Source: Geosiphon pyriformis uo1 (taxonomy: Eukaryota > Fungi > Glomeromycota). Taken from it: a DNA stretch of 64,000 nt. Of the stretch, positions 1 to 64,000 are shown one piece after another. The notes beneath the pieces are model-generated. The model saw only the letters and a program-made list of their open reading frames with translations. It ran no database searches and had not been told where the DNA came from. The translations under genes were made by a program, and so were the position numbers. The stretch spans positions 434,001 to 498,000 of the forward strand of contig JAAOMT010000135.1 of the NCBI GenBank assembly GCA_016748015.1, written 5' to 3'. Each line of letters starts with the position of its first letter. The first letter of the stretch is position 1.

Positions 1-336
1 CAGATAATTGCCTTTGAAAAGATAAAACAGTTCCAAAAGAAGCTCAAAAAGAAAAAAACCTATAAAACACTTTCCTTAAGTATTGGTGACTTAGTTTTGG
101 AATACCATTCAGACAGAGACAATGTCTATGGTGATAAATTCTCCAGCCGCTAGAAAGGACTTTTTATAGTCAACAAAGTTTTGAACAATGGTTTTTATAT
201 CTTACAAGATCAATATGGAACAATCTTCAATGATCATCCTGTTCATGGCATACAACTCAAAAAATATCACAAACGACCTAATTGGTTATTTGTTGTGGTA
301 ATACCAACCCAAATGATCAGCAAAAATCAGATATAA
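1..336 (+). pseudogene. Integrase C-terminal (GPY/F, SH3-like) fragment of element C
   Basis: Frame 1 reads IGDLVLEY...DKFSSR*KGLFIVNKVLNNGFYIL...VHGIQLKKY, homologous to the integrase tails at 13613-13951 and 19354-19794. Confidence 0.8.
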
Positions 337-377
337 ATAAATGCACCATTCCCAAAACAGAGGTATTTTCAATCAAC

Positions 378-1034
378 ATGAACAATTATTTCCTGGATCA
401 AAACATTCAAAACGCTTTCTATACTTTCCATGAGTACTGGATCAAAAATTATCCAAATGCTACTCTGACTATTGGAAAACAAACCACTATAACAGACAAC
501 AGTGGAACTCACACTGTTATTAGACCAAAGAAAACAACTACCAGAAGAGAAAAAATTGGTGGCAAAATGGATAAATACCTGCTGGAAAGCATAACAGCAG
601 CAATACTTTCACCTTCCAGCACAATTGGAAAAACAATACAAGAAATCTTGCCCATAGACAAAAACTTGTCATATGGAAGACAACTAGAACTCTATGGTTG
701 TCTTGGTGAAATCATAGAAGACATGAAGCTCATGAAGAAAACAACTTCAGAGATACAAGAGGAAATTTTGGGCATTATATGATTGGATGTCCCAAGAGTT
801 TTGACCATTGCTAGAAGAGCCAGAACTCTTATACAAAGATTTGGTCTCTTGGATACAAAACTTATTTCACCTCAAGTATTATATACCTTATCCACAAAAG
901 ACTTCAACAAACTAGTTAGTTTTGAGTTAGACAAAACTCTTCACATAAACTATTCCATAAATAGCTTGATTTCGCCAGAGCTCAATCTCTTTGGAGAGGA
1001 TGATATTACGGTTGAAACTCATAGTTTTTATTAG
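378..1034 (+). pseudogene. ORF3 (unknown function, env position) of element C; one in-frame TGA at 780
   Basis: ORFs 282-782 and 783-1034 are in the same frame; ATG at 378; lies between integrase and PPT; motifs align by eye with ORF3 of A and B. Confidence 0.7.
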
Positions 1035-1729
1035 TTATCACATGTATTAGCCACTGATGTTATATAATTAGCCACCCTATTTTTAGATAGTGATTGTTGA
1101 CCTGATCAATGACCTGACCATTGACCTGATCATTGACCTGATCAATAACCTGATCGTTGACCTGATTGTTGACTTGATCATTGACCTGATCATTAACCTG
1201 GTCGTTAACCATTTTAGATAGCTATATAAGTGATGATTCCCTTAGCTGTAGAATGACATGAAAAAAGTAACAAAATAAACAATATCAATTACTTCCTCTT
1301 ATAATCACTTATTCCCCTTTTCTTACCTTCAAGTATCTACTTGTTGGCATTCACATACCTTATCTTTTCCTTTTCTTGATTTGTATTTGTTAGAATTAGC
1401 CTAAGAAGCAATTGGCTTGCTTTTGTAATTCATTAAATAAAGAAATGATTGAAAAGTACAATAATATCTGTTATTGATTCTAAGAATTGCCGAGTTGAGG
1501 CATAGAATAATAGCAGCGGTGTTATCTTGTTGACAATCACGGACTATTCCTCTACCTTCAGATTTAAGAAAAGATTAGTGACTATAATTTTTATGAGACT
1601 GATCATGCACATTGAATTCCTACTTATTCAATTCGCTCCCTTATTGTAATTCCCTCTTTGTTTATTTCCATCATCATACAATACTGTTCTCCCTTGTTAT
1701 CCGTTAGCTTGTTACTCCAACCCATAACA
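1004..1729 (+). repeat. 3' LTR of element C (726 bp)
   Basis: Follows the PPT; imperfect terminal inverted repeat; TATA-like CTATATAAG at ~1222; AATAAA at ~1436. Confidence 0.8.
1097..1210 (+). repeat. 12-bp tandem array (TTGACCTGATCA)x~9.5 in U3 of the C LTR
   Basis: Directly visible; bracketed by TTTTAGATAG direct repeats and immediately upstream of the TATA box. Confidence 0.9.
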
Positions 1730-2219
1730 CTATCAATACTTCATGTTGATAATAATTGATACTTAACCCTACTGGAACAATAGCTCTTAATCACGGCTAT
1801 TGATAAGATACTAACTTGCAATTGCTTTTGTTTACTTCTTTATTTTCTTTTATTTTCTTTTATTTCTTTTTGTTATTTCTTTGGTTTTACTAAATTGATT
1901 AAAGATTAAGTGCTAAGATACAGACATTATAGGGACTGGTAAAAGACCTGTGAAACAAGAGTAAAACACTCATAGATTTGAGGATAGCTTACTAGGAGGA
2001 TTACCAGCCACCATACTGAGAAAGAAATTTGACAAAACTACAGTTTCAGGAAGCTATGGATAAAACCATCAATTAAATCTCTGTCCATTATACAAAGGAC
2101 TCAACTTTAAAACCTTCAGATACAATCAACATACCAATGTCAACAGTTTTGTCAAGATATTAAGCACCAAGTTATGGATTTGTTATTTGATTTGAGACCC
2201 CAAATAATCATCTGTAACA
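1730..2219 (+). repeat. B1 5' LTR, 3' portion
   Basis: Near-identical to 20886-21163 plus 22062-22273; ends CATCTGTAACA. Confidence 0.9.
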
Positions 2220-2221
2220 TT

Positions 2222-2238
2222 TGGTGCTCCCTGTGAAG
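2222..2238 (+). promoter_or_regulatory. Primer-binding site of B1 (TGGTGCTCCCTGTGAAG)
   Basis: TGG starts 2 nt after the LTR; complementary to a tRNA ending GAGCACCA (Ile- or Thr-type by inference). Confidence 0.75.
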
Positions 2239-2278
2239 TATAATTTTACAGAGAACCAGCACCAACAACTAATCAACA

Positions 2279-5200
2279 GTGGCAAAATCAGAAAGTATAG
2301 GAGCAAACCATTTAGGATTTGCAAAATCCTTATTTCAATACTACTGTCAACACTTGAGATTAAATCACAATCATATATCAACGAAATCAGCCTTCAATTT
2401 CTACATCAATAAGAAAATTGCTTATTTGTTAGGGACACCAGTAAACACTGAATCAGCAAAAGAAACTTTTTACCACGAATTAATACAAAACACCAGCTTA
2501 CCAACAAATCACAATTTTGCATCCATCATTACTGAGATTAACAAAGAAATTAAACATCACACACAACAAAGATACCCAATCACCTACTCAAGTAAAGGCA
2601 AAGGAAAACTACAAACACCAACAGTAACACCTCAACAGATCCAACCACCCACTTGGAAGAAACACAGAATTGAATCACCTACAAATCCATTATATCATTA
2701 TACTTCTGAAAGTGCCATCCATATTACATCACCAAACATGTCTACATCAAATGTAACATCAACATTTGGATGATTCCCATTCCAAAGTAAACAAAGGAAA
2801 ACAGAATTACTAGGCCCATATGGCAAATATTTTGAAGGATTTCAATCGCAAACACCAATGCCATCAGAAATTTGATCACCACCACCTCCACCAGATTTTG
2901 GGATAGCCAATCCATGAGAAGTATCAGAATTTGAAGAAGAAAGAGAATCAGAAGATCAAAAATTTACTTACCAGAACCCAATCTCAGAAAACCCAGAAGT
3001 TGAAACCCCAAACGTTCAAACTCCGACAAATTTAAATCAAAAAAATCCGGAAATTGAGACTCCAAATATTCAAACACTGTGGAATCAAAATATTCTAAAC
3101 CCCAATTCAATCAATCAACCAAACTTATCTCCAAATACTACCACCAATCACCCACCAATTAACCCAATAGCAGAACCACTACTTTAACAACCAAATCAGC
3201 AAATTCAACAGCTGCAACAACAACTTTAACCACCCATTCAACAATAACAACCAAACATAGACCCAATGACATACATACCAATTGCAAAACTTGACAATTT
3301 CACTGGTGAAGAGGATGACGCCCAAGTATGGCTAACAATGTTGAGAAAGCCATTATCACAAATGGATGGAATGATGTCAAAGCTCTTCAAGCAATCCCAT
3401 ATTTTCTCAAGAACACTGCCAATTTCTGGTATTAGAGCCTAATCAATAAACACCAGGACTTCAATACATTCAAACTAGAGTTCCTAAGATATTTTAGTAA
3501 CAATAATAGTATCAACTAATTGATAAACACCTTTACTACTATCAAACAAGGAGACACAGAAGCAGTCACCACTTACTTGGAATGCTTCTATCAAAATCTG
3601 TGTCAAATCCAAGCAACTGATGCCAACTATTTCACAGCGCCACAAATCCTAAACCAATTTATTAGAGGACTGTATAGTAGCATCCTCCAATGCATACGTC
3701 CAATGCATCCAGTAGACTTTCAAACTGTAGTTACCAATGCCAGAGATTTTGAAGCAGCTAAACTCGAAGCCAATCATGCCCAAGCCATCAATCTAGTGAT
3801 GAATGGATCATCTGAATTGGATTCCAAATTGAAACAATTCAGTGATTTCATTAACCAGAAGCTTGAGGGATACTTAGCTGACAATTGCGCAATTTATCAG
3901 TCACTTCAATGACACAATAATTTAGGAATCACAAATTGCCCAGAAAATCAGTCGCATCCTTTATTATCCACCAATTAACTGTGGCAGCAAGAGACATGTA
4001 TCTACCACTATTGTGGTAAACAAGAACATTTGAGAATCGATTGTTGGTTAAAGATAGAAAACCAACAATTAGGAAATTAATATCGAAACCCCAATCACCA
4101 GTTTTTAACTCCAAGATATCAATCAAATGCAGAAATATATCAACCAAATTACATACCTATAATGCAGCCACAAATTTATCAGCCACCAATTTATCAGCCA
4201 ACAGCACTCGTTATTTATTACCTGCAGCCCCAACTCATTTATCAGCCACAGTCTTAAGTAATCTACCAGCTGCAATAAATGCAAACACTGCCACAGAACT
4301 TACCTCAAAATGGAACTCAAAGGCAGAAACTGACACAGCAAAGCTGGAGATCATCGATGGTGGTCTATCAACCGATCTCCAGTTCTATGGCACAACTATT
4401 AGGTTCTTGACAATGGAATTCAGATACCAGTTCCATTCAAAATCCGAATTCCCAACACTATTTAAGTCTTTTGGTTACTCCAGAAGATGTTATCTCCCAC
4501 AACTCAGAATTCAATCGACAATCAGTACTTACCAACAACATACCTCCAGCCACTGTTACTAATAACGAAACATTGGCTGCCATATTTCCTTTTGAATTCG
4601 AGGAAACCACAATGGTACTATTATTCAGTAGAGCCACCTTAGAGAAAAAACCTATCATGGTGATGTACACTGATGCAAAAGTCAATGGCCACCTCATCAA
4701 ACTGATCCTAGATAGTAAATCAGCTGGCAGCATTATCACAAGACAACTCATGGATCAATTAGGTCACCGAGTTGATCGAGCTGCCAGCACAAGAATTATC
4801 ACTGCTGATAAAGCAATTAAGACCTCTATTGGTGAAATTGATGACTTCCCCATAGAAGTCAATAGCATAATTATTCCAATCAAAGTACTAGTCATGGAAG
4901 CCACTTAGTACTAAGCACTAGTTGGTAATGACTGGCTCACAAAACAAATACCATTCTCGATTGAACCACTCAAGAGTTGCAACTTAGCCAAAACAGCTGA
5001 TACACACAAGTACCAGCAATGTGTAGCCATTTCAAACCCAGTCACATGCCAGCCCTACTAATTGACTTGGAGAAAGAGAAGCCAAAACCCACCTGGAAAG
5101 CATACCAAGTGTCATGGGCTGACAAAGACCACAATGAACTGCTCTCAATACTATCATGGGACAACAACAGAAAGAGAAAACAAAGAGAAGAGCTTACCTG

Positions 5201-5878
5201 GGAGACTGACAATCAGACCTGAACTGACAATGACAAAAATGAGCTGACACCAAACTGAGAATGAAAAGAAGAAAATGATAAAGGAAAGGGAAAAGAGAAA
5301 GAAGAAGAAACAACAACCACCAACACCACTTCTTCTAACTCCTACACTTACTTTATACTACTGCAATCTACCTATCATTGACCAAAACTTATATGCATTA
5401 ATTGTGGCAAGAAATTGTTATTAATGGGTGCATGCTGTGGCAATGATGAAAAATATGCAATGGCAACCAAATTCTACTGCTGCGCATGTGTTATAAAAAG
5501 ATTTGGATGACCAAAGAAGCAAGAAAAATGGAACAACCAATCTTGTCTTGCTTGTGAAAAAACTTTTTTGGATAAAGGAATGTGGAACAACATTCCAGAA
5601 TAAAAAAAAATATGCGACAAATTGTGCCAATACACGATTCTAATTAGTGACTGGGTAAGGAAAGAGACACTGATAGAAGCAGTCTGGAGAAGAGCAGTAC
5701 AACAATTGGACAGTTGTCCACATGATAATAACAAAATCTGGCAAATGGCACTCGCAAAAATAAAAGGAACATCATCCGAGGAGATCAAAGAAATTAAAAA
5801 CAACTCACCAAAACCAATAGAACTTAATTGGGACTCAGAATCAGTCATAAACTTATTAGAACTGAAAGAATTTCACAA
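2279..5878 (+). pseudogene. gag-pol: B1 polyprotein, 5' part: N-terminal domain, Gag (capsid-like region, CCHC knuckle), Q/P/Y-rich region, aspartic protease, start of Cys-rich domain
   Basis: Gag-like MTYIPIAKLDNFTGEEDDAQVWL at 3266; decayed knuckle (Y)HYCGKQEHLRIDC at ~4003; protease LILDSKSAGSII at ~4702; multiple stops. Confidence 0.85.
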
Positions 5879-6848
5879 TGTTATCAGACAAAATTAGAGA
5901 TATTATTTAGCATAAAAATTATCTTATAATTCCTATCATTAATTAGCATATATTATTGTTTCAAATTATCACTTATTACATTAGCAAAAATGTCCGAAAT
6001 TATCATTTAATTAATAACCCTAATTGTACACAACACAAATGTAACCTAATTGCGATGATCAATCATGCAATACCTCAAACTATGTAACATTTAAAAGTTT
6101 GCCGAAATTTATAGAAATTTGTTGAAATAATTGATAGTTCACTGAAATATCTAATAGTTTGTAGAAATAACTTGTAGTTCGCTAAAATGTATCTTTAGTT
6201 CAGCAAAATTGTAGAAAATAGCAAAGTTCAAGTTCATAGAATAGTGTTATAACAAGTTGTATAAAAAAAAAGCTTCTCTCTTTGAGAAAATATATCTTAC
6301 TTTAGTTTTATCACTTAGAACCATTCCTATACACACAAAAAGAAATAAATATTAAATAATTCGAAAAACCAAATTCTTTAATTATTTGCACTTGGAAAAT
6401 CCCCAAGAACCCAATTAACATTTTGAAATTGATTAACTACCAATTTCAGTAAACTGTTAGTGACTCCAGGCCTGGATAGAAAACGTTTCTCTTGACAAAA
6501 TTCTATTTCTTTTATTTTTTTTTATTTTCTTATCATAATCATTAAAGTAACCTACAGACGAGATTTCTGTAGAAGAGTTGACTTTCACAGCAAAGTAACT
6601 ACACATTTTAGTGAGCTTCCAGACGAACAATTCCTGGGAAAGAGTTGACATTTACTACAACATAACTACACAAAGCAACTGGCACGGAATTGGCCATTCC
6701 ACTTATAAGCCCAGCAGTTCAAATTATAGGAGATAATTTGAAAATAAATTCAGTTATTGGAGATTCAACCACATCCAAAAAACGTGAAATTCACAGTAAA
6801 CAAGCATTGACAACATTTAAGAAAAGAGACCAAAAACCTCCGGTAACA
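5879..6848 (+). repeat. A1 5' LTR (970 bp)
   Basis: TGTTATCAGA...CCGGTAACA; direct repeat of 14761-15741; TATA at ~6260; AATAAA at ~6344. Confidence 0.97.
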
Positions 6849-6850
6849 TT

Positions 6851-6867
6851 TGGTGCTCTCCCATGGA
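6851..6867 (+). promoter_or_regulatory. Primer-binding site of A1 (TGGTGCTCTCCCATGGA)
   Basis: 2 nt after the LTR; conserved in A2 (~32950-32966) and A3 (~23500-23516). Confidence 0.75.
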
Positions 6868-6894
6868 AATAACACAGCAACAACAAAATTCAAA

Positions 6895-9800
6895 GTAGCG
6901 ACCACACCAGATGCAACAACTCTAGAGTATTACCAATCAATTTACACCCACTGCAAGCAAAGATTCAACATTCCAGATGGAATTAAAGTTGTCAAGAAAT
7001 CAGTATACCAATACATTGAAAACCACATCAACAATTATCTTTTTGGAAATTACAATATCTCAGAAGTTAGAAGCAACCTTTACAATAATTTAGCACACTA
7101 TTCACAGTTGGGAACTAAAGACCTTAACAGTGAAACACTTGCCATTTACTTTCACGAACTCAATTTTAACATTATCAAATACTGTGAAGAAACATATTCA
7201 GTGCAGTCTCAATACACTATTGATTTTGAATCGAAAACAAAAACAAGCAACAAAGACAAAAACAAATTAAAGCAATATTCAAGAACCACCCCAAATACTT
7301 CAACACTACCAAAAACAACTGCCAACCATTTACAAACATCTGAACAAGGAACCAGTTCAAAACTTCCACTTACTATCACACTTTTTCCAGCTTCACTTGC
7401 ACAAGCACAAACACTTAATTCACCCTTAAATTGATTTGCAAGACCAGAAGATTTTACATCACTCAAAAGTCTCACCAGATAACAAGAACCCCTTTAAACT
7501 AGTTCCAATCTCCTTGATTTTTTAGCTGAAAATCAAAGTGAACACTCTGAGACAGCAGCAAATGAAGAAAACAACTCTGAAATAACTGAAGAAGAATCAA
7601 TAGACAGTGAAAACAAAGAAGACAAAATGACAACATACATTGCAAAAATCCCTGAATTCAATGGAGAAGATATTGAGACCAGTCTCCAAGAATGGCTCGA
7701 CCAAGTTACTAAAGCTGGAGATGCAAATGAATGGAATGCTGCCAGAATGTTAAGAACAATTCCCTACTTTCTCAAAGGAACAGCAGGAGAATGGTTTGAA
7801 AACTTGGCTGCTCCATTCAATGATTGGAATGCTTTCAAAGCAGTCTTCTTTGAACAGTTCACTGACAATAATACCTCTATCACCCTTTGTAATCATTTTC
7901 AAAATATCAAACAAGAACCCTCCGAATCTGTTATGACTTATATTGGGAAATTCAACAAACTTCTCAGACAAATTCGCCAACTCGAAACAAATGATTATTA
8001 TTCCAATGCTCAAATCTTGAATCAATTTATTGCTGGTCTAAAAGATAAACTAATTAAAAAGGTTTGCCCACATGCACCAGAAGATTTAAACTCTGCCATA
8101 CAGCATGCAAAAAGATACGAAATAGCCATAGAAGAGGCCAATCACACAAAACTTGTAAATTTGGCAATTGAAGAAACCAGCTCAGCAGCTGAGAAAAAAA
8201 TTGACCAACTCACAAAGAAGGTTAAAAACTATTTCACCAATCAACAACAACAGCAACCCCAAAGATATCAACCACCCCAAAGACGAAATCAAAATAACTT
8301 TGCACCACTTTCCAATAACCAGTCTCAAAATTGCCATTACTGTGAAATCTCTGGCCACTGAAAAAGAGATTGCAAAAAGCTATAACGAGACCAACAAAAT
8401 AGAAGTAATCAATGTTACCCTCCACTACAGCAATCTTATTATCAACTGCCACTACCAGCTTACTATCCACCAAGACCTCAATACCAAAATAACTATTATC
8501 AGCCCACCTCACAGCCAATCCAACAGCAATACCAACAATCGTTCACACAACATTATCAAGTACCTGCTCAAAGACTGCTTACACAGAATCAATTCACACC
8601 ACAAAACTGATACCAAGTAAACAACAATAGAATCAGTTTGAATAACCAATTGGTTTCTCAAAATTCCATTCAACCAAGACCCAACCACTACCACACTCAA
8701 CCCAGTTATTTAATAATGCCAGAAGAATAGGATTTTTATCATACTGCACCCTCGGAAGGTAGAGCTGCAGCACAACAACAAAACCCTTCCTATACTCTTA
8801 CCACAATTCCACCAGCCAGAATTGCTGAAAACGCTAACCTTTCAGATATATTCCCTTTTGAGTTCGAAGCAAATGAGTCACCATCCCTGCTTAGCAATGC
8901 AGCTGCCAATGAACAAAAAGCAATCACAGCTATGTACACTGAAGCAGAAGTTGAAGAAAAGACAATTCGCTTGATCTTAGACAGTGGATCCGCTGGAAGC
9001 ATTATTACCTACCAGTTAATGCAACAGTTGAAGAGAAATATTGACCAACCAGCTCAAACAGTAATCGTCACTGCCGATGGCATGAAAAAGACCCCAGTAG
9101 GAGAAATTAACAATTTTCCATTCACTCTTGATGGAATTACCATTCCAGTCAAAGTTCTTGTAATAGACACACCTCAGTACTAAGCTTTCGTCAGAAATGA
9201 TTGGCTTCAAAAAGCCAATGCTAATTTGAATTGGGAAACACAAGAGTTAACAATCTCCTACTAAGGACAACACGCCTGAGTATCTGCCACTTGTAGTACA
9301 TTCAACAAACACTTTGAAAAAGCCCCAGCTTTTGAATTCGAACCGGAAGAGGAAAAACCCCTCATTGAAACATTCATGGCTCTTGGATCAACATCCAACT
9401 GGGCTGATAAAACAGAACAAGAACATTTTACCCCACACTCTGAACTCAAACCCTCTGGATGAAATATCCCTTACTCAAAACCTGAACCAAGAAAACAATG
9501 CCCCTATATTCTCCTTAAATGTAAAGACTGCCACAAGAAACTATCATCAATGGGAGCCTGCATTTCACCTGAAAAAGAATATAAAAATCATACTTGTTAT
9601 TACTGCAAGGCTTGCCACAGAGAACAATGGGGCCATTTAATAAAAAGAAGCAGAAAATGGAACAACACTCCTTGTTTGACTTGTGGAGATATGCTACCAG
9701 AAGAATGCAATTGGATTGATGTAGCCATGAGAGGAGGAGTCTACAATCAGACCTGCCAATATGCTTTATCAATTTCAGAAAAAGTAAAAAGAGGAACACC

Positions 9801-12513
9801 CTTTAATGCGGTATACAACAGTGTTTTCAACAAACTTTATCACTACCCCCATGATGCTGAGATGATTTTTGACCTAGCAATAGCATTAATTAATGGAGCT
9901 ACCAAAGAAGATGTTTGCCAAATGAAGGAAGCAGAATACATTGAATACACCATGAAATTAGCTGGATTCGATTATGAAGACAAAGTAGAAGTCTACCACC
10001 AAATTGCAAGTCACACCTACCCAACTCAAGAAGCTCAAATTCAATGATTAGAGCAAATAAACATTAGGCTATGTAAAGAATGCATTATGCCTTGCAATGA
10101 ACAGTGGTGTCCTGAATGCTATACTCTTAGTATCCTCTTGCCCAGCAAAAATGATGAGAACAAAATTAAATTTGGAGAACCTGAAGCAATAGAAGAAATT
10201 GAAACAACACCTATCTACCTTATCGAAAATTAGCCTGCCTTACAACTTAAATACTTCAACAACAACGGACAAGGAATAAAACCTGAAAAAGCACACGAAA
10301 TTAATGCTGGATATGACCTAAGATATCCAGGCAAGGATACTCTTGTTCTCAAACCCAAATCTCTCACAAAAATCAACCTCAAAATTGCACTCGAAATCCC
10401 ACTAGGAGCAATAGTTCAAATTACCTCCTGGTCCTCTCTGGCAAGCAAAGGAATCAATGTCAGAGGAGAAATAATCGATGCTGAATATACTGGAGACATT
10501 ACAGTGATGCTTCAAAATGAAACTGACAAACCATTCAAGATCGAACATGTTGAAAAAATTGCCCAAGCTATTTACCTACCCTTAATCAACATTTCAGGTT
10601 TGCAACTAGTCAATCAAAGAGAACAATTAGAAAAAAGTGATAGAGGAACCCAAGGTTTTGGTTCAACTGGACAATTCACAGTTCCAGTTAACATAGCTCT
10701 TAACACATGGAACGAATCCCACCAGATTCTCAGACTTCCACAACCAATTACCATCTCACCCTTTGGAGAACATTCAAAAATCTACACCTGCCCAAAGCCA
10801 ACAACCACACAACAAATTTTTGAGTCCAATGAACAAGTCTGCTTGGAACATAATATTTCAATCCCAAACATTTATATTCCAGAAGGAACAAAAAAAGTCC
10901 GAGTTACTTTTTACAACCCCAATAATTACCCCATAATTTTATTAAATAATTTAGAAATTGGAGTTATTCACAGTAATATATTTCAACAAAAATTCCCCCA
11001 AACAGTCCCCAATTTCTCTGAAATTATTGGACATTCAATACCAAAAATCAACCCAAACCCCAGCTCCAAAAACTACCATGTTGTCAGGGAAAAACTATCT
11101 CAAATCAACATGGGACAACTTGAACCACAACAACAGATCCAGCTCAAAGAGCTAATTGCAGAATTTGCTGATATCTTTGCTGAAAACAACAATAACTTAG
11201 GAAGAACCAATTTGGTCCAACACCAAATTTATACAGGAGATGCCAAACCAAAAAGACAACAAGCATATCAAGTTGCTCCAGAAAGCCACCAATTCATCTG
11301 AGAAGAAGTACAACAAATCCTTAACAATGGGCTCATCCAACCCTTCATGAGTTCTTAGGCTTCACCTGTAGTGCTAGTTAAAAAGAAAAATAGAAAGATC
11401 CAATTTTGTGTTGACTATCGACAACTCAACAGTGTTACAATTGGAGATGCCTATCTCCTTCCCCGGATTGATAACATGTTAGATGCTCTTGGAAAATCCA
11501 AATACTTTTCAACACTAGATTTAGAAAGTGGTTACTGGCAAGTTGCTATGGATCCCAAAGATCACTCCAAAACAGCATTCACTACCCAAGGCAGAAATTA
11601 CGAGTTCAATGTAATGCCTTTCGGATTATGCAATGCACCAGCAACGTTTCAGAGATTAATAGATGTTGTGTACCAAGAACTTCTTTGGAAATCAGTAGTC
11701 ATTTATCTTGACAATACTGATGTTTATTCTCCATCGTTCAAATTACACTTAAAACATCTGCGAGAAGTTTTTCAATGATTACAAAAAGCAGAACTAAAAC
11801 TCAATATCGAAAAATGCTACTTTGAAAAAACAAGCCTGGTCTTCCTTGGTCATATTGTTAATAAAGATGGAATTAAACCAGATCCTGGAAAAATCAGCAT
11901 TGTCAAAAACTTCAAAACTCCTCGGAACACTACAGAACTAAGAGGATTCATGGGATTAGCATCCTACTATCGGAAGTTTATCAAAAAATTTTTGGAAATT
12001 GCAAAACTCCTCAACCAGCTCACTACCAAAAACGTTAAATACAAATAGACTACTGAACACCAAAAAGCTTTTGAAATTCTCAAGGAAAAACTGACAACAG
12101 CTCCAATTCTCGCCTACCCAAATTTCAACAACTGATTTCGACTAGCTACAGATGCTTCATATACTGCCTTTGGTGCTATCTTATCACAACTAGATAACAA
12201 CAAAAATGAGTAAGTAATTGCTTATGCTAGCAGAACATTAAAACCAGCTGAGAAAAACTATCCTGCCACAGAACTAGAAACAGCAGCCATAATTTGGGCC
12301 TTACACCACTTCAACCTTTATCTTAGGCCTAAAGAATTCGATATTATCACTGATAATATTGGACTCAAATAGCTTCAGAACAAAAATACTCAGCTGAATG
12401 CAAAACAAACCCAATGGACAAAATTTCTAGCAAACTATTGATACATAGTACATCACAAACCAGAAAAACTCCACACCAATGTTGACTGTCTCTTCAGAAT
12501 AAGACAAGATTAG
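6895..12513 (+). pseudogene. gag-pol: A1 ORF1: N-terminal domain, Gag, CCHC, protease, Cys-rich domain, dUTPase, RT, RNase H in one frame with ~20 nonsense substitutions
   Basis: ORF pieces at 6850, 7627, 8932, 9550, 10504 and 11371 share frame 1. Motifs: CHYCEISGH*KRDC at 8332; LILDSGSAGS at 8971; FCVDYRQLN; MPFGLCNAPATFQ; YLDN (decayed YLDD) at 11704; ATDAS at ~12145; natural stop RIRQD* at 12511. Confidence 0.93.
10240..10671 (+). other. dut: Trimeric dUTPase domain between protease and RT (A1)
   Basis: All five motifs are recognisable: AGYDL (10306), SWSSLASKG (RSS), GEIIDAEYTG, KIAQAI, RGTQGFGSTG (10642-10671). Homologues at ~16140-16533, ~29150-29590, ~35231-35625 and ~51820-52220. Confidence 0.9.
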
Positions 12514-12565
12514 AAAACCACAAAAACCAACACTCAACTTAACCAACCAAAAGAGCCAACAAACA

Positions 12566-13951
12566 ATGAATTTGGAAAACTACAATGATCTTAAACAATA
12601 TTTGGAAACATTAACAATCCCAACAGATTGGTCTCTAGATGAAAAACATCGACTACAACAACAAGCCAAACAATATTTTCTACACAACAACATTATTTAT
12701 TACCGAAATTTCAAAAACTCAGACAAACCACTCAGATTAATACAAGAACAGGAAAAAAAGACTATATTATACAACATGCACTCAAATCCTTCATCAGCCC
12801 ACTTCGGAAAAGACAGCACCACCCAAAGAACACTAGAATACTACTTTTGGCCTCGAATGAAAAAAGACATTTACGAATATGTCGAATCTTGTGATAGTTG
12901 TTAAAGAAGAGGAGGAACTTGCCCTACAGAACCTTTAAACCCAATCAAAGTTGGACAGCCTTTTGACAGAGTTGGTATCGATTTAGTCAGACCACTACCT
13001 ATCACAAACCAAGAAAACCATTACATTGCAGTAGCCGTAGACTATCTCACCAAATGGCCTAAAGCCAGAGCCATTCAATGGACAGATGCAAAATCAGTAG
13101 CAAACTTTATCTATGAAGACATCATTTGTAGACATGGATGCCCAATAGAACTTTTATCTGATCAAGGAACACATTTTGTGAACAATTTAATCCAGGAAAT
13201 TTGTGGATAATTTAATGTCAAGAGACCATTATCTTCATCCTACCATCCACAAACAAATGGACTGATAGAACAGTTCAACAGAACATTGTGTGAATCATTA
13301 GCCAAAGTTTCAACCGATTTTGAGCAAGAATGGGATCTCTTTATTCTATCAGTGTTACTAGCATATAAGACACTAAAACAAGATACCACAAAACACACAC
13401 CATTTGATTTAACTTACGGAAGGACGGCAACATTACCAATTAGTTTCACAGTAGAAACATATCCAGCACAACCAATCAATGAAAACAATTTCCAAGAAAT
13501 GCTTTAACAAAGAGCCTACACTCTGCTTAGCACATTAGAAGAAAAACAACGAATAGCAGCCACTCATATTGAATACTCCCAAGCTCAACAAAAAGAATGG
13601 CATGATGACAAATTGCCTCCAATCACTAATGAATTTAAAATTGGAAACAAAGTTCTCTTACACAGAACTAAAGCTGAAAAACAATGGAGTGGAAAATTTG
13701 AAAATAAATGGCATAGACCATTCTTTATCCATGAAGTTTTAGGCAATGAATCATACAAGCTAAGACTTGATGACAAAATTCTAGCAAAAGTTGCACATGG
13801 AGATCGTTTGAAACACTATAATTCCAGAAACAATCCTGAACCATTAATTTTACAAATTGGTACACATTCCCCTTTAATCAATCCCGAAGACATTCCCCGA
13901 AATTTAGAACCAATAGTTGTCATTGAACAGTCTCACAACTTAAACACTTAA
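12566..13951 (+). pseudogene. A1 integrase, separate ORF (HHCC, DDE, GPF/SH3-like; no chromodomain)
   Basis: MNLENY start; H...H...CDSC; VGIDLV, LLSDQGTHF, YHPQTNGLIE; WHRPF; three stops, one frame. Confidence 0.92.
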
Positions 13952-14072
13952 TTTAAATTTATTATTATAGTTATCTTCTTATAATTTAGAAACAATCTCA
14001 CAAAAACAAAACAAAAATAACATAAAAACTCATGCACCAAAAATAATTTTCTTTTATTTCAAATTGCTTATA

Positions 14073-14792
14073 ATGACTATTCCTCAAAACATTCAACAAT
14101 TATCCCAAAAACTAATGTTAGCTTTAAAAACAATACCCGAATTATCCATTACTGTTACTGGAAACTACATTAATTATACCCAAACAGAAGTAGTTACAAA
14201 TTTAGCCCCAAATTCACGAAAATATTATCCGTATAAGAAGAATACAAGAAGTTATACTGGAATTCACCTGCCAGAACTTTTAAAACTTGCTTTAAAAGAA
14301 AATCTAATGCTCACTCCGATTAGTATTCCACCAAATGCTACAATTCAACAAAGACTTCAACTGTGTCTCAATGAGGAAAACACTGAATATCCTCCAATCT
14401 ATAGATATTTTCACATTGGAAAAACACTCTACAAACAGAAACTAAAACTTACAACAGCAAACCTCACAAAAAAAGCTATTCAGAAACAACTCCACAACGA
14501 ATTCAAAACAACAGCTGGATCAACAAATAGTTACTACAGGCTCAGAGCTGCTCTTAGACTTTATGACCTATTCCACACCTGTGAAAACGTACTACAAAAC
14601 CCAATTTTTCAATCTTTGAAGATTCAATACATTGGAAAGCTCACAGAACTGAAATTTCAACAATTTTCAGACCAAATTTCTTCAATAATTTTGGATTATT
14701 ATCTGGAAATAACAAACAGTACTTGGACTTCGACGGAGCTCAGTCTTGAGGAGGAGGTTATGTTACCAGACAAAATTAGAGATATTATTTAG
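14073..14792 (+). CDS. A1 ORF3, intact 239-aa protein of unknown function in the env position
   Basis: Open from ATG 14073 through the PPT and 32 bp into the LTR; homologous ORFs in A2, B1, B2, B3 and C. Confidence 0.8.
   Translation: MTIPQNIQQLSQKLMLALKTIPELSITVTGNYINYTQTEVVTNLAPNSRKYYPYKKNTRSYTGIHLPELLKLALKENLMLTPISIPPNATIQQRLQLCLNEENTEYPPIYRYFHIGKTLYKQKLKLTTANLTKKAIQKQLHNEFKTTAGSTNSYYRLRAALRLYDLFHTCENVLQNPIFQSLKIQYIGKLTELKFQQFSDQISSIILDYYLEITNSTWTSTELSLEEEVMLPDKIRDII
14748..14757 (+). promoter_or_regulatory. Polypurine tract of A1
   Basis: GAGGAGGAGG 3 nt before the LTR TG. Confidence 0.85.
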
Positions 14793-15741
14793 CATAAAAA
14801 TTATCTTATAATTCCTATCATTAATTAGCATATATTATCGTTTCAAATTATCACTTATTACATTAGCAAAAATGTCCAAAATTATCATTTAATTAATAAT
14901 TCAAATTGTACACAACACAAATGTAACCTAATTGCGATGATCAATCATGCAATACTCTGAACTATGTAACATTCAAAAGTTTGCCAAAATTTATAGAAAT
15001 TAGCCGAAATAATTGATAGTTCACTGAAATATCTAATAGTTCGTAGAAATAACTTGTAGTTTGCCAAAATGTATCTTTAGTTTAGCGAAATTGTAGAAAA
15101 TAGCAAAGTTCAAGTTCATAGAATAGTGTTATGATAAGTTGTATAAAAGAAGAGCTTCTCTCTTCGAGAAAATGTATCTTACTTTAGTTTTATTACTTAG
15201 AACTATTCCTACACACACAAAAAGAAATAAATATCAAATAATTCGAAAAACCAAATTCTTTAATTATTTGCACTTGGAAAATCCCCAAGAACCCAACTAA
15301 CATTTTGAAATTGATTAGCTACCAATTTCAGTAAACTGTTAGTGACTCCAGGTCTGGATAGAAAACGTTTCTCTTGACAAAATTTTATTTTTTTTACATT
15401 TCTTTTATTTTCTTTTATTTTCTTATTATAATCATTAGGGTAACCTACAGACGAGATTCCTGTAGAAGAGTTGACTTTCACAGCAAAGTAACTACACATT
15501 TTAGTGAGCTTTTAGACAAGCAATTTCTGGAAAAGAGTTGACGTTTACTACAACGTAACTACACAAAGCAACTGGCATGAAATTGGCCATTCTACTTATA
15601 AGCCCAGCAGTTTAAATTATAGAAGATAATTTGAAGATAAATTCAGTTATTGGAGGTTCAACCACATCCAGAAAATGTGAAATTCACAGCAAATAAGCAT
15701 TGACAACATTTAGGAAAAGAGACCAAAAACCTCTGGTAACA
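14761..15741 (+). repeat. A1 3' LTR (981 bp)
   Basis: 10-bp perfect terminal inverted repeat TGTTACCAGA/TCTGGTAACA. Confidence 0.97.
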
Positions 15742-18364
15742 ACAAACACTACCAATGTTTGGCACTCACCAGAGAAGAGCAAGAACAATGGCTAAAACAA
15801 TTAAACGCCAGATTGTGTCACCATTGTTTAATTCCCAGTGACTTTGAATATTGTAATGAGTGTGATCTTATTTACAATCCACTACCATGCATAATCTACA
15901 TGATCTCAGAAAAAGAAAAACCAATTGGTAACTGCACATCGGAATCAGAATTAGTTTTTGATCCCGATTCGAACTCTAACAACAATAACGACAAAAACAC
16001 TGGTCCCAGCTCTGCTCAAAATGGCAATGAAAATATCAGTGATGCAAACTCCAATTCAAATCCCAAAATATATATTGCATTTCCTGATTTATCTAAGAAA
16101 CAGGAACTTAAATAGTATAGCAACAATGATAAAGGTATTATGCCAAAATGCGCACATGATACCAATGCAAAGTTTAATCTAAGATATCCAGGAAAAAAAG
16201 CCATCAAATTGGAACCAAATTTGTGCACATGTATTGATCTCAAAATAGCTCTGGAAATTCCAGCAACAACCATGGTCCAATTAGCATCTAAGAGTAGTTT
16301 AGCGAAAAAAAAAATCAACATTAGAGGAAGAATAATTGATGTGGGATATGTAGAAAATATCATCGCCATGTTACAAAATGACTCTGAAAAGGCCTATATT
16401 ATAGAGCCAAACAAAAAGATAGCACAAGCAATATTCCTATCTCTGGTGAAAATAGCTCAATTAGTGTCAGTGAGAAACAGAGAAGAATTAAGGATTACTG
16501 CTAGAGGAATACAGGAATTCAGATCAACAGGTAGAATAGACATACCAGTTAATATGGTGGAGAAAGAGGTTATTGACAAAGGAGAAATTATCTCAACCTG
16601 TCAATCAATTTCCATTCCACTATATGACCAGTATAGGTTAGCCATAAAAAGAAAAGTAAAGAATCAGGCTCAGTTGTTTGAAGCAGAAGCCACTATTTGC
16701 AAATCAGGAGAGATTGGACTCATTAATCTCTACATATTAGCCAAAAGCCCCAAAAACATTAAAATTCTTATTTACAATACAACTGGAAATGTCATCGAAA
16801 TATCAAAGGGAACCATCATTAGGTATTTAACCACCAAAGTTGAGGATCAACCACCAAACCACATTCCAGATTTTCAACAGCTTTGCGGATATGTGGATAT
16901 TACATCACAAACCATCTATGGAAGAGGTAAATGTTATCTGCTCCAACCAGAACAATTAGAACAAATGAACATGGGGAATCTAGATCCACTTCAACAGATG
17001 CAACTCAAGATATTACTCAATAATTTCAATGACATCTTTGCAGCAAAAATGAATTTGGCTGAACCAATATCATCTAGCATCAGATCAAAACTGGAGGTGC
17101 AATGCCAATAAAACAAAGAGCATACAGAGTACCACCAGCTAGCCATGAGATTATTCATTAAGAAATTAACTGAATGCTTGACAATGGGCTAATTCAGCCA
17201 TCAATGAGTCCATGATCATCACCAGTGGTACTGGTTTATAAGAAAAATGGGAAAATCCGTTTTTGTGTAAACTACTGGAAACTGAATGGAGTAACAAAAG
17301 GTGATAGCTATTCAACTTCAAAGATCTAAGAACTATTTGACACTTTTGGAGAAAATAAATAGTTCTTAACACTGAACTTAGATAGTGGTTACTGGCAAGT
17401 AGCCATGAATTTAGCCAACAAAAAAAAAACAGCATTCACCACAAGAAAAGGAAATTTTGAGTTTGAAGTCATGCTATTTGACTTAATAAATGCTCCAGCA
17501 ACATTTCAATGGCTCATGGAAATTGTCTATACTGGATTACTATGGAAATCAGTAGTTGTATACTTGAATGACACCAATGTGTTTTCAAAAACATTTGATA
17601 ATCATTTGTATTATCTCTAACAAATATTTGAAAGGTTAAAAAGAGCTGGATTAAAGCTAAATGCAACTAAATGTTTCTTTGGAAAAACTGAACTCAAGTT
17701 TTTGGGACATGTGGTAAGCAAAGATGGAATCAAAACAGATTCAGACAAGATTGAAGTAGTTAAGAACTTTCCAGTACCAACCAACTTGTCAGAACTAAGG
17801 GCATTTTTGGGATTCGCAGATTACTATCACTGCTTTATTAAAGACTTTTCTAAACTAGCTCAGCCACTTCACCATCTACAAACCAAGAATGTGAAATATG
17901 AATGGACTAAAGCTCAACAAAAAGCATTCAACACATTGAGAAGAAAGCTTATTTAAGCTCCAGTATTGATGTATTCAGATCACAACAAACTATTCATTAT
18001 TACTACTGATGCATTAGGTCAAGCATTGGGAGCAGTACTATCACAGAAAAGACTTGATGGAAGAAAGCATCCAGTAGCTTATGCCAGTAGAAGTTTAAGC
18101 CCAGCAGAAAAGAACTATGGAACTCCAGCACTAGAACACTTAGCAATCTATTAGGCTGTTATCAAATAGAGAAAATACTTGAGCCAAAAATTTGAAATAT
18201 ATACAGATCACAAAGGATTGACTTCAATCCAGAAACAAGAATTTGCAGACAATTGCCATGTCAGATGGAAAATAGAACTTTCACCATTCAACTATACAGT
18301 ACATTACAAAAAAAGAAAAGACAATAGAAATGCCAACAGTTTGTCGTGAATGAAACAAATATAA
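15742..18364 (+). pseudogene. gag-pol: B1 polyprotein, 3' part: end of Cys-rich domain, dUTPase, RT, RNase H
   Basis: LCHHCLIPSDFEYCNECD; dUTPase in ORF 16140; YLND; TTDALG; VAYASRSL; natural stop MKQI* at 18362. Confidence 0.9.
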
Positions 18365-18417
18365 AAACATTTCAACCCAAAAATATAACAAAACCAAACC
18401 AAAACCAATAAAAAAAA

Positions 18418-19794
18418 ATGAACACACAAAAATACCAACAGCTTCAACACTATATAAATACCCAACAGTTCAAGGAGAAGTTATCTCAAAAGAAACGAAA
18501 TAACATCAAGCAACAATCAAAATATTTTATCAATTATCAAAATATACTTTACTAGAAAAATAGACAAAATTCAGATCAACCAACCAAGATAATTACAGAG
18601 CCAGAGAAAGAAACAATACTGTTCAACATACACTCAGATCCAACAGCAGGACATTTCCACAAAGAAGCAACCATAGAAAAGACCAGAAAAAGATACTATT
18701 GGCCATCAATATATCCAAACATCATCCAATATGTTCAAAATTGTGATGCTTGTCAAAGAAGAGGAGGAACAAAACCCAGTAAGCCATTAAGACCAATTAA
18801 AGTAAAACAACTATTTGATCACATTGGAATTGACTTAGTCAAATTATTAACAATAACTAGCAAAGACAACAGATATATAGCAATAGTCATGAATTATCTT
18901 ATTAAGTGGCCAAAAGCAAAAGCAATTCAAAGAGCGGATGCAGAATTTGTTGCCAAATTTGTTCATCAAGACTTGATTTGTTAACATAGATGTCCAAAAG
19001 AATTATTATCAGACCAAGGAACTCACTTTGTGAACAGAACATTAGCAGAATTGAGCCAAAGATTCGGAATTAAAAGGCCACTATCATCACCATATCATCT
19101 ACAAACAAATGGTTTAGTTGAAAGATTTAATAGAACATTGTGTAAAGCAATTACCAAACTCAGCCAAAAAAACCAAGATGAATGGGATTTGTTTATACCA
19201 TCAGTACTATTTGCTTATCAGACAATGAAGTAAGATACTATACAAGCAACACCATTTGAATTAGTATATGGTAGAACAGCAACAATACCAGTTAAAATAG
19301 AAGTCAACACATATCCAACTGAACCAATAACAAAAGAGAATTTTCAGAAAACATTGTTGAGAAGAACATATGACTTAATAGAAATATTGAAAAACAAACA
19401 AAGAAGAACAGCTGATAATATTCAAAGATCACAAGAGAAACAGAAAGAAAGACATGATAGTCAACTACCAAACAAACCAGTTGAGTTCAAAATTGGAGAC
19501 AAAGTACTCTTATATTGTACCAAAGCAGAAAAACAATGGAGTGGAAAATTTGACCCCAAATGGGACGGACCATTTCACATAAAAGAAATTCTAGGAAATG
19601 GAGCTTATAAATTAAGATTGAACAGTAAAATCTTGACAAAAACAGCACATGGAGATCAATTGAAACCATACCACAATATAGTGTTACCATCTACTAGTAA
19701 CATTTCACAATTGGGAGTACAGAGACTATTAATCAGACCAGATGAAATTTCATGAGATTTAGAACCAATTGTCATTATCAACACAAACACGTAA
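18418..19794 (+). pseudogene. B1 integrase, separate ORF
   Basis: ATG at 18418 (MNTQKYQQ); CDAC; IGIDLV; LSDQGTHF; NGLVERFN; WDGPF; ends LEPIVIINTNT*. Confidence 0.9.
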
Positions 19795-19855
19795 AAGTGA
19801 TCGACCAAAAAAAATATATAAAGACATGGTAGATGCAACAAAAGATATTAGAAAA

Positions 19856-20503
19856 ATGGAGATTACTGATAACATCTACTTACTAGTACAACAACTATTC
19901 AAACTGATTCAACAACAAAATATAGAAATTACTATCAATCAACAAACCATTCAATACCGAGATACCAGAAAGATACCCAAATACAAAAGTAAAAAGAAAA
20001 CAGAAAACACCATTGACAAAATGGTTCTAAAAATAAAATTAGCAATTGAGGAACCAACAAGTGTTACTATATATTAAGAGTTGACCAAAAAAACATGGAA
20101 ATGGTGGATACATGAATTTCCAAGAAACTTCTGTTACTTCTATTTGGGACGACACTTGAACATTCAGAACTTATACACAGATAAAACAAAACAATTATTC
20201 AACACAGCAATACTGCAACAACTAGAACAATTCGTAGGAAAAAACAATCTGACCACACAAGCAAAAGCCATCTATTGGCTACATATAGGATTTTAAGACA
20301 GACTGGAAATTTTACTCAATCCAGAATTAAACTCCATTACAATTAACCAAATAGGAAAAATGACCAACACTCAATTTAAAGAATTGCAGAACCAGATAAC
20401 TCAAATAATCCTTGAAAGAGAAGTTCAAGAAATACTCAACAACAAAAAATTAGAGTTAGGAGATTTAAGAGATTTAAGAGATCTCGATGGAGCTCAATAT
20501 TAA
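19856..20503 (+). pseudogene. B1 ORF3 (~215 aa, two nonsense mutations)
   Basis: ORFs 19769 and 20081 share a frame that continues to GAQY* at the PPT. Confidence 0.78.
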
Positions 20504-20517
20504 AAAGGAAGGAATAA

Positions 20518-22273
20518 TGTTACTCATAGAATATAGAAAATATATTAGCACATGAAATAGCCAATTAGAGATAGCCGTAGTAAATGTGGAATTCCAGGAT
20601 TCCTCTCAAGAGGAATTGCAGGATTTCAGGAATTTCAGGATTCTCTGGGCAAGGAATTGCAGGATTCCAGAATTCCAGGATTCCTCTTAAAAGGAATTGC
20701 AGGATTCCTGAGGTGAAGAATCGAGGAATTGAGGAATCTCAATTATGTATATATAGCAGTAGTGTTAGAAGTAGGAAAGGCAGAATCTTTAGTTAGAAAA
20801 CCTCTCCATTTAGATTTTTATCTAAGCAACTTTCCAAATCACAAATATTAATAAATAATTATTCACTATCTCAATTCACTCTTTACTATCAACACTTCAT
20901 GTTGATAATAATTGATACTTAACCCCACTGGAACAATAGCTTTTGATCACAGCTATTGACAGGATACTAATTTGTAATTGCTTTTGTTATTTTCTTTATT
21001 TTTTTTTATTTTCTTTTATTTCTTTTGTTATTTCTTTGGTTTTGCTAAAATTGATTAAAGATTAAGTGCTAAGATACAGACATTATAGGGACTGGTAAAA
21101 GACCCATGAAACAAGGATAGAATACTTATAGATTTGAGGATAGCTTACCAGAAGGATTACCAGTGTTACCAGACAAAATTAGAGATATTATTTAGCATAA
21201 AATTATCTTATAATTCCTATCATTAATTAGCATTGTTTCAAATTATCACTTATTACATTAGCAAAAATGTCTGAAATTATCATTTAATTAATAATCCAAA
21301 TTGTACACAACACAAATATAACCTAATTGTGATGATCAATCATGCAATACCCCGAACTATGTAACATTCAAAAGTTTGCTGAAATGTATCTTTAGTTCAG
21401 CGAAATTGTAGAAAATAGCAAAGTTCAAGTTCATAGAATAGTGTTACAATAAGTTGTATAAAAGAAGAACTTCTCTCTTCAAGAAAATGTATCTTACTTT
21501 AGATTTAATAATTAGAATCATTCTTTACACACAAAAACGAAATAAATATCAAATAATTTGAAAAATCAAATCCTGAATTATTTCACTTTTGAAATTAACT
21601 AATTTCTACTAAACAGTTTGAAATTGATTAGCTACCAATTTCAGTAAACTGTTAGTGATTCCAGGCCTGGATAGAAAACGTTTCCCTTGACAAAAATTCT
21701 ATTTCTTTTACATTTTTTTTATTTTTCTTTTATTTTCTTATTACAATCATTAGGGTAGCCTACAGACGAGATTCCTGTAGAAAAATTGACTTTCACAGCA
21801 AAGTAACTACACATTTTTAGTAAGCTTCCAGATGAGCAATTCCTGGGAAAGAGTTGATGTTTACTACAACGTAACTACATAAAAGCAACTGGCAAGGAAT
21901 TGGCCATTCCACTCATAAGCCCAGCAGCTCAAATTATAGGAGATAATTTGAGAATAAATTCAGTTATCGGAGATTCAAACACTTTCCATAATTGTAAATT
22001 AACAGCATTACAACAAACATACAAGAGCTAAGAAGAGACCAAAAATCTCTAGTAACACCAGCCACCATACTGAGAAAGAAATTTGACAAAACTGCAGTTT
22101 TGGAAAACTATGGATAAAATCATTAATTAAATTTCTGTTTATTATACAAAAGACTCAACTCTAAAATCTTCAGATACAACCAACATACCAGTGTTAACAG
22201 CCTTGTCAAGATATTGAGCACCAAGTTATGGATTTGTTATTTGATTTGAGACCCCAAATAATCATCTGTAACA
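20518..22273 (+). repeat. B1 3' LTR, interrupted by a solo A LTR
   Basis: TGTTACTCAT...TCTGTAACA; follows PPT AAAAAGGAAGGAA; U3 array of GGAATT/AGGATTCC units at ~20588-20740. Confidence 0.92.
21164..22057 (+). mobile_element. Solo LTR, family A (894 bp), TSD CCAG
   Basis: TGTTACCAGAC...CTAGTAACA; CCAG at 21160-21163 and 22058-22061; a single CCAG at the equivalent site in the B1 5' LTR (~2004). Confidence 0.95.
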
Positions 22274-23473
22274 ATGTTTAATAGCTATTGCTAAGTTTTC
22301 TGGTAAATGTGGATGCACTTTTTTTATGAGTTTATCTTTTAATCCAGCAATGAATTGATCTAAAATTTGGGTATTAGAATAGTATTCATTGGTTTTCAAC
22401 TGGTAAATTCTTCTGAGAAGTTTGTTGAACTTTTCTAGGTAAGTTATAACTGATTTACTTGGTTCTTGTTTAATATTCCAAAACTGATTTTGGAGAGTAA
22501 TAGATGTGTTGTTGTTAGTGAATTGTTGTAAAAAAGCATTTTTAAATGCTTGCCAGTTCTTAAAGAGTGCATTTAAGTTTTCAAATCATTCTTCTGCTGT
22601 TCCTTGAAGAAAGTAGGAAATTGCTTTAAGCATTCTTGCTGTATTCCATCCATTTGCATCTCTTGCTTTCTGGACTTTGTTAAGTTATTTTTGTGAACTG
22701 GTATTATTATCTTTACCAGTAAATTCTGAAATCTTTGCAATATAAGCAGTTGCCATTTCTTCTTTGTTTTCTGTAGTTTCTTCTTATTCTGATTCAGTTT
22801 TTTTACTTTTCAAGTTCTCTGAATAATTATTTTCGTTTTTTTGTAAGTAATCAATAATATTGGTGTTGATTGATATTGGTTTTTGCTGTTGAATAAAATT
22901 TTTAGGTGACTAAAAATCTTCTGGTCTGGAAAAATGGTTAAGTAGTAAATTTGGTGTTTGTGATTAAGCAAATGAAATTGGTAATGGTGTAATAGAAAGT
23001 AGTAATTTGACACTGGTTTCTTGTTCTGGTGTTTGCAAGTGTTTGGCAGTTATTTTTGGTATTTTTAGAGTATTTGGGGTGGTACTTGAGTGTTGTTTTA
23101 GTTTTTGTTTGCCTTTGTTGCTTGTTTCTGTTTCTGATTCAAAGTTAATAGAGTATTTAGACTGTACTGAATATTTTTCTTCACAATACTGAATATTGTT
23201 GAAATTAAGTTCTTGGAAGTAGGTATCAAGTGTTTTACTATTAAGATCTTCAGTTCTTAATTGTGAATAGTGCACTAAATTATTGTAGAGGTTGTTTCTA
23301 ACTTCTGAAATGTTGTAATTTCCAAAAAGATAATTGTTGATATTGTTTTTAATATACTGGTAAAGTGTCCTTTTAACAATTTCAATTTCGTCTAGAATGT
23401 TGAATTTCTGCTTGCAATGAATGTAAATTGACTGGTAATACTCTAAAGTTGTTGTGTCTGGTGTAATTGCCAC
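22274..23473 (-). pseudogene. gag: A3 N-terminal domain and Gag fragment
   Basis: GTG at 23473 (VAITPDTTTLEYYQ), MATAYIAKISEF; homologous to 6895-8105. Confidence 0.85.
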
Positions 23474-24039
23474 TTTGAATTTGTTGTTGCTGTGTGATTT
23501 TTATGGAAGAACACCAAATGTTACTGGAGGTTTTTGGTCTCTTTTCTTGAATGTTGCTAATGTCTGTCTGTTGTTAATTTCATGTTTTCTGGAAGCAGTT
23601 GAATCTTCAATAACTGAATTTATCTTCAAATTATCTCTTATAATTTGAATTGCTGGACTTATAAGTAGAATAACCAATTTCATGCCAGTTACTTTGTGTA
23701 GTTACATTGTAGTAAACATTAACTCTTTCCCAGGAATTGCTTATCTGGAAGCTTACTAAAATTGTGTAATTACTCTGCTGTGAAAGTCAACTCTTTTACA
23801 AAAATTTTATCTATAGGCTACTTTAATAATTATAATAAGAAAAATAAAATAAAATAAAAAAAATATAAAAAAAATAGAATTCTGTCAAAAGAAACGTTTT
23901 CTATTCAGGCCTGAAGTTGCTAACAAATTACTGAAATTGGTAGCTAATTAATTTCAAAATGTTAGTCGGGTTTTGAAGAATTTCAAGTGTAATAATCAAA
24001 GATTTGGTTTTTGAATATTTAATTTTTATTTGAATATGG

Positions 24040-25011
24040 TATTACTGAAGGTTTTTGGTCTCTTTTCTTGAATGTTGTCAATATTAATCTGCTGTAAATT
24101 CACGTTTCCAGGAAGTAGTTGGACCTCCAGTAACTGAATTTATCTTCAAATTATCTCCTATAATTTGAACTGCTGGGCTTATAAGTGGAATGACCAATTC
24201 CATGCCAGTTGCTTGTGTAGTTACATTGTAGTAAATGTCAACTCTTTCCCAGGAATTGCTTGTTTGAAAGCTCACTAAAAATATGTAGTTACTTTGCTAT
24301 GAAAGTTAACTCTTTTACAAGAATCTTGTCTGTAGACTACTCTAATAATTATGATAAAAAATAAAAATAAAAATAAAAAAAATGTAAAAAAAATAAGATT
24401 TTATCAAGGGAAACGTTTTCTATCCAGGTCTGGAGTGACTAACAGTTTACTGAAATTGGTAGCTAATCAATTTCAAAATGTTAGTTGTGTTGGAAGAATT
24501 TCAAGTGTAATAATCAAAGGATTTGTTTTTCAAATATTTAATTTTTATTTGAAATGTGTAAAAGATGATTTGTTCTAATTAAGATATTTAAAGTAAGATA
24601 CTATGTTAAAATATTATGAAAAGATACATTTTTTTGAAGAGAAAAGCTCTTCTTTTATACAATTTGTTGTAGTACTAGTCTTTGAACTTGTACTTTTCTC
24701 TTTGTTATAATTTGGGTAAACTAAAGATATATTTTGGCAAACTACAAGTTATTTCATTGAACTATTGATTATTTCGGCCAATTTTTATTAATTTCGGCGA
24801 ATTTTGACTATGTTAAATGGTTTAAGGTATTGTGTAATTTGATCATCTTAATTTCTAGAGTACAAATCGAATTATTGATTGAGTAATGATATTTGATAAT
24901 TTGATTAAATAATAAGTAATAATTTGAAATAATAATAATATATGCTAATTAATAATAGGAATTATGAGGGTAATTTCATGCTAATTAACAGCTAAAATTC
25001 TACTGGTAACA
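24040..25011 (-). repeat. A2 3' LTR
   Basis: Direct repeat of 32969-33928. Confidence 0.93.
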
Positions 25012-25699
25012 TAATCTCCTCTTCAAGACTGAGCTCCATTGAAGTCCAAGTACTATCTGTGATGTTAAGATAGTGGTCCAAGATAATTAAAGTAATCTAG
25101 TCTGAAAATTGTTGAAATTTTAGTTCTGTGAGCTTTCCAATGTATTGAACTTTCATTGGTTGTAGTATTGGATTTTGTAGAATATTTTTACAAATTTTGA
25201 ACAAATCATAGAGTTTAAAAGCTGCTCTAAGTTTGTAGCAAGTATTTGTTGGTTCAGCTGCTGTTTTAAATTCATTGTAAATTTGTTTTTGTATAGCCTC
25301 AGGAGTAATGTTGGTTGCTTCAAGTTCTAGTTTTCGTTCACAAAGTGTTTTTTCAATATGAAAATATCTATATATAAGGATATGTTCATTGTTCTGTTCA
25401 TTAAAAAATAGTATAAGTTTTTGTTGCATTGTGGTATTTGGTAGAATGTCAATAGAAGCAAATAAAAAGTTTTCTTTTAGTGCTTGTTTCAAAAGTTCTG
25501 ATAATTGATTTTCAGAGTAACTTTTTGTTTTTTTTCTATAGAAATAATAATTCTGAGAATTATTTACTATTGTGGTTGTGGTTTTTTTCTGAATGTAATT
25601 AATTTGACTTCCATTAATTGTTATAGATAAGTCAGGAAATGTTTTCAAAGCTAACATTAATTTTTGGGATATTTGTTGAATATTTCGAAGAATAATCAT
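24992..25699 (-). pseudogene. A2 ORF3
   Basis: ORF 25097-25714 is clearly homologous to A1 ORF3; one stop at 25097. Confidence 0.8.
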
Positions 25700-25860
25700 G
25701 ATAAAAATGACCAACTAATAAACAAAATTTGAAAAAAAATAAAGAAAATTATTTTTGGGTATAGGATTTTTATTTGTTTTTGGGTTTGGGTGTTTTTGTA
25801 ATTATTTACTATTTTTGTCTTTGTGTGTTATTAAAAAGATTATTGTAAAATTATGTTGAA

Positions 25861-27246
25861 TTAAGTATTTAAGTTTGGCTGTTGTTCTATTATAATTATT
25901 GGTTCTAAATTTTGGAGAATATCTTCAGAATTAATTAAAGGGGAATGTGTACCAATTTGTGGAATTAATGGTTCAAGATTGTTTCTGGAGTGATAGTGTT
26001 TCAATTGATCACCATGTACAACTTTTACTAGTACTTTGTCATCAAGTCTTAACTTGTATAATCCATTGTCTAGAATTTTGTGAATATAAAATAGTCCATT
26101 CCATTTATGTTCAAATTTTCCATTCTATTGTTTTTCTGCCTTAGTTCTGTATAAGAGAACTTTATTTTCAACTTTAAATTCGTTGGTAACTGGTGGCAGT
26201 TTGTTGTCATGCTTTTTTTTTTGTAGAGCTTGAGAGTATTCAATGTGAAAGGCTGCTATGTGTCTTTTTTCTTCCAATATACTAAGGAGAGTGTAGGCTT
26301 TTTTTTGAAGTGTTTCTCAAAAGTTTTCTTCATTGATTGGTTGCACTAAGTATGTTTCTACTGTAAAATTAATTAGTAATATTGCTGTTCTTCCATAAGT
26401 AAGATCAAATAGTATGTGTTTTATAGTATCTTGTTTTAGTATTCTGTATGTTAATAACACTGATGAAATAAAGATATTCCATTTCTGCTTAAAATTTGTT
26501 AAGACTTTGGTTAAAGATTTACACAATATTCTGTTGAAACATTTTACAAGTCTATTTGTTTGGGAATGATAAGATAATAATAAAAATCTTTTGACATTAA
26601 ATTGTTCACAAATTTTTTGTATCAAGTTGTTCACAAAATGTGTTCCTTGATCAGATAAAAGTTCAATTGGGCATTCATGTCTACAAATAATGTCTTCATA
26701 GATGAAATTTGCTACTGATTTTGCATCTGCTTTTTGGATGGCTTTAACTTCAGGCCATTTAGTAAGATAATTTACTACAACTGCAATATAATAGTTTTCT
26801 TGGATTGTAATAGGTAATGGTCTGACTAAATCAATTTTCATTCTATCAAAAAGTTGTTCAACTTTGATTGAATTTAAAGATTCTGTGGGGTGAGTTCCTT
26901 CTCTTCTTTGACAATTATTACAAAATTCTACATATTGCTGAATGTCTTTTTACATGTGAGGCCAAAAATAATGTTCAAGGGTTCTTTGGATTGTTCCATC
27001 TCTTTCCAAGTGTGCTGAAGATAGATCTGTGTACATGTTGTATAGAATTGTTTCTTTTTCATTTTTCTGTACTAGTCTGAATAGTTGGTTTGGGTTTCTA
27101 TGATTTTTGTAATAGATTTTGTTGTGGTGTATGAAATATTGTTTGAATTGGTATTGTAATCAATGTTTTTTACTTGGAGACCAATTTTCTGGTATGGTAA
27201 GAGTCTCCAAATAGTTTTTAATGTTGTTGTAATTTCTGGAATCCAT
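25861..27246 (-). pseudogene. A2 integrase, separate ORF
   Basis: ATG at 27246 (MDSRNYNNIKNYLETL); LLSDQGTHF; ends LEPIIIIEQQPNLNT*. Confidence 0.88.
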
Positions 27247-27303
27247 TGTTGTTTGGTTATTTTGTTGGTAGATTGGTAAGTTGTGGTGGATTTGTTGTTG
27301 ATG

Positions 27304-30300
27304 TTAATCTTGTCTTATTTTTGAAAGGCTATTAATATTGGTGTGTAGTTTTCCTAGTTTGTAGTATACAATATATTTGTAGTCTGCTAGAAAATCATTC
27401 CATCAAGACTGTTTGGCACTTTGTTCAGTTTTTTTTTTATTGAGCCATTTGAGACCAATATTTTCAGTTATGATGTCAAATTTTTTTCCATTCTTCAAAT
27501 ATTGTTGAAAATGTTTAATAGTCCAAATAACTATGACAGCTTCTAATTCAATTGAGCCATATTTGAGTTCTGTTGACTTGAGTGTTCTACTAGCATAGGC
27601 AATGACTTGTTCTTGGCCATTTTTATCTAATTGTGATAAGATGGCACCAAAAGTTATGTGTAAGACATTAGTGGCTAGTTGGAATTATTTGTTGAAGTTT
27701 GGATAAACAAGAACTGGGGCTGTTGTCAATTTTGTTTTGAGAGTGTCAAAGGCTTTCTGTTGTTCTTCAGTCCATTAATATGGCATGTTTTTGTTGGTAA
27801 GATAGTTGGGTGGTTTGGCAATTTTTGAGAATCCTTTTATGAATTTTTGATAGTAGGAGACTAATCTTACAAATTCTCATAGCTCTGTGGTATTTTTGGG
27901 AATTTGAAAGTTTTTGACAGCATTAATTGTTTTAGGGTTTGGTTTGACTCCATCTTTGCTAACAATATGTCCAAAAAAAATTAAACTTGTTTTTCTAAAG
28001 TGACATTTCTCACTATTTAACTTTAATTCTGCTTTTCATAATTGTTGAAAAACTTCTCGCAGGTAGATAAAATGAGTTTCAAAGCTTGAGGAGTATATAT
28101 TAGTATTATCAAAATAGACAACTACCGATTGCCACAAGAGTTCTTTATATACAACATCTATGAATTGTTGGAATGTTGCTGGTGCATTGCAGAGTCCAAA
28201 AGGCATAACATTGAACTCATAATTTTCTCTTTGAGTAGTGAATGCTGTTTTGGGTTTATCTTTTGGGTTTATTTCGACTTGTCAGTATCCACTTTTCAAG
28301 TCTAAAGTTGAGAAGAACTTGGCTTTTCCTAAAGCATTCAGCATGTTATCAATTCTTGGAAGAGAATAAGCATCTTCAATTATCACACTGTTAAGCTGAT
28401 AATAATTTACACAGAATCTGATTTTTCTGTTTTTCTTTTTAACAAGAACTACTGGTAAGGCCCATAAACTTCTTGATAGTTGAATCAATCCATTATTGAG
28501 CATTCTTTGGACCTTCTCTTTGATAAATTGATGGCTAGCAGGTAAAACTCAATAGGCTTGTTGTCATTTTGGTGGAGCATCTCCTGTATGGATCTGATGT
28601 TGGACAATATTAGTTTTTCTAAGGTTATTGTTGTTTTTGCAAATATATCTGCAAATTCAGCTATTAGCTGTTTTAATTGTCTTTGTTGTTGGGGTTCTAA
28701 GGGACCCATGTTGATTTAAGAGAGTTTTTCTTCCAAAAGGTGGTAGTTTTTAGTGGTAAGAATAATGTTTGGATTTGGAAGTAGTGTATGTCTTATAATT
28801 TCGATGAAATTAGAGACAATTTGAGGGTTTTCATCTTGGAAAATATTGCTGTGTATGATTCCAATTTCTAATTTATTTAATAAGACAATAGGATAATTAT
28901 TGGGATTGTAGAATATAACTCAAAATTTTTTCATTTCTTTGAGAATATAAACATTTGGAATTGAGATTTTATGTTTCAAACAAATTTGTTCATTGAATTC
29001 AAAGATTTGTTGGGTAGTGGTGGGTTTTGAGCAAGTGTAAATTTCATGATGTTCTTCAAAAAGTAAAATGGTAATTGGTTGAGGAAGTTGAAGAATCTGG
29101 TGAGATTCATTCTGTGCATTGAGAGCTATGTTTACTGGTACTGTAAATCGTCCAGTTGAACCAAAATCTTGAGTTCCTCTTTCACTTTTTCCCAATTGTT
29201 CTCTGTTGTTTACTAATTGTAAATCCGAAATGTTGATTAAGAGTAAGTAAATTGCTTAAACAATCTTTTCAACATGTTCAATCCTAAATGGTTTGTCTGT
29301 TTCATTCTGTAACATGATGGTAATGTTTCCAGTATATTCTGCATCTATAACTCCTCCTCTAATGTTGATTTTTTTACTTGCCAATAATGATTTGGATGCA
29401 ATTTGAACCATTGCTCCAGGTAGAATTTCAAAAGCAATTTTGAGATTGATTTTTGTCAAAGACTTTGATTGGAAAACCAAAGTATTTTTGCCAGGATATC
29501 TTAGATCATATTCTGTATTAATTTCGTGGGTTTTTTCTGGTTTTATTCTTTTTCCATTGTCAAAGTATTTGAGTTGTATAGCAGGCTGGTTTTTAATAAG
29601 ATAGATTAGTGTGGTTGCAATTTTTTCTTTTGTTTCCAGTTTCCTAAATTCAATTTCTTTCTGGTCATTTTTGCTGGGTAAGAAGATGCTAAGAGCATAG
29701 CATTCTGAACACCATTTGTCATCACAAGGCATGATGTATTTTTCACACAATTGAATGTTCATTTGCTTTAATTATTGAATTTGAGCTTCTTGGGTTAGAT
29801 ATGTGTGGCTTGCAATTTGGTAGTATGTTTCTATTTCATTTTTATAGTTGAATCCAGCCAATTCCATTGTATATTCAATGTACTTAACTTTTTTCATTTG
29901 GCAGACATCTTTCTGTGTGGCTCTATTAATTTAAGCCATTGCTAAGTCAAAAATCATTTCAGCATTATAAAGGTAGTGATAGAGTTTATTGAGAGCATTG
30001 TTATATGCTGCATCAAAAAGTGTTTCTCTTTTAACTTTTTCTGAAATTGATAGAACATATTGGCAGGTTTGGTCACATACTTCTCCTTTTATTGCAACAT
30101 CAATCCAGTTGCATTCTTTTGGTAGTATATTTCCACATGTAAGACAAGAAGTATTGTCCTATTTTCCATTTCTATTGGGATATTCAAATCATTTTTTATA
30201 GCATGTTTTGCAAAAGTAGCAGGTGTGAGTTTCATATTCCTCTTCTGGAGAAATACATGTTCTCATTGATGAAAGCTTCTTCTTGCAATCTTTGCATCTT

Positions 30301-32923
30301 AATAAGATATATGGTGGTTTTTTTTGTGGTTTTGGTGTAGAATATCTAACTTTCTTCCATCCTCTTAATTCTTCAAAAATCTCTTGTTCTGTTTTTTCAG
30401 CCCAATTAGATGTTGATCCAAGTGTCATATAAGTTTCAGTAAGTGGCATTTCCTTCTCCTCTTTAAATTCAAATACTGGGGCTTTTTCTGATCATTTATT
30501 AAAAGTGCCACAAGTAGCAGGTACTATGGTGTATTGTCCTTGGTATGAGATTTTGAGTTCCTGAGTTTCCCAATCTAACTTTGTAATGGCCTTGAGAAGC
30601 CAATTATTTCTGATGAGAGCTTAGTATTGAGGTACATCCATGACTAGAACTTTGACTGGAATGGTAATTCCATCAATAGTGAATAGGAAATTGTCAATTT
30701 TTCCTACTGGTGTCTTTTTTATATTATCTGCTGTAACAATTACTGTTTGGGCTGGTCTGTCAACATTTCAATTAAGTTGTTGTATTAATTGGTAAGTAAT
30801 AATACTTTTAGTGGATCTACTGTCTAGAATTAATCGAATGGGCTTTCTTTCTACTGTAGCTTCAGTGTATATGACAGTAATAGCTTTTTGCTCATTGACT
30901 GCTGCATTGCTAAGCAAGAATGGTAATTTATTTGCTTTAAATTCGAATAGAAATATATCTGAAAAGTTGGCATTTTGGGCAATTTGGGCTGGTGGAATAG
31001 TATTGTTGAAAGAGTTTGATCTTAGTACTGCAACTTCACCTTCAGAAAGTGCAATTTGTTGAAAATCCGATTCTTCAAGTATTGTAAGATAGCTGAGTTA
31101 AATGTGATAGTGATTTGGTTTTTGTTGACCAGAATTTTGGGGAACCAACTGGTTATTTGGGTTGATTCTGTTGTTATTATTACTAAATTGATTTTGAGGT
31201 GTGAATTAGTTATGTTGAACTAATCTTTTGGCTAGTATTTGATATTGTTAAGTGGGTGGTGTCTGATATTGCTGAATTGGTAAAGATTGCTAATATTGTT
31301 GCTGTATTGGTTGTGGAGCTGGTTAATAGTAACTGTTTTGATTTTGTGGTCTTGGTGAGCAATAAGTTGATAGTGGAGATTGGTAATAAGATTGTTGTAG
31401 TGAAGAGTAATGTTGATTACTCCTGTTTTGTTGGTCTCTCTGTAATTTCTTGCAATCTTGTTTCCAGTGTCCTGAAATTCCACAATAATGACAATTTTGA
31501 GGTTGGTTGTTGGATGGTAATCCAAAGTTGTTTTGATTACATCATTGTGGGGGTTGGTATTTTTGTGGTTGTTGCTGCTGTTGTTGTTGATTTGTAAAGT
31601 AGCTTTCAACCTTTTTTGTGAGTTGATCTATTTTCTCTTTAGCTGTTGAGCTGGTTTTTCCAATAACTTGATTGACAAGTTTGGTGTGGTTTGCTTCTTC
31701 CATTGCCATTTCATAGTTCTTTGCATGTCTAATGGCAGTTGCTAAGTCTTTTGAAGCATGTGGACAAACTTTTTTAATGAGTTTGTCTTTTAATCTTGCT
31801 ATGAACTGATCCAAAATCTGGACATCAGAATAGTATTCATTGGTTTCTAATTGTCAAATTTGTTGAAGAAGTTTGTTAAATCTTTCAAGATAGGTCATAA
31901 CAGTTTCAGATATTTCTTGTTTGATATTGTGAAAGTGATTGCAAAGAGTGATAGAAGTGTTGTTATTAGTAAATTGTTATAGGAAAGCATTTTTGAATGC
32001 TTGCCAGTTTCCAAATAGTTTTTTTAAGTTTTCAAACCATTTTCCTGCAGTTCCTTGAAGAAAGAATGGGATTGCTTTAAGCATTCTTGCTGCATTCCAA
32101 CCATTTGCATCTCCTGCTTTTTGAACTTTGTCAAGCCATTTTTGTGAACTGGTATCATTGTTTTTACCAGTAAATTCTGAAATCTTTGCAATGTAAGCAG
32201 TTGTCATTTTTTTTTGTTTTCTGTAGTTTCTTCTTGTTCTAATTCAGTTTCTTTACTTTCTAAGTTTTCTGAATGATTACTTTCATTTTCCTGTAAGTAA
32301 TCAATAATATTGGTGCTTGTTGATATGGGTTCCTGCTGTTGAGTAAGATTTCGAGATGACTGAAAGTCTTCTAGTCTGGAGAAATGGTTAAGTGGTAAAT
32401 TTGGTGTTTGTAGTTGAGCAAATAAAATTGAAAATAGTGTAATAAAAAGTGGTAATTTGATACTGGTTCTTTGTTCAGGTGTTTGTAAGTGTTTGGCAGC
32501 TGTCTTTGGTGTCTTTGGAATATTTGGAGTGGTGCTTGAATATTGCTTTAGTTTTTGTTTGCCTCTGTTGCTTGTTTCTGTTTCTAATTCAAAGTCAATA
32601 GAATATTAAGACTGTACTAAATATGTTTCTTTACAATACTTGATAATGTTAAAATTAAGTTCTTGAAAGTAGGTGGCAAGTGTTTTACTGTTAAGGTTTT
32701 CAGTTCCCAACTGTAAATAGTACACTAAATTATTGTAAAAGTTGCTTTTAACTTCTGAAATGTTGTAATTTCCAAGAAGATAATTGTTGATACAGTTTTC
32801 AATATACTGGTAAAGTGTCTTCTTAACAATTTCAATTCCGTCTGGAATGTTGAATCTCTACTTGCAATAAGTGTAAATTGACTGGTAATACTCTAGAGTT
32901 GTTGTGTCTGGTATAATTGCTAC
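27304..32923 (-). pseudogene. gag-pol: A2 ORF1 (N-terminal domain, Gag, PR, Cys-rich, dUTPase, RT, RH)
   Basis: Fragments 31977, 31542, 30189, 29256, 28920 and 28282 are homologous to A1; natural stop KIRQD* at 27304. Confidence 0.9.
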
Positions 32924-32968
32924 TTTGAAGTTGTTATTACTGTGTTATTTCTGTGGGAGAGCACCAAA

Positions 32969-33928
32969 TGTTACTAGAGGTTTTTGGTCTTTTTTTTTGA
33001 ATGTTGTCAATGTTAATCTGCTGTGAATTCACGTTTTCAGGAAGTAGTTAGACCTCCAGTAACTGAATTTATCTTCAAATTATAGGAGATAATTTGAACC
33101 ATTGGGCTTATAAGTAGAATGACCAATTCCATGCCAGTTGCTTGTGTAGTTATGTTGTAGTAAACATCAACTCTTTTCCAGGAATTGCTCGTCTAGAAGC
33201 TCACTAAAAATGTGTAGTTACTTTGCTGTAAAAGTCAACTTTTTTACAGGAATCTTGTCTGTAGACTACCCTAATGATTATGATAAGAAAATATAAGAAA
33301 TGTAAAAGAAATAGGATTTTATCAAGAGAACGTTTTTTATCCAGGCCTGGAGTAACTAACAGTTTACTAAAATTGGTAGCTAATCAATTTCAAAATGTTA
33401 GTTGTGTTGAGAGAATTTCAAGTGTAATAATCAAAAGATTTGTTTTTCAAATATTTAATTTTTATTTGAAATGTGTAAAAGATGATTTGTTCCAATTAAG
33501 ATATCTAAAGTAAGATACTATGTTAAAATATTATGAAAAGATATATTTTCTTGAAGAGAAAAGCTCTTTTTTTATACAACTTGTTGTAGTACTAGTCTTT
33601 GAACTTGCACTTTTCTCTTTGCTATAATTTGGGTGAACTAAAAATATATTTTGGCAAACTACAAGTTATTTCATTGAACTATTGATTATTTCGGCCAATT
33701 TTCATTAATTTCGGCGAATTTTGACTATGTTAAATGGTTCAAGGTATTGTGTAATTTGATCATCTTAATTTCTAGAATACAAATCGGATTATTGATTGAG
33801 TAATGATATTTAATAATTTGATTAAATAATAAGTAATAATTTGAAATAATAATAATATATGCTAATTAATAATAGGAATTATGAGAGTAATTTCATGCTA
33901 ATTAACAGCTAAAATTTTACTGGTAACA
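32969..33928 (-). repeat. A2 5' LTR
   Basis: Adjacent to the PBS; ends CTGGTAACA on the + strand. Confidence 0.93.
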
Positions 33929-34382
33929 ATAGAAAGGGTGATTTGTTCTAATTAAGATATCTAAAGTAAAATACTATGATAAGATACTATGAAAAGCTAT
34001 ATTTTCTTAAAGAGAGAAGCTCTTTTTTTATACAATTTGTTGTAATACTAGTCTTTGAACTTGCACTTTTCTCTTTGCTACAATTTTGGTGAACTAAAGA
34101 TACATTTTAATAAATTACAAGTTATTTCACTGAACTATTGATTATTTCGGCCAATTTTATTAATTTCAGCAAATTTTGACTATATTAAATAGTTCAGAGT
34201 ATTGTGTAATTTGATCATCTTAATTTCTATGGTACAAATTGGATTATTGATTGAGTAATAATATTTGATAATTTGATTAAATAATAAGTGATAATCGAAA
34301 TAATAATAATATATGCTAATTAATAATAGGAATTATGAGGATAATTTTATGCTAATTAATAACTAAAATTCTACTAATAACA

Positions 34383-37300
34383 ATGCATGCTGTGGCAACA
34401 ATAAGGAATAACCAATGGCAACAAAGTTTTATTGTTATTCCTGCATTTTCAAACAGTTTGGATGACCAAAAAAACAAGGAAAATGGGACAACAAATCATG
34501 TATGACTTGTAAAAAGACTTTATTAGACAAAGAAATATGGAATAACATCCCTGAACAAGGAAGAACTTGTGACAAATTGTGCCAATACATAATCCTAATC
34601 AGTGACTGAGTGAAGAAAAAAACTTCTATAGAAGTCATCTAAAGAAAAGCAGTTAAATGGCTGGATAATTGTCCACATAATGACAATAAAATATGGTATA
34701 TGATACTTGCCAAAATTGAAGAGACATTACCAAAAGAAATAAAAATGATCGAAAACAACCCACCAGAACCCATAAAACTTAATTGGGACCCAAATCTAGA
34801 TATTGTCCTAGATTTTATAAATCCAGAACAATTTTACAAGCATTACCAAGAATTAGCATCCACTAGGGAAAAACAGAAACAAAATTTAAAGTAGTTGAAT
34901 ACTTGACTGTGTCAATACTGCTTAATTTCTTGTGACTTTCAGTATTGTAATGAATGTAACTTTATTTACAATCTACCACCATGCATGATCTATACAATCT
35001 TAGAGGAAGAAAAACCAATTAGCAATTGCACATTAAAATTGGAATTGACATTTAATTCCAATTCAAACTTTTACAACAACAACAAAAACAATGGTTCCAG
35101 TTCTATTCAAAATGACAAAGACAGCAATAACAATTTGAACTCTGATTTAAACTCAAAACAATACATTATGCTTTCTGATCTTTCTAAAGAACAGGAACTC
35201 AAATAGTTCAGTAATAATAATGAGAGTATTATGCCAAAACAAGTACATAATATTAATACAAGATTTAATTTAAGATATCCCAGAAAAAATGCCATCAAAT
35301 TGAAATCACATTCATGCACCTGTATTGATTTGAAAGTAGCATTGGAAATTCTGGCAACAACAATAGTTCAGTTAGCATCTAAGAATAGTTTAGCAAAAAA
35401 GAAAATCAATATCAGAAGAGAAATAATTGATGCAGGATATGTAGGGAATATCATTGTTATGCTACAAAATAACTTGGAAAAGACTTATGTGATAAAGCCA
35501 AATGAAAAAATAACACAAACAATATTCCTGCCTCTGGTTAAAATAGCTCAGTTAGTGTTAGTGAAAAACAGGGAAGAATTAGGGATTACAGTTAGAAAGA
35601 TAAGTGGATTTGAATTTATAGGTAGAATAGATATACCAATCAATATGGCAAAAAAAGAAATTGTTGACAAGGGAGAAATTATCTCCACCAGTCAATCAGT
35701 TTTTATTCTACTATATAACAGACATATGTTAATATGGAAAAGAAAAGTAAAAAATCAGGCACAGATTTTTGAAACAGAATTAACCATTTGTAAATCAAAA
35801 AAAATTGGGCTTACCAATTTTTACATACCAGCCAAAAACAAGAATTATATCAAAATTCCCATCTACAACACAACAGAAAATGTTATTGAAATACCAAAAA
35901 AAACCACTATTGAATATCTAAGCACTGAAGTCAAAGAACAACTACCAAACACCATTTCAGATTTTCCACAGCTTTGCAGATATGTGGATATCATATTGCA
36001 AACAATATATAAATGAGAAAAATATTATCTGCTCCAACCAAAACAATTAGAACAGATAAACTTGAGAAATTTAGACTCACTACAACATATGCAGCTTAAA
36101 ATGTTATTCAACAACTTCAATGACATTTTTGCCAGCAAAAATAAATTTGGCAGAACTGACATTATCCAACACCAGATCAAAACTGGAGATGCAATGCCAA
36201 TTAAGCAAAGAGCATACAGAGTACTACCAGCAAGTTATGAGATTATTTGACAAGAAATCAACAAAATATTAGACAATAGATTAATTCAACTGTCAATAAG
36301 TCCATGGTTTTTATCAGTTATATTGGTTCAGAAAAAAAATAGAAAGATTTGGTTTTGCATGGATTACCAAAAACTTAATAAAGTAACAAAAGAAGATAAC
36401 TATCTAACTCCAAAGATCCAAGAAATGTTTGATGTATTTGGAGAAAAGAAATGATTCTTGATATTAGATTTAAATAGTGGTTATTGGCAGATAACCATAA
36501 ATTCAGCTGACAAAAAAAACCACATTCACAACTAAAGAAGAGAATTTCGAATTTGAAGTAATGCTATTTGGCTTGATAAACACACCAGCCACATTCTAAC
36601 AGTTAATGGAAATTGTTTACACTAAACTACTATAAAAATCAGTAGTTGTATATTTGAATAACATCAATGTGTTCTCAAAAACATTTAATGATCATTTCTA
36701 TTATTTACAGCAAGTGTTTGAAAGACTGAAAAGAGCAGGGCTAAAGTTAAATGCCAACAAATGCTTTTTTAGAAAAACAGAATTGAAGTTTTTAGGACAT
36801 GTTGTAAGCAAAGACAGCATCAAAACAAATTTAGACAAAATTGAGATAGTTAAAAACTTTTCAGTACTTACCAACTTAACTAAACTATGAACATTCTTGG
36901 AATTTGTGAGTTACTATTACTGCTTCATCAAAGATTTTTCCAAACTGGCTTAGCCATTACACCAGCTTTAAACAAAGAACACCAAATATGAATAAATAGA
37001 AAACCAGCAAGAAGCTTTGGACACATTAAGAAGAAAGCTTATTCAAGCTCCAGTACTGATCTATTCAGATTATAACAAGCCATTCATTATTACAACCAAT
37101 ATATCAGGTCAAGCATTAAGAGCTGTATTATCTCAAAAAAGACCAGATGAAAGAGAACACCCAGTAGTATATGCTAGTTGCAACTTAAGTCTAGCTGAAA
37201 AAAACTATAGAACTCTAACACTAAAACATTTAGCAATCTATTAGGCAGTTATGAAATAGAAAAAATACTTAAGCCAAAAATTCGACATATACACTGATTA

Positions 37301-37454
37301 TAAAGAATTGATTTCAATTCAGAAGCAAAAATTTGGAGATAATTGTCATGCTAGATAGAAAATAGAACTTTTACCATTTAATTATACAGTATATTACAAA
37401 AAAGGAAAAAAAAATGGAAATGCTGACAGTTTGTTACAGATAAAACAAATCTAA
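34383..37454 (+). pseudogene. gag-pol: B2 polyprotein fragment (Cys-rich, dUTPase, RT, RNase H)
   Basis: ORFs 34700, 34985, 35231, 36062, 36654 and 37017 are homologous to B1. Confidence 0.88.
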
Positions 37455-37484
37455 GAACATTTAAATCAAAAAATATAACAAAAG

Positions 37485-38864
37485 ATGAATACACAAAAAT
37501 ATCAACAACTTTAACATTTTATAAATACTCAACAGCTCAAAAAAAAATTATCTCAAAAGAAATAAAACCATATCAAACAACAGTCCAAATATTTTATTAC
37601 TTACCAAGATATACTTTATCAGAAAAACAGAAAGAATTCAGATCAATCAACCAGAGTAATTACAGAACCAGAAAAAAAAACAATATTATTCAATATATAT
37701 TCTAATCCAACAGCAGAACATTTTCACAAAGAAACAATCATAAAAAGAACCAGAAAAAGATACTATTGGCTATCAATGTATCCAGACATTATCTAATATG
37801 TTCAAAATTGTGATGTTTGTCAAAGAAGAGAAGAAACAAGACTCAGTAAGCCTTTGAGACCAATTAAAGTAAAACAATTATTTGATCACATTGGAATTAA
37901 CTTAGTCAGATCATTAACAATAACCAGCAAAGGCAACAGATATATAGCAATAGTCATGAATTATCTTATTAAGTGACCAAAAGCAAAAGCCATTTAAAAA
38001 ACAGATGCAAAATTTGTTGCCGAATTTGTTTATCAAGATTTGATTTGTTAATATGGATGCCCAAAAGAATTACTATCTGACCAAGAAACTCACTTTGTAA
38101 ATAAAACATTAGCAGAATTAAGTCAAAAATTTAGAATAAAAAAATCATTATCATCATATCATCCACAAACCAACAGCTTAGTTGAAAGATTCAATAGAAT
38201 ATTGTGTGAAGCAATTGCCAAAATCAGCCAAAAAAATCAAAACAAATAAGATTTATTTATATTATCAGTATTATTTGCTTATTGGACAATGAAGCAAAAC
38301 ACTACACAAACAACACCATTTGAATTAGTATACAGTAGAACAGCAATATTACCAATTAAGATAGAAGTCAACACATATCCAACTGAACCAATAACAAAAG
38401 ACAATTTTCAAGAAACATTATTAAGAAAAACATATGATTTAATAGAAACACTAGAAAACAAATGACAAAAAGCAGCTGATAATATTCAAAAGTCACAAAA
38501 AAAACAAAAAAAAAGACATGATAACCAACTATTGGATAAACTAGTTGAATTCAGAATTGGAGACAAAGTATTATTACATCATACCAAAGCAAAATAACAA
38601 TAGAGTGGAAAATTTGATTCCAAATAGAATGAACTATTTCACATAAAAAAAATTCTAAAAAATAAAGCTTATAAATTAAGATAAAACAACAAAATCTTAG
38701 CCAAAGCAGCACATGATGATTGACTGAAATCATATTATCATATAGTATTATTATCCACCAATAATATTCCACAACTGGGAATACAATAAATACTAATCCA
38801 ACTAGATGAGATTTTACAAAATTTGAAACCAATTATAATTATTGAACCAAACACATTAAATTAA
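37485..38864 (+). pseudogene. B2 integrase, separate ORF
   Basis: ATG (MNTQKYQQ) 30 nt after the RNase H stop; collinear with B1 integrase. Confidence 0.85.
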
Positions 38865-38918
38865 ACAACCAAAAGAGTATATAAAGACATAGTATACATG
38901 ACAAAAACAACAAAAAAA

Positions 38919-39548
38919 ATAAAAATACTAGATCATATTTACATCTTAGCTCAACAATTGTTTCAGGCCTTAAACTAACAACAATTAAACATGAAAATTG
39001 TCATCAACTACCAAGCAATCTGTTATTAAAACACCAAACAAAAAAAAAGTACATCATATCAGCAACCACAAAAACAATCAAGAAACTGGTCAGATAAAAT
39101 AGTAGAAAAAATAAAGAACACTTTTGGGAAAATACTCATTATGATTTCAACAGAAAAACTTTCAAAAATAATTGGAAACAATGAACAAAACAACTTCCAA
39201 TACCATACTACTACTATTAGTTGGAACAAAAGTTAAACATTCAGAAATTATATCTTAATAAAGCCAAAAGAATATTCAATCAAGAAATAATACGAAATAT
39301 TGAAAATATTATCAGAAAGAAAACAAATCTAATATTACATATTAGAACAATCTATCAACTACACATAATATTTCAAAATTACCCAAAAATATTGTTGCAC
39401 TCTAACATGGAAACAATCACCATTAACCAATGGAGAAGAATAAAAAACACACAAATTGAAGATAAAAAAACAAAATTGAACAAACAGTATTAAAAAAAAA
39501 GTATTAGACTTAATTCAAAGTAAAAATTTCGACAAAGCTCAATATTAA
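38919..39548 (+). pseudogene. B2 ORF3 (decayed)
   Basis: ORF 39221 and flanks are homologous to B1/B3 ORF3; ends KAQY*. Confidence 0.7.
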
Positions 39549-39561
39549 AAGGAAGAAATAA

Positions 39562-40377
39562 TATTACTTATAAAAAAAACATATAAAAAAAATAGAAAAA
39601 AGCAAATAAACCAATAGGAGAATAGTAGTTAATAGATGAGCAGCTTAATAATGTAGAGCAATATTAAAAATTATAGCATATTGCTTAGCAATATGAAGCA
39701 ATATTAGAAAATTAAAGCACATTGTTTAAGAAATTATAGCACATTACTTGGGAATGTGAGCAATTTCATAGAACCTAAATTATGTATATATAATAAGAAC
39801 ATTAGAAGCAGAAGAAAAATAATTACCAAGACCTCCTCATTACTACATTTCTATTGGAATTATTAATATTAATAAATAATTATTTACTATCTAAATTACT
39901 TTCCCCACTATTAACACTTTATGTTAATAGTATCTAATACTTGATCACACTAAAACAATAGCTTTTGATCATGGCTATTGATGAGATATTAACATTTATT
40001 GTCTTGGCTTATTTTTTTTATTTTTTTTTCCTTCTTTTATTATTTTTTTGTTGTTTGCTAATTGATTAAAAATTCAGCACTGAATTATTGATGTTAAGGA
40101 TTGCCTGGTAAAAGATCTCTGTGAGTAGGTAAAACAAATAAAAAATATGAATTGCTTACCAAAAAAATACTGGTCATTAAGCTAAAAAAGAAATTAACAG
40201 AATTGTGATTCTAAGAAGCTACAAAAACAACTATTGAATTTTTGTCTATTATACAAAAGACTTCAATCAAAACTTTCAGACAACCAAAACTTTTAGATAT
40301 TACCAACGAAATTAACTATTAAGCACCAAGTTACAGGTTTGTTATTTGATTTGAGACCCCAAATATCACCTGTAACA
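39562..40377 (+). repeat. B2 3' LTR (816 bp)
   Basis: TATTACTTATA...CCTGTAACA; homologous to the B3 LTRs. Confidence 0.9.
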
Positions 40378-42036
40378 GCATTTTAGTGATAAAGTAAATT
40401 TAAGTTTTGGGAATTCAAAAAGAGTTGCTAACCAATTTGTTGATATGAATACTGACAATAATACTAATAATAAGAGTAAAAATCAGTCAGATTCTAGAAT
40501 AAATACACCTAAGACCAAAAAAGTCAATGCTTATGTTGTTCTTAATTCTTCAATCAGCTCTTTGGTTTATGATATAAATAATAAAAATGAAATTTTTTTC
40601 CCACCTACCTATTTTTTTGGACTAAAAATGAATTAACTCAAAAATTGTTAAAATCCAGATAAAAATTGCTATCAAAAAATCATTTACTTTGAATATTAAT
40701 TTTTTTGCAGTAAAAGACAAATCAATGACCATAAAAACTCAATTAGTTAGAAATTTTTTTTCAACAATCAATGGTTTTGGGAGACTATTATTTTCTTAAA
40801 TTTGAAAAGATTATCAGATTTACATTTATTTTAGAGGAAAGCATGAAAAAAGCTGTATTATTGGCTAAAAAAAGAGAAATCAAGGTAAATAGCAATCTTA
40901 AAAGACAAGAAATTAGGTCAAATTGGACTGTAATAATCAAAAAAATTCTCATAGATATGTCTAAAGAAATGATCGTCGCTGCCATTGCTGAATATGGTCA
41001 AATTATGCCGATCAAATTGCAACTAATTGGAATATAACAAAAAATTGTGATTAAGTTTGCCAAATTATGATATTTGAACATCAAAAAATCAGTTTAGGGC
41101 ACTTTTATTTATCTTGCTAGTAAGAACAACTGTACATAATTTTGGAACTTTTTTGGAAGAAGCTAATAAAAAAACTTATATATAAATTAATTATTTGAAA
41201 CTAGCAATAAGGTTTGCTGTATTGTAATTGGTTTTGAATCAGAAAAAAAACTGGATTCTGTTTTTCACATAAAATTTATTTTTGGTGGTGTAAAATTATT
41301 TTGGGTTAGAATAGATTTGATTTAGTGTAAAAAATATGGACATTTCAGGTATTCTGCTTTAGAATATAATATATCTGATGTTTTTGCTTATCTTTTTCCA
41401 AAAATATTTAAGAAATTTGTTTCAGATAAGAATTGTTTTCAGTTTGCCAAACTGTATACCAAAAAGAGTGTCCTTATTTCTTGTCTTACTGTTTTTAGTA
41501 GCAAATTTTGGGCTTATGTGATTTCACTTGCTGTTTTTTTTAAAAATACTTGCTTTGGTTTTGGTTTTTTTTTCTGATACTTTATATAGTAAAAAAAGTG
41601 TGTCTGTTTTTTAGAATAATTTATTAATTGATGGCTATCTAGCTTCTTTAAAATGCTCTTTGAAACTTTTGGCAGATCAAGTATCAAATATTGTGCAAAA
41701 GTTAAACAGTATAGATCTGATGTCTGTTTTTTAATCTCTTTTTTTTGATGTATATGTTCTTGCAAATTCAAAATCAAATTTGAATATGGCTTTAAATAAC
41801 TCATCCAAGTTACCTATTTTTCTTTCTTTGACTGTAAACAGTATGATTTTGGATTTGAGTTTTAGCAGATTAAAGGTTCTAATCACTAAAATAAGTAAGT
41901 TGGAATCTAAAATGGTGGTTCTTAAAGTTTTTGTTAGTTTGGTTTTGGTGAGATTGGATTGGTTGTGTGTTGGCTTGAACTTTTTTGTGAATTCTTTCTC
42001 TCAATAAATAAGTTTGTTTAAAAAATAGCTATATGT

Positions 42037-43025
42037 TGTTACAGGTAATTATTTGGGTGGGTAAAATAGATAACAAACCCATAATTTGGTGCTTAATTAA
42101 TGTAATAGTGTTGGTTTCTAAAGATTTTGTATCTGAAAATTTTGGTTAAGTCTTTTGTATAATAAACAGAGATTTAATGGTAATATCTTTTGGTGCTGTT
42201 TTAAGTTTTTTTTCTCAACCTTCAAGTTGGTATGCTTTGGTATCTGTCATTTTCTAGAATATCTATATTTTATCAATTTTTTTCTCAACTTAATGGCCAG
42301 TATCTTCTGGTAAGCTATCCTCAATTCTGAGTGTTTATCTTTATTCCTGGGTCTTTTACTAGTGCTATTTTTTAATGTCAGTATCTTACATATTAATTCT
42401 TTTAATCAATTAGTAAATCAACAAAACAACAAAATAAAATAAAATAAAATAAAATAAAATAAATAAAAATAAAATAAAATAAAATAAAAGAAAAAAAAAA
42501 TTAATATTCCATCAATAATTATGATCAAGAGCTATTGGTCCAAAATAGTTAAATATTAAATCTTATTAACATAGAGTATTAATAGTGATAAAAGTGATTA
42601 ATATTCTTAATCAAGTAATAATAACATGGATTTGATAATAATAAATAATTTTATTAATAAAAAAATAATTTTACTTCAAGTTATAAAAAATTATCTTTTA
42701 AAAGAAGAATATTGTTCTAAATTAATAAAACTTTATTGAATTTTCCAGGAATTATTTTTTCTGTTTTTAATACTCTTGCTATATATATAATTTATGTTAT
42801 ACAAGATTCTGCATATTTATAAGCAATGTGCCATAATTTCTTAAGCAATGTGTTTGTAATTTTTAATAATGTGCTTATTATTAAGCAATGTGCCATAATT
42901 CTCTAACAATGTGCTTTAATTTACTGACAATGTGTTTACATGCTAAATACTATTCTCTTATTAATCTATTTTTTACTATTTATTTTTTCTACTATTTTTC
43001 TTGTATATTTTTTCTATGAATAACA
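42037..43025 (-). mobile_element. Solo LTR, family B (989 bp), TSD ATGT/ATAT, inserted in APE motif I of LINE copy 1
   Basis: TGTTACAGG...ATGAATAACA on the + strand; homologous to B LTRs; no PBS or PPT in the flanks. Confidence 0.88.
42431..42489. repeat. (AAAAT)n microsatellite expanded from the T-rich tract of the B LTR
   Basis: About 12 units are directly visible. Confidence 0.85.
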
Positions 43026-46000
43026 ATATAATATCAAAGAAATAAACAATTTGGCAAAATAGAGAGATATAATCAGGTGGCATATTGAATTTAATAATTG
43101 AATTTTTATTATTACTAAGATTAAGCTAAAAAAATAGGCTAAATTTTAGATTAAAAATAGATTCTAAAATATAAAGGTTTTTGTTTCTGATTTAAATACT
43201 GGTTATGTGAATGCTAGAATAGTAATAATAATAAACAATACTCTAGCTTGATATGTATTCAAAGTTTTTAAGATTCCTAGTTATTTTATTTCAGTCCATT
43301 TGCTGTTCAGTGACAAAATTTCAGTGACAATTTTAGGTTTATATGTTGATGTTTTGGCTAAGATGTGATTTGATCAAGCTTGTGAAGTGAATTTCTTCAT
43401 TGTTAAAGTAATTAATTCAAGTTTTTATGTTGTGTTGAGTGATAACTTTAATAAAAATAGAAAAAAATAAAATATAAGTTTTAAAAAATGTTTTAATTTG
43501 GGTTTATACAACTTTTTCTTAAATGAAACAGCTGTTAAGCTTCCTACTTAGCACAATTCAAGAGATGTGAAAAAGACTATTGACTATATTTTAGTTAGTA
43601 AATATCTCTTATCAATTGTAGTTACTCAGAATATAGATAATATGTTTGATTTTTTTTAATATTAATTATATAACTATCATAATTTCTCTTGGTTTTGAAG
43701 ATTTTTTAAATAAATATCTGAACATAATTTGAAAACATACCAATAAAAACCAATAAAAGTTTAAAATCAAGGATGCAGATAAAATTAAATAGGCCTGTTT
43801 TAGAAATTGTGTTTTCAATAAGCTGTTTAAAGTTATGAATAGATTCACATATGTTAAAAGTTTTAATGATTTAAATACTATATAAGAAAAGTTAAAGGAA
43901 ATAATAATAGATTTGGCTGATACTACTTTTTTTAAGTTTTGGTTCAAAGAATTTAGGTGTTCTGTAAACAAGAAATTATTGAAGTTTCACAGACTAAAAT
44001 TGCTGGTCACAAAGATTGTAAGAAAATTAAGCATAAATAATAGGTCTAATTATGATTGTTTTTTCAAAAAGTGGCTAATACTAGATAATATAAAGACTTT
44101 CAAGATAGACATTATGATTTAAAATAATGTAAATATAGGTAATGTGTTGAAACAGTTGTTATTAATCAAAAAGAAATACAGAAAGTCAAAATATTGTAAA
44201 TCAAAAATAGCTAAGAATGCAGCCATTAAAAAAGCAATTGAAAAGTAAATGAATAATTTCAGTTCTAACAAGAACAACATAATAAGAAGTGTGCTAAAGA
44301 AACCTTTTTTTAAAGTGGTCCTGAATTATTTGGTTATTGGAAAAAAGTTGGTTCTAAAGCCAAATAAAGTAAAAAATAGTGTTGATGAAATCATAGTAAA
44401 TTGGACAAGAAAACAAAAGATATTATTAGTGCTGCTTATTATATAGTCTTGCTAATATGAGCCATTGAATTATGTCAAAGAAGACACTTTTTTTAATGTA
44501 ATGGATGAAATTAGCTTCAGTAATTGATAAGTTATCTAATAGTAAAGTGGTTGGTTTATTTGATATTTTATATAAACTATGGAAGCATTATAACAATAGA
44601 ATGCTAAAATGTTTTTTGGATCTGTTCAATTCTTGTTTAACATTTGACTTTTAACCTTTATTTAAGTAATTAACAAACTTTTTCTTGAGATAACTTAATA
44701 AATATTCTTTTTTTGATCTAGCACTTACAGTAAAAATTAAGACCAGATATATCTTTGTCAGAATTATACATATCCAACACAGCTTGACTATTTGTAAACA
44801 AGATAATAGAACTAAAAGCAAATATGCAATCCAAAGCAAGAGTAATGGCCTGCAGTTCTACTAAAGTTAAGAACAATAAACTATTTATCTTAATTCTAAT
44901 ACTTACATTAACATTCGAAAAATAAGCAACAGCACTACTATAAACATCCATCAATTTCAACCTCTTAATAAAACCATTCATGTAAACTTTTATGACATCT
45001 AGCCTGGAATTCAACAAATGTTTTCAAACATAACTAAAGTCACAAAAATAGTCATAAAAAGATAACCAAGAGTCCAAAATCTTACTATTTGTCAAACCAT
45101 CTTTTTCAATAAACTTGACAAGTAAAACAAACCAAAAAAAACCAGATTTTTAAGATCCAGCTTTTTTTATCTGCAAAAAGTGTTCCATATAAACCACTTA
45201 CTGTAATAATTCAGAAGTTGGTTCACAAAAATAATGTCATATTTTTTAAGAGATCCCAATACATCTATATATCTGTCTAAGCTTAATACATCCAACACCA
45301 TAATATTGCTTTTAGACTAAAAAACATTAGGCAAATTACCATTCAAAAACAAATTGCACAAAACAAAAGCATGTGTTGTATTTGCCAAAAAACAATTCAC
45401 AGAATCAATTGACAATCTAACTAGAACTTAAAAAAACTGTTAAAGCATCCAGTTAACAGTCTGCAGATCTATGGCTCTGTGCTTAAACAAACTGCTAAAA
45501 ATTTTATTAGCATTGGCAAAATTAATCAAATTAGCCACCAAATTCTTAGCCAGCATCTGTTTAAAAGTTCACAGATTATACAAATCAGGATAATACAAAG
45601 CATTATTAGAGAAGTCTTTAGGCAAATTAGTCTTAATTTTCAATTTTTTTTTTAATATTTTGTTTTATTTTTCATACACACTCCTTAAAACACAACTGAA
45701 CTGTAATTTATAACCAATTATGGACTGTAAAACAGCAGATACTAAGTACAAAAACTGTTTCTCAATAATGGTCTTTCTCAATATTACATTTAAAAAAAAT
45801 TTAACATTTGAATAAATCTTGGCTAAGCTTGGTTTAAATAGACTGGTTGTTAACAAAAAAATTCCCAAATATCTATGTGATTTGCCTTTTTTGGTCACTA
45901 AAATTCTTGAACCATTGATAGATAGCAAAGTCTCTTTGGCTTCTTGGTTAATTGAAATAATAACTGTTTTATCTATATTAATTAAGATATTATTAAATAA

Positions 46001-47035
46001 AAAAAACTTACTTGTAATGTTCAAAATTTGTTGTGTAGCTGTCATACAATTTTCAATCCAAATAATATTATCAACAAAAGCATCTGCAGCAAAAAAAAAG
46101 CTTTGCTATTTCTAAAATTAATTTTACTAGTTCTTATAAAAAACTTGGAACTTATTTTGTAGCCATATAAATATTTATGCTACTTAACTTTGCATAACAA
46201 AGGGTTGTAAAAAATTCTCTACAACAGTAGTAAAAAGGCCTCCCCTTAATCCAAATTATCATGAACAGTATACCTATCTATAAGTTTAAAGTTCATTATT
46301 ATCTAATTAATCTAATTATTGTGTATACTTTCAAAAAACTCAATAAAGTAAGGACATCTTAATCCTAGCCAAGCTGTTATATAAATAGAACTACTCAACA
46401 GAATCTTATGCCTTATATATATTCTAAAGAACCAGTTACAACTCTCTGGTCTTTTTCAAAACATTTTTGACAATTAAACTAATAGCAAAGATTAGAGTTT
46501 GAGTAAACATGCTTTTTAAAACTGAAAAGTTATTACTTGCAAAATGCCAAATTTACTGTAAACCAAAAAAATCCTATCTAAAAGAATTTTAGACAAGACC
46601 TTTTAGACAGTCTTAATTAAGGCTATTGGTTTGGTATTTGTAAAAGTTTTTTTCTAATTATATGACTTTGATATTATTAAAATTTAGGCTTTTTTCTATT
46701 GTATAGAAACTACACTTAATATCAAACACACATTGAAAATATCCAACAGACCACCCAAGACCTGCTTATTACTATGTTTTCAGAGCTTATTAAAAATACC
46801 AGATAAACTGACAGTCTTTTTATTAGGCAAATTTTTGATGATCTAGAAAAACTTACTAAAATTGACATTATATATTATTTTTGAAAAGACATTATTGTTT
46901 ACATAATTCAGAGAAGCATATTAACTAGACCAATAATTATACAAAGCATTAAGCACTACATGTTTTCTTATTTATTTCTTTAAATCTTATTAACCATAGA
47001 TTTAATCTTTTATGACTTTAAAACCAGCTAATTAT

Positions 47036-47875
47036 TGTTACAAGTAATTATTTGGGGTCTCAAATCAAATAACAAAACCTGTAACTTGGTGCTCAGAAGC
47101 TATTTGCAATAATAGTGATCTGAAGATATTGTTATCTGAAGGTTTTGGTTAAGTTCTTTGTATAATAGACAGAGATTTAATAGTTATTTATCTGTAGCTT
47201 TCCAGAATTACAATTCTGTTAATTTCTTTCTTCAGCTTAATGGCCAGCAATCCTCTAGTAAGTAATCTGTAATTCTTTACATGCTCTATCCACTCACAGG
47301 GGTCTTTTACCAGGCAATTTTTGATATCAATAATTCAGTGCTTAATTCTTAATCAATTAGTAAACAACAAAGAAGAAAATACAAAAAAAATAAAGAAAAG
47401 ATAAAAAAAATAAACCAAGGCAATTTTACAAGTTAATAGCTTATTAATAGTCATGATCAAGAGCTATTGTTCTAGTGTGGTTAAGTATTAATTACTATCA
47501 ACATAAAGTGTTAATAGTGAAAAATAGATTAATATAGTAAATAATTATTTATTGATTTTTGTAATATAGAAGATTGCTTAGATCAAATCTAAATTAAAAG
47601 ATCTGTTTTTTCTTCTTCTAATGCTACTGCTATATATACATAATTAATGTTCTATAAAATTGCTCATATTTTCGAGCAATGTACTATGATTTCTTAAACA
47701 ATGCTCATATTGCTGAGCAATATGCCTTAATTTTCTAATATCATTTCATATTGCTAAGCAATATGCCATAATTTCTGACATTGCTCCACATTGCTGAGCA
47801 ATATGCTTATGTGCTAACTACTACTCTCCTATTAGTTTACTATTTCTATATCTGTTTTTCTTTTTATGAGTAATA
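47036..47875 (-). repeat. B3 3' LTR
   Basis: Direct repeat of 56211-57050. Confidence 0.95.
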
Positions 47876-47888
47876 TTATCTCCTTCTT

Positions 47889-48524
47889 TTAATATTGAGC
47901 TCCATCAAAATTCCCATTTTGAATTATGTTAAATACTTCTTTTTCAAGTAGCATCTGTTCTACTCTACTCTTTATTTCTTTAATTTGTGAGTTGTTTATT
48001 CTTTCTTATTGGTTAATGGTTATTGTTTCTATGTCAGAGTGTAACAATACTTCTGAGTAGTTTTAAAATATAGTGTATAGTCAATAAATAGTCTTGATAT
48101 GTAATATTAAGTTTGTTTTCTTTTCAATAATGTTTTCAATGTTCTGGATTATCTCTTGATTGAAAATTCTCTTGGATTTGTTAAGATATAACTTTTGAAT
48201 ATCTACTTTTTGTTCCAATTAATAATAGCAGTATGGTATTGAAAATTGGTCTATCTATTTGTTCTAATTTTCTTTTACTAGTTCTTCTGTTAAAACCATG
48301 ATAATTATTTTTTCAAAAGTGTTCTTTACTTTTTCTACTATTTTATTTGACCAGTTTATTAATTGTTTTTGTTGTTGTTAGTATAGTGTACTTTTCCCTT
48401 TTTGTTTGGTGTTTTGATAACAGATTGTTTGGTTGTTGACAATAATTTCCATGTTTATTTGCTATTGACTTAAAGCCTGAAACAATTGTTGAGCTAAACT
48501 GTGGATATGGTCTGGTATTTCCAT
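47889..48524 (-). pseudogene. B3 ORF3
   Basis: ATG at 48524 (MEIPDHIHSLAQQLFQAL); ends DGAQY*. Confidence 0.75.
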
Positions 48525-48578
48525 TTTTTTTGTTGCTTTTGTTGCATATACTGTATCTTTATATACTCTTTTGGTTGT

Positions 48579-49960
48579 TCAATTTGATGTGTTTGGTTCA
48601 ATAATTATAATTGGTTCCAAGTCTTATGGAATCTTATCTAGTTGAACCAATATTCTTTGTGCTTCCAGTTGTAGAATGTTACTGGTAGATGCTAATGTTA
48701 TGTTTTGATATAATTTCAGTTGATTTCTATGTGCTGCTTTGGTTAATATTTTATTGTTCAATCTTAATTTATAAGCTCTATTTTCTAGAATTTTTTCTAT
48801 GTGAAATAATTCATCTCATTTGGGGTCAAATTTTCTATTCCATTGTTTTTTCACTTTGATATGATGTAAAAATACTTTGTCTTTAATCCTAAATTTGACT
48901 GGTTTATCTAGTAATTGGTTATTGTGTTTTTTTTTTGTTTTTTTTGTGACTTTTGAATGTTATTAGCTGTTCTTTGCCATTTGTTTTCTAGTGTTTTCAT
49001 TAAGTCATATGTTCTTTTCAACAATGTTCTTTGAAAATTCTCTTCTGTTATTGGTTCTGTTGGATATGTTTTGATTTCTATCTCAACTAGTAATGTTGTT
49101 GTTTTACCATATACTAATTCAAATGGTGTTGTTTGTGTGGTGTCTTGCTTTATTGTTTTGTAAGCAAATAATACTGCTGATATAAACAAATCCCATTTGT
49201 CTTGGTTTTTTTGGCTGATCTTGGCTATTGTTTTACACAGTGTTTTGTTAAACCTTTCAACTAACCTATTTGTTTGTGAATAGTATAGTGATGATAATAG
49301 TCTTTTTATCCCAAATTTTTGACTTAACTCTGCCAATATTCTATTCACAAAGTAAGTTTTTTGATCTGATAGTAGTTCTTTTAGACATCTGTGTTGACAA
49401 ATCAAATCTTGATAAATGAATTCGGCAACAGATTCTGTATCTGCTCTTTGAATGGCTTTTGTTTTTGGCCATTTAGTAAAATAATCTATAGCTACTGCAA
49501 TATATCTGTTGCCTCTGCTAGTGATTGTTAATGGTCCAACTAAGTCAATTTCAATATGATCAAATAGTTGTCTTACTTTGATTGGTCTTAATGGTTTACT
49601 GAATTTTGTTTCTCCTTTTTTCTAACAAGCATTACAATTTTGAACATATTAGATGATATTTAGATATATTAATGGCCAATAGTATTTTTTTCTGGTTTTT
49701 TCTATGGTTGCTTTTTTGTGAAAATATCCTGCTGTTAGATTTGAATGCATGTTGAATAATATTGTTTTTTTTTCTGGTTCTGTGATTACTCAGGTTGGTT
49801 AATCTAGATTTCTTTTGTTCTTTTAATAAAGTATATTTTGATGGTTGATAAAATATTTTGATTGCTGTTTTATGTTGTTTTGTTCTTTTTGAGATAATTT
49901 TTCCTTGAACAGTTGGGTATTTATATAATGTTAGAGTTGTTAGTATTTTTGTATATTTAT
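48579..49960 (-). pseudogene. B3 integrase, separate ORF
   Basis: ORF 48908 contains the DDE core; start decayed to ATA 31 nt after the RNase H stop. Confidence 0.85.
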
Positions 49961-49991
49961 TTTTTTGTTATATTTTTGGGTTGAAATGTTT

Positions 49992-52900
49992 TTAGATTTG
50001 TCTCATTTGTGACAAGCCATTAGCATTTCTGTTTTCTTTTTCTTTTTTGTAATATACTGTATAATTAAATAGTGAAAGTTCTATTTTCCATCTGGTGTGG
50101 CAATCATCTCCAAATTTTTGCTTCTGGATTGAAGTTAATCTTTTGTGATCAGTGTACACATTAAACTTTTGACTCAAGTATTCTTTCCATTTGATGACAG
50201 CCTAATAGATAGCTAAGTGTTCTAGTGCTGGAATTCCATAGTTCTTTTCAGCTGGACTTAAGCTTCTATTGGCATAAGCTATTGGGTGTTTCTGTCCATC
50301 CAGTTTTTTCTGAAATAGTACTGCTCTCAAAGCTTGGCCCAATACATTAGTGGTAATAATGAATGGTTTGCTGTGGTTTGGATAGATTAATATTGGAGCT
50401 TGAATAAGTTTTCTTCTCAGTGTGTCAAAAGCTTTTTGTTGAATTTCAGTTCATTCGTATTTGGTGTTCTTTGTTTGAAGTTGATGTAGTGATTAGGTTA
50501 TTTTGAAAAAGTCTTTAATAAAACAGCAGTAGTACTCAGTGAATCCCAAAAATGCTTTTAATTCTGTAAGATTATTTGGTACTGAAAAGTTCTTAACAAT
50601 CTCAATCTTATCTGGATCTATTTTGATACTATCTTTGCTTACAACATGTCCCAAAAACTTGAATTCTGTTTTGCCAAAGAAACATTTGTTGGCATTTAAT
50701 TTTAATCTTACTTATCTGAATTTTTTAAATACTTGTTAGAGATAATGCAGATAATTATCAAATGTTTTTGAGAACACATTGGTGTCATTCAAGTATATGA
50801 CTACTGATTTTTATAATAGCCCAGTATAAACAATTTCCATAAGCCATTGGAATATGGCTGGAGCATTCATCAAGCCAAATGGCATAACCTCGAATTTAAA
50901 ATTCCCTTCTCATGTTATAAAAGCTGTTTTTTCTTTATCTTCTGGTTTTATGGCTACTTGCCAATAACCACTGTTCAAGTCTAAAGTTAAAAACCATTTC
51001 TTTCCTCCAAAAGCATTAAACAGTTCTTGGATCTTTGAAGTTGAGTAACTATCTTCTTTGGTTGCTCCATTCAGCTTTCAGTAATTCACACAAAAGCAGA
51101 TTTTTCTATTTTTCTTATGAACTAATACCACTGGTGATGACCATGAACTCATTGATAGCTGAATTAGCCCATTATTAAGCATTTGATTGATTTCTTGATA
51201 AATGATCTCATGGCTGGTTGGTAGTATTTTGTATGCTCTTTGTTTGATTGGCATTATGTCTCTAGTTTTTATCTGATGCTGGATTATGTCAGTTCTGCCA
51301 AATTTGTTTTCACTGGCAAAAATGTCATTGAAATTGTTGAGTAATATTTTCAGCTGCATATGTTGTAGTAGATCTAGATTTTTCAAGTTTATCTGTTCTA
51401 ATTGTTTTAGTTGAAGCAGATAACATTCTTTTTATCTATATATTGTTTGAGATGTGATATCTACATATTTGCACAATTGTGGAAAGTCTGAAATGGCATT
51501 TAGTAATTGGTTTTCAATTTTGGTGTCTAAGTATTCAATAATGGTTTCTTTTGGTATCTTAATAACATTTTTAGTGTTGTTATAAATGGGAATTTTAATG
51601 TGTTTGTGGTTTTTGGCTGGTATGTGTAGATTAACTAATTCAATTTTTTTTGATTCACAAAGTGTTGCTTCTGCCTCAAAAATCTGTACCTGATCTTTTA
51701 CTTTCCTCTCTATGACTAACATGTATTGGTTATATAGTGGAATAAAAATTGATTGATGGGTGGAGATAATTTCTCTCTTGTTAATAACTTCTTCTTCTGT
51801 TATATTAATTGGTACTTCTATTCTACTTATTAATCCAAATCCCTATATCTCTCTTGCTATAATCCCTAATTTTTTCTTATTTTTCACTGAGATTAACTAA
51901 GCTATTTTAACCAGAGGTAGAAATATTGCCTATGCTACCTTTTCATTTGGCTCTATAATATAGGCCTTTTCTGAGTTATTTTGTAGTATTGCAATAATAT
52001 TTCTCATATATCCTGTGTTAATTATTTTTCTTCTAATATTGATTCCCTTTTTTACTAAAATATTCTTAGATACTAGTTGAACCATTGTTGTTGCTAGAAT
52101 TTCCAGTGCTATCTTCAGATCAATACAGGTGCATGAACAAGATTCCAATTTGATGGCTTCTTTTCTGAGATATCTTAAATTAAACCTTGTATCTGTATCA
52201 TGTGCATGTTTTGGTATAATGTCTTTATTGTTGTTACTATACCATCTGAGTTCCTGTTTTTTGAAAAGATCAAAAAGCACAATGTATGTTTTAGGATTTG
52301 AATTGGAATCTGAATCACTATTATTTTTCTTGCCATATTGAGCAGAGCTAGAACTATTGTTTTTGTCATTATTATTGTCAGAGTTTAAATCAGGATTGTA
52401 AATTGATTTCAATTCTGATGTACAGCTGCTAATTGGTTCTTCTTCCTCTGGAATTGTGTAGATCATGTATAATGGTAGATTGTAAATAAGGTCACACTTA
52501 TTACAATATTGAAAGTCACAAGGAATCAAATAATAGTCACATAGTTAAGTGTTTAGTTGGGCTAAACATTGTTCTTGCTCTTCTCTGATTGGTACTAAGT
52601 TTTGGTAGTGCTCATGGAATTGCTTAGGATTATTCTCAACATTGTCAAAAATGTCAAAAGTTAAGATGTATTCAGGTTTTGGAAATGATAAGGAATTGTT
52701 TTTGATTTTCAGTAGTTCATTGGTTATCATGCCTTCTACTTTTGCACTTGTCATTCTCTATATTTCGTGTTTGTCATGGGAATATCCTTTCAATCATTGC
52801 AATACTTATTTCCAGATGTCATCAATTAGTGTTTTTTTGCATACCCAGTTGTTGATTAGGATCATATATTGACATGTTTTATCGCACATTTTTCCATGCC

Positions 52901-55900
52901 CAGGAATGTTATTCCATATTTCTTTGTTGGGCAAATGGTTTTACATGTAAGACATGATTTGTTGTTCTATTTTCCTTGTTATTTTGGTCATTCAAAACAT
53001 TCTATAATGCATGGGCAATAATAGAATCTTGTTGCTGTGTAGTATTTCTCGTCATCACTACAGCATGCACCTATTGATGACAATTTTTTGCCACAATCAA
53101 CACATATAAGCTTTGGTCAGCAATAAGTGGATTATTGTGGTGTAGTGTAGATATAGAAATTATAAGTGATGGTGCTAATAGATGTTGTTTTTTCTTCTTT
53201 TTCTTTTTTTTTTCCCTTGTCAGTTTCTTCCTAATCCCAAGTTGATAATTTGTTCAGGTTATTGTTAGTTCTTTAAGCTTGGTTAGCATTCCAGATAAGT
53301 TCTTTTTTTTGTTTTCCTTTTTTATTGTCATCTCAGGGGAGTATTGGCAGTAATTTATTGTGGTTATCTTCAGCTTATAACACTTGATAGGCTTTCCAGG
53401 TAGGTTTTTTCTCTTTTTCTTCAAACTCGATGAATGATGCTGACATGTTGGTGGTCTTGAAATGGCCACATGTGACTGGTATACATGTATGTTGACTGTT
53501 TTGGCTAAGTTAAAGCTCTTGCATGTTCCAATCAAGCATTGCATTGGTTTTAAACAGCCAATTGTTACCAATAAGTGCTTGGTATTAAGTGGCTTCTATG
53601 ATTAATATCTTGATTGGCACAATGATACTATTGATTTCTATAGAAAAGTCATTAATCTTGCTGATCAGAGTTTTGGTCGTTCTATTAGCAGTAATGATAT
53701 ATGCGCTGGCAGCTCAATTATCTTGGCAACCTAATTGGTCCATGAGTTGTTTTGTGATGATGCTGCCAGTTAATTCACTATCTAAGATCAGTTTGATAGA
53801 GTAGCTATTAACTTTGACATTAATATACATGACAGTAATAGGTTTTTCTTCAAGAGCAGCTTCACTAAATAACAGCATAATTGACAGTTCCTCAAGTTCA
53901 AATGGGAAGATGGTGTCCAGTGATTTTGTTTTTGGTAATAATAGCTATTAGAATATTGTTAGTAGATATTAGAGTGTGATTGGTTTTCTGGTTGTTGGAT
54001 AGAGTGTCTTCTGGAGTTACCAAAAAACTTAAATAGTTCTAAGAATTCGGGTTTTGGGTATATCCAACTCCCAAATTCCACTGGCATAATCCTAATGAAT
54101 TTGATGAACTGAAGATCAGTTGGTGAACCACCATTGCTGATATTCAGTTTTGGATGACTCTAGATCTGGGGTTTCCTGATGTAGTGTTTGAAGTTGTCAA
54201 GATTAATAAATTACTGATAACTATAATTAATATATTACTTGTGGCTGCAGTTGATAAACTAAAGATTAATATATGGGTGGTTGATAAATAGGCTGCTGTA
54301 TTATTAACAGGTAAGTGGATTAATATTGATCTTGATTTGTATAATAATTCAGCATTTGAAGTTTGCAATTGGGATTTCTATATTGATTTTTCAATTATAT
54401 GTTACTATAAGAATGGCAGTTAGCTTGGATATGGTCTTGTTTACCACAGTTGTGGCAGACATATGTTTCTGGCTGCCATGGCTGATTGGATAATAAGGAT
54501 GGACATGGCTGATTTTGAAAATGGTTTATGTTTCTTTAATTACTGTATCATTGTAGAGGTTGATAGATTGTCTAATTATTGTTAGCTAAGTATTCTTTGA
54601 TTTTCTGATTGATTGAATTGCTGAAGTGCTTCAGTTTGGAATTTAGGTCAGATAATCTATTCATTACTAAATTTACAGCTTGGGCATAATTGGCCTCTAA
54701 TTCAACTGACTCAAAATCTCTGGTGTGTGTGACTGCATCTTGTAAAATAACTGGATGCATTGGGTGTATGCATTGTAGGATGTTGTTGCATAATTTGCAA
54801 ATAACTGATTCAAGATCTGCACTACCATAAAATAATCGGTGTTAATGGCTTGGATCTGGTGCAGATTCTTGTAAAAGCATCCTAAGTAAATAGTAACTGC
54901 TTCTGTGTCTCCTTGTTTTATAATAGTAAAGGTACTTATTAAGTGATTGATGCTGTTATTATTACTGAAGTATCATAAGAATTCTAATTTGAATGCATCA
55001 AAGTTTTGGGATTTCTGGACTAAGCTATAATACCATGAGTTGGTAGTATTCTTGAGAAAATATGGGATAACTTGCATTGTTCTGGTATCATTCCAGTTAT
55101 TGGCAGTAATGGTTTTAGTGATATCATTGATTTATGCTTGGGCATTATCTTCTTTACCAGAAAATTTTTTCAGCTTTATAATTGGTGCATATGTTATATG
55201 TTGTTATTGTTGTGATAGTGGTGGTGGTTGAAGTTGTTGTTGCAGCTATTGAAGTGGTTGTTGTGGTTGTTGTATTGGCTGATTGATCACAATTATTAAA
55301 GGTAAGTTTGGTTGAGTAATTAAATCAGGATTTGGATTGTTCTGATTTTACAGTGGTTGAATATTTGGAGTTTCAACTTTTTGACTTCTAAAAATCAGGT
55401 TTTTCAGAGTTTAAATGTTTGGGGTTTTAACTTTTGGGTTTTCTAGGATCGGATTTTGGTAAGTAAATTTCTGATCCTCACTTTTTTCTTCTTTTAATTC
55501 TATTACTTCCCACAAACTCGTGGTTCTGAAATCTGGTTGAAGTAGTGGTAATCAAAATCCTAATGGCATGGGTGATCACAATTTAAATTCTTTAAAATAT
55601 TCACCATATGGTCTTAATAATTCTGCTTTTCTTTGTTTACTTTGAAATAGAAATTGTCCAAAGGTTGATGTTGTATTTGATGTGGACATGTCTGCTAAAG
55701 AGATATTGATGACACTTCCTGGTATATAATAGTATGATGGATTGGGTGGTGATTCAACTCTGGTTTTCTGTCAAGTAAGTGGTTGTAGCTTTTTGGGTGT
55801 TACTGCTGGTGTTTGTAATCTTTTTTTGTTTTTGTCTGCATAGGTAATAGGGAATTGTTGTTGAGTGTACCTTTCAATGGTTTAATTGATTTCTCTAATA

Positions 55901-56148
55901 ATTGGTATGAAACTATAGTTTCTTGGTAAGCTGGTATGTTGGAACAATTCTGTATAGAAATTTTTTCTTGCAGATTCAATGTCAACTGTTCCTCTTAAAC
56001 AGTCTGTGATTTTATCATTAATGTAAAAGTTAAAGACTGATTCTGTTGAGAAATAATTATTGTTTAATCTTAATTGTTGGCTGTACTGTTGAAACAAGGA
56101 TTTGGTAAATCTTAAATGGTTTGTTTTTATGATTTCTGATTCTGCCAC
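49992..56148 (-). pseudogene. gag-pol: B3 ORF1 (N-terminal domain, Gag, PR, Cys-rich, dUTPase, RT, RH)
   Basis: GTG at 56148 (VAESEII); fragments 54572, 52545, 51930, 51432, 51078 and 49992 are homologous to B1; natural stop MRQI*. Confidence 0.9.
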
Positions 56149-56210
56149 TTTTGGATTATTGTTGTTGGTGCTGGTTCTCTGTAAAATTATACCTTACAGA
56201 AAGCACCAAA

Positions 56211-57050
56211 TATTACAAATGATTATTTGGAGTCTTAAATCAAATAACAAAACTCGTAATTTGGTGTTCAAAAACTATTTGCAATGATAATGATTTGAAA
56301 GTATTGTTATCTGAAGGTTTTGGTTGAGTTTTTTGTATAATAGACAGAGATTCAATAGTTCTTTATCCATAGCTTTTCAGAATTACAATTCTGTCAATTT
56401 TTTTCTTTAGCTTAATGGCTGGCAATCCTCTGGTAAGTAATCCGTAATTTTTTATGTGCTCTATCCACTCACAGAGGTCTTTTATTAGGCAATCCTTGAT
56501 GTTAATAATTCAGTGCTTAATCCTTAATTAATTAGTAAACAACAAAGAAAAAAATATAAGAAAAATAAAGAAAAGATAAAAAAAATAAGCCAAAGTGATT
56601 TTGCAAATTAGTATTCCATTAATAACTGTGATCAAGAGCTATTGTTCTAGTGTGGTTAAATATTAATTATTATCAACATAAAGTGTTGATAATGAAAAGT
56701 GGATTGATATAATAAATAATTATTTATTGATTTTTGTGATGTAAAAGATTGCTTAGATCAAATCTAAACTAAGAGGTCTGTCTTTTTTTCTTCTAATGCT
56801 ACCATTATATATACATAATTAATGTTCTACAAAATTGCTCACATTTTCAAGTGATGTACTATGATTTTTTAAGCAATACTTATATTGCTAAGCAATGTGT
56901 CCTAATTTTCTAATATCACTCCATATTGCGGAGCAATGTGCCATGATTTCTGACATTGCTTCACATTGTTAAGCAATGTGTTCATGTGCTAACTACTACT
57001 CTCCTATTGGTTTACTATTTCTATATCTGTTTTTCTTTTTATGAGTAATA
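56211..57050 (-). repeat. B3 5' LTR
   Basis: Adjacent to the PBS; same length as the 3' LTR. Confidence 0.95.
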
Positions 57051-60000
57051 TTATCAACTACTAAGTAATTAAACACTACCTTTTAAAATAACTGATTCAA
57101 GACACTTCTGATTATTCTTTTTTTATTAGAACAAAAGTTTTCTATGTACTTACTTATAGCCTTTTTAATGAAATCATCTTTGGCAATCTTAAACTTATAA
57201 TACTTGAACTTACAGTACACTTTTTTAACTCTTGACATGCGATTCAAAACATTTTTCAATCTATTACTATTGTCAATCATAACATGTACTTTGAATGCTT
57301 TTTTTTATTTACAGCAGTCTAAGTATTAATAAAGCAGTCAGTTTCTGATCTCTGATTTAAACTTAAATTCTTTATGATTTTGGCCACTAGCAATTTCAAC
57401 TTAAAATACTTTGATGAAAACTTATTTCTTAACACTCAACTGCACTAAACTATAATCTAAAAAAAACTCTATTAATAGAGCTCATTACCATATCCTTTAG
57501 AATCTTTCACATAGCATCTAAGTTACCATAATTTTTCACACTATTGAATTCTACCAACTTATCTAAAAACTTGTTTAATAAGTACTTCCTAAACTTTAAC
57601 TATTTATTGACATCAGCATCTTTAATCTTGAACTTTTATCTGTCTTTATTAGCTTGCTTGTAGTTACTATTAAGGCAAGTGTCCAAAAAATCACTCAAGC
57701 CAACAGCAATTAATATTGTCTTGTAATTAGTACCAAAAAATTCAAATACATATTTGATCTTGTGATCAGTAGTTGCAAATACCAGATTCTGGTTCACAAA
57801 AATAAAATTAATGACCTTCTTAATACTTCTAGAATTGCTCCAAATAAGAGTCTTGTCCAATGAATGTTTAGTAAATAAGTTGATCAAACTCAAATTCACA
57901 CAAAACTTAAAACCTACACTCTTCTTAGATCCATTTTTATTGAAATCTTCACCCAAGACCACAAAACTCCTAAAGTTAACTGTCTTAACTATGAAAAAGT
58001 TAACTTTTGAAGCCATACTAAATTTGACCTTAGCAAAAACATCAGCATACAAACTAAGAATCATAACTAAAAGTTTACTTTTAAAAAAAAACCATACAGA
58101 AATAATACAACTGAGAATTTTTTCTACTTTAAAAATATGCCAAGCCAAAAAATTGTTTATAATAACTGCCATCCCAGCTCTGAAAAAATTTTTATTTAAA
58201 CCAGAAATAAAAATCCACATCTTATTAAACTTATTTATTATCTAGGAATTAGTACTAAATCTTAATTTTATTTCTGTAACAATTGAAATCATATTGCCCA
58301 AACTTTTATGCCAATAATCAATGTTCTTTTACTTAACAGAGATGTTAATATTTTTAACATTACAAGTAGCAATCTTTTACACCAGATCTGTTATTAAGAA
58401 GAAAAATCTTTTACACCCAAACCAAAATTGTTTATCTTGGCTATTAGACCTATAACTATAGTTGACAAATCATTTATGTTTTTTTTTAGCTTTAATACAA
58501 CTAACTTATTAAGAACTATTGCTCCTATAACAGATTTATTACTAGTGGCTGCATCTAAACTCTTATTTGTTACTATATCTGCTCTTTAATTTTGTAATAA
58601 AAGAATTATTAATAACTAATATTTAGGATTAGACTAGGAAATCATTGGTCTAAATACATTCAATCTCTTAGCCAGCTTATTAATTTGCTCTGCAAGACTG
58701 TTAAGACTGTATTCAAGAGTGGTAAACCTATTATATATATTCACAAAAACCAGCAAAAGAGACTTTATCTCCAAAAAAGAGCCAGAATTCAATAAACTAT
58801 TATGTACAAGAAGAGAAAAAAAAGACTCACCAACAATTTTAGCCAAAGAAATACTACTAAAGACTATTAAACAAGCAATAAATACTAAGTGTTTGGCATA
58901 GATGGTAGCCAATCTGTTTTTATCTATGTTTGACAATATTTTATAAGAAGAATGACCAAAGAAAAAATTTTTATTCACAAACAGCCCAATGATATATGAC
59001 TCAGATTTCCATATTTCACATATTTGGTAGATCTTAGATGAAACCAGTATAGATTAATATCTCTAGTGTAATTATTATAACAACATCCAATGATTTAGCA
59101 AAGTCAAAGCAAACAACTATATATCTGATCTGAGTATATATAACTAGATAATAGTCAATGATGTATGTTTTTTCATTTACTAAAATGATGTAATCTTAAA
59201 TATTATATGTATTAGTTCCTATTGACAGAGTATATAATAGTGCCCTATTACAGTTTCTTATATTCCATAATTTTTTGTTCTTATTAGCTCTAACAATGCA
59301 CACAATATCTTTCTTAATTAAGACAAATTATTTAGCAACAACCAAATCAATAGGATCTGATTGCTCAAATTCTATTACAGCCTTTTGCCACAGCCTCACC
59401 AATTGTATGTTGATTGACTTAATTATTCCAAACTCAGATAGTGCAGCATGTACAGTCTCAATTGATGTTCTAATTAGGATTTTTTTTATAATTACAGCTT
59501 AATCTGAACATTTAAGAAACTTTTTAAGATTAATGTTTACCAAGATCATTGTATTCTTTACCATATTAAAAGCCTGAGCCAAGCTTAATTCGGAAGTAAA
59601 TATTACTCTAATAATTTCAGCAAATTTTAAAAGGATAGAAGTCTTTCTTAAAACTATTAATTTTTGAAAACAACTTTTTAATTACCACAAGCTTCTCTTA
59701 AAAAGACTTTTCAACAACTTTGTTCATACCAATATCTAAAGTAAATGATTTTTTAACAGACATATTAACTAAATTTTTAAGTGATAGAAGGAAAAACATG
59801 GAGGCATTTAAAAAATGTTATTATTATCTATATCCAAAAAGTCAATTTTTTCCAGAGATATACCCAGAGCTTTTTTTATTATCAATCTTAGCCTTTTTAA
59901 TATTTGACCAGAATTATCATCATTAAACATATTTCTTTTATCATAATTTATACTAGTTTCTTTCACTAGAAATTTTCTTTTTATATTGATACTATTAGAT

Positions 60001-60899
60001 TTAATTGTATTATTATTATTAAAAGCCCAAGACACTCCAACCAATTTTTTTAAAAAAACTATCTTACTAACAATATCATCCTTCAAAACATCTCTTTTTT
60101 TTTCTTTCTGAAAACAACATTTTTGTTTTTAGTATTAGAACCAAAGCTTTTAACAGATTTCTTCATAATAGCAATACTGCAGCTAATAATAACTTTGTAA
60201 TCAAGCAAAAATAGTTTGAATTTATTGTACTGAATGGTAAAAAACTTTTTTCAAAAAACTTAATAACTCTTTTTTAGAAATTTAGGATAAAAAAAAGAAG
60301 TTTTTAATTATAATATTAATTATTTAAATCTAAATCTAAATTAATAAATACTTATTTATCTTTTAAATTAAAGATATCTAATATTTTAATTTTATTAAAA
60401 TAATTTGTTAAAAAAAACAGTTAATTAAAAAATTCCAACTTGTTTTAAAATATTTACAAATTAATTTATTAATTTAATTAATAATTAATTTGTAATTTTT
60501 TAAATATAAATAAAAGTTTAATTGAATTTATTTTAGTTTTTTAAATAAATTAATATTAGTTAAACTGTATTTATTAAACATATAATAAAAAATAAAAATT
60601 TAATATAATAAAAAAAACATTTTTTTTTCTTATTTTTATAATTACAATTAAAATAAAAAGTAAAAAAGTTTCAAATATTATTTTTTCTATAGTAATTAAT
60701 AACAATTCAACAAAAAAAAATCTTTCTATTATTAAAACAACTAAGCAAAATATCTTAACAATGTTTTTTTTAAATATTAGTAGTAAAAAACCGTCTTTAA
60801 TGATTTTTAAAACATTTTTTTTATCTTTGACTAAGGGTTTTTTTTCAGTTAAAGTTCTTTCTAAAAAATATATATAGATTAATTAGTGTTGTTTTTACT

Positions 60900-63800
60900 T
60901 TTTTTAAAAACTTAAAAGTATTTAACAACAGACTAGTTAACAAGTTGGTTTTTTTACTATTATTATTAACACTATTAGAACTATTTTATAAATAGCCAAA
61001 AAAACCAAAAGATTAAAAAAACAGCAGTAATTGTTTGTATTTGCTATTGTTATATCAAATTTTTTTGTAGTTCTAAATAAGATCTTAAATAAGATTTTTA
61101 TAACAATAACTAGCTTTTTTTCTAATGTAAATAACAATAATAATAACATGTTTTCCATAATAAACCAAGATTAACTATTGGCTGTATTGTTAAATATAGT
61201 GTTTTTTAGCAAATTATTGTCAATTTTAGAAGCAAAACAACTTATTAAGTTATTTGATTAAATAAGAACTGAATTAATTTTTGTTTTTTTGTTTTTTAAT
61301 GTTATCTTTGGTAGTATTTAAGAAATAATTTTCAGTTATCAAAAGTTTTTTGAATAAGTGGCCTCTATTTTAATGTTTAATACTACTTTTAAAGTCAAAT
61401 TATCTTTGATTAATTTTTTGTTTTATCTACTGCCTGGTTTTATTAAATTTAAGTTAGTTTTTAAAGACAATAGTAAATTGTTTTGTATAAAGTTTGCTTT
61501 TAAGGCTTTTTTGGTTGCTGTTATTATTATCAGCTGAAATTTAAAATATTATTTAGCATAAAATTATTTTTATAATTTCTATTTTTAATTAGCATATATT
61601 ATTGTTTTAAATTATTACTTATTATTTTATTAAATTATTCAAATTATTGTTTAATTAATAACTCAATTTGTACAAAACACAAATATAACAAAATTGTAAT
61701 AATTAGATTATATAATATATTAAACTATGTAACAGTCAAAATTTACCGAAATATTTAGTAATTTAATAAAATATTTAATAGTTTATTAAAATAATTTATA
61801 GTTTATAAAAATAATTTGTAGTAGAATAAAATATATTTTTAGTTTGCCAAAAAATTAGAAAAAAAAAGTGCAGAATTATAAAATAGTATTACAACAAGTT
61901 GTATAAAAAAAAAGCTTCTTTTTTTGAAAAAATATATTTCTCAATTTTATTTTATTTAAAATAAATATTAATTAACAGCTTTTTTATAAATCTTAATAAA
62001 ATTTACTTCAAAAAACATAAAAATTTTTAATTATTTTTGTTCAAAATTAATTATTTTATATTAACAATTAAAATTAATTAGCTACTAATTTCTATAATTA
62101 TTAGTGACTTCTAGGTTTAGATTCAAAATAACTTTCTTAATATACTTTTTATTTCTTTTTTTAGTTTATTTTTTTTAATTTTTTTAATTTTTTTTGATAT
62201 TATTAGGTAGTTTATAGTCGAAATTTTTTGTAAAAAAGTTAACTTTTATAGCAAAGTAACTACACATATTTTTAAAAAGCTTACAGACAAAATTTTTCTG
62301 TAAAAAAGTTAATTTTTACTGCAAAATAATTATATAAATAATTGAAATAAAATTGGCTATTTTATTATAAGTTCAACTGCATATATAATTCAAAATATAA
62401 AAAAATACTTGAAAGAAAAATTAACTTATTAGAAGTTTACCAACTTTCATTAAACAGCAAAATTAACAACAAAATAGTATTAACAATATTAAAAAAAAAG
62501 TAAAAAATTTTTTAATAATACTATTAAAGTTTTTCTTGGTGGTTTTTTTTTAATCACACTTAAAATTATAAAATCGTTTGTAATGGCTTTTGGTTTTCTT
62601 TTTTTTATTTTTATTGTATTCTGTGATGTTTTTTTTAATATATTTTTTAATAATATAAAGAATATTTTTAATATTTTTGGTATTATTACTTTTGTTAAAT
62701 TAAAGTTTGCTGGTTTGTAACAATATACTGTTGTCAATTTTAAGACCTTTTTTTTTGCTATTGCTTTTAGTAACTAGTTTGTACTAGTAAAAAAAAACAG
62801 TGTTTAAATTTTTTTTTTTCTTAATTAAAAAAAAATTATTACTTTTTAAGATTTTTTCAAGACCAAATTGATCAATTTTTTTTCAGCTGTATTGTTTTTG
62901 AAATCAATAATATAATTTTTTAAATTGGTGATCATACTTGTTTTATTTTTTATTTTTTAGATTTTTAATATTATTAATACTTTGCTGTTATTACTTTTGA
63001 ATTTAAAGAAATTTTAGAACTTATTATGTTAAAAATTAGTACTTTGTGTAAATATTTTATTTGGTAGAAAATTTTTAAGTGTCATTATTACTATAAGTAT
63101 TAAAATTTAAATTATTTGTTTATTAATTGTAAAATGTTATCGTTTTTGTTTTTTAAACTGTTTTTTAAATTAGAAATTAGTTCTAAATTTTTTGTGTTAT
63201 TTTTCGTTAATAGCAAGTTTTATGTTATAATTTCTGCCTTTTTGGCTTTTTTATCTGTTGTTTTTTTGGTTGTTTTTGCTGTTAATCTTGTAATTAAGTT
63301 TAGATTAAATTTTTTAGAAGCTTAAATTTTAAGCTTGGCTATTTTGCTAAAATTTATTGTTAAGTTTATTAATTTTTTAGTTATTTTGGTTATTAGTTTT
63401 CTAAATAATAATGTTGTTAAAACTTTTCTAGTTAAAAAAAATTTGCTATTTATAAAATGTATTACTAATAATTTTTTTAATCTTTTGGTTAGTGTTTTTA
63501 AGAATATTGCTGATCTTAGATCTGAAGTTGATTTTAATAATATAAATTATAATAAAATGCTGATTGCTAAACTTTTTTTTTTGAGCAAGAATACTATTAA
63601 GCATATTATAGATTTATGACATATGTTAAATCTTAATATAAGATATAGTATTAAATCTATTAGATTATTTTTTAGTAAATTCATCTTTAATTCTAAAAAC
63701 TTAAATAGTATCATTAAAAAAATTAATGAACTGATTTATTTTTAGTTTCTTTTGTTTTAATATAGTGTTGTTTTAACTGACTTGAGTAGCTGGTTATGTA
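60900..63800 (+). mobile_element. Very degenerate probable LINE ORF1 remnant (third copy or family)
   Basis: Remnants QYTVVNFKT (~62720) and FKTKLINF..CIVFEINNII..IGDHTCFI (~62855-62945) resemble the ORF1 of the other LINEs; boundaries are uncertain. Confidence 0.45.
61525..62520 (+). mobile_element. Old solo LTR, family A (~996 bp), TSD TTAT/CTAT
   Basis: Collinear with the A LTR (ATATTATTTAGCATAAAATT, ACAAGTTGTATAAAA, GCAAAGTAACTACACA), with most C/G converted to T/A. Confidence 0.85.
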
Positions 63801-64000
63801 TAAAAAGTACATGATTCATACTTAGTTTAAATTATATATTGTATTAGATAGTGTTTGAGTCTTATTTATTAAACGTAATAAAAAAAAATTCATATTAATT
63901 ATAAATTAAGTTTTTTACTTTAATCTGTTTTTAAATTTATTTTGTATTTGTTTTGTTAAATTATAATAATATCTGTTGTTATAAATAAAATTTTTAAATG

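Follow-up and report, generated by a model that had tools for sequence, protein, structure and literature searches.

A dead Ty3/Gypsy-derived retrotransposon of Geosiphon pyriformis and its apparently separate integrase gene

Does the stop codon between RNase H and integrase in a degraded retrotransposon of Geosiphon pyriformis reflect decay, or does it mark an organization in which integrase is a gene of its own? The locus lies in a 64,000-nt stretch of contig JAAOMT010000135.1 (positions 434,001 to 498,000; hereafter the window, whose numbering we use throughout), and the element in question, A1 (5879-15741, forward strand, as are all of its features below), is a dead LTR retrotransposon of Ty3/Gypsy descent. 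An earlier note on this DNA had given it the layout LTR, PBS, ORF1, integrase, ORF3, PPT and LTR, and the LTRs, the target-site duplication, the order of Pfam domains and the reading frames all bear this out. The 5' LTR (5879-6848), which carries a short terminal inverted repeat, and the 3' LTR (14761-15741) have TG...CA ends, are flanked by the 4-bp duplication ACAA (5875-5878 on the left, 15742-15745 on the right), and enclose a PBS-like tract that starts with TGG 2 nt past the 5' LTR (6851-6866) and a polypurine tract within ORF3 (14748-14757), both placed as expected for Ty3/Gypsy, whose domain order, Gag and then protease, RT and RNase H with integrase last, A1 also follows in Pfam. A1 is nested inside a related element, B1, and the uninterrupted join of 5874 to 15742 that represents the empty site occurs in two contigs of DNA sequencing run X1, possibly the window's own source. 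The two LTRs are 92.8% identical (K2P 0.066), a divergence that we do not read as an insertion age because 58 of the 60 substitutions are transitions; CpG stands at only 0.32 of its expected level.

ORF1 (6847-12513) runs from an N-terminal domain through Gag, protease, a Cys-rich domain, dUTPase and a linker to RT and RNase H, and closes with a conserved stop at 12511-12513. Its frame is constant over 1888 codons (6847-12510) that include 21 internal stops, and Pfam places Gag, protease, dUTPase, RT and RNase H on it in that order. The claim that A1 is free of frameshifts thus holds for the frame itself but not against A2, from which A1 differs by a 1-nt indel near 6884, where A3 agrees with A2; the frame opens within the 5' LTR, and no ATG is present in the N-terminal domain. 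This accessory domain (6877-7251; dN/dS 0.22) had no match in Pfam, has a weak family-B homologue (z 3.2 and 5.8) and weakly matched one of three relatives tested (z 3.3). The Gag capsid (Retrotrans_gag, Ty3_capsid; 7621-8373) has a single CCHC knuckle (8332-8373) and is followed by an aspartic protease with a DSG motif (8908-9258, Pfam). The Cys-rich domain (9499-10119; dN/dS 0.15), with five CxxC pairs, likely binds zinc; it is common to families A and B (z 34.6), had no match in Pfam and matched nothing in the protease-RT linker or tail of six relatives (best z 2.1). The dUTPase (10282-10686; PF00692, E 8.8e-20; dN/dS 0.16) would, judging from its known family, exclude uracil from the cDNA, and RT with RNase H occupies 11134-12510.

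Comparison of A1 with A2 revealed purifying selection on every named domain (dN/dS 0.09-0.28, against 0.5-2.0 in shifted frames). Eighteen of the 21 internal stops are sense codons in A2, the three that the two copies have in common are about what A2's stop rate would give by chance, and these comparisons identify the internal stops of A1 as decay. One stop at 9181, present in A1, A2 and B1, was considered as a site of programmed readthrough and rejected, B2 and one database protein having Gln there. The suggestion of several translation-level controls finds no support in this evidence, with only the breaks between RNase H and integrase and between integrase and ORF3 conserved.

The three-ORF layout had been attributed to five copies in the window. 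It holds for A1, for A2 (24041-33928, reverse strand), a full-length family-A copy 75% identical to A1, for B1 (forward strand), which A1 divides into a 5' half at about 1728-5878 and a 3' half at 15742-22273, and for B2 (47036-57055, reverse strand), a full-length family-B copy whose integrase start codon has decayed. It does not extend to the whole of B3 (34385-40377, forward strand), a family-B 3' half that starts at the Cys-rich region within the window and in which Gag and protease were not found. All five nevertheless have the stop at the RNase H end, and families A and B are about 65% alike. A further element, C, had been held to share the integrase-ORF3 end; the ORF after its integrase (378-1030) is likely but weakly homologous to ORF3, since it beat 300 of 300 shuffles in only one of three pairwise tests (against P0270, z 6.6) and did not match the ORF3 profile.

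Integrase itself is encoded by ORF2 (12566-13951; three decay stops), which has its own ATG, H2C2 and DDE motifs and an SH3-like end, all seven H2C2 and DDE residues being invariant in 120 of 121 integrase rows. Among the best 120 integrase matches listed (43-52% identity; five named Rhizophagus irregularis), 97 begin with a Met placed exactly at A1's integrase start. Gene callers begin ORFs at Met, so that only its fixed position is informative, and the search was confined to proteins of 253-807 aa, so that fused forms could not show up among these matches. We also built an RT-RNase H tree of 103 rows (three window copies and 100 of the best 120 matches listed, after a coverage filter), which revealed a clade of 58 rows (SH-like 97) made up of the window copies and 55 database proteins; a 43-row IQ-TREE run found the same clade (SH-aLRT 98). 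Of these 55 proteins, 37 end at most 26 residues from the RNase H end, with 33 ending at -5 to +2 of A1's stop, another 14 extend beyond it by a 72-392-aa tail that contains no integrase, and four contain integrase, leaving 51 without a fused one. The integrase-containing cases comprise P0198/P0397, a true fused pol at the clade's unresolved base, and the Rhizophagus clarus gene models P0197, P0202 and P0204, in which RNase H is joined to integrase with the RNase H end motif missing, a join that may reflect either an intron introduced by gene prediction or genuine splicing. In both trees, which cover database matches only, the clade is nested among fused-pol Gypsy proteins and chromodomain-bearing matches fall outside it. 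A metagenome scan of 3 of 64 parts gave six loci resembling clade members, and the succession of stop, spacer and Met-initiated integrase was seen in the DNA of four metagenome loci; two of the six, L028 and L046, are frame-broken with long branches, which makes their placement in the tree unreliable.

Decay has turned only 12-35% of stop-prone codons into stops in the three copies for which this was measured. Because the RNase H stop is present in all five window copies, a fused integrase is missing from 51 of 55 clade proteins and the Met position is fixed in 97 of 120, the alignments identify this stop as ancestral; the same comparisons indicate that the RNase H/integrase split is common to Rhizophagus and soil-metagenome elements and that the stand-alone integrase is a clade-wide feature. 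A conventional fused pol, which the earlier note said would count against it if seen in intact copies elsewhere, does not occur in the closest intact relatives. The note's proposal that these elements form a distinct Ty3/Gypsy lineage is supported: they have three ORFs and accessory domains that are conserved, and the split is not decay.

In A1 the RNase H stop is separated from the integrase ATG by a 52-nt spacer (12514-12565) that is A/C-rich, free of ATG and unstructured. All eight spacers measured (four in the window, four from metagenome loci; 14-149 nt) are A-rich and without ATG, seven of them fold at -2.2 kcal/mol or weaker, seven carry A at position -3, and the offset of the integrase frame from that of RNase H varies. 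The overall explanation that we favor, and consider probable on these sequence features, is that integrase is a separate gene, likely translated by termination-reinitiation over a short unstructured spacer. Ribosomes would terminate at the RNase H stop and reinitiate at the integrase ATG on the genomic RNA, a step whose chances we put slightly better than even. Reinitiation would hold integrase output below that of Gag-RT, because Gag and RT, read in a single frame, are made in equal amounts, and integrase would have to reach the particle or cDNA without fusion to Gag, probably by attaching during its synthesis to its own RNA or to Gag in the manner of foamy-virus Pol. Foamy viruses and LINE-1 belong to different families from A1 and serve as functional analogies only: the former are described as packaging a separately expressed Pol without Gag fusion (PMC3196705), but there the whole of Pol is separate, and L1 ORF2 is thought to arise by reinitiation past the ORF1 stop and a short spacer (PMC11485995), but L1 lacks an integrase and is described as having an AUG-independent ORF2 start, whereas the integrase Met is conserved in the A1 lineage. 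Against reinitiation, the spacers exceed a tight stop-start overlap, and A-rich leaders would also suit an internal promoter or a subgenomic RNA produced by splicing.

The latter observation leads to the most serious competitor, which we nonetheless regard as fairly unlikely, namely that integrase is a separate gene on its own subgenomic mRNA, made from a promoter within RNase H or by a splice from the 5' LTR leader, like env or ORF3 messages elsewhere. The conserved Met, the good context around it and the freely varying frame offset would all agree with such an mRNA, and spliced messages are described as typical for the ORF3s of LTR elements (PMC5408684), but G is wholly absent from the A2 and B1 spacers, which hence hold no splice acceptor, inspection by eye showed no conserved acceptor where RNase H ends in the five copies, and spacers as short as 14-30 nt exist. 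It is improbable that a regulated splice deletes the stop in some transcripts, fusing Gag-PR-RT-RNase H to integrase and thereby solving packaging; the three R. clarus models are joined in that way, but they are near-identical predictions in which the RNase H end motif is lost and the conserved Met passed over, and the Met fixed in most of the integrases listed would be superfluous. Bypass of the stop by readthrough or a programmed frameshift, yielding a conventional fused Pol, is largely excluded: RNase H and integrase share a frame in A2, B3 and locus L010, but are offset by 1 or 2 in other copies, two in-frame stops occur in family B and in L010, and the spacers vary in length over their whole 14-149 nt range with no downstream structure. 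Finally, the idea that the three ORFs are a decay artefact of a hypermutated conventional element, in keeping with the abundant transition-derived stops and the loss of CpG, is refuted by intact relatives that stop at the same site and start their integrases at the same Met, and by purifying selection on ORF3.

The element had also been called retrovirus-like, a label that neither its RT nor its third ORF sustains. The closest solved relative of the RT is Ty3 (E 3e-92), far ahead of caulimovirus-type (1e-56), foamy (1e-38) and other retroviral enzymes (1e-21), and its sequence places it with Ty3/Gypsy and not with Retroviridae or Caulimoviridae. ORF3 (14073-14792), an intact, helical frame of 239 aa (dN/dS 0.20), runs across the polypurine tract and 32 nt into the 3' LTR. 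Its env position, sense orientation and presence in every copy with a 3' end would suit an env-like or fusogenic protein, and with it a fungal element akin to endogenous retroviruses, but peak 19-residue hydropathy is low (0.79-1.29) in all six homologues tested, these have no RxK/RR furin site and one to three cysteines, and the model predicted from diverse alignment rows (pLDDT 70.9, against 42.9 from near-identical rows) is mostly helical with no membrane span. We conclude that ORF3 is not an envelope protein and lacks the env-like character (membrane segment, furin site, cysteine-rich ectodomain) of errantiviruses and other retrovirus-like elements, which makes the endogenous-retrovirus reading highly improbable.

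What ORF3 does instead is a more tentative matter. It belongs to no known family in Pfam, where DUF1016_N fell below threshold (E 0.16), PDB sequences and Atlas gave no usable lead, the model had no structural match in PDB or BFVD at E up to 0.001, and the best hit of a wide structural search (Z 5.1, rmsd 2.4 over 67 residues) lies within background. No significant match to the ORF3 profile came from any of 86 metagenome loci, among them L039 with about 1.4 kb past integrase, and among the relatives compared ORF3 and the large Cys-rich domain appear restricted to a sub-lineage. By exclusion and from the sub-threshold DUF1016_N match, we weakly propose, at somewhat less than even confidence, that ORF3 is an accessory protein acting inside the cell, in regulation or against silencing, which would be made from a subgenomic RNA and perhaps bind nucleic acid, although the spread of homologue pI from 5.4 to 9.2 does not favor the last of these.

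With canonical Ty3/Gypsy elements such as yeast Ty3, A1 shares the TG...CA LTRs, 4-bp duplication, PBS, PPT, CCHC Gag and PR-RT-RH-INT order, but those are described as carrying integrase inside one Pol polyprotein (PMC3248453, PMC5408684), and the break in the A1 lineage falls between RNase H and integrase instead of between gag and pol. Since integrase is not within a Pol polyprotein in frame with RT-RNase H, as in canonical Metaviridae, the element would descend from and work like Ty3/Gypsy, yet it is no canonical member; nor is it a chromovirus, as Pfam found no chromodomain family in the integrase at E up to 1. A single gag-pol frame is already known from DGLT-A (PMC5911963) and RtPc2 (PMC4427930). 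Like A1, PosPlaTy3-5 of Postia, Phanerochaete elements, Tmt1 of Tuber and planarian Burro have dUTPase between protease and RT (PMC2864245, PMC6431247), a likeness by description only in accounts whose relevant passages mention no separate integrase, and the Postia and Phanerochaete elements are grouped there with chromodomain-bearing clades, whereas the A1 integrase has no chromodomain. Bdelloid Vesta, Juno and TelKA and the plant elements with additional sense ORFs are reported to combine dUTPase in pol with family-specific, often non-env ORF3s before the 3' LTR (PMC5408684, PMC7264820); those ORF3s are given as env, GDSL esterase, DEDDy exonuclease or membrane proteins, none of which A1 ORF3 matches in Pfam, and those elements are described as keeping integrase in pol, which the A1 lineage does not. 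Membership in Troyka, an unusual animal LTR lineage formerly placed in Gypsy with CG...CG ends and 3-bp duplications (PMC12440569), is ruled out by the TG...CA ends and 4-bp duplication of A1. The earlier note had not recognised this combination as described, and that stands for the separate integrase, of which we found no description in a Gypsy element in the literature, where Repbase, GyDB, Dfam, TE libraries of arbuscular mycorrhizal fungi and subscription papers may name one; it does not stand for dUTPase between protease and RT or for non-env third ORFs, each of which is already described in other Gypsy elements.

LTR elements and retroviruses normally secure the packaging and dosage of integrase through a polyprotein fused to Gag. 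A clade-wide free integrase with its own start codon would need another route of translation and another means of delivery to the cDNA, both of which are testable in intact Rhizophagus-type relatives. ORF3 has 204 database matches, and the 120 listed are all annotated as hypothetical host proteins, so that recognising the element corrects the gene annotation of mycorrhizal fungi, among which G. pyriformis has a genome reported to consist of LTR elements to 41.2% (PMC11952901). Taken as one joint claim, possible but rather doubtful in its entirety, the element may represent an undescribed major LTR clade across arbuscular mycorrhizal fungi, in which integrase was freed from Gag-Pol and would take a new route to the particle or nucleus, and whose Geosiphon branch may have gained a zinc-rich domain, a dUTPase and a silencing-countering accessory protein of a new family that would have helped it to occupy much of the genome.

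Self-comparison of the window revealed that the LTR retrotransposon copy A1 is bounded by a pair of ~970-base LTRs (5879-15741; 92.8% identical) that start with TG, finish with CA, and are flanked by an ACAA duplication. Both flanks are parts of a single family-B element, and the empty site (5874 joined to 15742) was present in two contigs of DNA sequencing run X1, which may be the window's own source. On the plus strand, ORF1 occupies 6847-12510 (1888 codons, 21 stops, frame unchanged throughout), inside which Pfam placed a Gag capsid, protease, dUTPase (E 8.8e-20), RT and RNase H, with no Pfam family for the N-terminal region or for the Cys-rich region between protease and dUTPase. The ORF1 stop at 12511 is followed by a 52-nt spacer and then an integrase ORF from the ATG at 12566 (H2C2, rve and a weak SH3_Tf2-1, with no Pfam chromodomain), after which an intact third ORF on the same strand (ORF3, 239 aa) continues across the polypurine tract (PPT) into the 3' LTR. 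This order of parts recurs in A2, B1 and B2, with B3 being a 3' half only. A1 carries a 1-nt indel near 6884. No ATG precedes Gag in ORF1 (6650-6890, and the corresponding stretches of A2 and A3), and in A2 and A3 the N-terminal-domain frame is open upstream through the primer-binding site into the LTR, single stops excepted; this ATG-less open frame suggests that ORF1 may start at a non-AUG codon or from a spliced leader.

The A1 copy is dead: transitions make up 58 of the 60 differences between its LTRs, and CpG is depleted to 0.32 of expectation. Of the 21 stops inside ORF1, A2 has a sense codon at 18 and shares 3, against ~4 expected given A2's decay rate of 0.186. Because the shared internal stops thus number about what chance would give, and the one at 9181 is Gln in B2, the several translation-level controls proposed in the earlier note reduce to two conserved ORF breaks.

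The first of these, a stop no more than a few codons from the end of RNase H, was found in all five window copies and also beyond them. Our RT-RNase H search (proteins of 805-2295 aa) gave 7469 matches among 7960 scored candidates, and a tree built from 3 window copies and those 100 of the best 120 that cleared a coverage filter revealed a 58-row clade (SH-like 97) uniting the window copies with Rhizophagus clarus and metagenome proteins. Among the matches listed, 37 of the clade's 55 database rows finish at or just past RNase H (33 of them ending -5 to +2 residues from A1's stop). Of the others, 14 carry a tail that lacks integrase and 4 include integrase, one of these being P0198, a conventional fused pol placed at the unresolved clade base. 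Outside the clade, fused proteins form the majority of tree rows. The integrase search was unable to return fused forms, such that its evidential weight lies in the fixed Met position: of the best 120 of 782 matches (43-52% identity, one Geosiphon fragment excepted), 97 have Met at exactly A1's integrase start and 19 begin further in. The junction was also seen in DNA at four metagenome loci (L009, L010, L028, L039). These observations indicate that integrase is its own gene across the clade. Three of the four integrase-containing rows are near-identical R. clarus models lacking the RNase H end motif; these models (P0197, P0202, P0204) join RNase H to integrase and also omit the integrase Met, and probably reflect predicted introns around the stop, an effect that would conceal the split in annotated genomes. 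In the 14 tailed members (P0203, P0206, P0209, P0213, P0219, P0226 and others), RNase H is extended by 72-392 integrase-free residues; the tail contains Cys/His in the two that were read (P0203 and L009), and in L009 (1922-2690) a Met-started integrase lies downstream of the tail's stop.

The eight RNase H-integrase spacers compared are 14-149 nt long and A-rich, and none contains an ATG. All but one are essentially unstructured, A stands at -3 in seven, and the offset between the RNase H and integrase frames varies among them. These features fit termination-reinitiation, in which ribosomes would terminate at the RNase H stop and reinitiate at the integrase ATG, a route also proposed for L1 ORF2 (PMC11485995). 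Production of integrase from a subgenomic mRNA is possible, but two spacers have no splice acceptor since they lack any G. Readthrough or a fixed frameshift is largely ruled out by the variable offset, the spread of spacer lengths, and the two in-frame stops in family B and L010. Since a single frame encodes both Gag and RT, the split would allow integrase production at a lower level than theirs, and integrase would then require a packaging route without Gag fusion; in foamy viruses, Pol is packaged via RNA and Gag contacts (PMC3196705).

Comparison of A1 with A2 gave dN/dS values of 0.22 (N-terminal core), 0.15 (Cys-rich domain), 0.16 (dUTPase), 0.28 (integrase) and 0.20 (ORF3), versus 0.5-2.0 in shifted frames. 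Against shuffles, the Cys-rich domain (z 34.6) and ORF3 (z 15.5) are common to families A and B, and the N-terminal resemblance is weak (z 3.2, 5.8). These values argue that the accessory parts of A1 are genuine. Within the split-integrase clade, NUDIX/MutT or dUTPase occurs on different branches (among P0201, P0205, P0214 and P0177, P0216, P0231), with P0201 carrying NUDIX/MutT upstream of protease and the dUTPases sitting between protease and RT at 47-53% identity to that of A1; nucleotide-sanitising enzymes seem to have been repeatedly gained or lost here.

For ORF3, the best 120 of 204 matches were all Geosiphon pyriformis "hypothetical proteins" (62-93% identity), which makes this fungus the most likely source of the window. 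Searching 1.84 billion representatives with an ORF3 profile yielded 36 matches, of which five were looked up (three Geosiphon; two metagenome, P0269 and P0270). As the profile matched none of 86 metagenome loci, ORF3 appears confined to a sub-lineage. The ORF3 C-terminus (14740-14792) carries a PPT-encoded glutamate run, and the ORF reads on into the LTR. P0269 and P0270 keep this motif despite being only 29-31% identical, and so probably represent the ORF3 of related elements from other fungi. Element C (1-1730) has an integrase end, a 218-codon ORF (one stop) terminating across a purine tract, and then an LTR-like region; this ORF is likely a distant ORF3 homologue. The predicted ORF3 model (23 rows; mean pLDDT 70.9) has a confident helical core at ~residues 80-200 and matched nothing significantly in PDB, BFVD or a wide structural search; ORF3 has neither a membrane segment nor a furin site. 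We weakly favour an intracellular role in regulation or anti-silencing.

The window also holds, inside B1's 3' LTR, a solo LTR of family A that has a 4-bp duplication (21164-22060) and an older A-type LTR (~61522-62499) within DNA of 15-17% GC. On the minus strand, A2's 3' LTR is adjoined by an incomplete family-A copy that retains an LTR end, the N-domain and some of Gag (22274-24034) and its 5' LTR by a partial extra LTR (33933-34385). Decayed minus-strand frames at ~44500-47000 and 57050-60400 resemble, by eye, non-LTR retrotransposon RT/RNase H and ORF1/endonuclease regions.

LTR elements make up 41.2% of the G. pyriformis genome (PMC11952901), and Ty3 is the nearest solved structure for RT. 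Elements of Postia, Phanerochaete and Tuber (PMC2864245), and those of planarians and rotifers (PMC6431247, PMC5408684), have already been described as carrying a dUTPase between protease and RT, and non-env third ORFs are on record for rotifer (PMC5408684) and plant (PMC7264820) elements. Troyka has termini unlike those of A1 (PMC12440569). Reviews treat integrase as a pol component (PMC3248453), and a separate ORF is not among the five integrase arrangements itemised in the accessible part of PMC2774666. A separate integrase is likewise unmentioned in the available portions of two AM-fungus TE papers (PMC11952901; bioRxiv 10.1101/2021.03.30.436303) and of PMC4427930, PMC5911963 and PMC2582038. 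In the open literature, partial texts included, we found no description of a split-integrase Gypsy element, and this is a genuine, apparently undescribed Ty3/Gypsy variant. The element descends from and would work like Ty3/Gypsy, yet lacks the fused pol that is canonical there. On the Geosiphon branch, ORF3 and the Cys-rich domain have been added, both real but unexplained; dUTPase was already known, and the stand-alone integrase is the new part.

Follow-up and report, generated by a model that had tools for sequence, protein, structure and literature searches.

In two distantly related families of Ty3/Gypsy LTR retrotransposons of Geosiphon pyriformis, here called A and B, the polyprotein frame probably opens at a GUG codon and runs in frame into the AUG of the capsid, and leaky scanning would then give a long and a short polyprotein from a single RNA. 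The extension of about 240-330 codons between the two sites is coding and under purifying selection. An earlier note on this DNA had proposed that long and short Gag isoforms are made by a GUG start and leaky scanning; that proposal is supported by the present analysis, in which initiation is deduced from decayed copies. According to the suggested scheme, ribosomes would scan an AUG-poor leader. A minority of them would start at the GUG and make the long polyprotein, and the remaining ribosomes would leak past it to the capsid AUG and make the short polyprotein on the same RNA. We infer that the GUG is used for initiation, that the long form is the minor one and that both forms are needed.

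Elements of the window

The window, i.e., the whole stretch of 64,000 nucleotides that was analysed, is a nest of LTR retrotransposons with strongly depleted CpG (observed/expected 0.17). All copies in it are decayed, with LTR identity of 88-93% and many stops. The features used below are as follows (positions are those of the window).

5879 to 6848, plus strand: 5' LTR of A1, TG...CA, target duplication ACAA, partner LTR at 14761-15741
6260 to 6266, plus strand: TATA-like box, read from the sequence and kept in LTR copies, with AATAAA after it at 6344-6349
just downstream of 6260 to 6266, plus strand: presumed (putative) transcription start
6267 to 6848, plus strand: R/U5 leader of A1, where indels of 1-2 nt break the frame
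6851 to 6868, plus strand: PBS-like sequence of A1, TGGTGCTC...
6878 to 6894, plus strand: CA-rich spacer of A1 from CACAG to the start codon, ending with A at -3
6895 to 6897, plus strand: proposed start codon of A1, GTA in this copy; 93% of the depth summed over contigs has G at 6897
6895 to 7209, plus strand: N-terminal domain of A1, about 105 aa, four predicted helices, no known family found
7210 to 7626, plus strand: linker of A1, basic, then Ser/Thr/Pro-rich, then acidic, with decay stops at 7432, 7480 and 7495
7627 to 8400, plus strand: Gag ATG, Ty3-type capsid and zinc knuckle of A1, the frame running on into the aspartic protease
2279 to 3268, plus strand: extension of B1, 329 codons, GTG at 2279, Gag ATG at 3266
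22754 to 23473, minus strand: extension of A3, 239 codons, GTG at 23473, Gag ATG at 22756
32205 to 32923, minus strand: extension of A2, GTA at 32923, Gag ATG at 32207, 1-nt loss in an A-run just before the ATG
55190 to 56148, minus strand: extension of B3, GTG at 56148, Gag Met codon decayed to ATA
2221 to 2265, plus strand: predicted hairpin of family B that sequesters the PBS and includes TTTTACAG (z=-2.79)

The two LTRs of A1 are 92.8% identical and are bounded by a 4-bp target duplication. This element is inserted within B1 (window 1728-22273), whose 3' LTR in turn holds an inserted solo A LTR at 21164-22057, flanked by the 4-bp duplication CCAG. Two other long copies, A2 and B3, lie on the minus strand; A3 is partial. 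Very AT-rich, more diverged LTR relics related to A and B lie at 61527-62498 and 42018-42604.

Direct LTRs with TG...CA ends, a target duplication, a PBS and a PPT are all present, and the integrase lies 3' of the protease region, as in Ty3/Gypsy elements. Pfam recognised Ty3_capsid, Retrotrans_gag, Asp_protease_2, dUTPase, rve and SH3_Tf2-1 in the ORFs of the window, and RVT_1 and RNase_H in related gene models only. A1 has two protease-like regions on either side of a dUTPase, one matching Asp_protease_2 (8731-9180, plus strand) and the other weakly matching Spuma_A9PTase (10234-11298, plus strand); family B has a dUTPase too. The stretch between the first protease and the dUTPase (9460-10047, plus strand) is Cys-rich with CxxC repeats and gave no Pfam match. 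At the 3' end of A1, a stop-free frame of 273 aa (13971-14792, plus strand) runs into the 3' LTR, also with no Pfam match, and is possibly an extra ORF.

LTR elements make up 41.2% of the G. pyriformis genome (PMC11952901), and families A and B are numerous among the gene models of this fungus. The copy statistics rest on five window copies, 422 public proteins and one DNA run, which may be the source of the assembly. Contig depth in this run is summed over contigs and is not copy number; the variant rows taken from it are the 40 listed of 180, and position 6895 is outside those 40. All protein matches listed came from G. pyriformis, namely 87/87 for the A extension, 96/96 for the B extension and 120/120 of those listed for the capsid out of 440, so the host is this fungus or one very closely related to it. 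A 32% capsid match (L001) was rejected as a relative, being unrelated phage-like DNA.

Extension and its first codon

The earlier note had placed GTG at 23473 in A3, 2279 in B1 and 56148 in B3, and the Gag ATG at 7627 in A1 and 3266 in B1; all these positions are correct. The frame that it had described ahead of the Gag ATG is present over 244 codons in A1 and 329 in B1. It opens at AAA/ACA-GTG-GC in A3, B1 and B3, as had been reported, and at AAA-GTA-GC in A1 (6895) and A2 (32923).

The extension of A1 is interrupted by three in-frame stops (7432, 7480, 7495), which are attributed to decay because other copies carry Arg or Gln at those sites; 7480 and 7495 are C in 98-99.6% of the contig depth of the DNA run. 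Several in-frame stops are found in the B1 extension as well. In 20 of the 111 gene models spanning the extension, the frame can be followed from about codon 3 into the capsid without any deletion above 7 aa; the larger gaps in the others are likely predicted introns around stops. Within codons 1-105, differences at codon positions 1/2/3 number 15/8/23 for A1/A2, 12/12/34 for A1/A3 and 33/18/45 for B1/B3, so that third positions exceed second ones (P=0.005, 0.0008 and 0.0004, respectively). The leaders show no third-position excess (P=0.96, 0.96, 0.42). No indels were found in codons 1-105 of the compared copies. Those of the linker are multiples of three, save one loss of 1 nt in an A-run of A2, and those of the leaders are mostly frame-breaking (7/8, 3/5 and 8/10).

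A consensus ATG at the first codon, which the earlier note had said would refute its reading, was not found; the consensus is GTG. In motif-anchored gene models, codon 1 of family A (n=138) is Val in 115, Met in 16, Leu in 4, Ile in 2 and Asn in 1, and that of family B (n=86) is Val in 68, Met in 11, Leu in 6 and Ile in 1. The Met share is inflated since gene predictors favour ATG, and the models are biased toward copies having one: Met was counted in 13/130 at codon 1 vs. 2 at the internal GTG Val103. Six Met-start B models placed in a tree fall in different clades, as is expected from independent G-to-A decay. A GUG start would also explain the varied, likely artefactual 5' exons of the gene models, the predictors seeking an ATG that is absent.

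The contigs of the DNA run also favour GTG. Position 6897 is G in 39535/42442 of the depth (summed over contigs, not a copy count). Over 2279-2284 of family B no other letter is listed at >=3%, at a depth of about 60,700-72,600 (summed contigs). A derivation of GTG from GCG by decay was rejected, as no Ala occurs at codon 1 in 224 gene models.

The strong context claimed for this codon, A at -3 and G at +4, is kept while the phase of the leader varies. The preceding codon (Lys, Thr or Asn) starts with A in 59/60 classified B models, and the second codon starts with G in 103/110 A and 42/47 B models. Residue 2 is Ala, Val or Thr, and the extension thus has no Gly2. Gly2 for myristoylation is a feature of the retroviral matrix domain. 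Conservation of position and context but not of the upstream frame is the pattern of a start site; a counterpoint to this reading is that the copies could be mobilised in trans. A strong context is described as necessary for non-AUG initiation, and GUG as one of the codons that yield roughly 2-30% (PMC3542737). In fungi, near-cognate start codons flanked by A at -3 and G at +4 have been described as conserved (PMC5487733). In both families, then, an in-frame near-cognate codon in strong context stands upstream of the gag AUG, with the frame between them open in the family.

The downstream AUG is also kept. Met occupies the capsid start in 175 motif matches of family A and in 39/48 of family B, the other nine being Ile. 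It lies at the start of the Ty3_capsid match, and the short product would therefore be a complete Ty3-type Gag. The A1 frame goes from Gag on into the protease, and at its stops other copies have Gln, Arg or Trp. From these sequences, the long and the short isoforms are likely whole nested polyproteins.

AUG depletion and possible routes to the two proposed products

The scarcity of AUG reported earlier is confirmed, and the AUG-poor stretch, which starts in the LTR, proved longer than had been described. A1 has no in-frame Met across 244 codons and no ATG in any frame at 6980-7561 (its ATGs are at 6863, 6911 and 6977, the next being at 7562), and B1 has none at 2279-2737. Counting against dinucleotide shuffles, proposed in the earlier note, gave P=0.014 (A1), 0.006 (A2), 0.001 (A3), 0.006 (B1) and 0.005 (B3) for the extensions, these values being per copy and the copies of one family not being independent. 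The leaders gave P=0.002-0.037, the capsid regions 0.29-0.90 and the pol of A1 0.85. A mild shortage of ATG is seen in the pol of B3 as well (66 vs. 78.3, P=0.025), and few ATGs occur in the Gln/Pro-rich region after NC, so composition contributes to the scarcity. Depletion of out-of-frame ATGs taken alone is modest (P=0.082 for A1, 0.002 for A3, 0.040 for B1, 0.046 for B3).

Triplets shared between copies gave a clear contrast in family A. Between 6260, where the TATA-like box lies, and the capsid ATG, 0/731 triplets common to A1 and A2 are ATG vs. 70/2623 downstream (P=6e-8); family B has 5/611 vs. 63/2936 (P=0.033). The CAT control gave P=0.86 (A) and P=1.0 (B). No column of the 242 in the family A extension has a Met majority and six columns have one afterwards; the share of Met among the residues is 0.03% within the A extension and 1.7% beyond it. 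The ATGs at 6911 and 6977 belong to A1 itself; C stands in the middle of these triplets in 75% and 89% of contig depth. Three extension ATGs are common to B1 and B3; other copies mostly have Ala/Thr/Val or Ser/Arg variants there, and these columns point to decay of ACG. The absence of a competing AUG between the two starts is thus clear in A and weaker in B. Purging of out-of-frame AUGs after the GUG would make sense only if ribosomes must reach the capsid AUG. In the LTR of family B, the ATG at 2056 alternates with ACA, and the ATG at 1743, present in 6/6 copies covering the site, opens a 7-codon uORF in weak context (1743-1766, plus strand).

A CA-rich spacer separates CACAG/TTTTACAG from the GTG by 17, 16 and 16 nt in A1, A2 and A3 and by 27 and 30 nt in B1 and B3. 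The phase of the leader, as the earlier note had claimed, is not conserved: all three phases occur and vary among replicated subfamilies. The 86 B gene models running through the spacer fall into phase classes of 38, 10 and 12, with 26 unclassified, the classes being assigned by pattern. On a tree of 49 rows these classes cluster (shuffles were as low in 0, 1 and 3 of 500) without being single clades, with 10, 4 and 4 changes. The contig depth of family B drops sharply over 2271-2278 and returns at the GTG. The R/U5 leader of family A has no ATG common to A1 and A2, and its copy-specific ATGs occupy columns that read ACG or ACA in other copies. T-rich, intron-like stretches are seen in the U5 of both families (6450-6558 and 1840-1910, plus strand), and 5'-leader introns are possible. 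In family B a predicted hairpin (2221-2265, plus strand) pairs the PBS with the downstream AGCACCA, TTTTACAG being its 3' arm; it could gate priming vs. translation. Its z is -2.79, and the two sequences give no support from covariation.

It was considered whether the GUG is the true start at all. Splicing might join an upstream AUG exon to the CACAG/TTTTACAG that follows the PBS, or create an AUG at a junction just inside the GTG; in either case the Val would be internal. TTTTACAG does resemble an acceptor and has no listed variant at >=3%, the B LTRs have one common ATG, and the intron-like stretches of U5 would suit such an exon. This route, which the earlier note had named as fatal to its reading, is nevertheless very improbable: the distance from acceptor to GTG occurs in all three phases, an upstream exon has nothing to supply in family A because no shared ATG follows its TATA-like box, and Asn before Val in 3/60 B models makes a junction without AG. 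PBS pairing in the hairpin offers an alternative reason for the conservation of TTTTACAG, the prediction resting on two sequences with no compensatory change. Splicing within the 5' leader is possible but, given the phase variation in these sequences, could not supply an in-frame AUG. No junction bounded by GT..AG was listed for the sequencing runs, two of which yielded just 7 and 3 records. Ty1 reads through the PBS from an AUG in its LTR. Because in many A copies the frame stays open further upstream, such read-through was considered here; it was rejected in view of the 1-nt indels of U5 and the lack of a shared ATG. A start at another near-cognate codon slightly downstream, or shunting in place of linear scanning, seems just as remote. 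[quoted passage not shown] Against these stand the conservation of protein over residues 1-15, upstream of or around those codons, the fact that GTG-GC with A at -3 is the only near-cognate start common in position to both families, and the AUG-poor leader, which suits linear scanning.

If the GUG starts the long form, the short one might come from a separate shorter RNA made by an internal promoter or splicing, as in the described precedent of Ty1 p22 from Ty1i RNA (PMC13709905). The capsid AUG of family B, with a pyrimidine at -3 in at least 44/47 models, has only a moderate context, and this weakness would fit such an origin. The separate RNA is nonetheless improbable, since it leaves the all-frame AUG depletion between the GUG and the capsid AUG unexplained, and the short form here is the whole capsid-nucleocapsid, not a C-terminal half. 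Slightly less probable still is the simplest reading of all, in which the GUG is the sole functional start of one low-level polyprotein and the capsid Met is merely internal. A weak start would limit activity, and AUG scarcity is partly compositional. Under this reading, however, one would have to account for the retention of this Met where the capsid begins in both families, whose N-terminal domains are 19% identical, for its being the first Met-majority column in both A and B, and for the purine at -3 of the capsid AUG in 175/175 A models. Leaky scanning from the GUG to the capsid AUG is thus preferred. A stimulating hairpin downstream of the GUG was not consistently predicted (z=0.83, 0.70, -2.04, -0.94).

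N-terminal domain and known systems

The alignment of the first ~100 aa between A and B, claimed in the earlier note, is not significant in a pairwise comparison (BLASTP E=0.12) and is significant by profile: HHalign gave a probability of 64%, E=6.6e-5 and 19% identity over 115 columns from codon 1 of both. Structure prediction, also proposed in the earlier note, was run with AlphaFold and gave four helices (residues 7-24, 31-49, 55-70 and 79-100) at pLDDT 65.3 and pTM 0.49. A second fold from a mixed A+B alignment has the same helices and is poorer (pLDDT 48.8). In Pfam, PDB sequences, viral contigs, metagenome contigs, the ESM Atlas and Foldseek PDB/viral, nothing usable was found as a relative outside Geosiphon. 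Among the best 150 of 267 matches in a domain profile search, 119 were new, all of family A (32) or B (87).

The top structural matches of the predicted domain are the four-helix major capsid proteins of archaeal filamentous viruses (SIFV, AFV1, SFV1, PFV2), with Z of 8.2 (rmsd 3.4, 90 aligned), 7.9, 7.9, 6.7, 6.5 and 6.1 for a model of pLDDT 65. Identity is 5-13%, and the Z values are under the ~13 from which the tool treats helical bundles as informative and within chance range. The likeness is a lead only. With this middling model, no retroviral matrix entry appeared among the best 50 structural matches. The extension has no hydrophobic segment (maximum 19-residue hydropathy of 0.48-1.12 in 6/6 sequences) and hence is not a membrane protein of the glyco-Gag kind.

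The role favoured for the extra domain, and the most speculative part of the model, is that of a minor, tethered targeting or nucleic-acid-binding module. It is possible, though doubtful, that the long form co-assembles at a low ratio, its predicted four-helix domain exposed on a flexible tether and serving, like a matrix, in targeting or nucleic-acid binding, or that the protease frees the domain as a low-abundance accessory protein. Taken as a whole, the boldest version is rather unlikely: an autonomous fungal Ty3/Gypsy lineage would set the ratio of two Gag forms by a GUG start and an AUG-purged path of 1.3-1.5 kb, the minor form bearing a new domain of four helices whose fold may be the nucleic-acid-wrapping one of archaeal filamentous-virus capsid proteins.

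The elements resemble Ty3/Gypsy (Metaviridae) in their LTRs, PBS, polypurine tract, Ty3 capsid, zinc knuckle, protease, RT and integrase. They differ in carrying a dUTPase, another protease-like region and an extra helical domain at the N-terminus, placed after a putative non-AUG start. A search of titles, abstracts and open-access literature found no report of non-AUG Gag in an autonomous LTR retrotransposon. The mechanism itself has precedents in glyco-Gag, PEG10 and RTBV; its probable occurrence in an autonomous fungal LTR retrotransposon and the longer extension appear to be new. The extension that opens at GUG is a well-supported feature of these sequences.

RTBV is described as having, across ORF I-III, a weak non-AUG AUU start (about 10%) and about 900 nt without internal AUG before the polyprotein AUG (PMC5902531). 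Like the Geosiphon elements, it is a reverse-transcribing element with a weak non-AUG start and an AUG-free path to a later AUG. In contrast to them, its AUU is described as reached by shunting and its upstream ORFs as separate proteins, not an in-frame extension. PEG10, a domesticated Ty3/Gypsy gag-pol, starts at an in-frame upstream CUG and at AUG according to the mutagenesis described in PMC2800197. It differs from the Geosiphon elements in being a host gene, in using CUG, in having only 34 extra residues and in that the non-AUG form is the major one (PMC2800197). No homology of PEG10 to the Geosiphon extension came up in the searches made.

The glyco-Gag of MLV (gPr80) is described as starting at an upstream in-frame CUG, with 88 extra residues and a signal peptide directing it to the ER (PMC5120145, PMC3542737). 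Similarly, the Geosiphon elements would use an in-frame upstream non-AUG start to make an N-terminally extended Gag beside the AUG-initiated one. The analogy drawn in the earlier note thus stands for the translation mechanism and fails for the membrane role. Unlike the CUG-initiated protein of a retrovirus, the extension belongs to a fungal retrotransposon, begins with GUG and adds 239-329 residues with no hydrophobic segment. Having no signal or transmembrane segment and a Ty3-type capsid instead of a gammaretrovirus gag, these elements fall outside glyco-Gag proper. Annotation based on AUG only would miss such domains in other elements. In the boldest version given above, the GUG-started long Gag would correspond to glyco-Gag as a matrix-like form without a membrane role, maintained in two families with 19% identity between their domains. 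With a GUG start as read here, non-AUG dual initiation of Gag would reach beyond gammaretroviruses and PEG10 into autonomous retrotransposons of a fungus, where the extension is much longer and contains a domain for which no known family was found.

What the first reader, a model, noticed from the sequence alone, without database searches (positions are those of the whole stretch)
14073..14792. Conserved unknown ORF3 in the env position of three divergent families, intact in A1
Seen: a ~215-240-aa sense ORF lies between INT and the PPT in six copies. Blocks align by eye in A/B/C: PQNIQQL..L..SITV / TDNIYLL..L..EITI / DQNIQNA..TLTI; YFHIGKTL / YFYLGRHL / LYGCLGEII; AALRLYDLF / AKAIYWLHIGF / ARRARTLIQRF; IGKLTELKFQQF / IGKMTNTQFKEL / LYTLSTKDFNKL. 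No signal peptide or transmembrane stretch is evident, so it is not env-like. Inference: a soluble accessory factor, such as an anti-silencing, transactivating or nucleic-acid-binding protein. A1 ORF3 has no stop while the rest of A1 has more than 20, which may be chance.
Basis: partly seen in the sequence, partly recalled or inferred. Interest (0 to 1): 0.8.

Follow-up and report, generated by a model that had tools for sequence, protein, structure and literature searches.

The report
Third gene of fungal gypsy retrotransposons
These decayed fungal jumping genes carry a real, conserved third gene behind their integrase that encodes a soluble helical protein rather than an envelope, and it likely works as a regulator binding the element's own promoter repeats, which would make these elements self-activating in the way of complex retroviruses.

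Summary
ORF3 is a real gene. Six copies lie between integrase and the 3' LTR of nested Ty3/gypsy elements; every named relative is labelled Geosiphon pyriformis. A1/A2 dN/dS is 0.21, like pol. Metagenome contig L001 has a 31%-identical homolog in the same slot. A-B homology is significant; C is only marginal (p about 0.01-0.06). The intact A1 frame is compatible with chance (P about 0.1).

It is not env: no membrane segment, 0-2 cysteines. AlphaFold gives a confident all-helical core with no significant Pfam, PDB or viral-structure match; hints of a DUF1016_N/ParB-type helix-turn-helix are weak.

New here: each family has its own short repeat array in U3 before the TATA box. Among B1/B2/B3, ORF3 follows the repeat type, not integrase: ORF3 plus U3 repeats form one divergent block (p about 1e-29). 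In L001 the U3 motif recurs twice upstream of ORF3.

Best reading (0.4): a family-specific DNA-binding activator or anti-silencing factor, like foamy-virus Tas or VANC. Linkage alone could explain the block, and binding and expression are untested. Rival: a TAV-like translation factor for the separately encoded integrase.

The parts
14073..14792 (+). ORF3 of element A1, 239 aa, intact; predicted N-terminal helix plus beta-hairpin (low confidence), disordered linker (38-64), confident helical core (about 78-210)
14736..14760 (+). GAGCTCA motif (same DNA in A, B, C and L001, read in a different frame in B) followed by the polypurine tract; both lie inside ORF3 in family A
14761..15741 (+). 3' LTR of A1 (TG...CA), 92.8% identical to the 5' LTR; ORF3 ends 32 nt inside it
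14975..15149 (+). Family-A U3 array of about 20-bp units (TTCGCCGAAAT-type, decayed) and TATA box (15142-15149)
5879..6848 (+). 5' LTR of A1; 4-bp target duplication ACAA at both ends of the element
6847..12514 (+). A1 gag-pol frame: Ty3-type capsid, protease, unknown domain, dUTPase, RT, RNase H region; 21 premature stops
12566..13951 (+). A1 integrase as a separate ORF (own ATG after the RNase H stop; H2C2, rve, SH3; no chromodomain hit); 3 premature stops
24992..25699 (-). ORF3 of element A2, 63% identical to A1, one internal stop
19856..20503 (+). ORF3 of element B1, two internal stops; ends just before the PPT
20588..20755 (+). B1 U3 array of GGAATTCC/CAGGATTC units and TATA box; with ORF3 it forms the block (about 19750-20750) in which B1 departs from B2 and B3
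38919..39548 (+). ORF3 of element B2, frameshifted and with stops; U3 palindromic CATATTGCTnAGCAATATG-type repeats at 39643-39729
47889..48524 (-). ORF3 of element B3, eight internal stops; U3 palindromic repeats at 47655-47806 (3' LTR) and 56882-56981 (5' LTR)
378..1034 (+). Same-slot ORF of family C, 218 aa, one internal stop; homology to A/B marginal
1097..1200 (+). Family-C U3 array, 12-bp unit TTGACCTGATCA x 8.7, followed by a TATA box

Best explanation
ORF3 is a selected accessory gene of a lineage of fungal Ty3/gypsy elements, and its soluble helical product likely binds the short family-specific repeats in the element's own U3 promoter to activate it or keep it from being silenced. Shown: a three-ORF layout (gag-pol, separate integrase, ORF3), purifying selection on ORF3, no membrane segment, family-specific U3 arrays, and one divergent ORF3+U3 block in B1. 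Predicted: a helical core whose helices 108-128, 133-148 and 153-167 could form a helix-turn-helix-like unit, with N152 and R162 invariant. Inferred: ORF3 is made from a short internal transcript or by reinitiation, enters the nucleus, and binds the often palindromic repeats, probably as a dimer. Protein and site would have to stay matched, so they change or are exchanged together.
For: dN/dS 0.21 (bootstrap 0.13-0.30, 231 codons) for A1/A2, within the 0.08-0.32 range of nine gag/pol segments; shifted frames give 0.60 and 1.05. L001 has RT-RH, integrase, ORF3, PPT, LTR in the same order with 31% identity and no DNA-level match in ORF3 except at the PPT; L002 has a homolog after an integrase end. 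At least five ORF3 subfamilies among Geosiphon-labelled proteins plus two metagenome lineages. Model pLDDT 72, core 81-95, all helical. The conserved columns are aromatic/hydrophobic plus N152 and R162, with no D/E/H/C set; pI 8.5-9.3 in the 7 Geosiphon-type proteins tested. Distinct U3 arrays just 5' of the TATA box in A, B1, B2/B3, C and L001. Integrase identities B1-B2 77, B1-B3 75, B2-B3 70%, but ORF3 39, 39, 56%, matching U3 motif type. Singleton sites B1/B2/B3 are 384/412/376 in pol-INT and 226/46/62 in ORF3+U3, p 1e-29. In L001 the U3 heptamer TTGCCCT occurs twice in the 304-nt integrase-ORF3 spacer (1 of 20000 shuffles) and not in 2151 nt of pol. Weak fold hints: Pfam DUF1016_N E 0.16, hhalign E 0.011 with a shared Y..IG-helix-G..N...RLY/RFY pattern, Spo0J Z 3.9 (rmsd 3.8, 85 aligned) and KorB Z 3.5 (rmsd 5.3, 95 aligned).
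Against: ORF3 and U3 are adjacent, so one template switch carries both whatever their function; this is a single event, and B1 is also somewhat odd past the TATA box (0.165 against 0.107 and 0.077 per site). U3 repeat arrays are common in LTR elements and usually bind host factors (own knowledge). The U3 motif recurs upstream of ORF3 in L001 only, 1 of 7 elements by exact k-mers (A1, A2 and B2 gave no repeated k-mer to test), and a family-A weight matrix shows no enrichment there. The helix-turn-helix hints are within noise: DUF1016_N is hit by 2 of 14 members, 1 of 70 block shuffles reaches the hhalign score, the comparison was chosen after seeing the Pfam hit, and an implausible FtsQ model scores far better (E 7e-5). 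The two metagenome proteins are acidic (pI 5.4 and 5.9). TATA-like boxes precede ORF3 in B, C and L001 but not in A1 or A2.
Confidence: 0.4

Rival explanations
1. ORF3 is a post-transcriptional helper like caulimovirus TAV/P6: an RNA- or ribosome-binding protein from the last ORF that promotes reinitiation on the polycistronic RNA, so that the stand-alone integrase is made, and that may also blunt RNA silencing or nonsense-mediated decay.
For: Integrase sits behind a stop and an A-rich spacer in 6 of 6 copies examined, with its own ATG in 5 of 6, so the RNA would be polycistronic. The last-ORF position is that of TAV (own knowledge); TAV's reinitiation and silencing roles are in the abstract starts of PMC5734791 and PMC6504953.
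Against: No Pfam match to a caulimovirus P6 domain. It does not explain why ORF3 diverges together with the U3 repeats, other than by linkage. No element with one feature and not the other was available for contrast.
Confidence: 0.2
2. ORF3 is a particle or trafficking accessory: a soluble protein that binds Gag, integrase or a host protein to move particles among the nuclei of a coenocytic hypha, to direct integration, or to counter a host restriction factor.
For: Fast evolution relative to integrase (A1-L001 60% against 30%) with purifying selection fits a host-facing protein. The fold has no clear match. The env slot usually serves spread (own knowledge).
Against: ORF3 was exchanged independently of pol and integrase in B1, which argues against a tight partnership with them. 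No membrane segment.
Confidence: 0.25
3. ORF3 is a captured member of a wider Mucoromycota orphan family, kept for a generic, sequence-non-specific nucleic-acid or chromatin role; its link to the U3 repeats is mere adjacency.
For: ESM Atlas feature search with the core of P0371 ranks two unnamed Mucoromycota clusters first (0.94 and 0.93; 167 and 160 of 256 features). I recall abundant Glomeromycotina hypothetical proteins with a similar pattern (recalled, not tested).
Against: No host-gene-like relative appeared among 106 profile hits; the 20 looked up were 18 Geosiphon-labelled and 2 unnamed metagenome proteins. Atlas scores are uncalibrated for protein parts, and full-length A1 gave unrelated clusters at 0.92.
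Confidence: 0.12
4. ORF3 is an env-like membrane protein, or non-functional cargo kept open by chance.
For: Position after integrase; weak fold and family signals.
Against: Hydropathy maximum at most 1.29 and 0-2 cysteines; dN/dS 0.21; protein-level conservation without DNA similarity in L001.
Confidence: 0.03

Closest known systems
Additional ORFs of Ty3/gypsy elements: plant 3' aORFs (PMC11728184, passages read), bdelloid ORF3s (PMC5408684, abstract and section 3.3 read), fungal 'add. ORF' (PMC2864245, passages read)
   Same: Extra ORF beyond gag and pol, family-specific, often of unknown function; dUTPase-bearing gypsy elements occur in rotifers and fungi.
   Different: Not Env, GDSL esterase or DEDDy exonuclease (no Pfam match, no catalytic set); new protein family; sits in a three-ORF element with a separate integrase; runs into U3 in families A and C.
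Foamy virus Bel1/Tas (PMC517496, PMC4929722; search listing with abstract starts only)
   Same: Accessory ORF near the 3' LTR; Tas binds response elements in both the LTR and an internal promoter, as the L001 motif layout would suggest.
   Different: No sequence match; no env; binding untested; the doubled motif is seen in L001 only.
VANC anti-silencing proteins of VANDAL transposons (PMC10398659, abstract read)
   Same: Element-encoded protein matched to rapidly diverging tandem repeats in the element's own non-coding DNA; host silences TEs by CG methylation (shown for Rhizophagus, 10.1101/2021.03.30.436303, passages read).
   Different: VANDALs are plant DNA transposons; no sequence similarity seen; no demethylation evidence here.
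Caulimovirus TAV/P6 (PMC5734791, PMC6504953; search listing with abstract starts only)
   Same: Last ORF of a polycistronic reverse-transcribing element; soluble.
   Different: No P6 domain match; ORF3 is much shorter (TAV length recalled); function untested.
DUF1016_N (PF17761, YhcG N-terminal domain) and ParB/KorB-type helix-turn-helix domains
   Same: Three-helix pattern with Y..IG at the start and an N...R/K..RLY-type third helix.
   Different: Scores below significance (E 0.11-0.16 in Pfam; Z 3.5-4.0); no PD-(D/E)XK partner domain; no prokaryotic relative found.

Membership tests
Ty3/gypsy LTR retrotransposon (host element) | LTRs with TG...CA, PPT, target duplication, gag-PR-RT-RH-INT order | tested here: met
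3' additional ORF of Ty3/gypsy elements | Conserved sense ORF between pol/INT and the 3' LTR, under selection | tested here: met
One ORF3 family across A, B and C | Significant profile alignment A-B | tested here: met
One ORF3 family across A, B and C | Significant profile alignment of C with A/B | tested here: inconclusive
   E 0.03-0.29; 3 of 70 block shuffles reach the score
Env / env-like protein | Transmembrane anchor or hydrophobic signal segment | tested here: not met
   Kyte-Doolittle 19-mer maximum 0.27-1.29 in 9 of 9 proteins; no dedicated signal-peptide predictor was run
Env / env-like protein | Cysteine-rich ectodomain or match to an env profile | tested here: not met
   0-2 Cys; no env family in Pfam scans
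DUF1016_N / ParB-type HTH | Profile match at curated or significant level | tested here: not met
   12.5 bits against cutoff 32.8, E 0.16; hhalign E 0.011, probability 3.9
DUF1016_N / ParB-type HTH | Same fold | tested here: inconclusive
   Spo0J Z 3.9-4.0, KorB Z 3.5, tied with unrelated helical rows; no solved DUF1016_N relative by sequence
Tas-like transactivator | Binds response elements in LTR and internal promoter and activates them | not testable with these tools
   indirect only:
VANC-like anti-silencing factor | Protein matched to fast-diverging tandem repeats of its own element | tested here: inconclusive
   covariation in one exchange event, confounded by linkage
VANC-like anti-silencing factor | Sequence-specific loss of silent marks | not testable with these tools
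   needs expression and methylome data
TAV-like translational transactivator | Polycistronic RNA with a downstream ORF needing reinitiation | tested here: met
   integrase behind a stop in 6 of 6 copies; this is the layout only
TAV-like translational transactivator | P6 domain, or stimulation of reinitiation | tested here: inconclusive
   no Pfam match; activity not testable

The most novel reading that the evidence does not exclude
These are 'complex' fungal retrotransposons that encode their own sequence-specific transactivator or anti-silencing protein, of a new helical DNA-binding family, and each lineage pairs its ORF3 with a private U3 repeat code; the pair is swapped between lineages as one lock-and-key module.
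Probability: 0.3. Interest if true: 0.82.

Novelty: new variant of a known kind. Interest (0 to 1): 0.55.

Why it matters
Extra ORFs of Ty3/gypsy elements are common but rarely have a known function. This one comes with natural, intact protein variants and short candidate target motifs for several families, so a cognate-against-non-cognate binding matrix can test it directly. If true, an LTR retrotransposon of a fungus would share the self-activation logic of foamy viruses and VANDAL transposons. That could help explain how LTR elements came to fill 41% of the Geosiphon genome (PMC11952901, passages read) in a lineage where TEs are CG-methylated (shown for Rhizophagus). It would also supply a new family of small DNA-binding proteins with diversified specificity.

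Tried and rejected
No whole genome is held for this window, so genome-wide intactness and ORF3/U3 pairing could not be counted. Expression: no RNA holder listed. Fold searches with the better model found nothing clear: Foldseek PDB 0 matches at E<=0.001, BFVD 0, VIA-align best Z 4.5 among 48161 chains and 4.3 among 991; the first, poor model (pLDDT 43.5) gave best Z 6.6 on a three-helix piece. The N-terminal part and family C were not folded on their own. PDB sequence profiles: best E 1.7 and 0.27. PHROGs: no consistent family, best E 0.0012 in 1 of 27 members. NCBIfam FtsQ E 7e-5 in 6 of 27 members, all family A, 22 bits against cutoff 366: rejected as spurious. No relatives in viral contigs (0 of 139 candidates) or prokaryote genomes (0 of 130). 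Domestication or post-insertion selection on A1 ORF3: rejected; pooled over A1, A2, B1 and B3, ORF3 has 11 stops in about 900 codons against 136 in about 8760 elsewhere (my sum; B2 and C left out). Family-A U3 motif upstream of ORF3: not enriched. A conserved splice acceptor before ORF3 was not evident by eye. A homodimer prediction could not be run because the queue was full, so dimerisation is open. Literature: searches for Geosiphon with gypsy/LTR terms, extra ORFs in fungal LTR elements, Glomeromycota dUTPase elements and self-transactivating fungal LTR elements showed no description of this ORF; the Geosiphon genome papers themselves were not among the hits and no supplements were read, so a prior mention cannot be excluded.

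Full report
Context. The window is a nest of decayed Ty3/gypsy LTR elements. A1 spans 5879-15741 with LTRs 92.8% identical and a 4-bp target duplication. Pfam finds capsid, protease, dUTPase, RT, integrase zinc finger, rve and SH3 domains in order. No genome is held. The listed relatives of the three ORF3 types are all named Geosiphon pyriformis hypothetical proteins: 120 listed of 204 for A, 94 of 94 for B, 120 listed of 130 for C. The host is therefore likely this fungus or a close relative. Between the two A1 LTRs, 55 of 57 substitutions are transitions, at the highest rate in CG context.

The observation. 14073-14792 is a stop-free 239-aa ORF. A and B are homologous (tblastn E 3e-10; hhalign E 7e-6). 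C is a probable, unproven relative. In A, C and L001 the frame runs through the PPT into U3; in B it stops before the PPT. The rest of A1 has 24 stops in 2349 codons, which makes a clean 239-codon frame a 9-11% event, so nothing points to domestication.

It is a real gene. dN/dS between A1 and A2 is 0.21 (0.13-0.30) against 0.08-0.32 for nine gag/pol segments, and 0.60 and 1.05 in the shifted frames. A profile search of 1.84 billion representatives gave 106 hits. Of 20 looked up, 18 are Geosiphon-labelled and 2 are unnamed metagenome proteins, P0369 and P0371. A tree of 17 chosen rows resolves subfamilies A, B1-like, B2/3-like, D and E, with the two metagenome proteins sister to A on long branches. 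Contig L001 encodes P0371 in the order RT-RH, integrase, ORF3, PPT, LTR, with 31% identity to A1 and no DNA similarity in ORF3 outside the PPT; L002 has an integrase end, another 128-aa ORF and then an ORF3 homolog. ORF3 has been kept in this slot over long distances and evolves faster than integrase (A1-L001 60% against 30%).

What the protein looks like. It has no membrane segment and 0-2 cysteines, so it is not Env. With a diverse 27-row alignment AlphaFold gives mean pLDDT 72, 81-95 over residues 81-210, all helical; the N-terminal helix and hairpin are low-confidence. Across eight subfamily representatives the conserved columns include P107, Y110, Y112, F113, I115, G116, L119, T151, N152, R162, F167, L174, G188, T191, F195 and I202, with no acidic, histidine or cysteine set, which argues against an enzyme or zinc finger. 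No library gives a significant, credible match. Three weak hints point to a helix-turn-helix: Pfam DUF1016_N at E 0.16; hhalign against ten DUF1016 proteins, E 0.011, reached by 1 of 70 block shuffles; and Spo0J and KorB rows at Z 3.5-4.0 among unrelated helical rows. These are leads only; an implausible FtsQ hit scores better. The ESM Atlas puts two unnamed Mucoromycota clusters first for the core of P0371 but unrelated clusters for full-length A1.

Clues from the element. First, integrase is a separate ORF behind a stop in 6 of 6 copies examined, as two earlier notes on this genome also reported, so the element has three ORFs. Second, each family has its own short repeat array in U3 directly before the TATA box: about 20-bp TTCGCCGAAAT-type units in A, GGAATTCC in B1, CATATTGCTnAGCAATATG palindromes in B2/B3, TTGACCTGATCA in C, TTGCCCTAG in L001. 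Third, B1, B2 and B3 are about equidistant in pol and integrase (singleton sites 384/412/376), but from about 19750 to the TATA box at about 20750 B1 stands apart (226/46/62; p 1e-29). ORF3 identity follows the repeat type: B2-B3 56%, B1 to either 39%, while integrase is 70-77% for all pairs. Synonymous sites are saturated in ORF3 for B1-B3 (pS 0.83 against 0.33-0.51 in pol), which indicates exchange of the block rather than selection alone. Fourth, in L001 the U3 heptamer occurs twice in the spacer before ORF3 (1 of 20000 shuffles) with a TATA-like box downstream. Against this: ORF3 and U3 are neighbours and would travel together anyway; it is one event; B1 is also mildly odd beyond the TATA box; and the doubled motif is not seen in the six window copies.

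Mechanism. The most likely reading (0.4) is a family-specific DNA-binding regulator of the element's own LTR, working like foamy-virus Tas (abstract starts of PMC517496 and PMC4929722) or like VANC proteins, whose target tandem repeats diverge rapidly (abstract of PMC10398659). Shown are the gene, its selection, its solubility by hydropathy, the arrays and the block. Inferred are expression, nuclear entry, binding, dimerisation and effect. Rivals: a particle, trafficking or counter-defence accessory (0.25); a TAV-like reinitiation factor serving the stand-alone integrase (0.2; abstract starts); a captured orphan with a generic role (0.12); env or junk (0.03).

Comparison and novelty. Extra ORFs in gypsy elements are known from plants (PMC11728184, passages), rotifers (PMC5408684, abstract and section 3.3) and fungi (PMC2864245, passages). 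This protein family matches none of their assigned types, and my searches found no description of it; the Geosiphon genome papers were not among the hits and no supplements were read. LTR elements cover 41.2% of the Geosiphon genome (PMC11952901, passages), and TEs are CG-methylated in Rhizophagus (10.1101/2021.03.30.436303, passages). Two earlier notes from other genomes describe orphan third genes in fungal gypsy elements; I could not check whether they are the same family, and sequence look-ups found no overlap. Verdict: a real new accessory gene family of a known kind, with a specific and testable but unproven lock-and-key hypothesis. Interest 0.55.

Noticed in passing
window 12512-12568 (A1) and equivalents in A2, B1, B2, B3; L001 about 772-802: Integrase is a separate ORF: stop right after RNase H, A/C-rich spacer, new ATG (no ATG left in B3).
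   Followed up: partly
L002:425-811: A further 128-aa ORF with no Pfam match lies between integrase and the ORF3 homolog, suggesting a four-ORF element.
   Followed up: partly
window 14736-14742 and equivalents: GAGCTCA about 20 nt upstream of the LTR edge is conserved as DNA in A, B, C and L001 although read in different frames; a likely cis-element next to the PPT.
   Followed up: no
window 9463-10047 (A1), with homologs in A2 and B copies: A conserved cysteine-rich domain of unknown family between protease and dUTPase, dN/dS 0.13.
   Followed up: no
window 6847-7626: About 260 codons upstream of the capsid domain, in frame, dN/dS 0.32 for the first 184 codons, no Pfam match; a long N-terminal Gag extension or 5' extra ORF.
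   Followed up: no
window 11092-11286: Weak match to the spumavirus protease-like profile Spuma_A9PTase (E 2e-6) just before RT.
   Followed up: no
window 22274-24034 against 31725-33470; 23521-24553; 33477-34384: Inverted partial duplications of A2's LTR and gag region flank A2, giving palindromic junctions.
   Followed up: no
window LTR pairs of A1, A2, B3: Decay is almost all C-to-T/G-to-A, strongest at CG but substantial in all contexts; window CpG observed/expected 0.17.
   Followed up: partly
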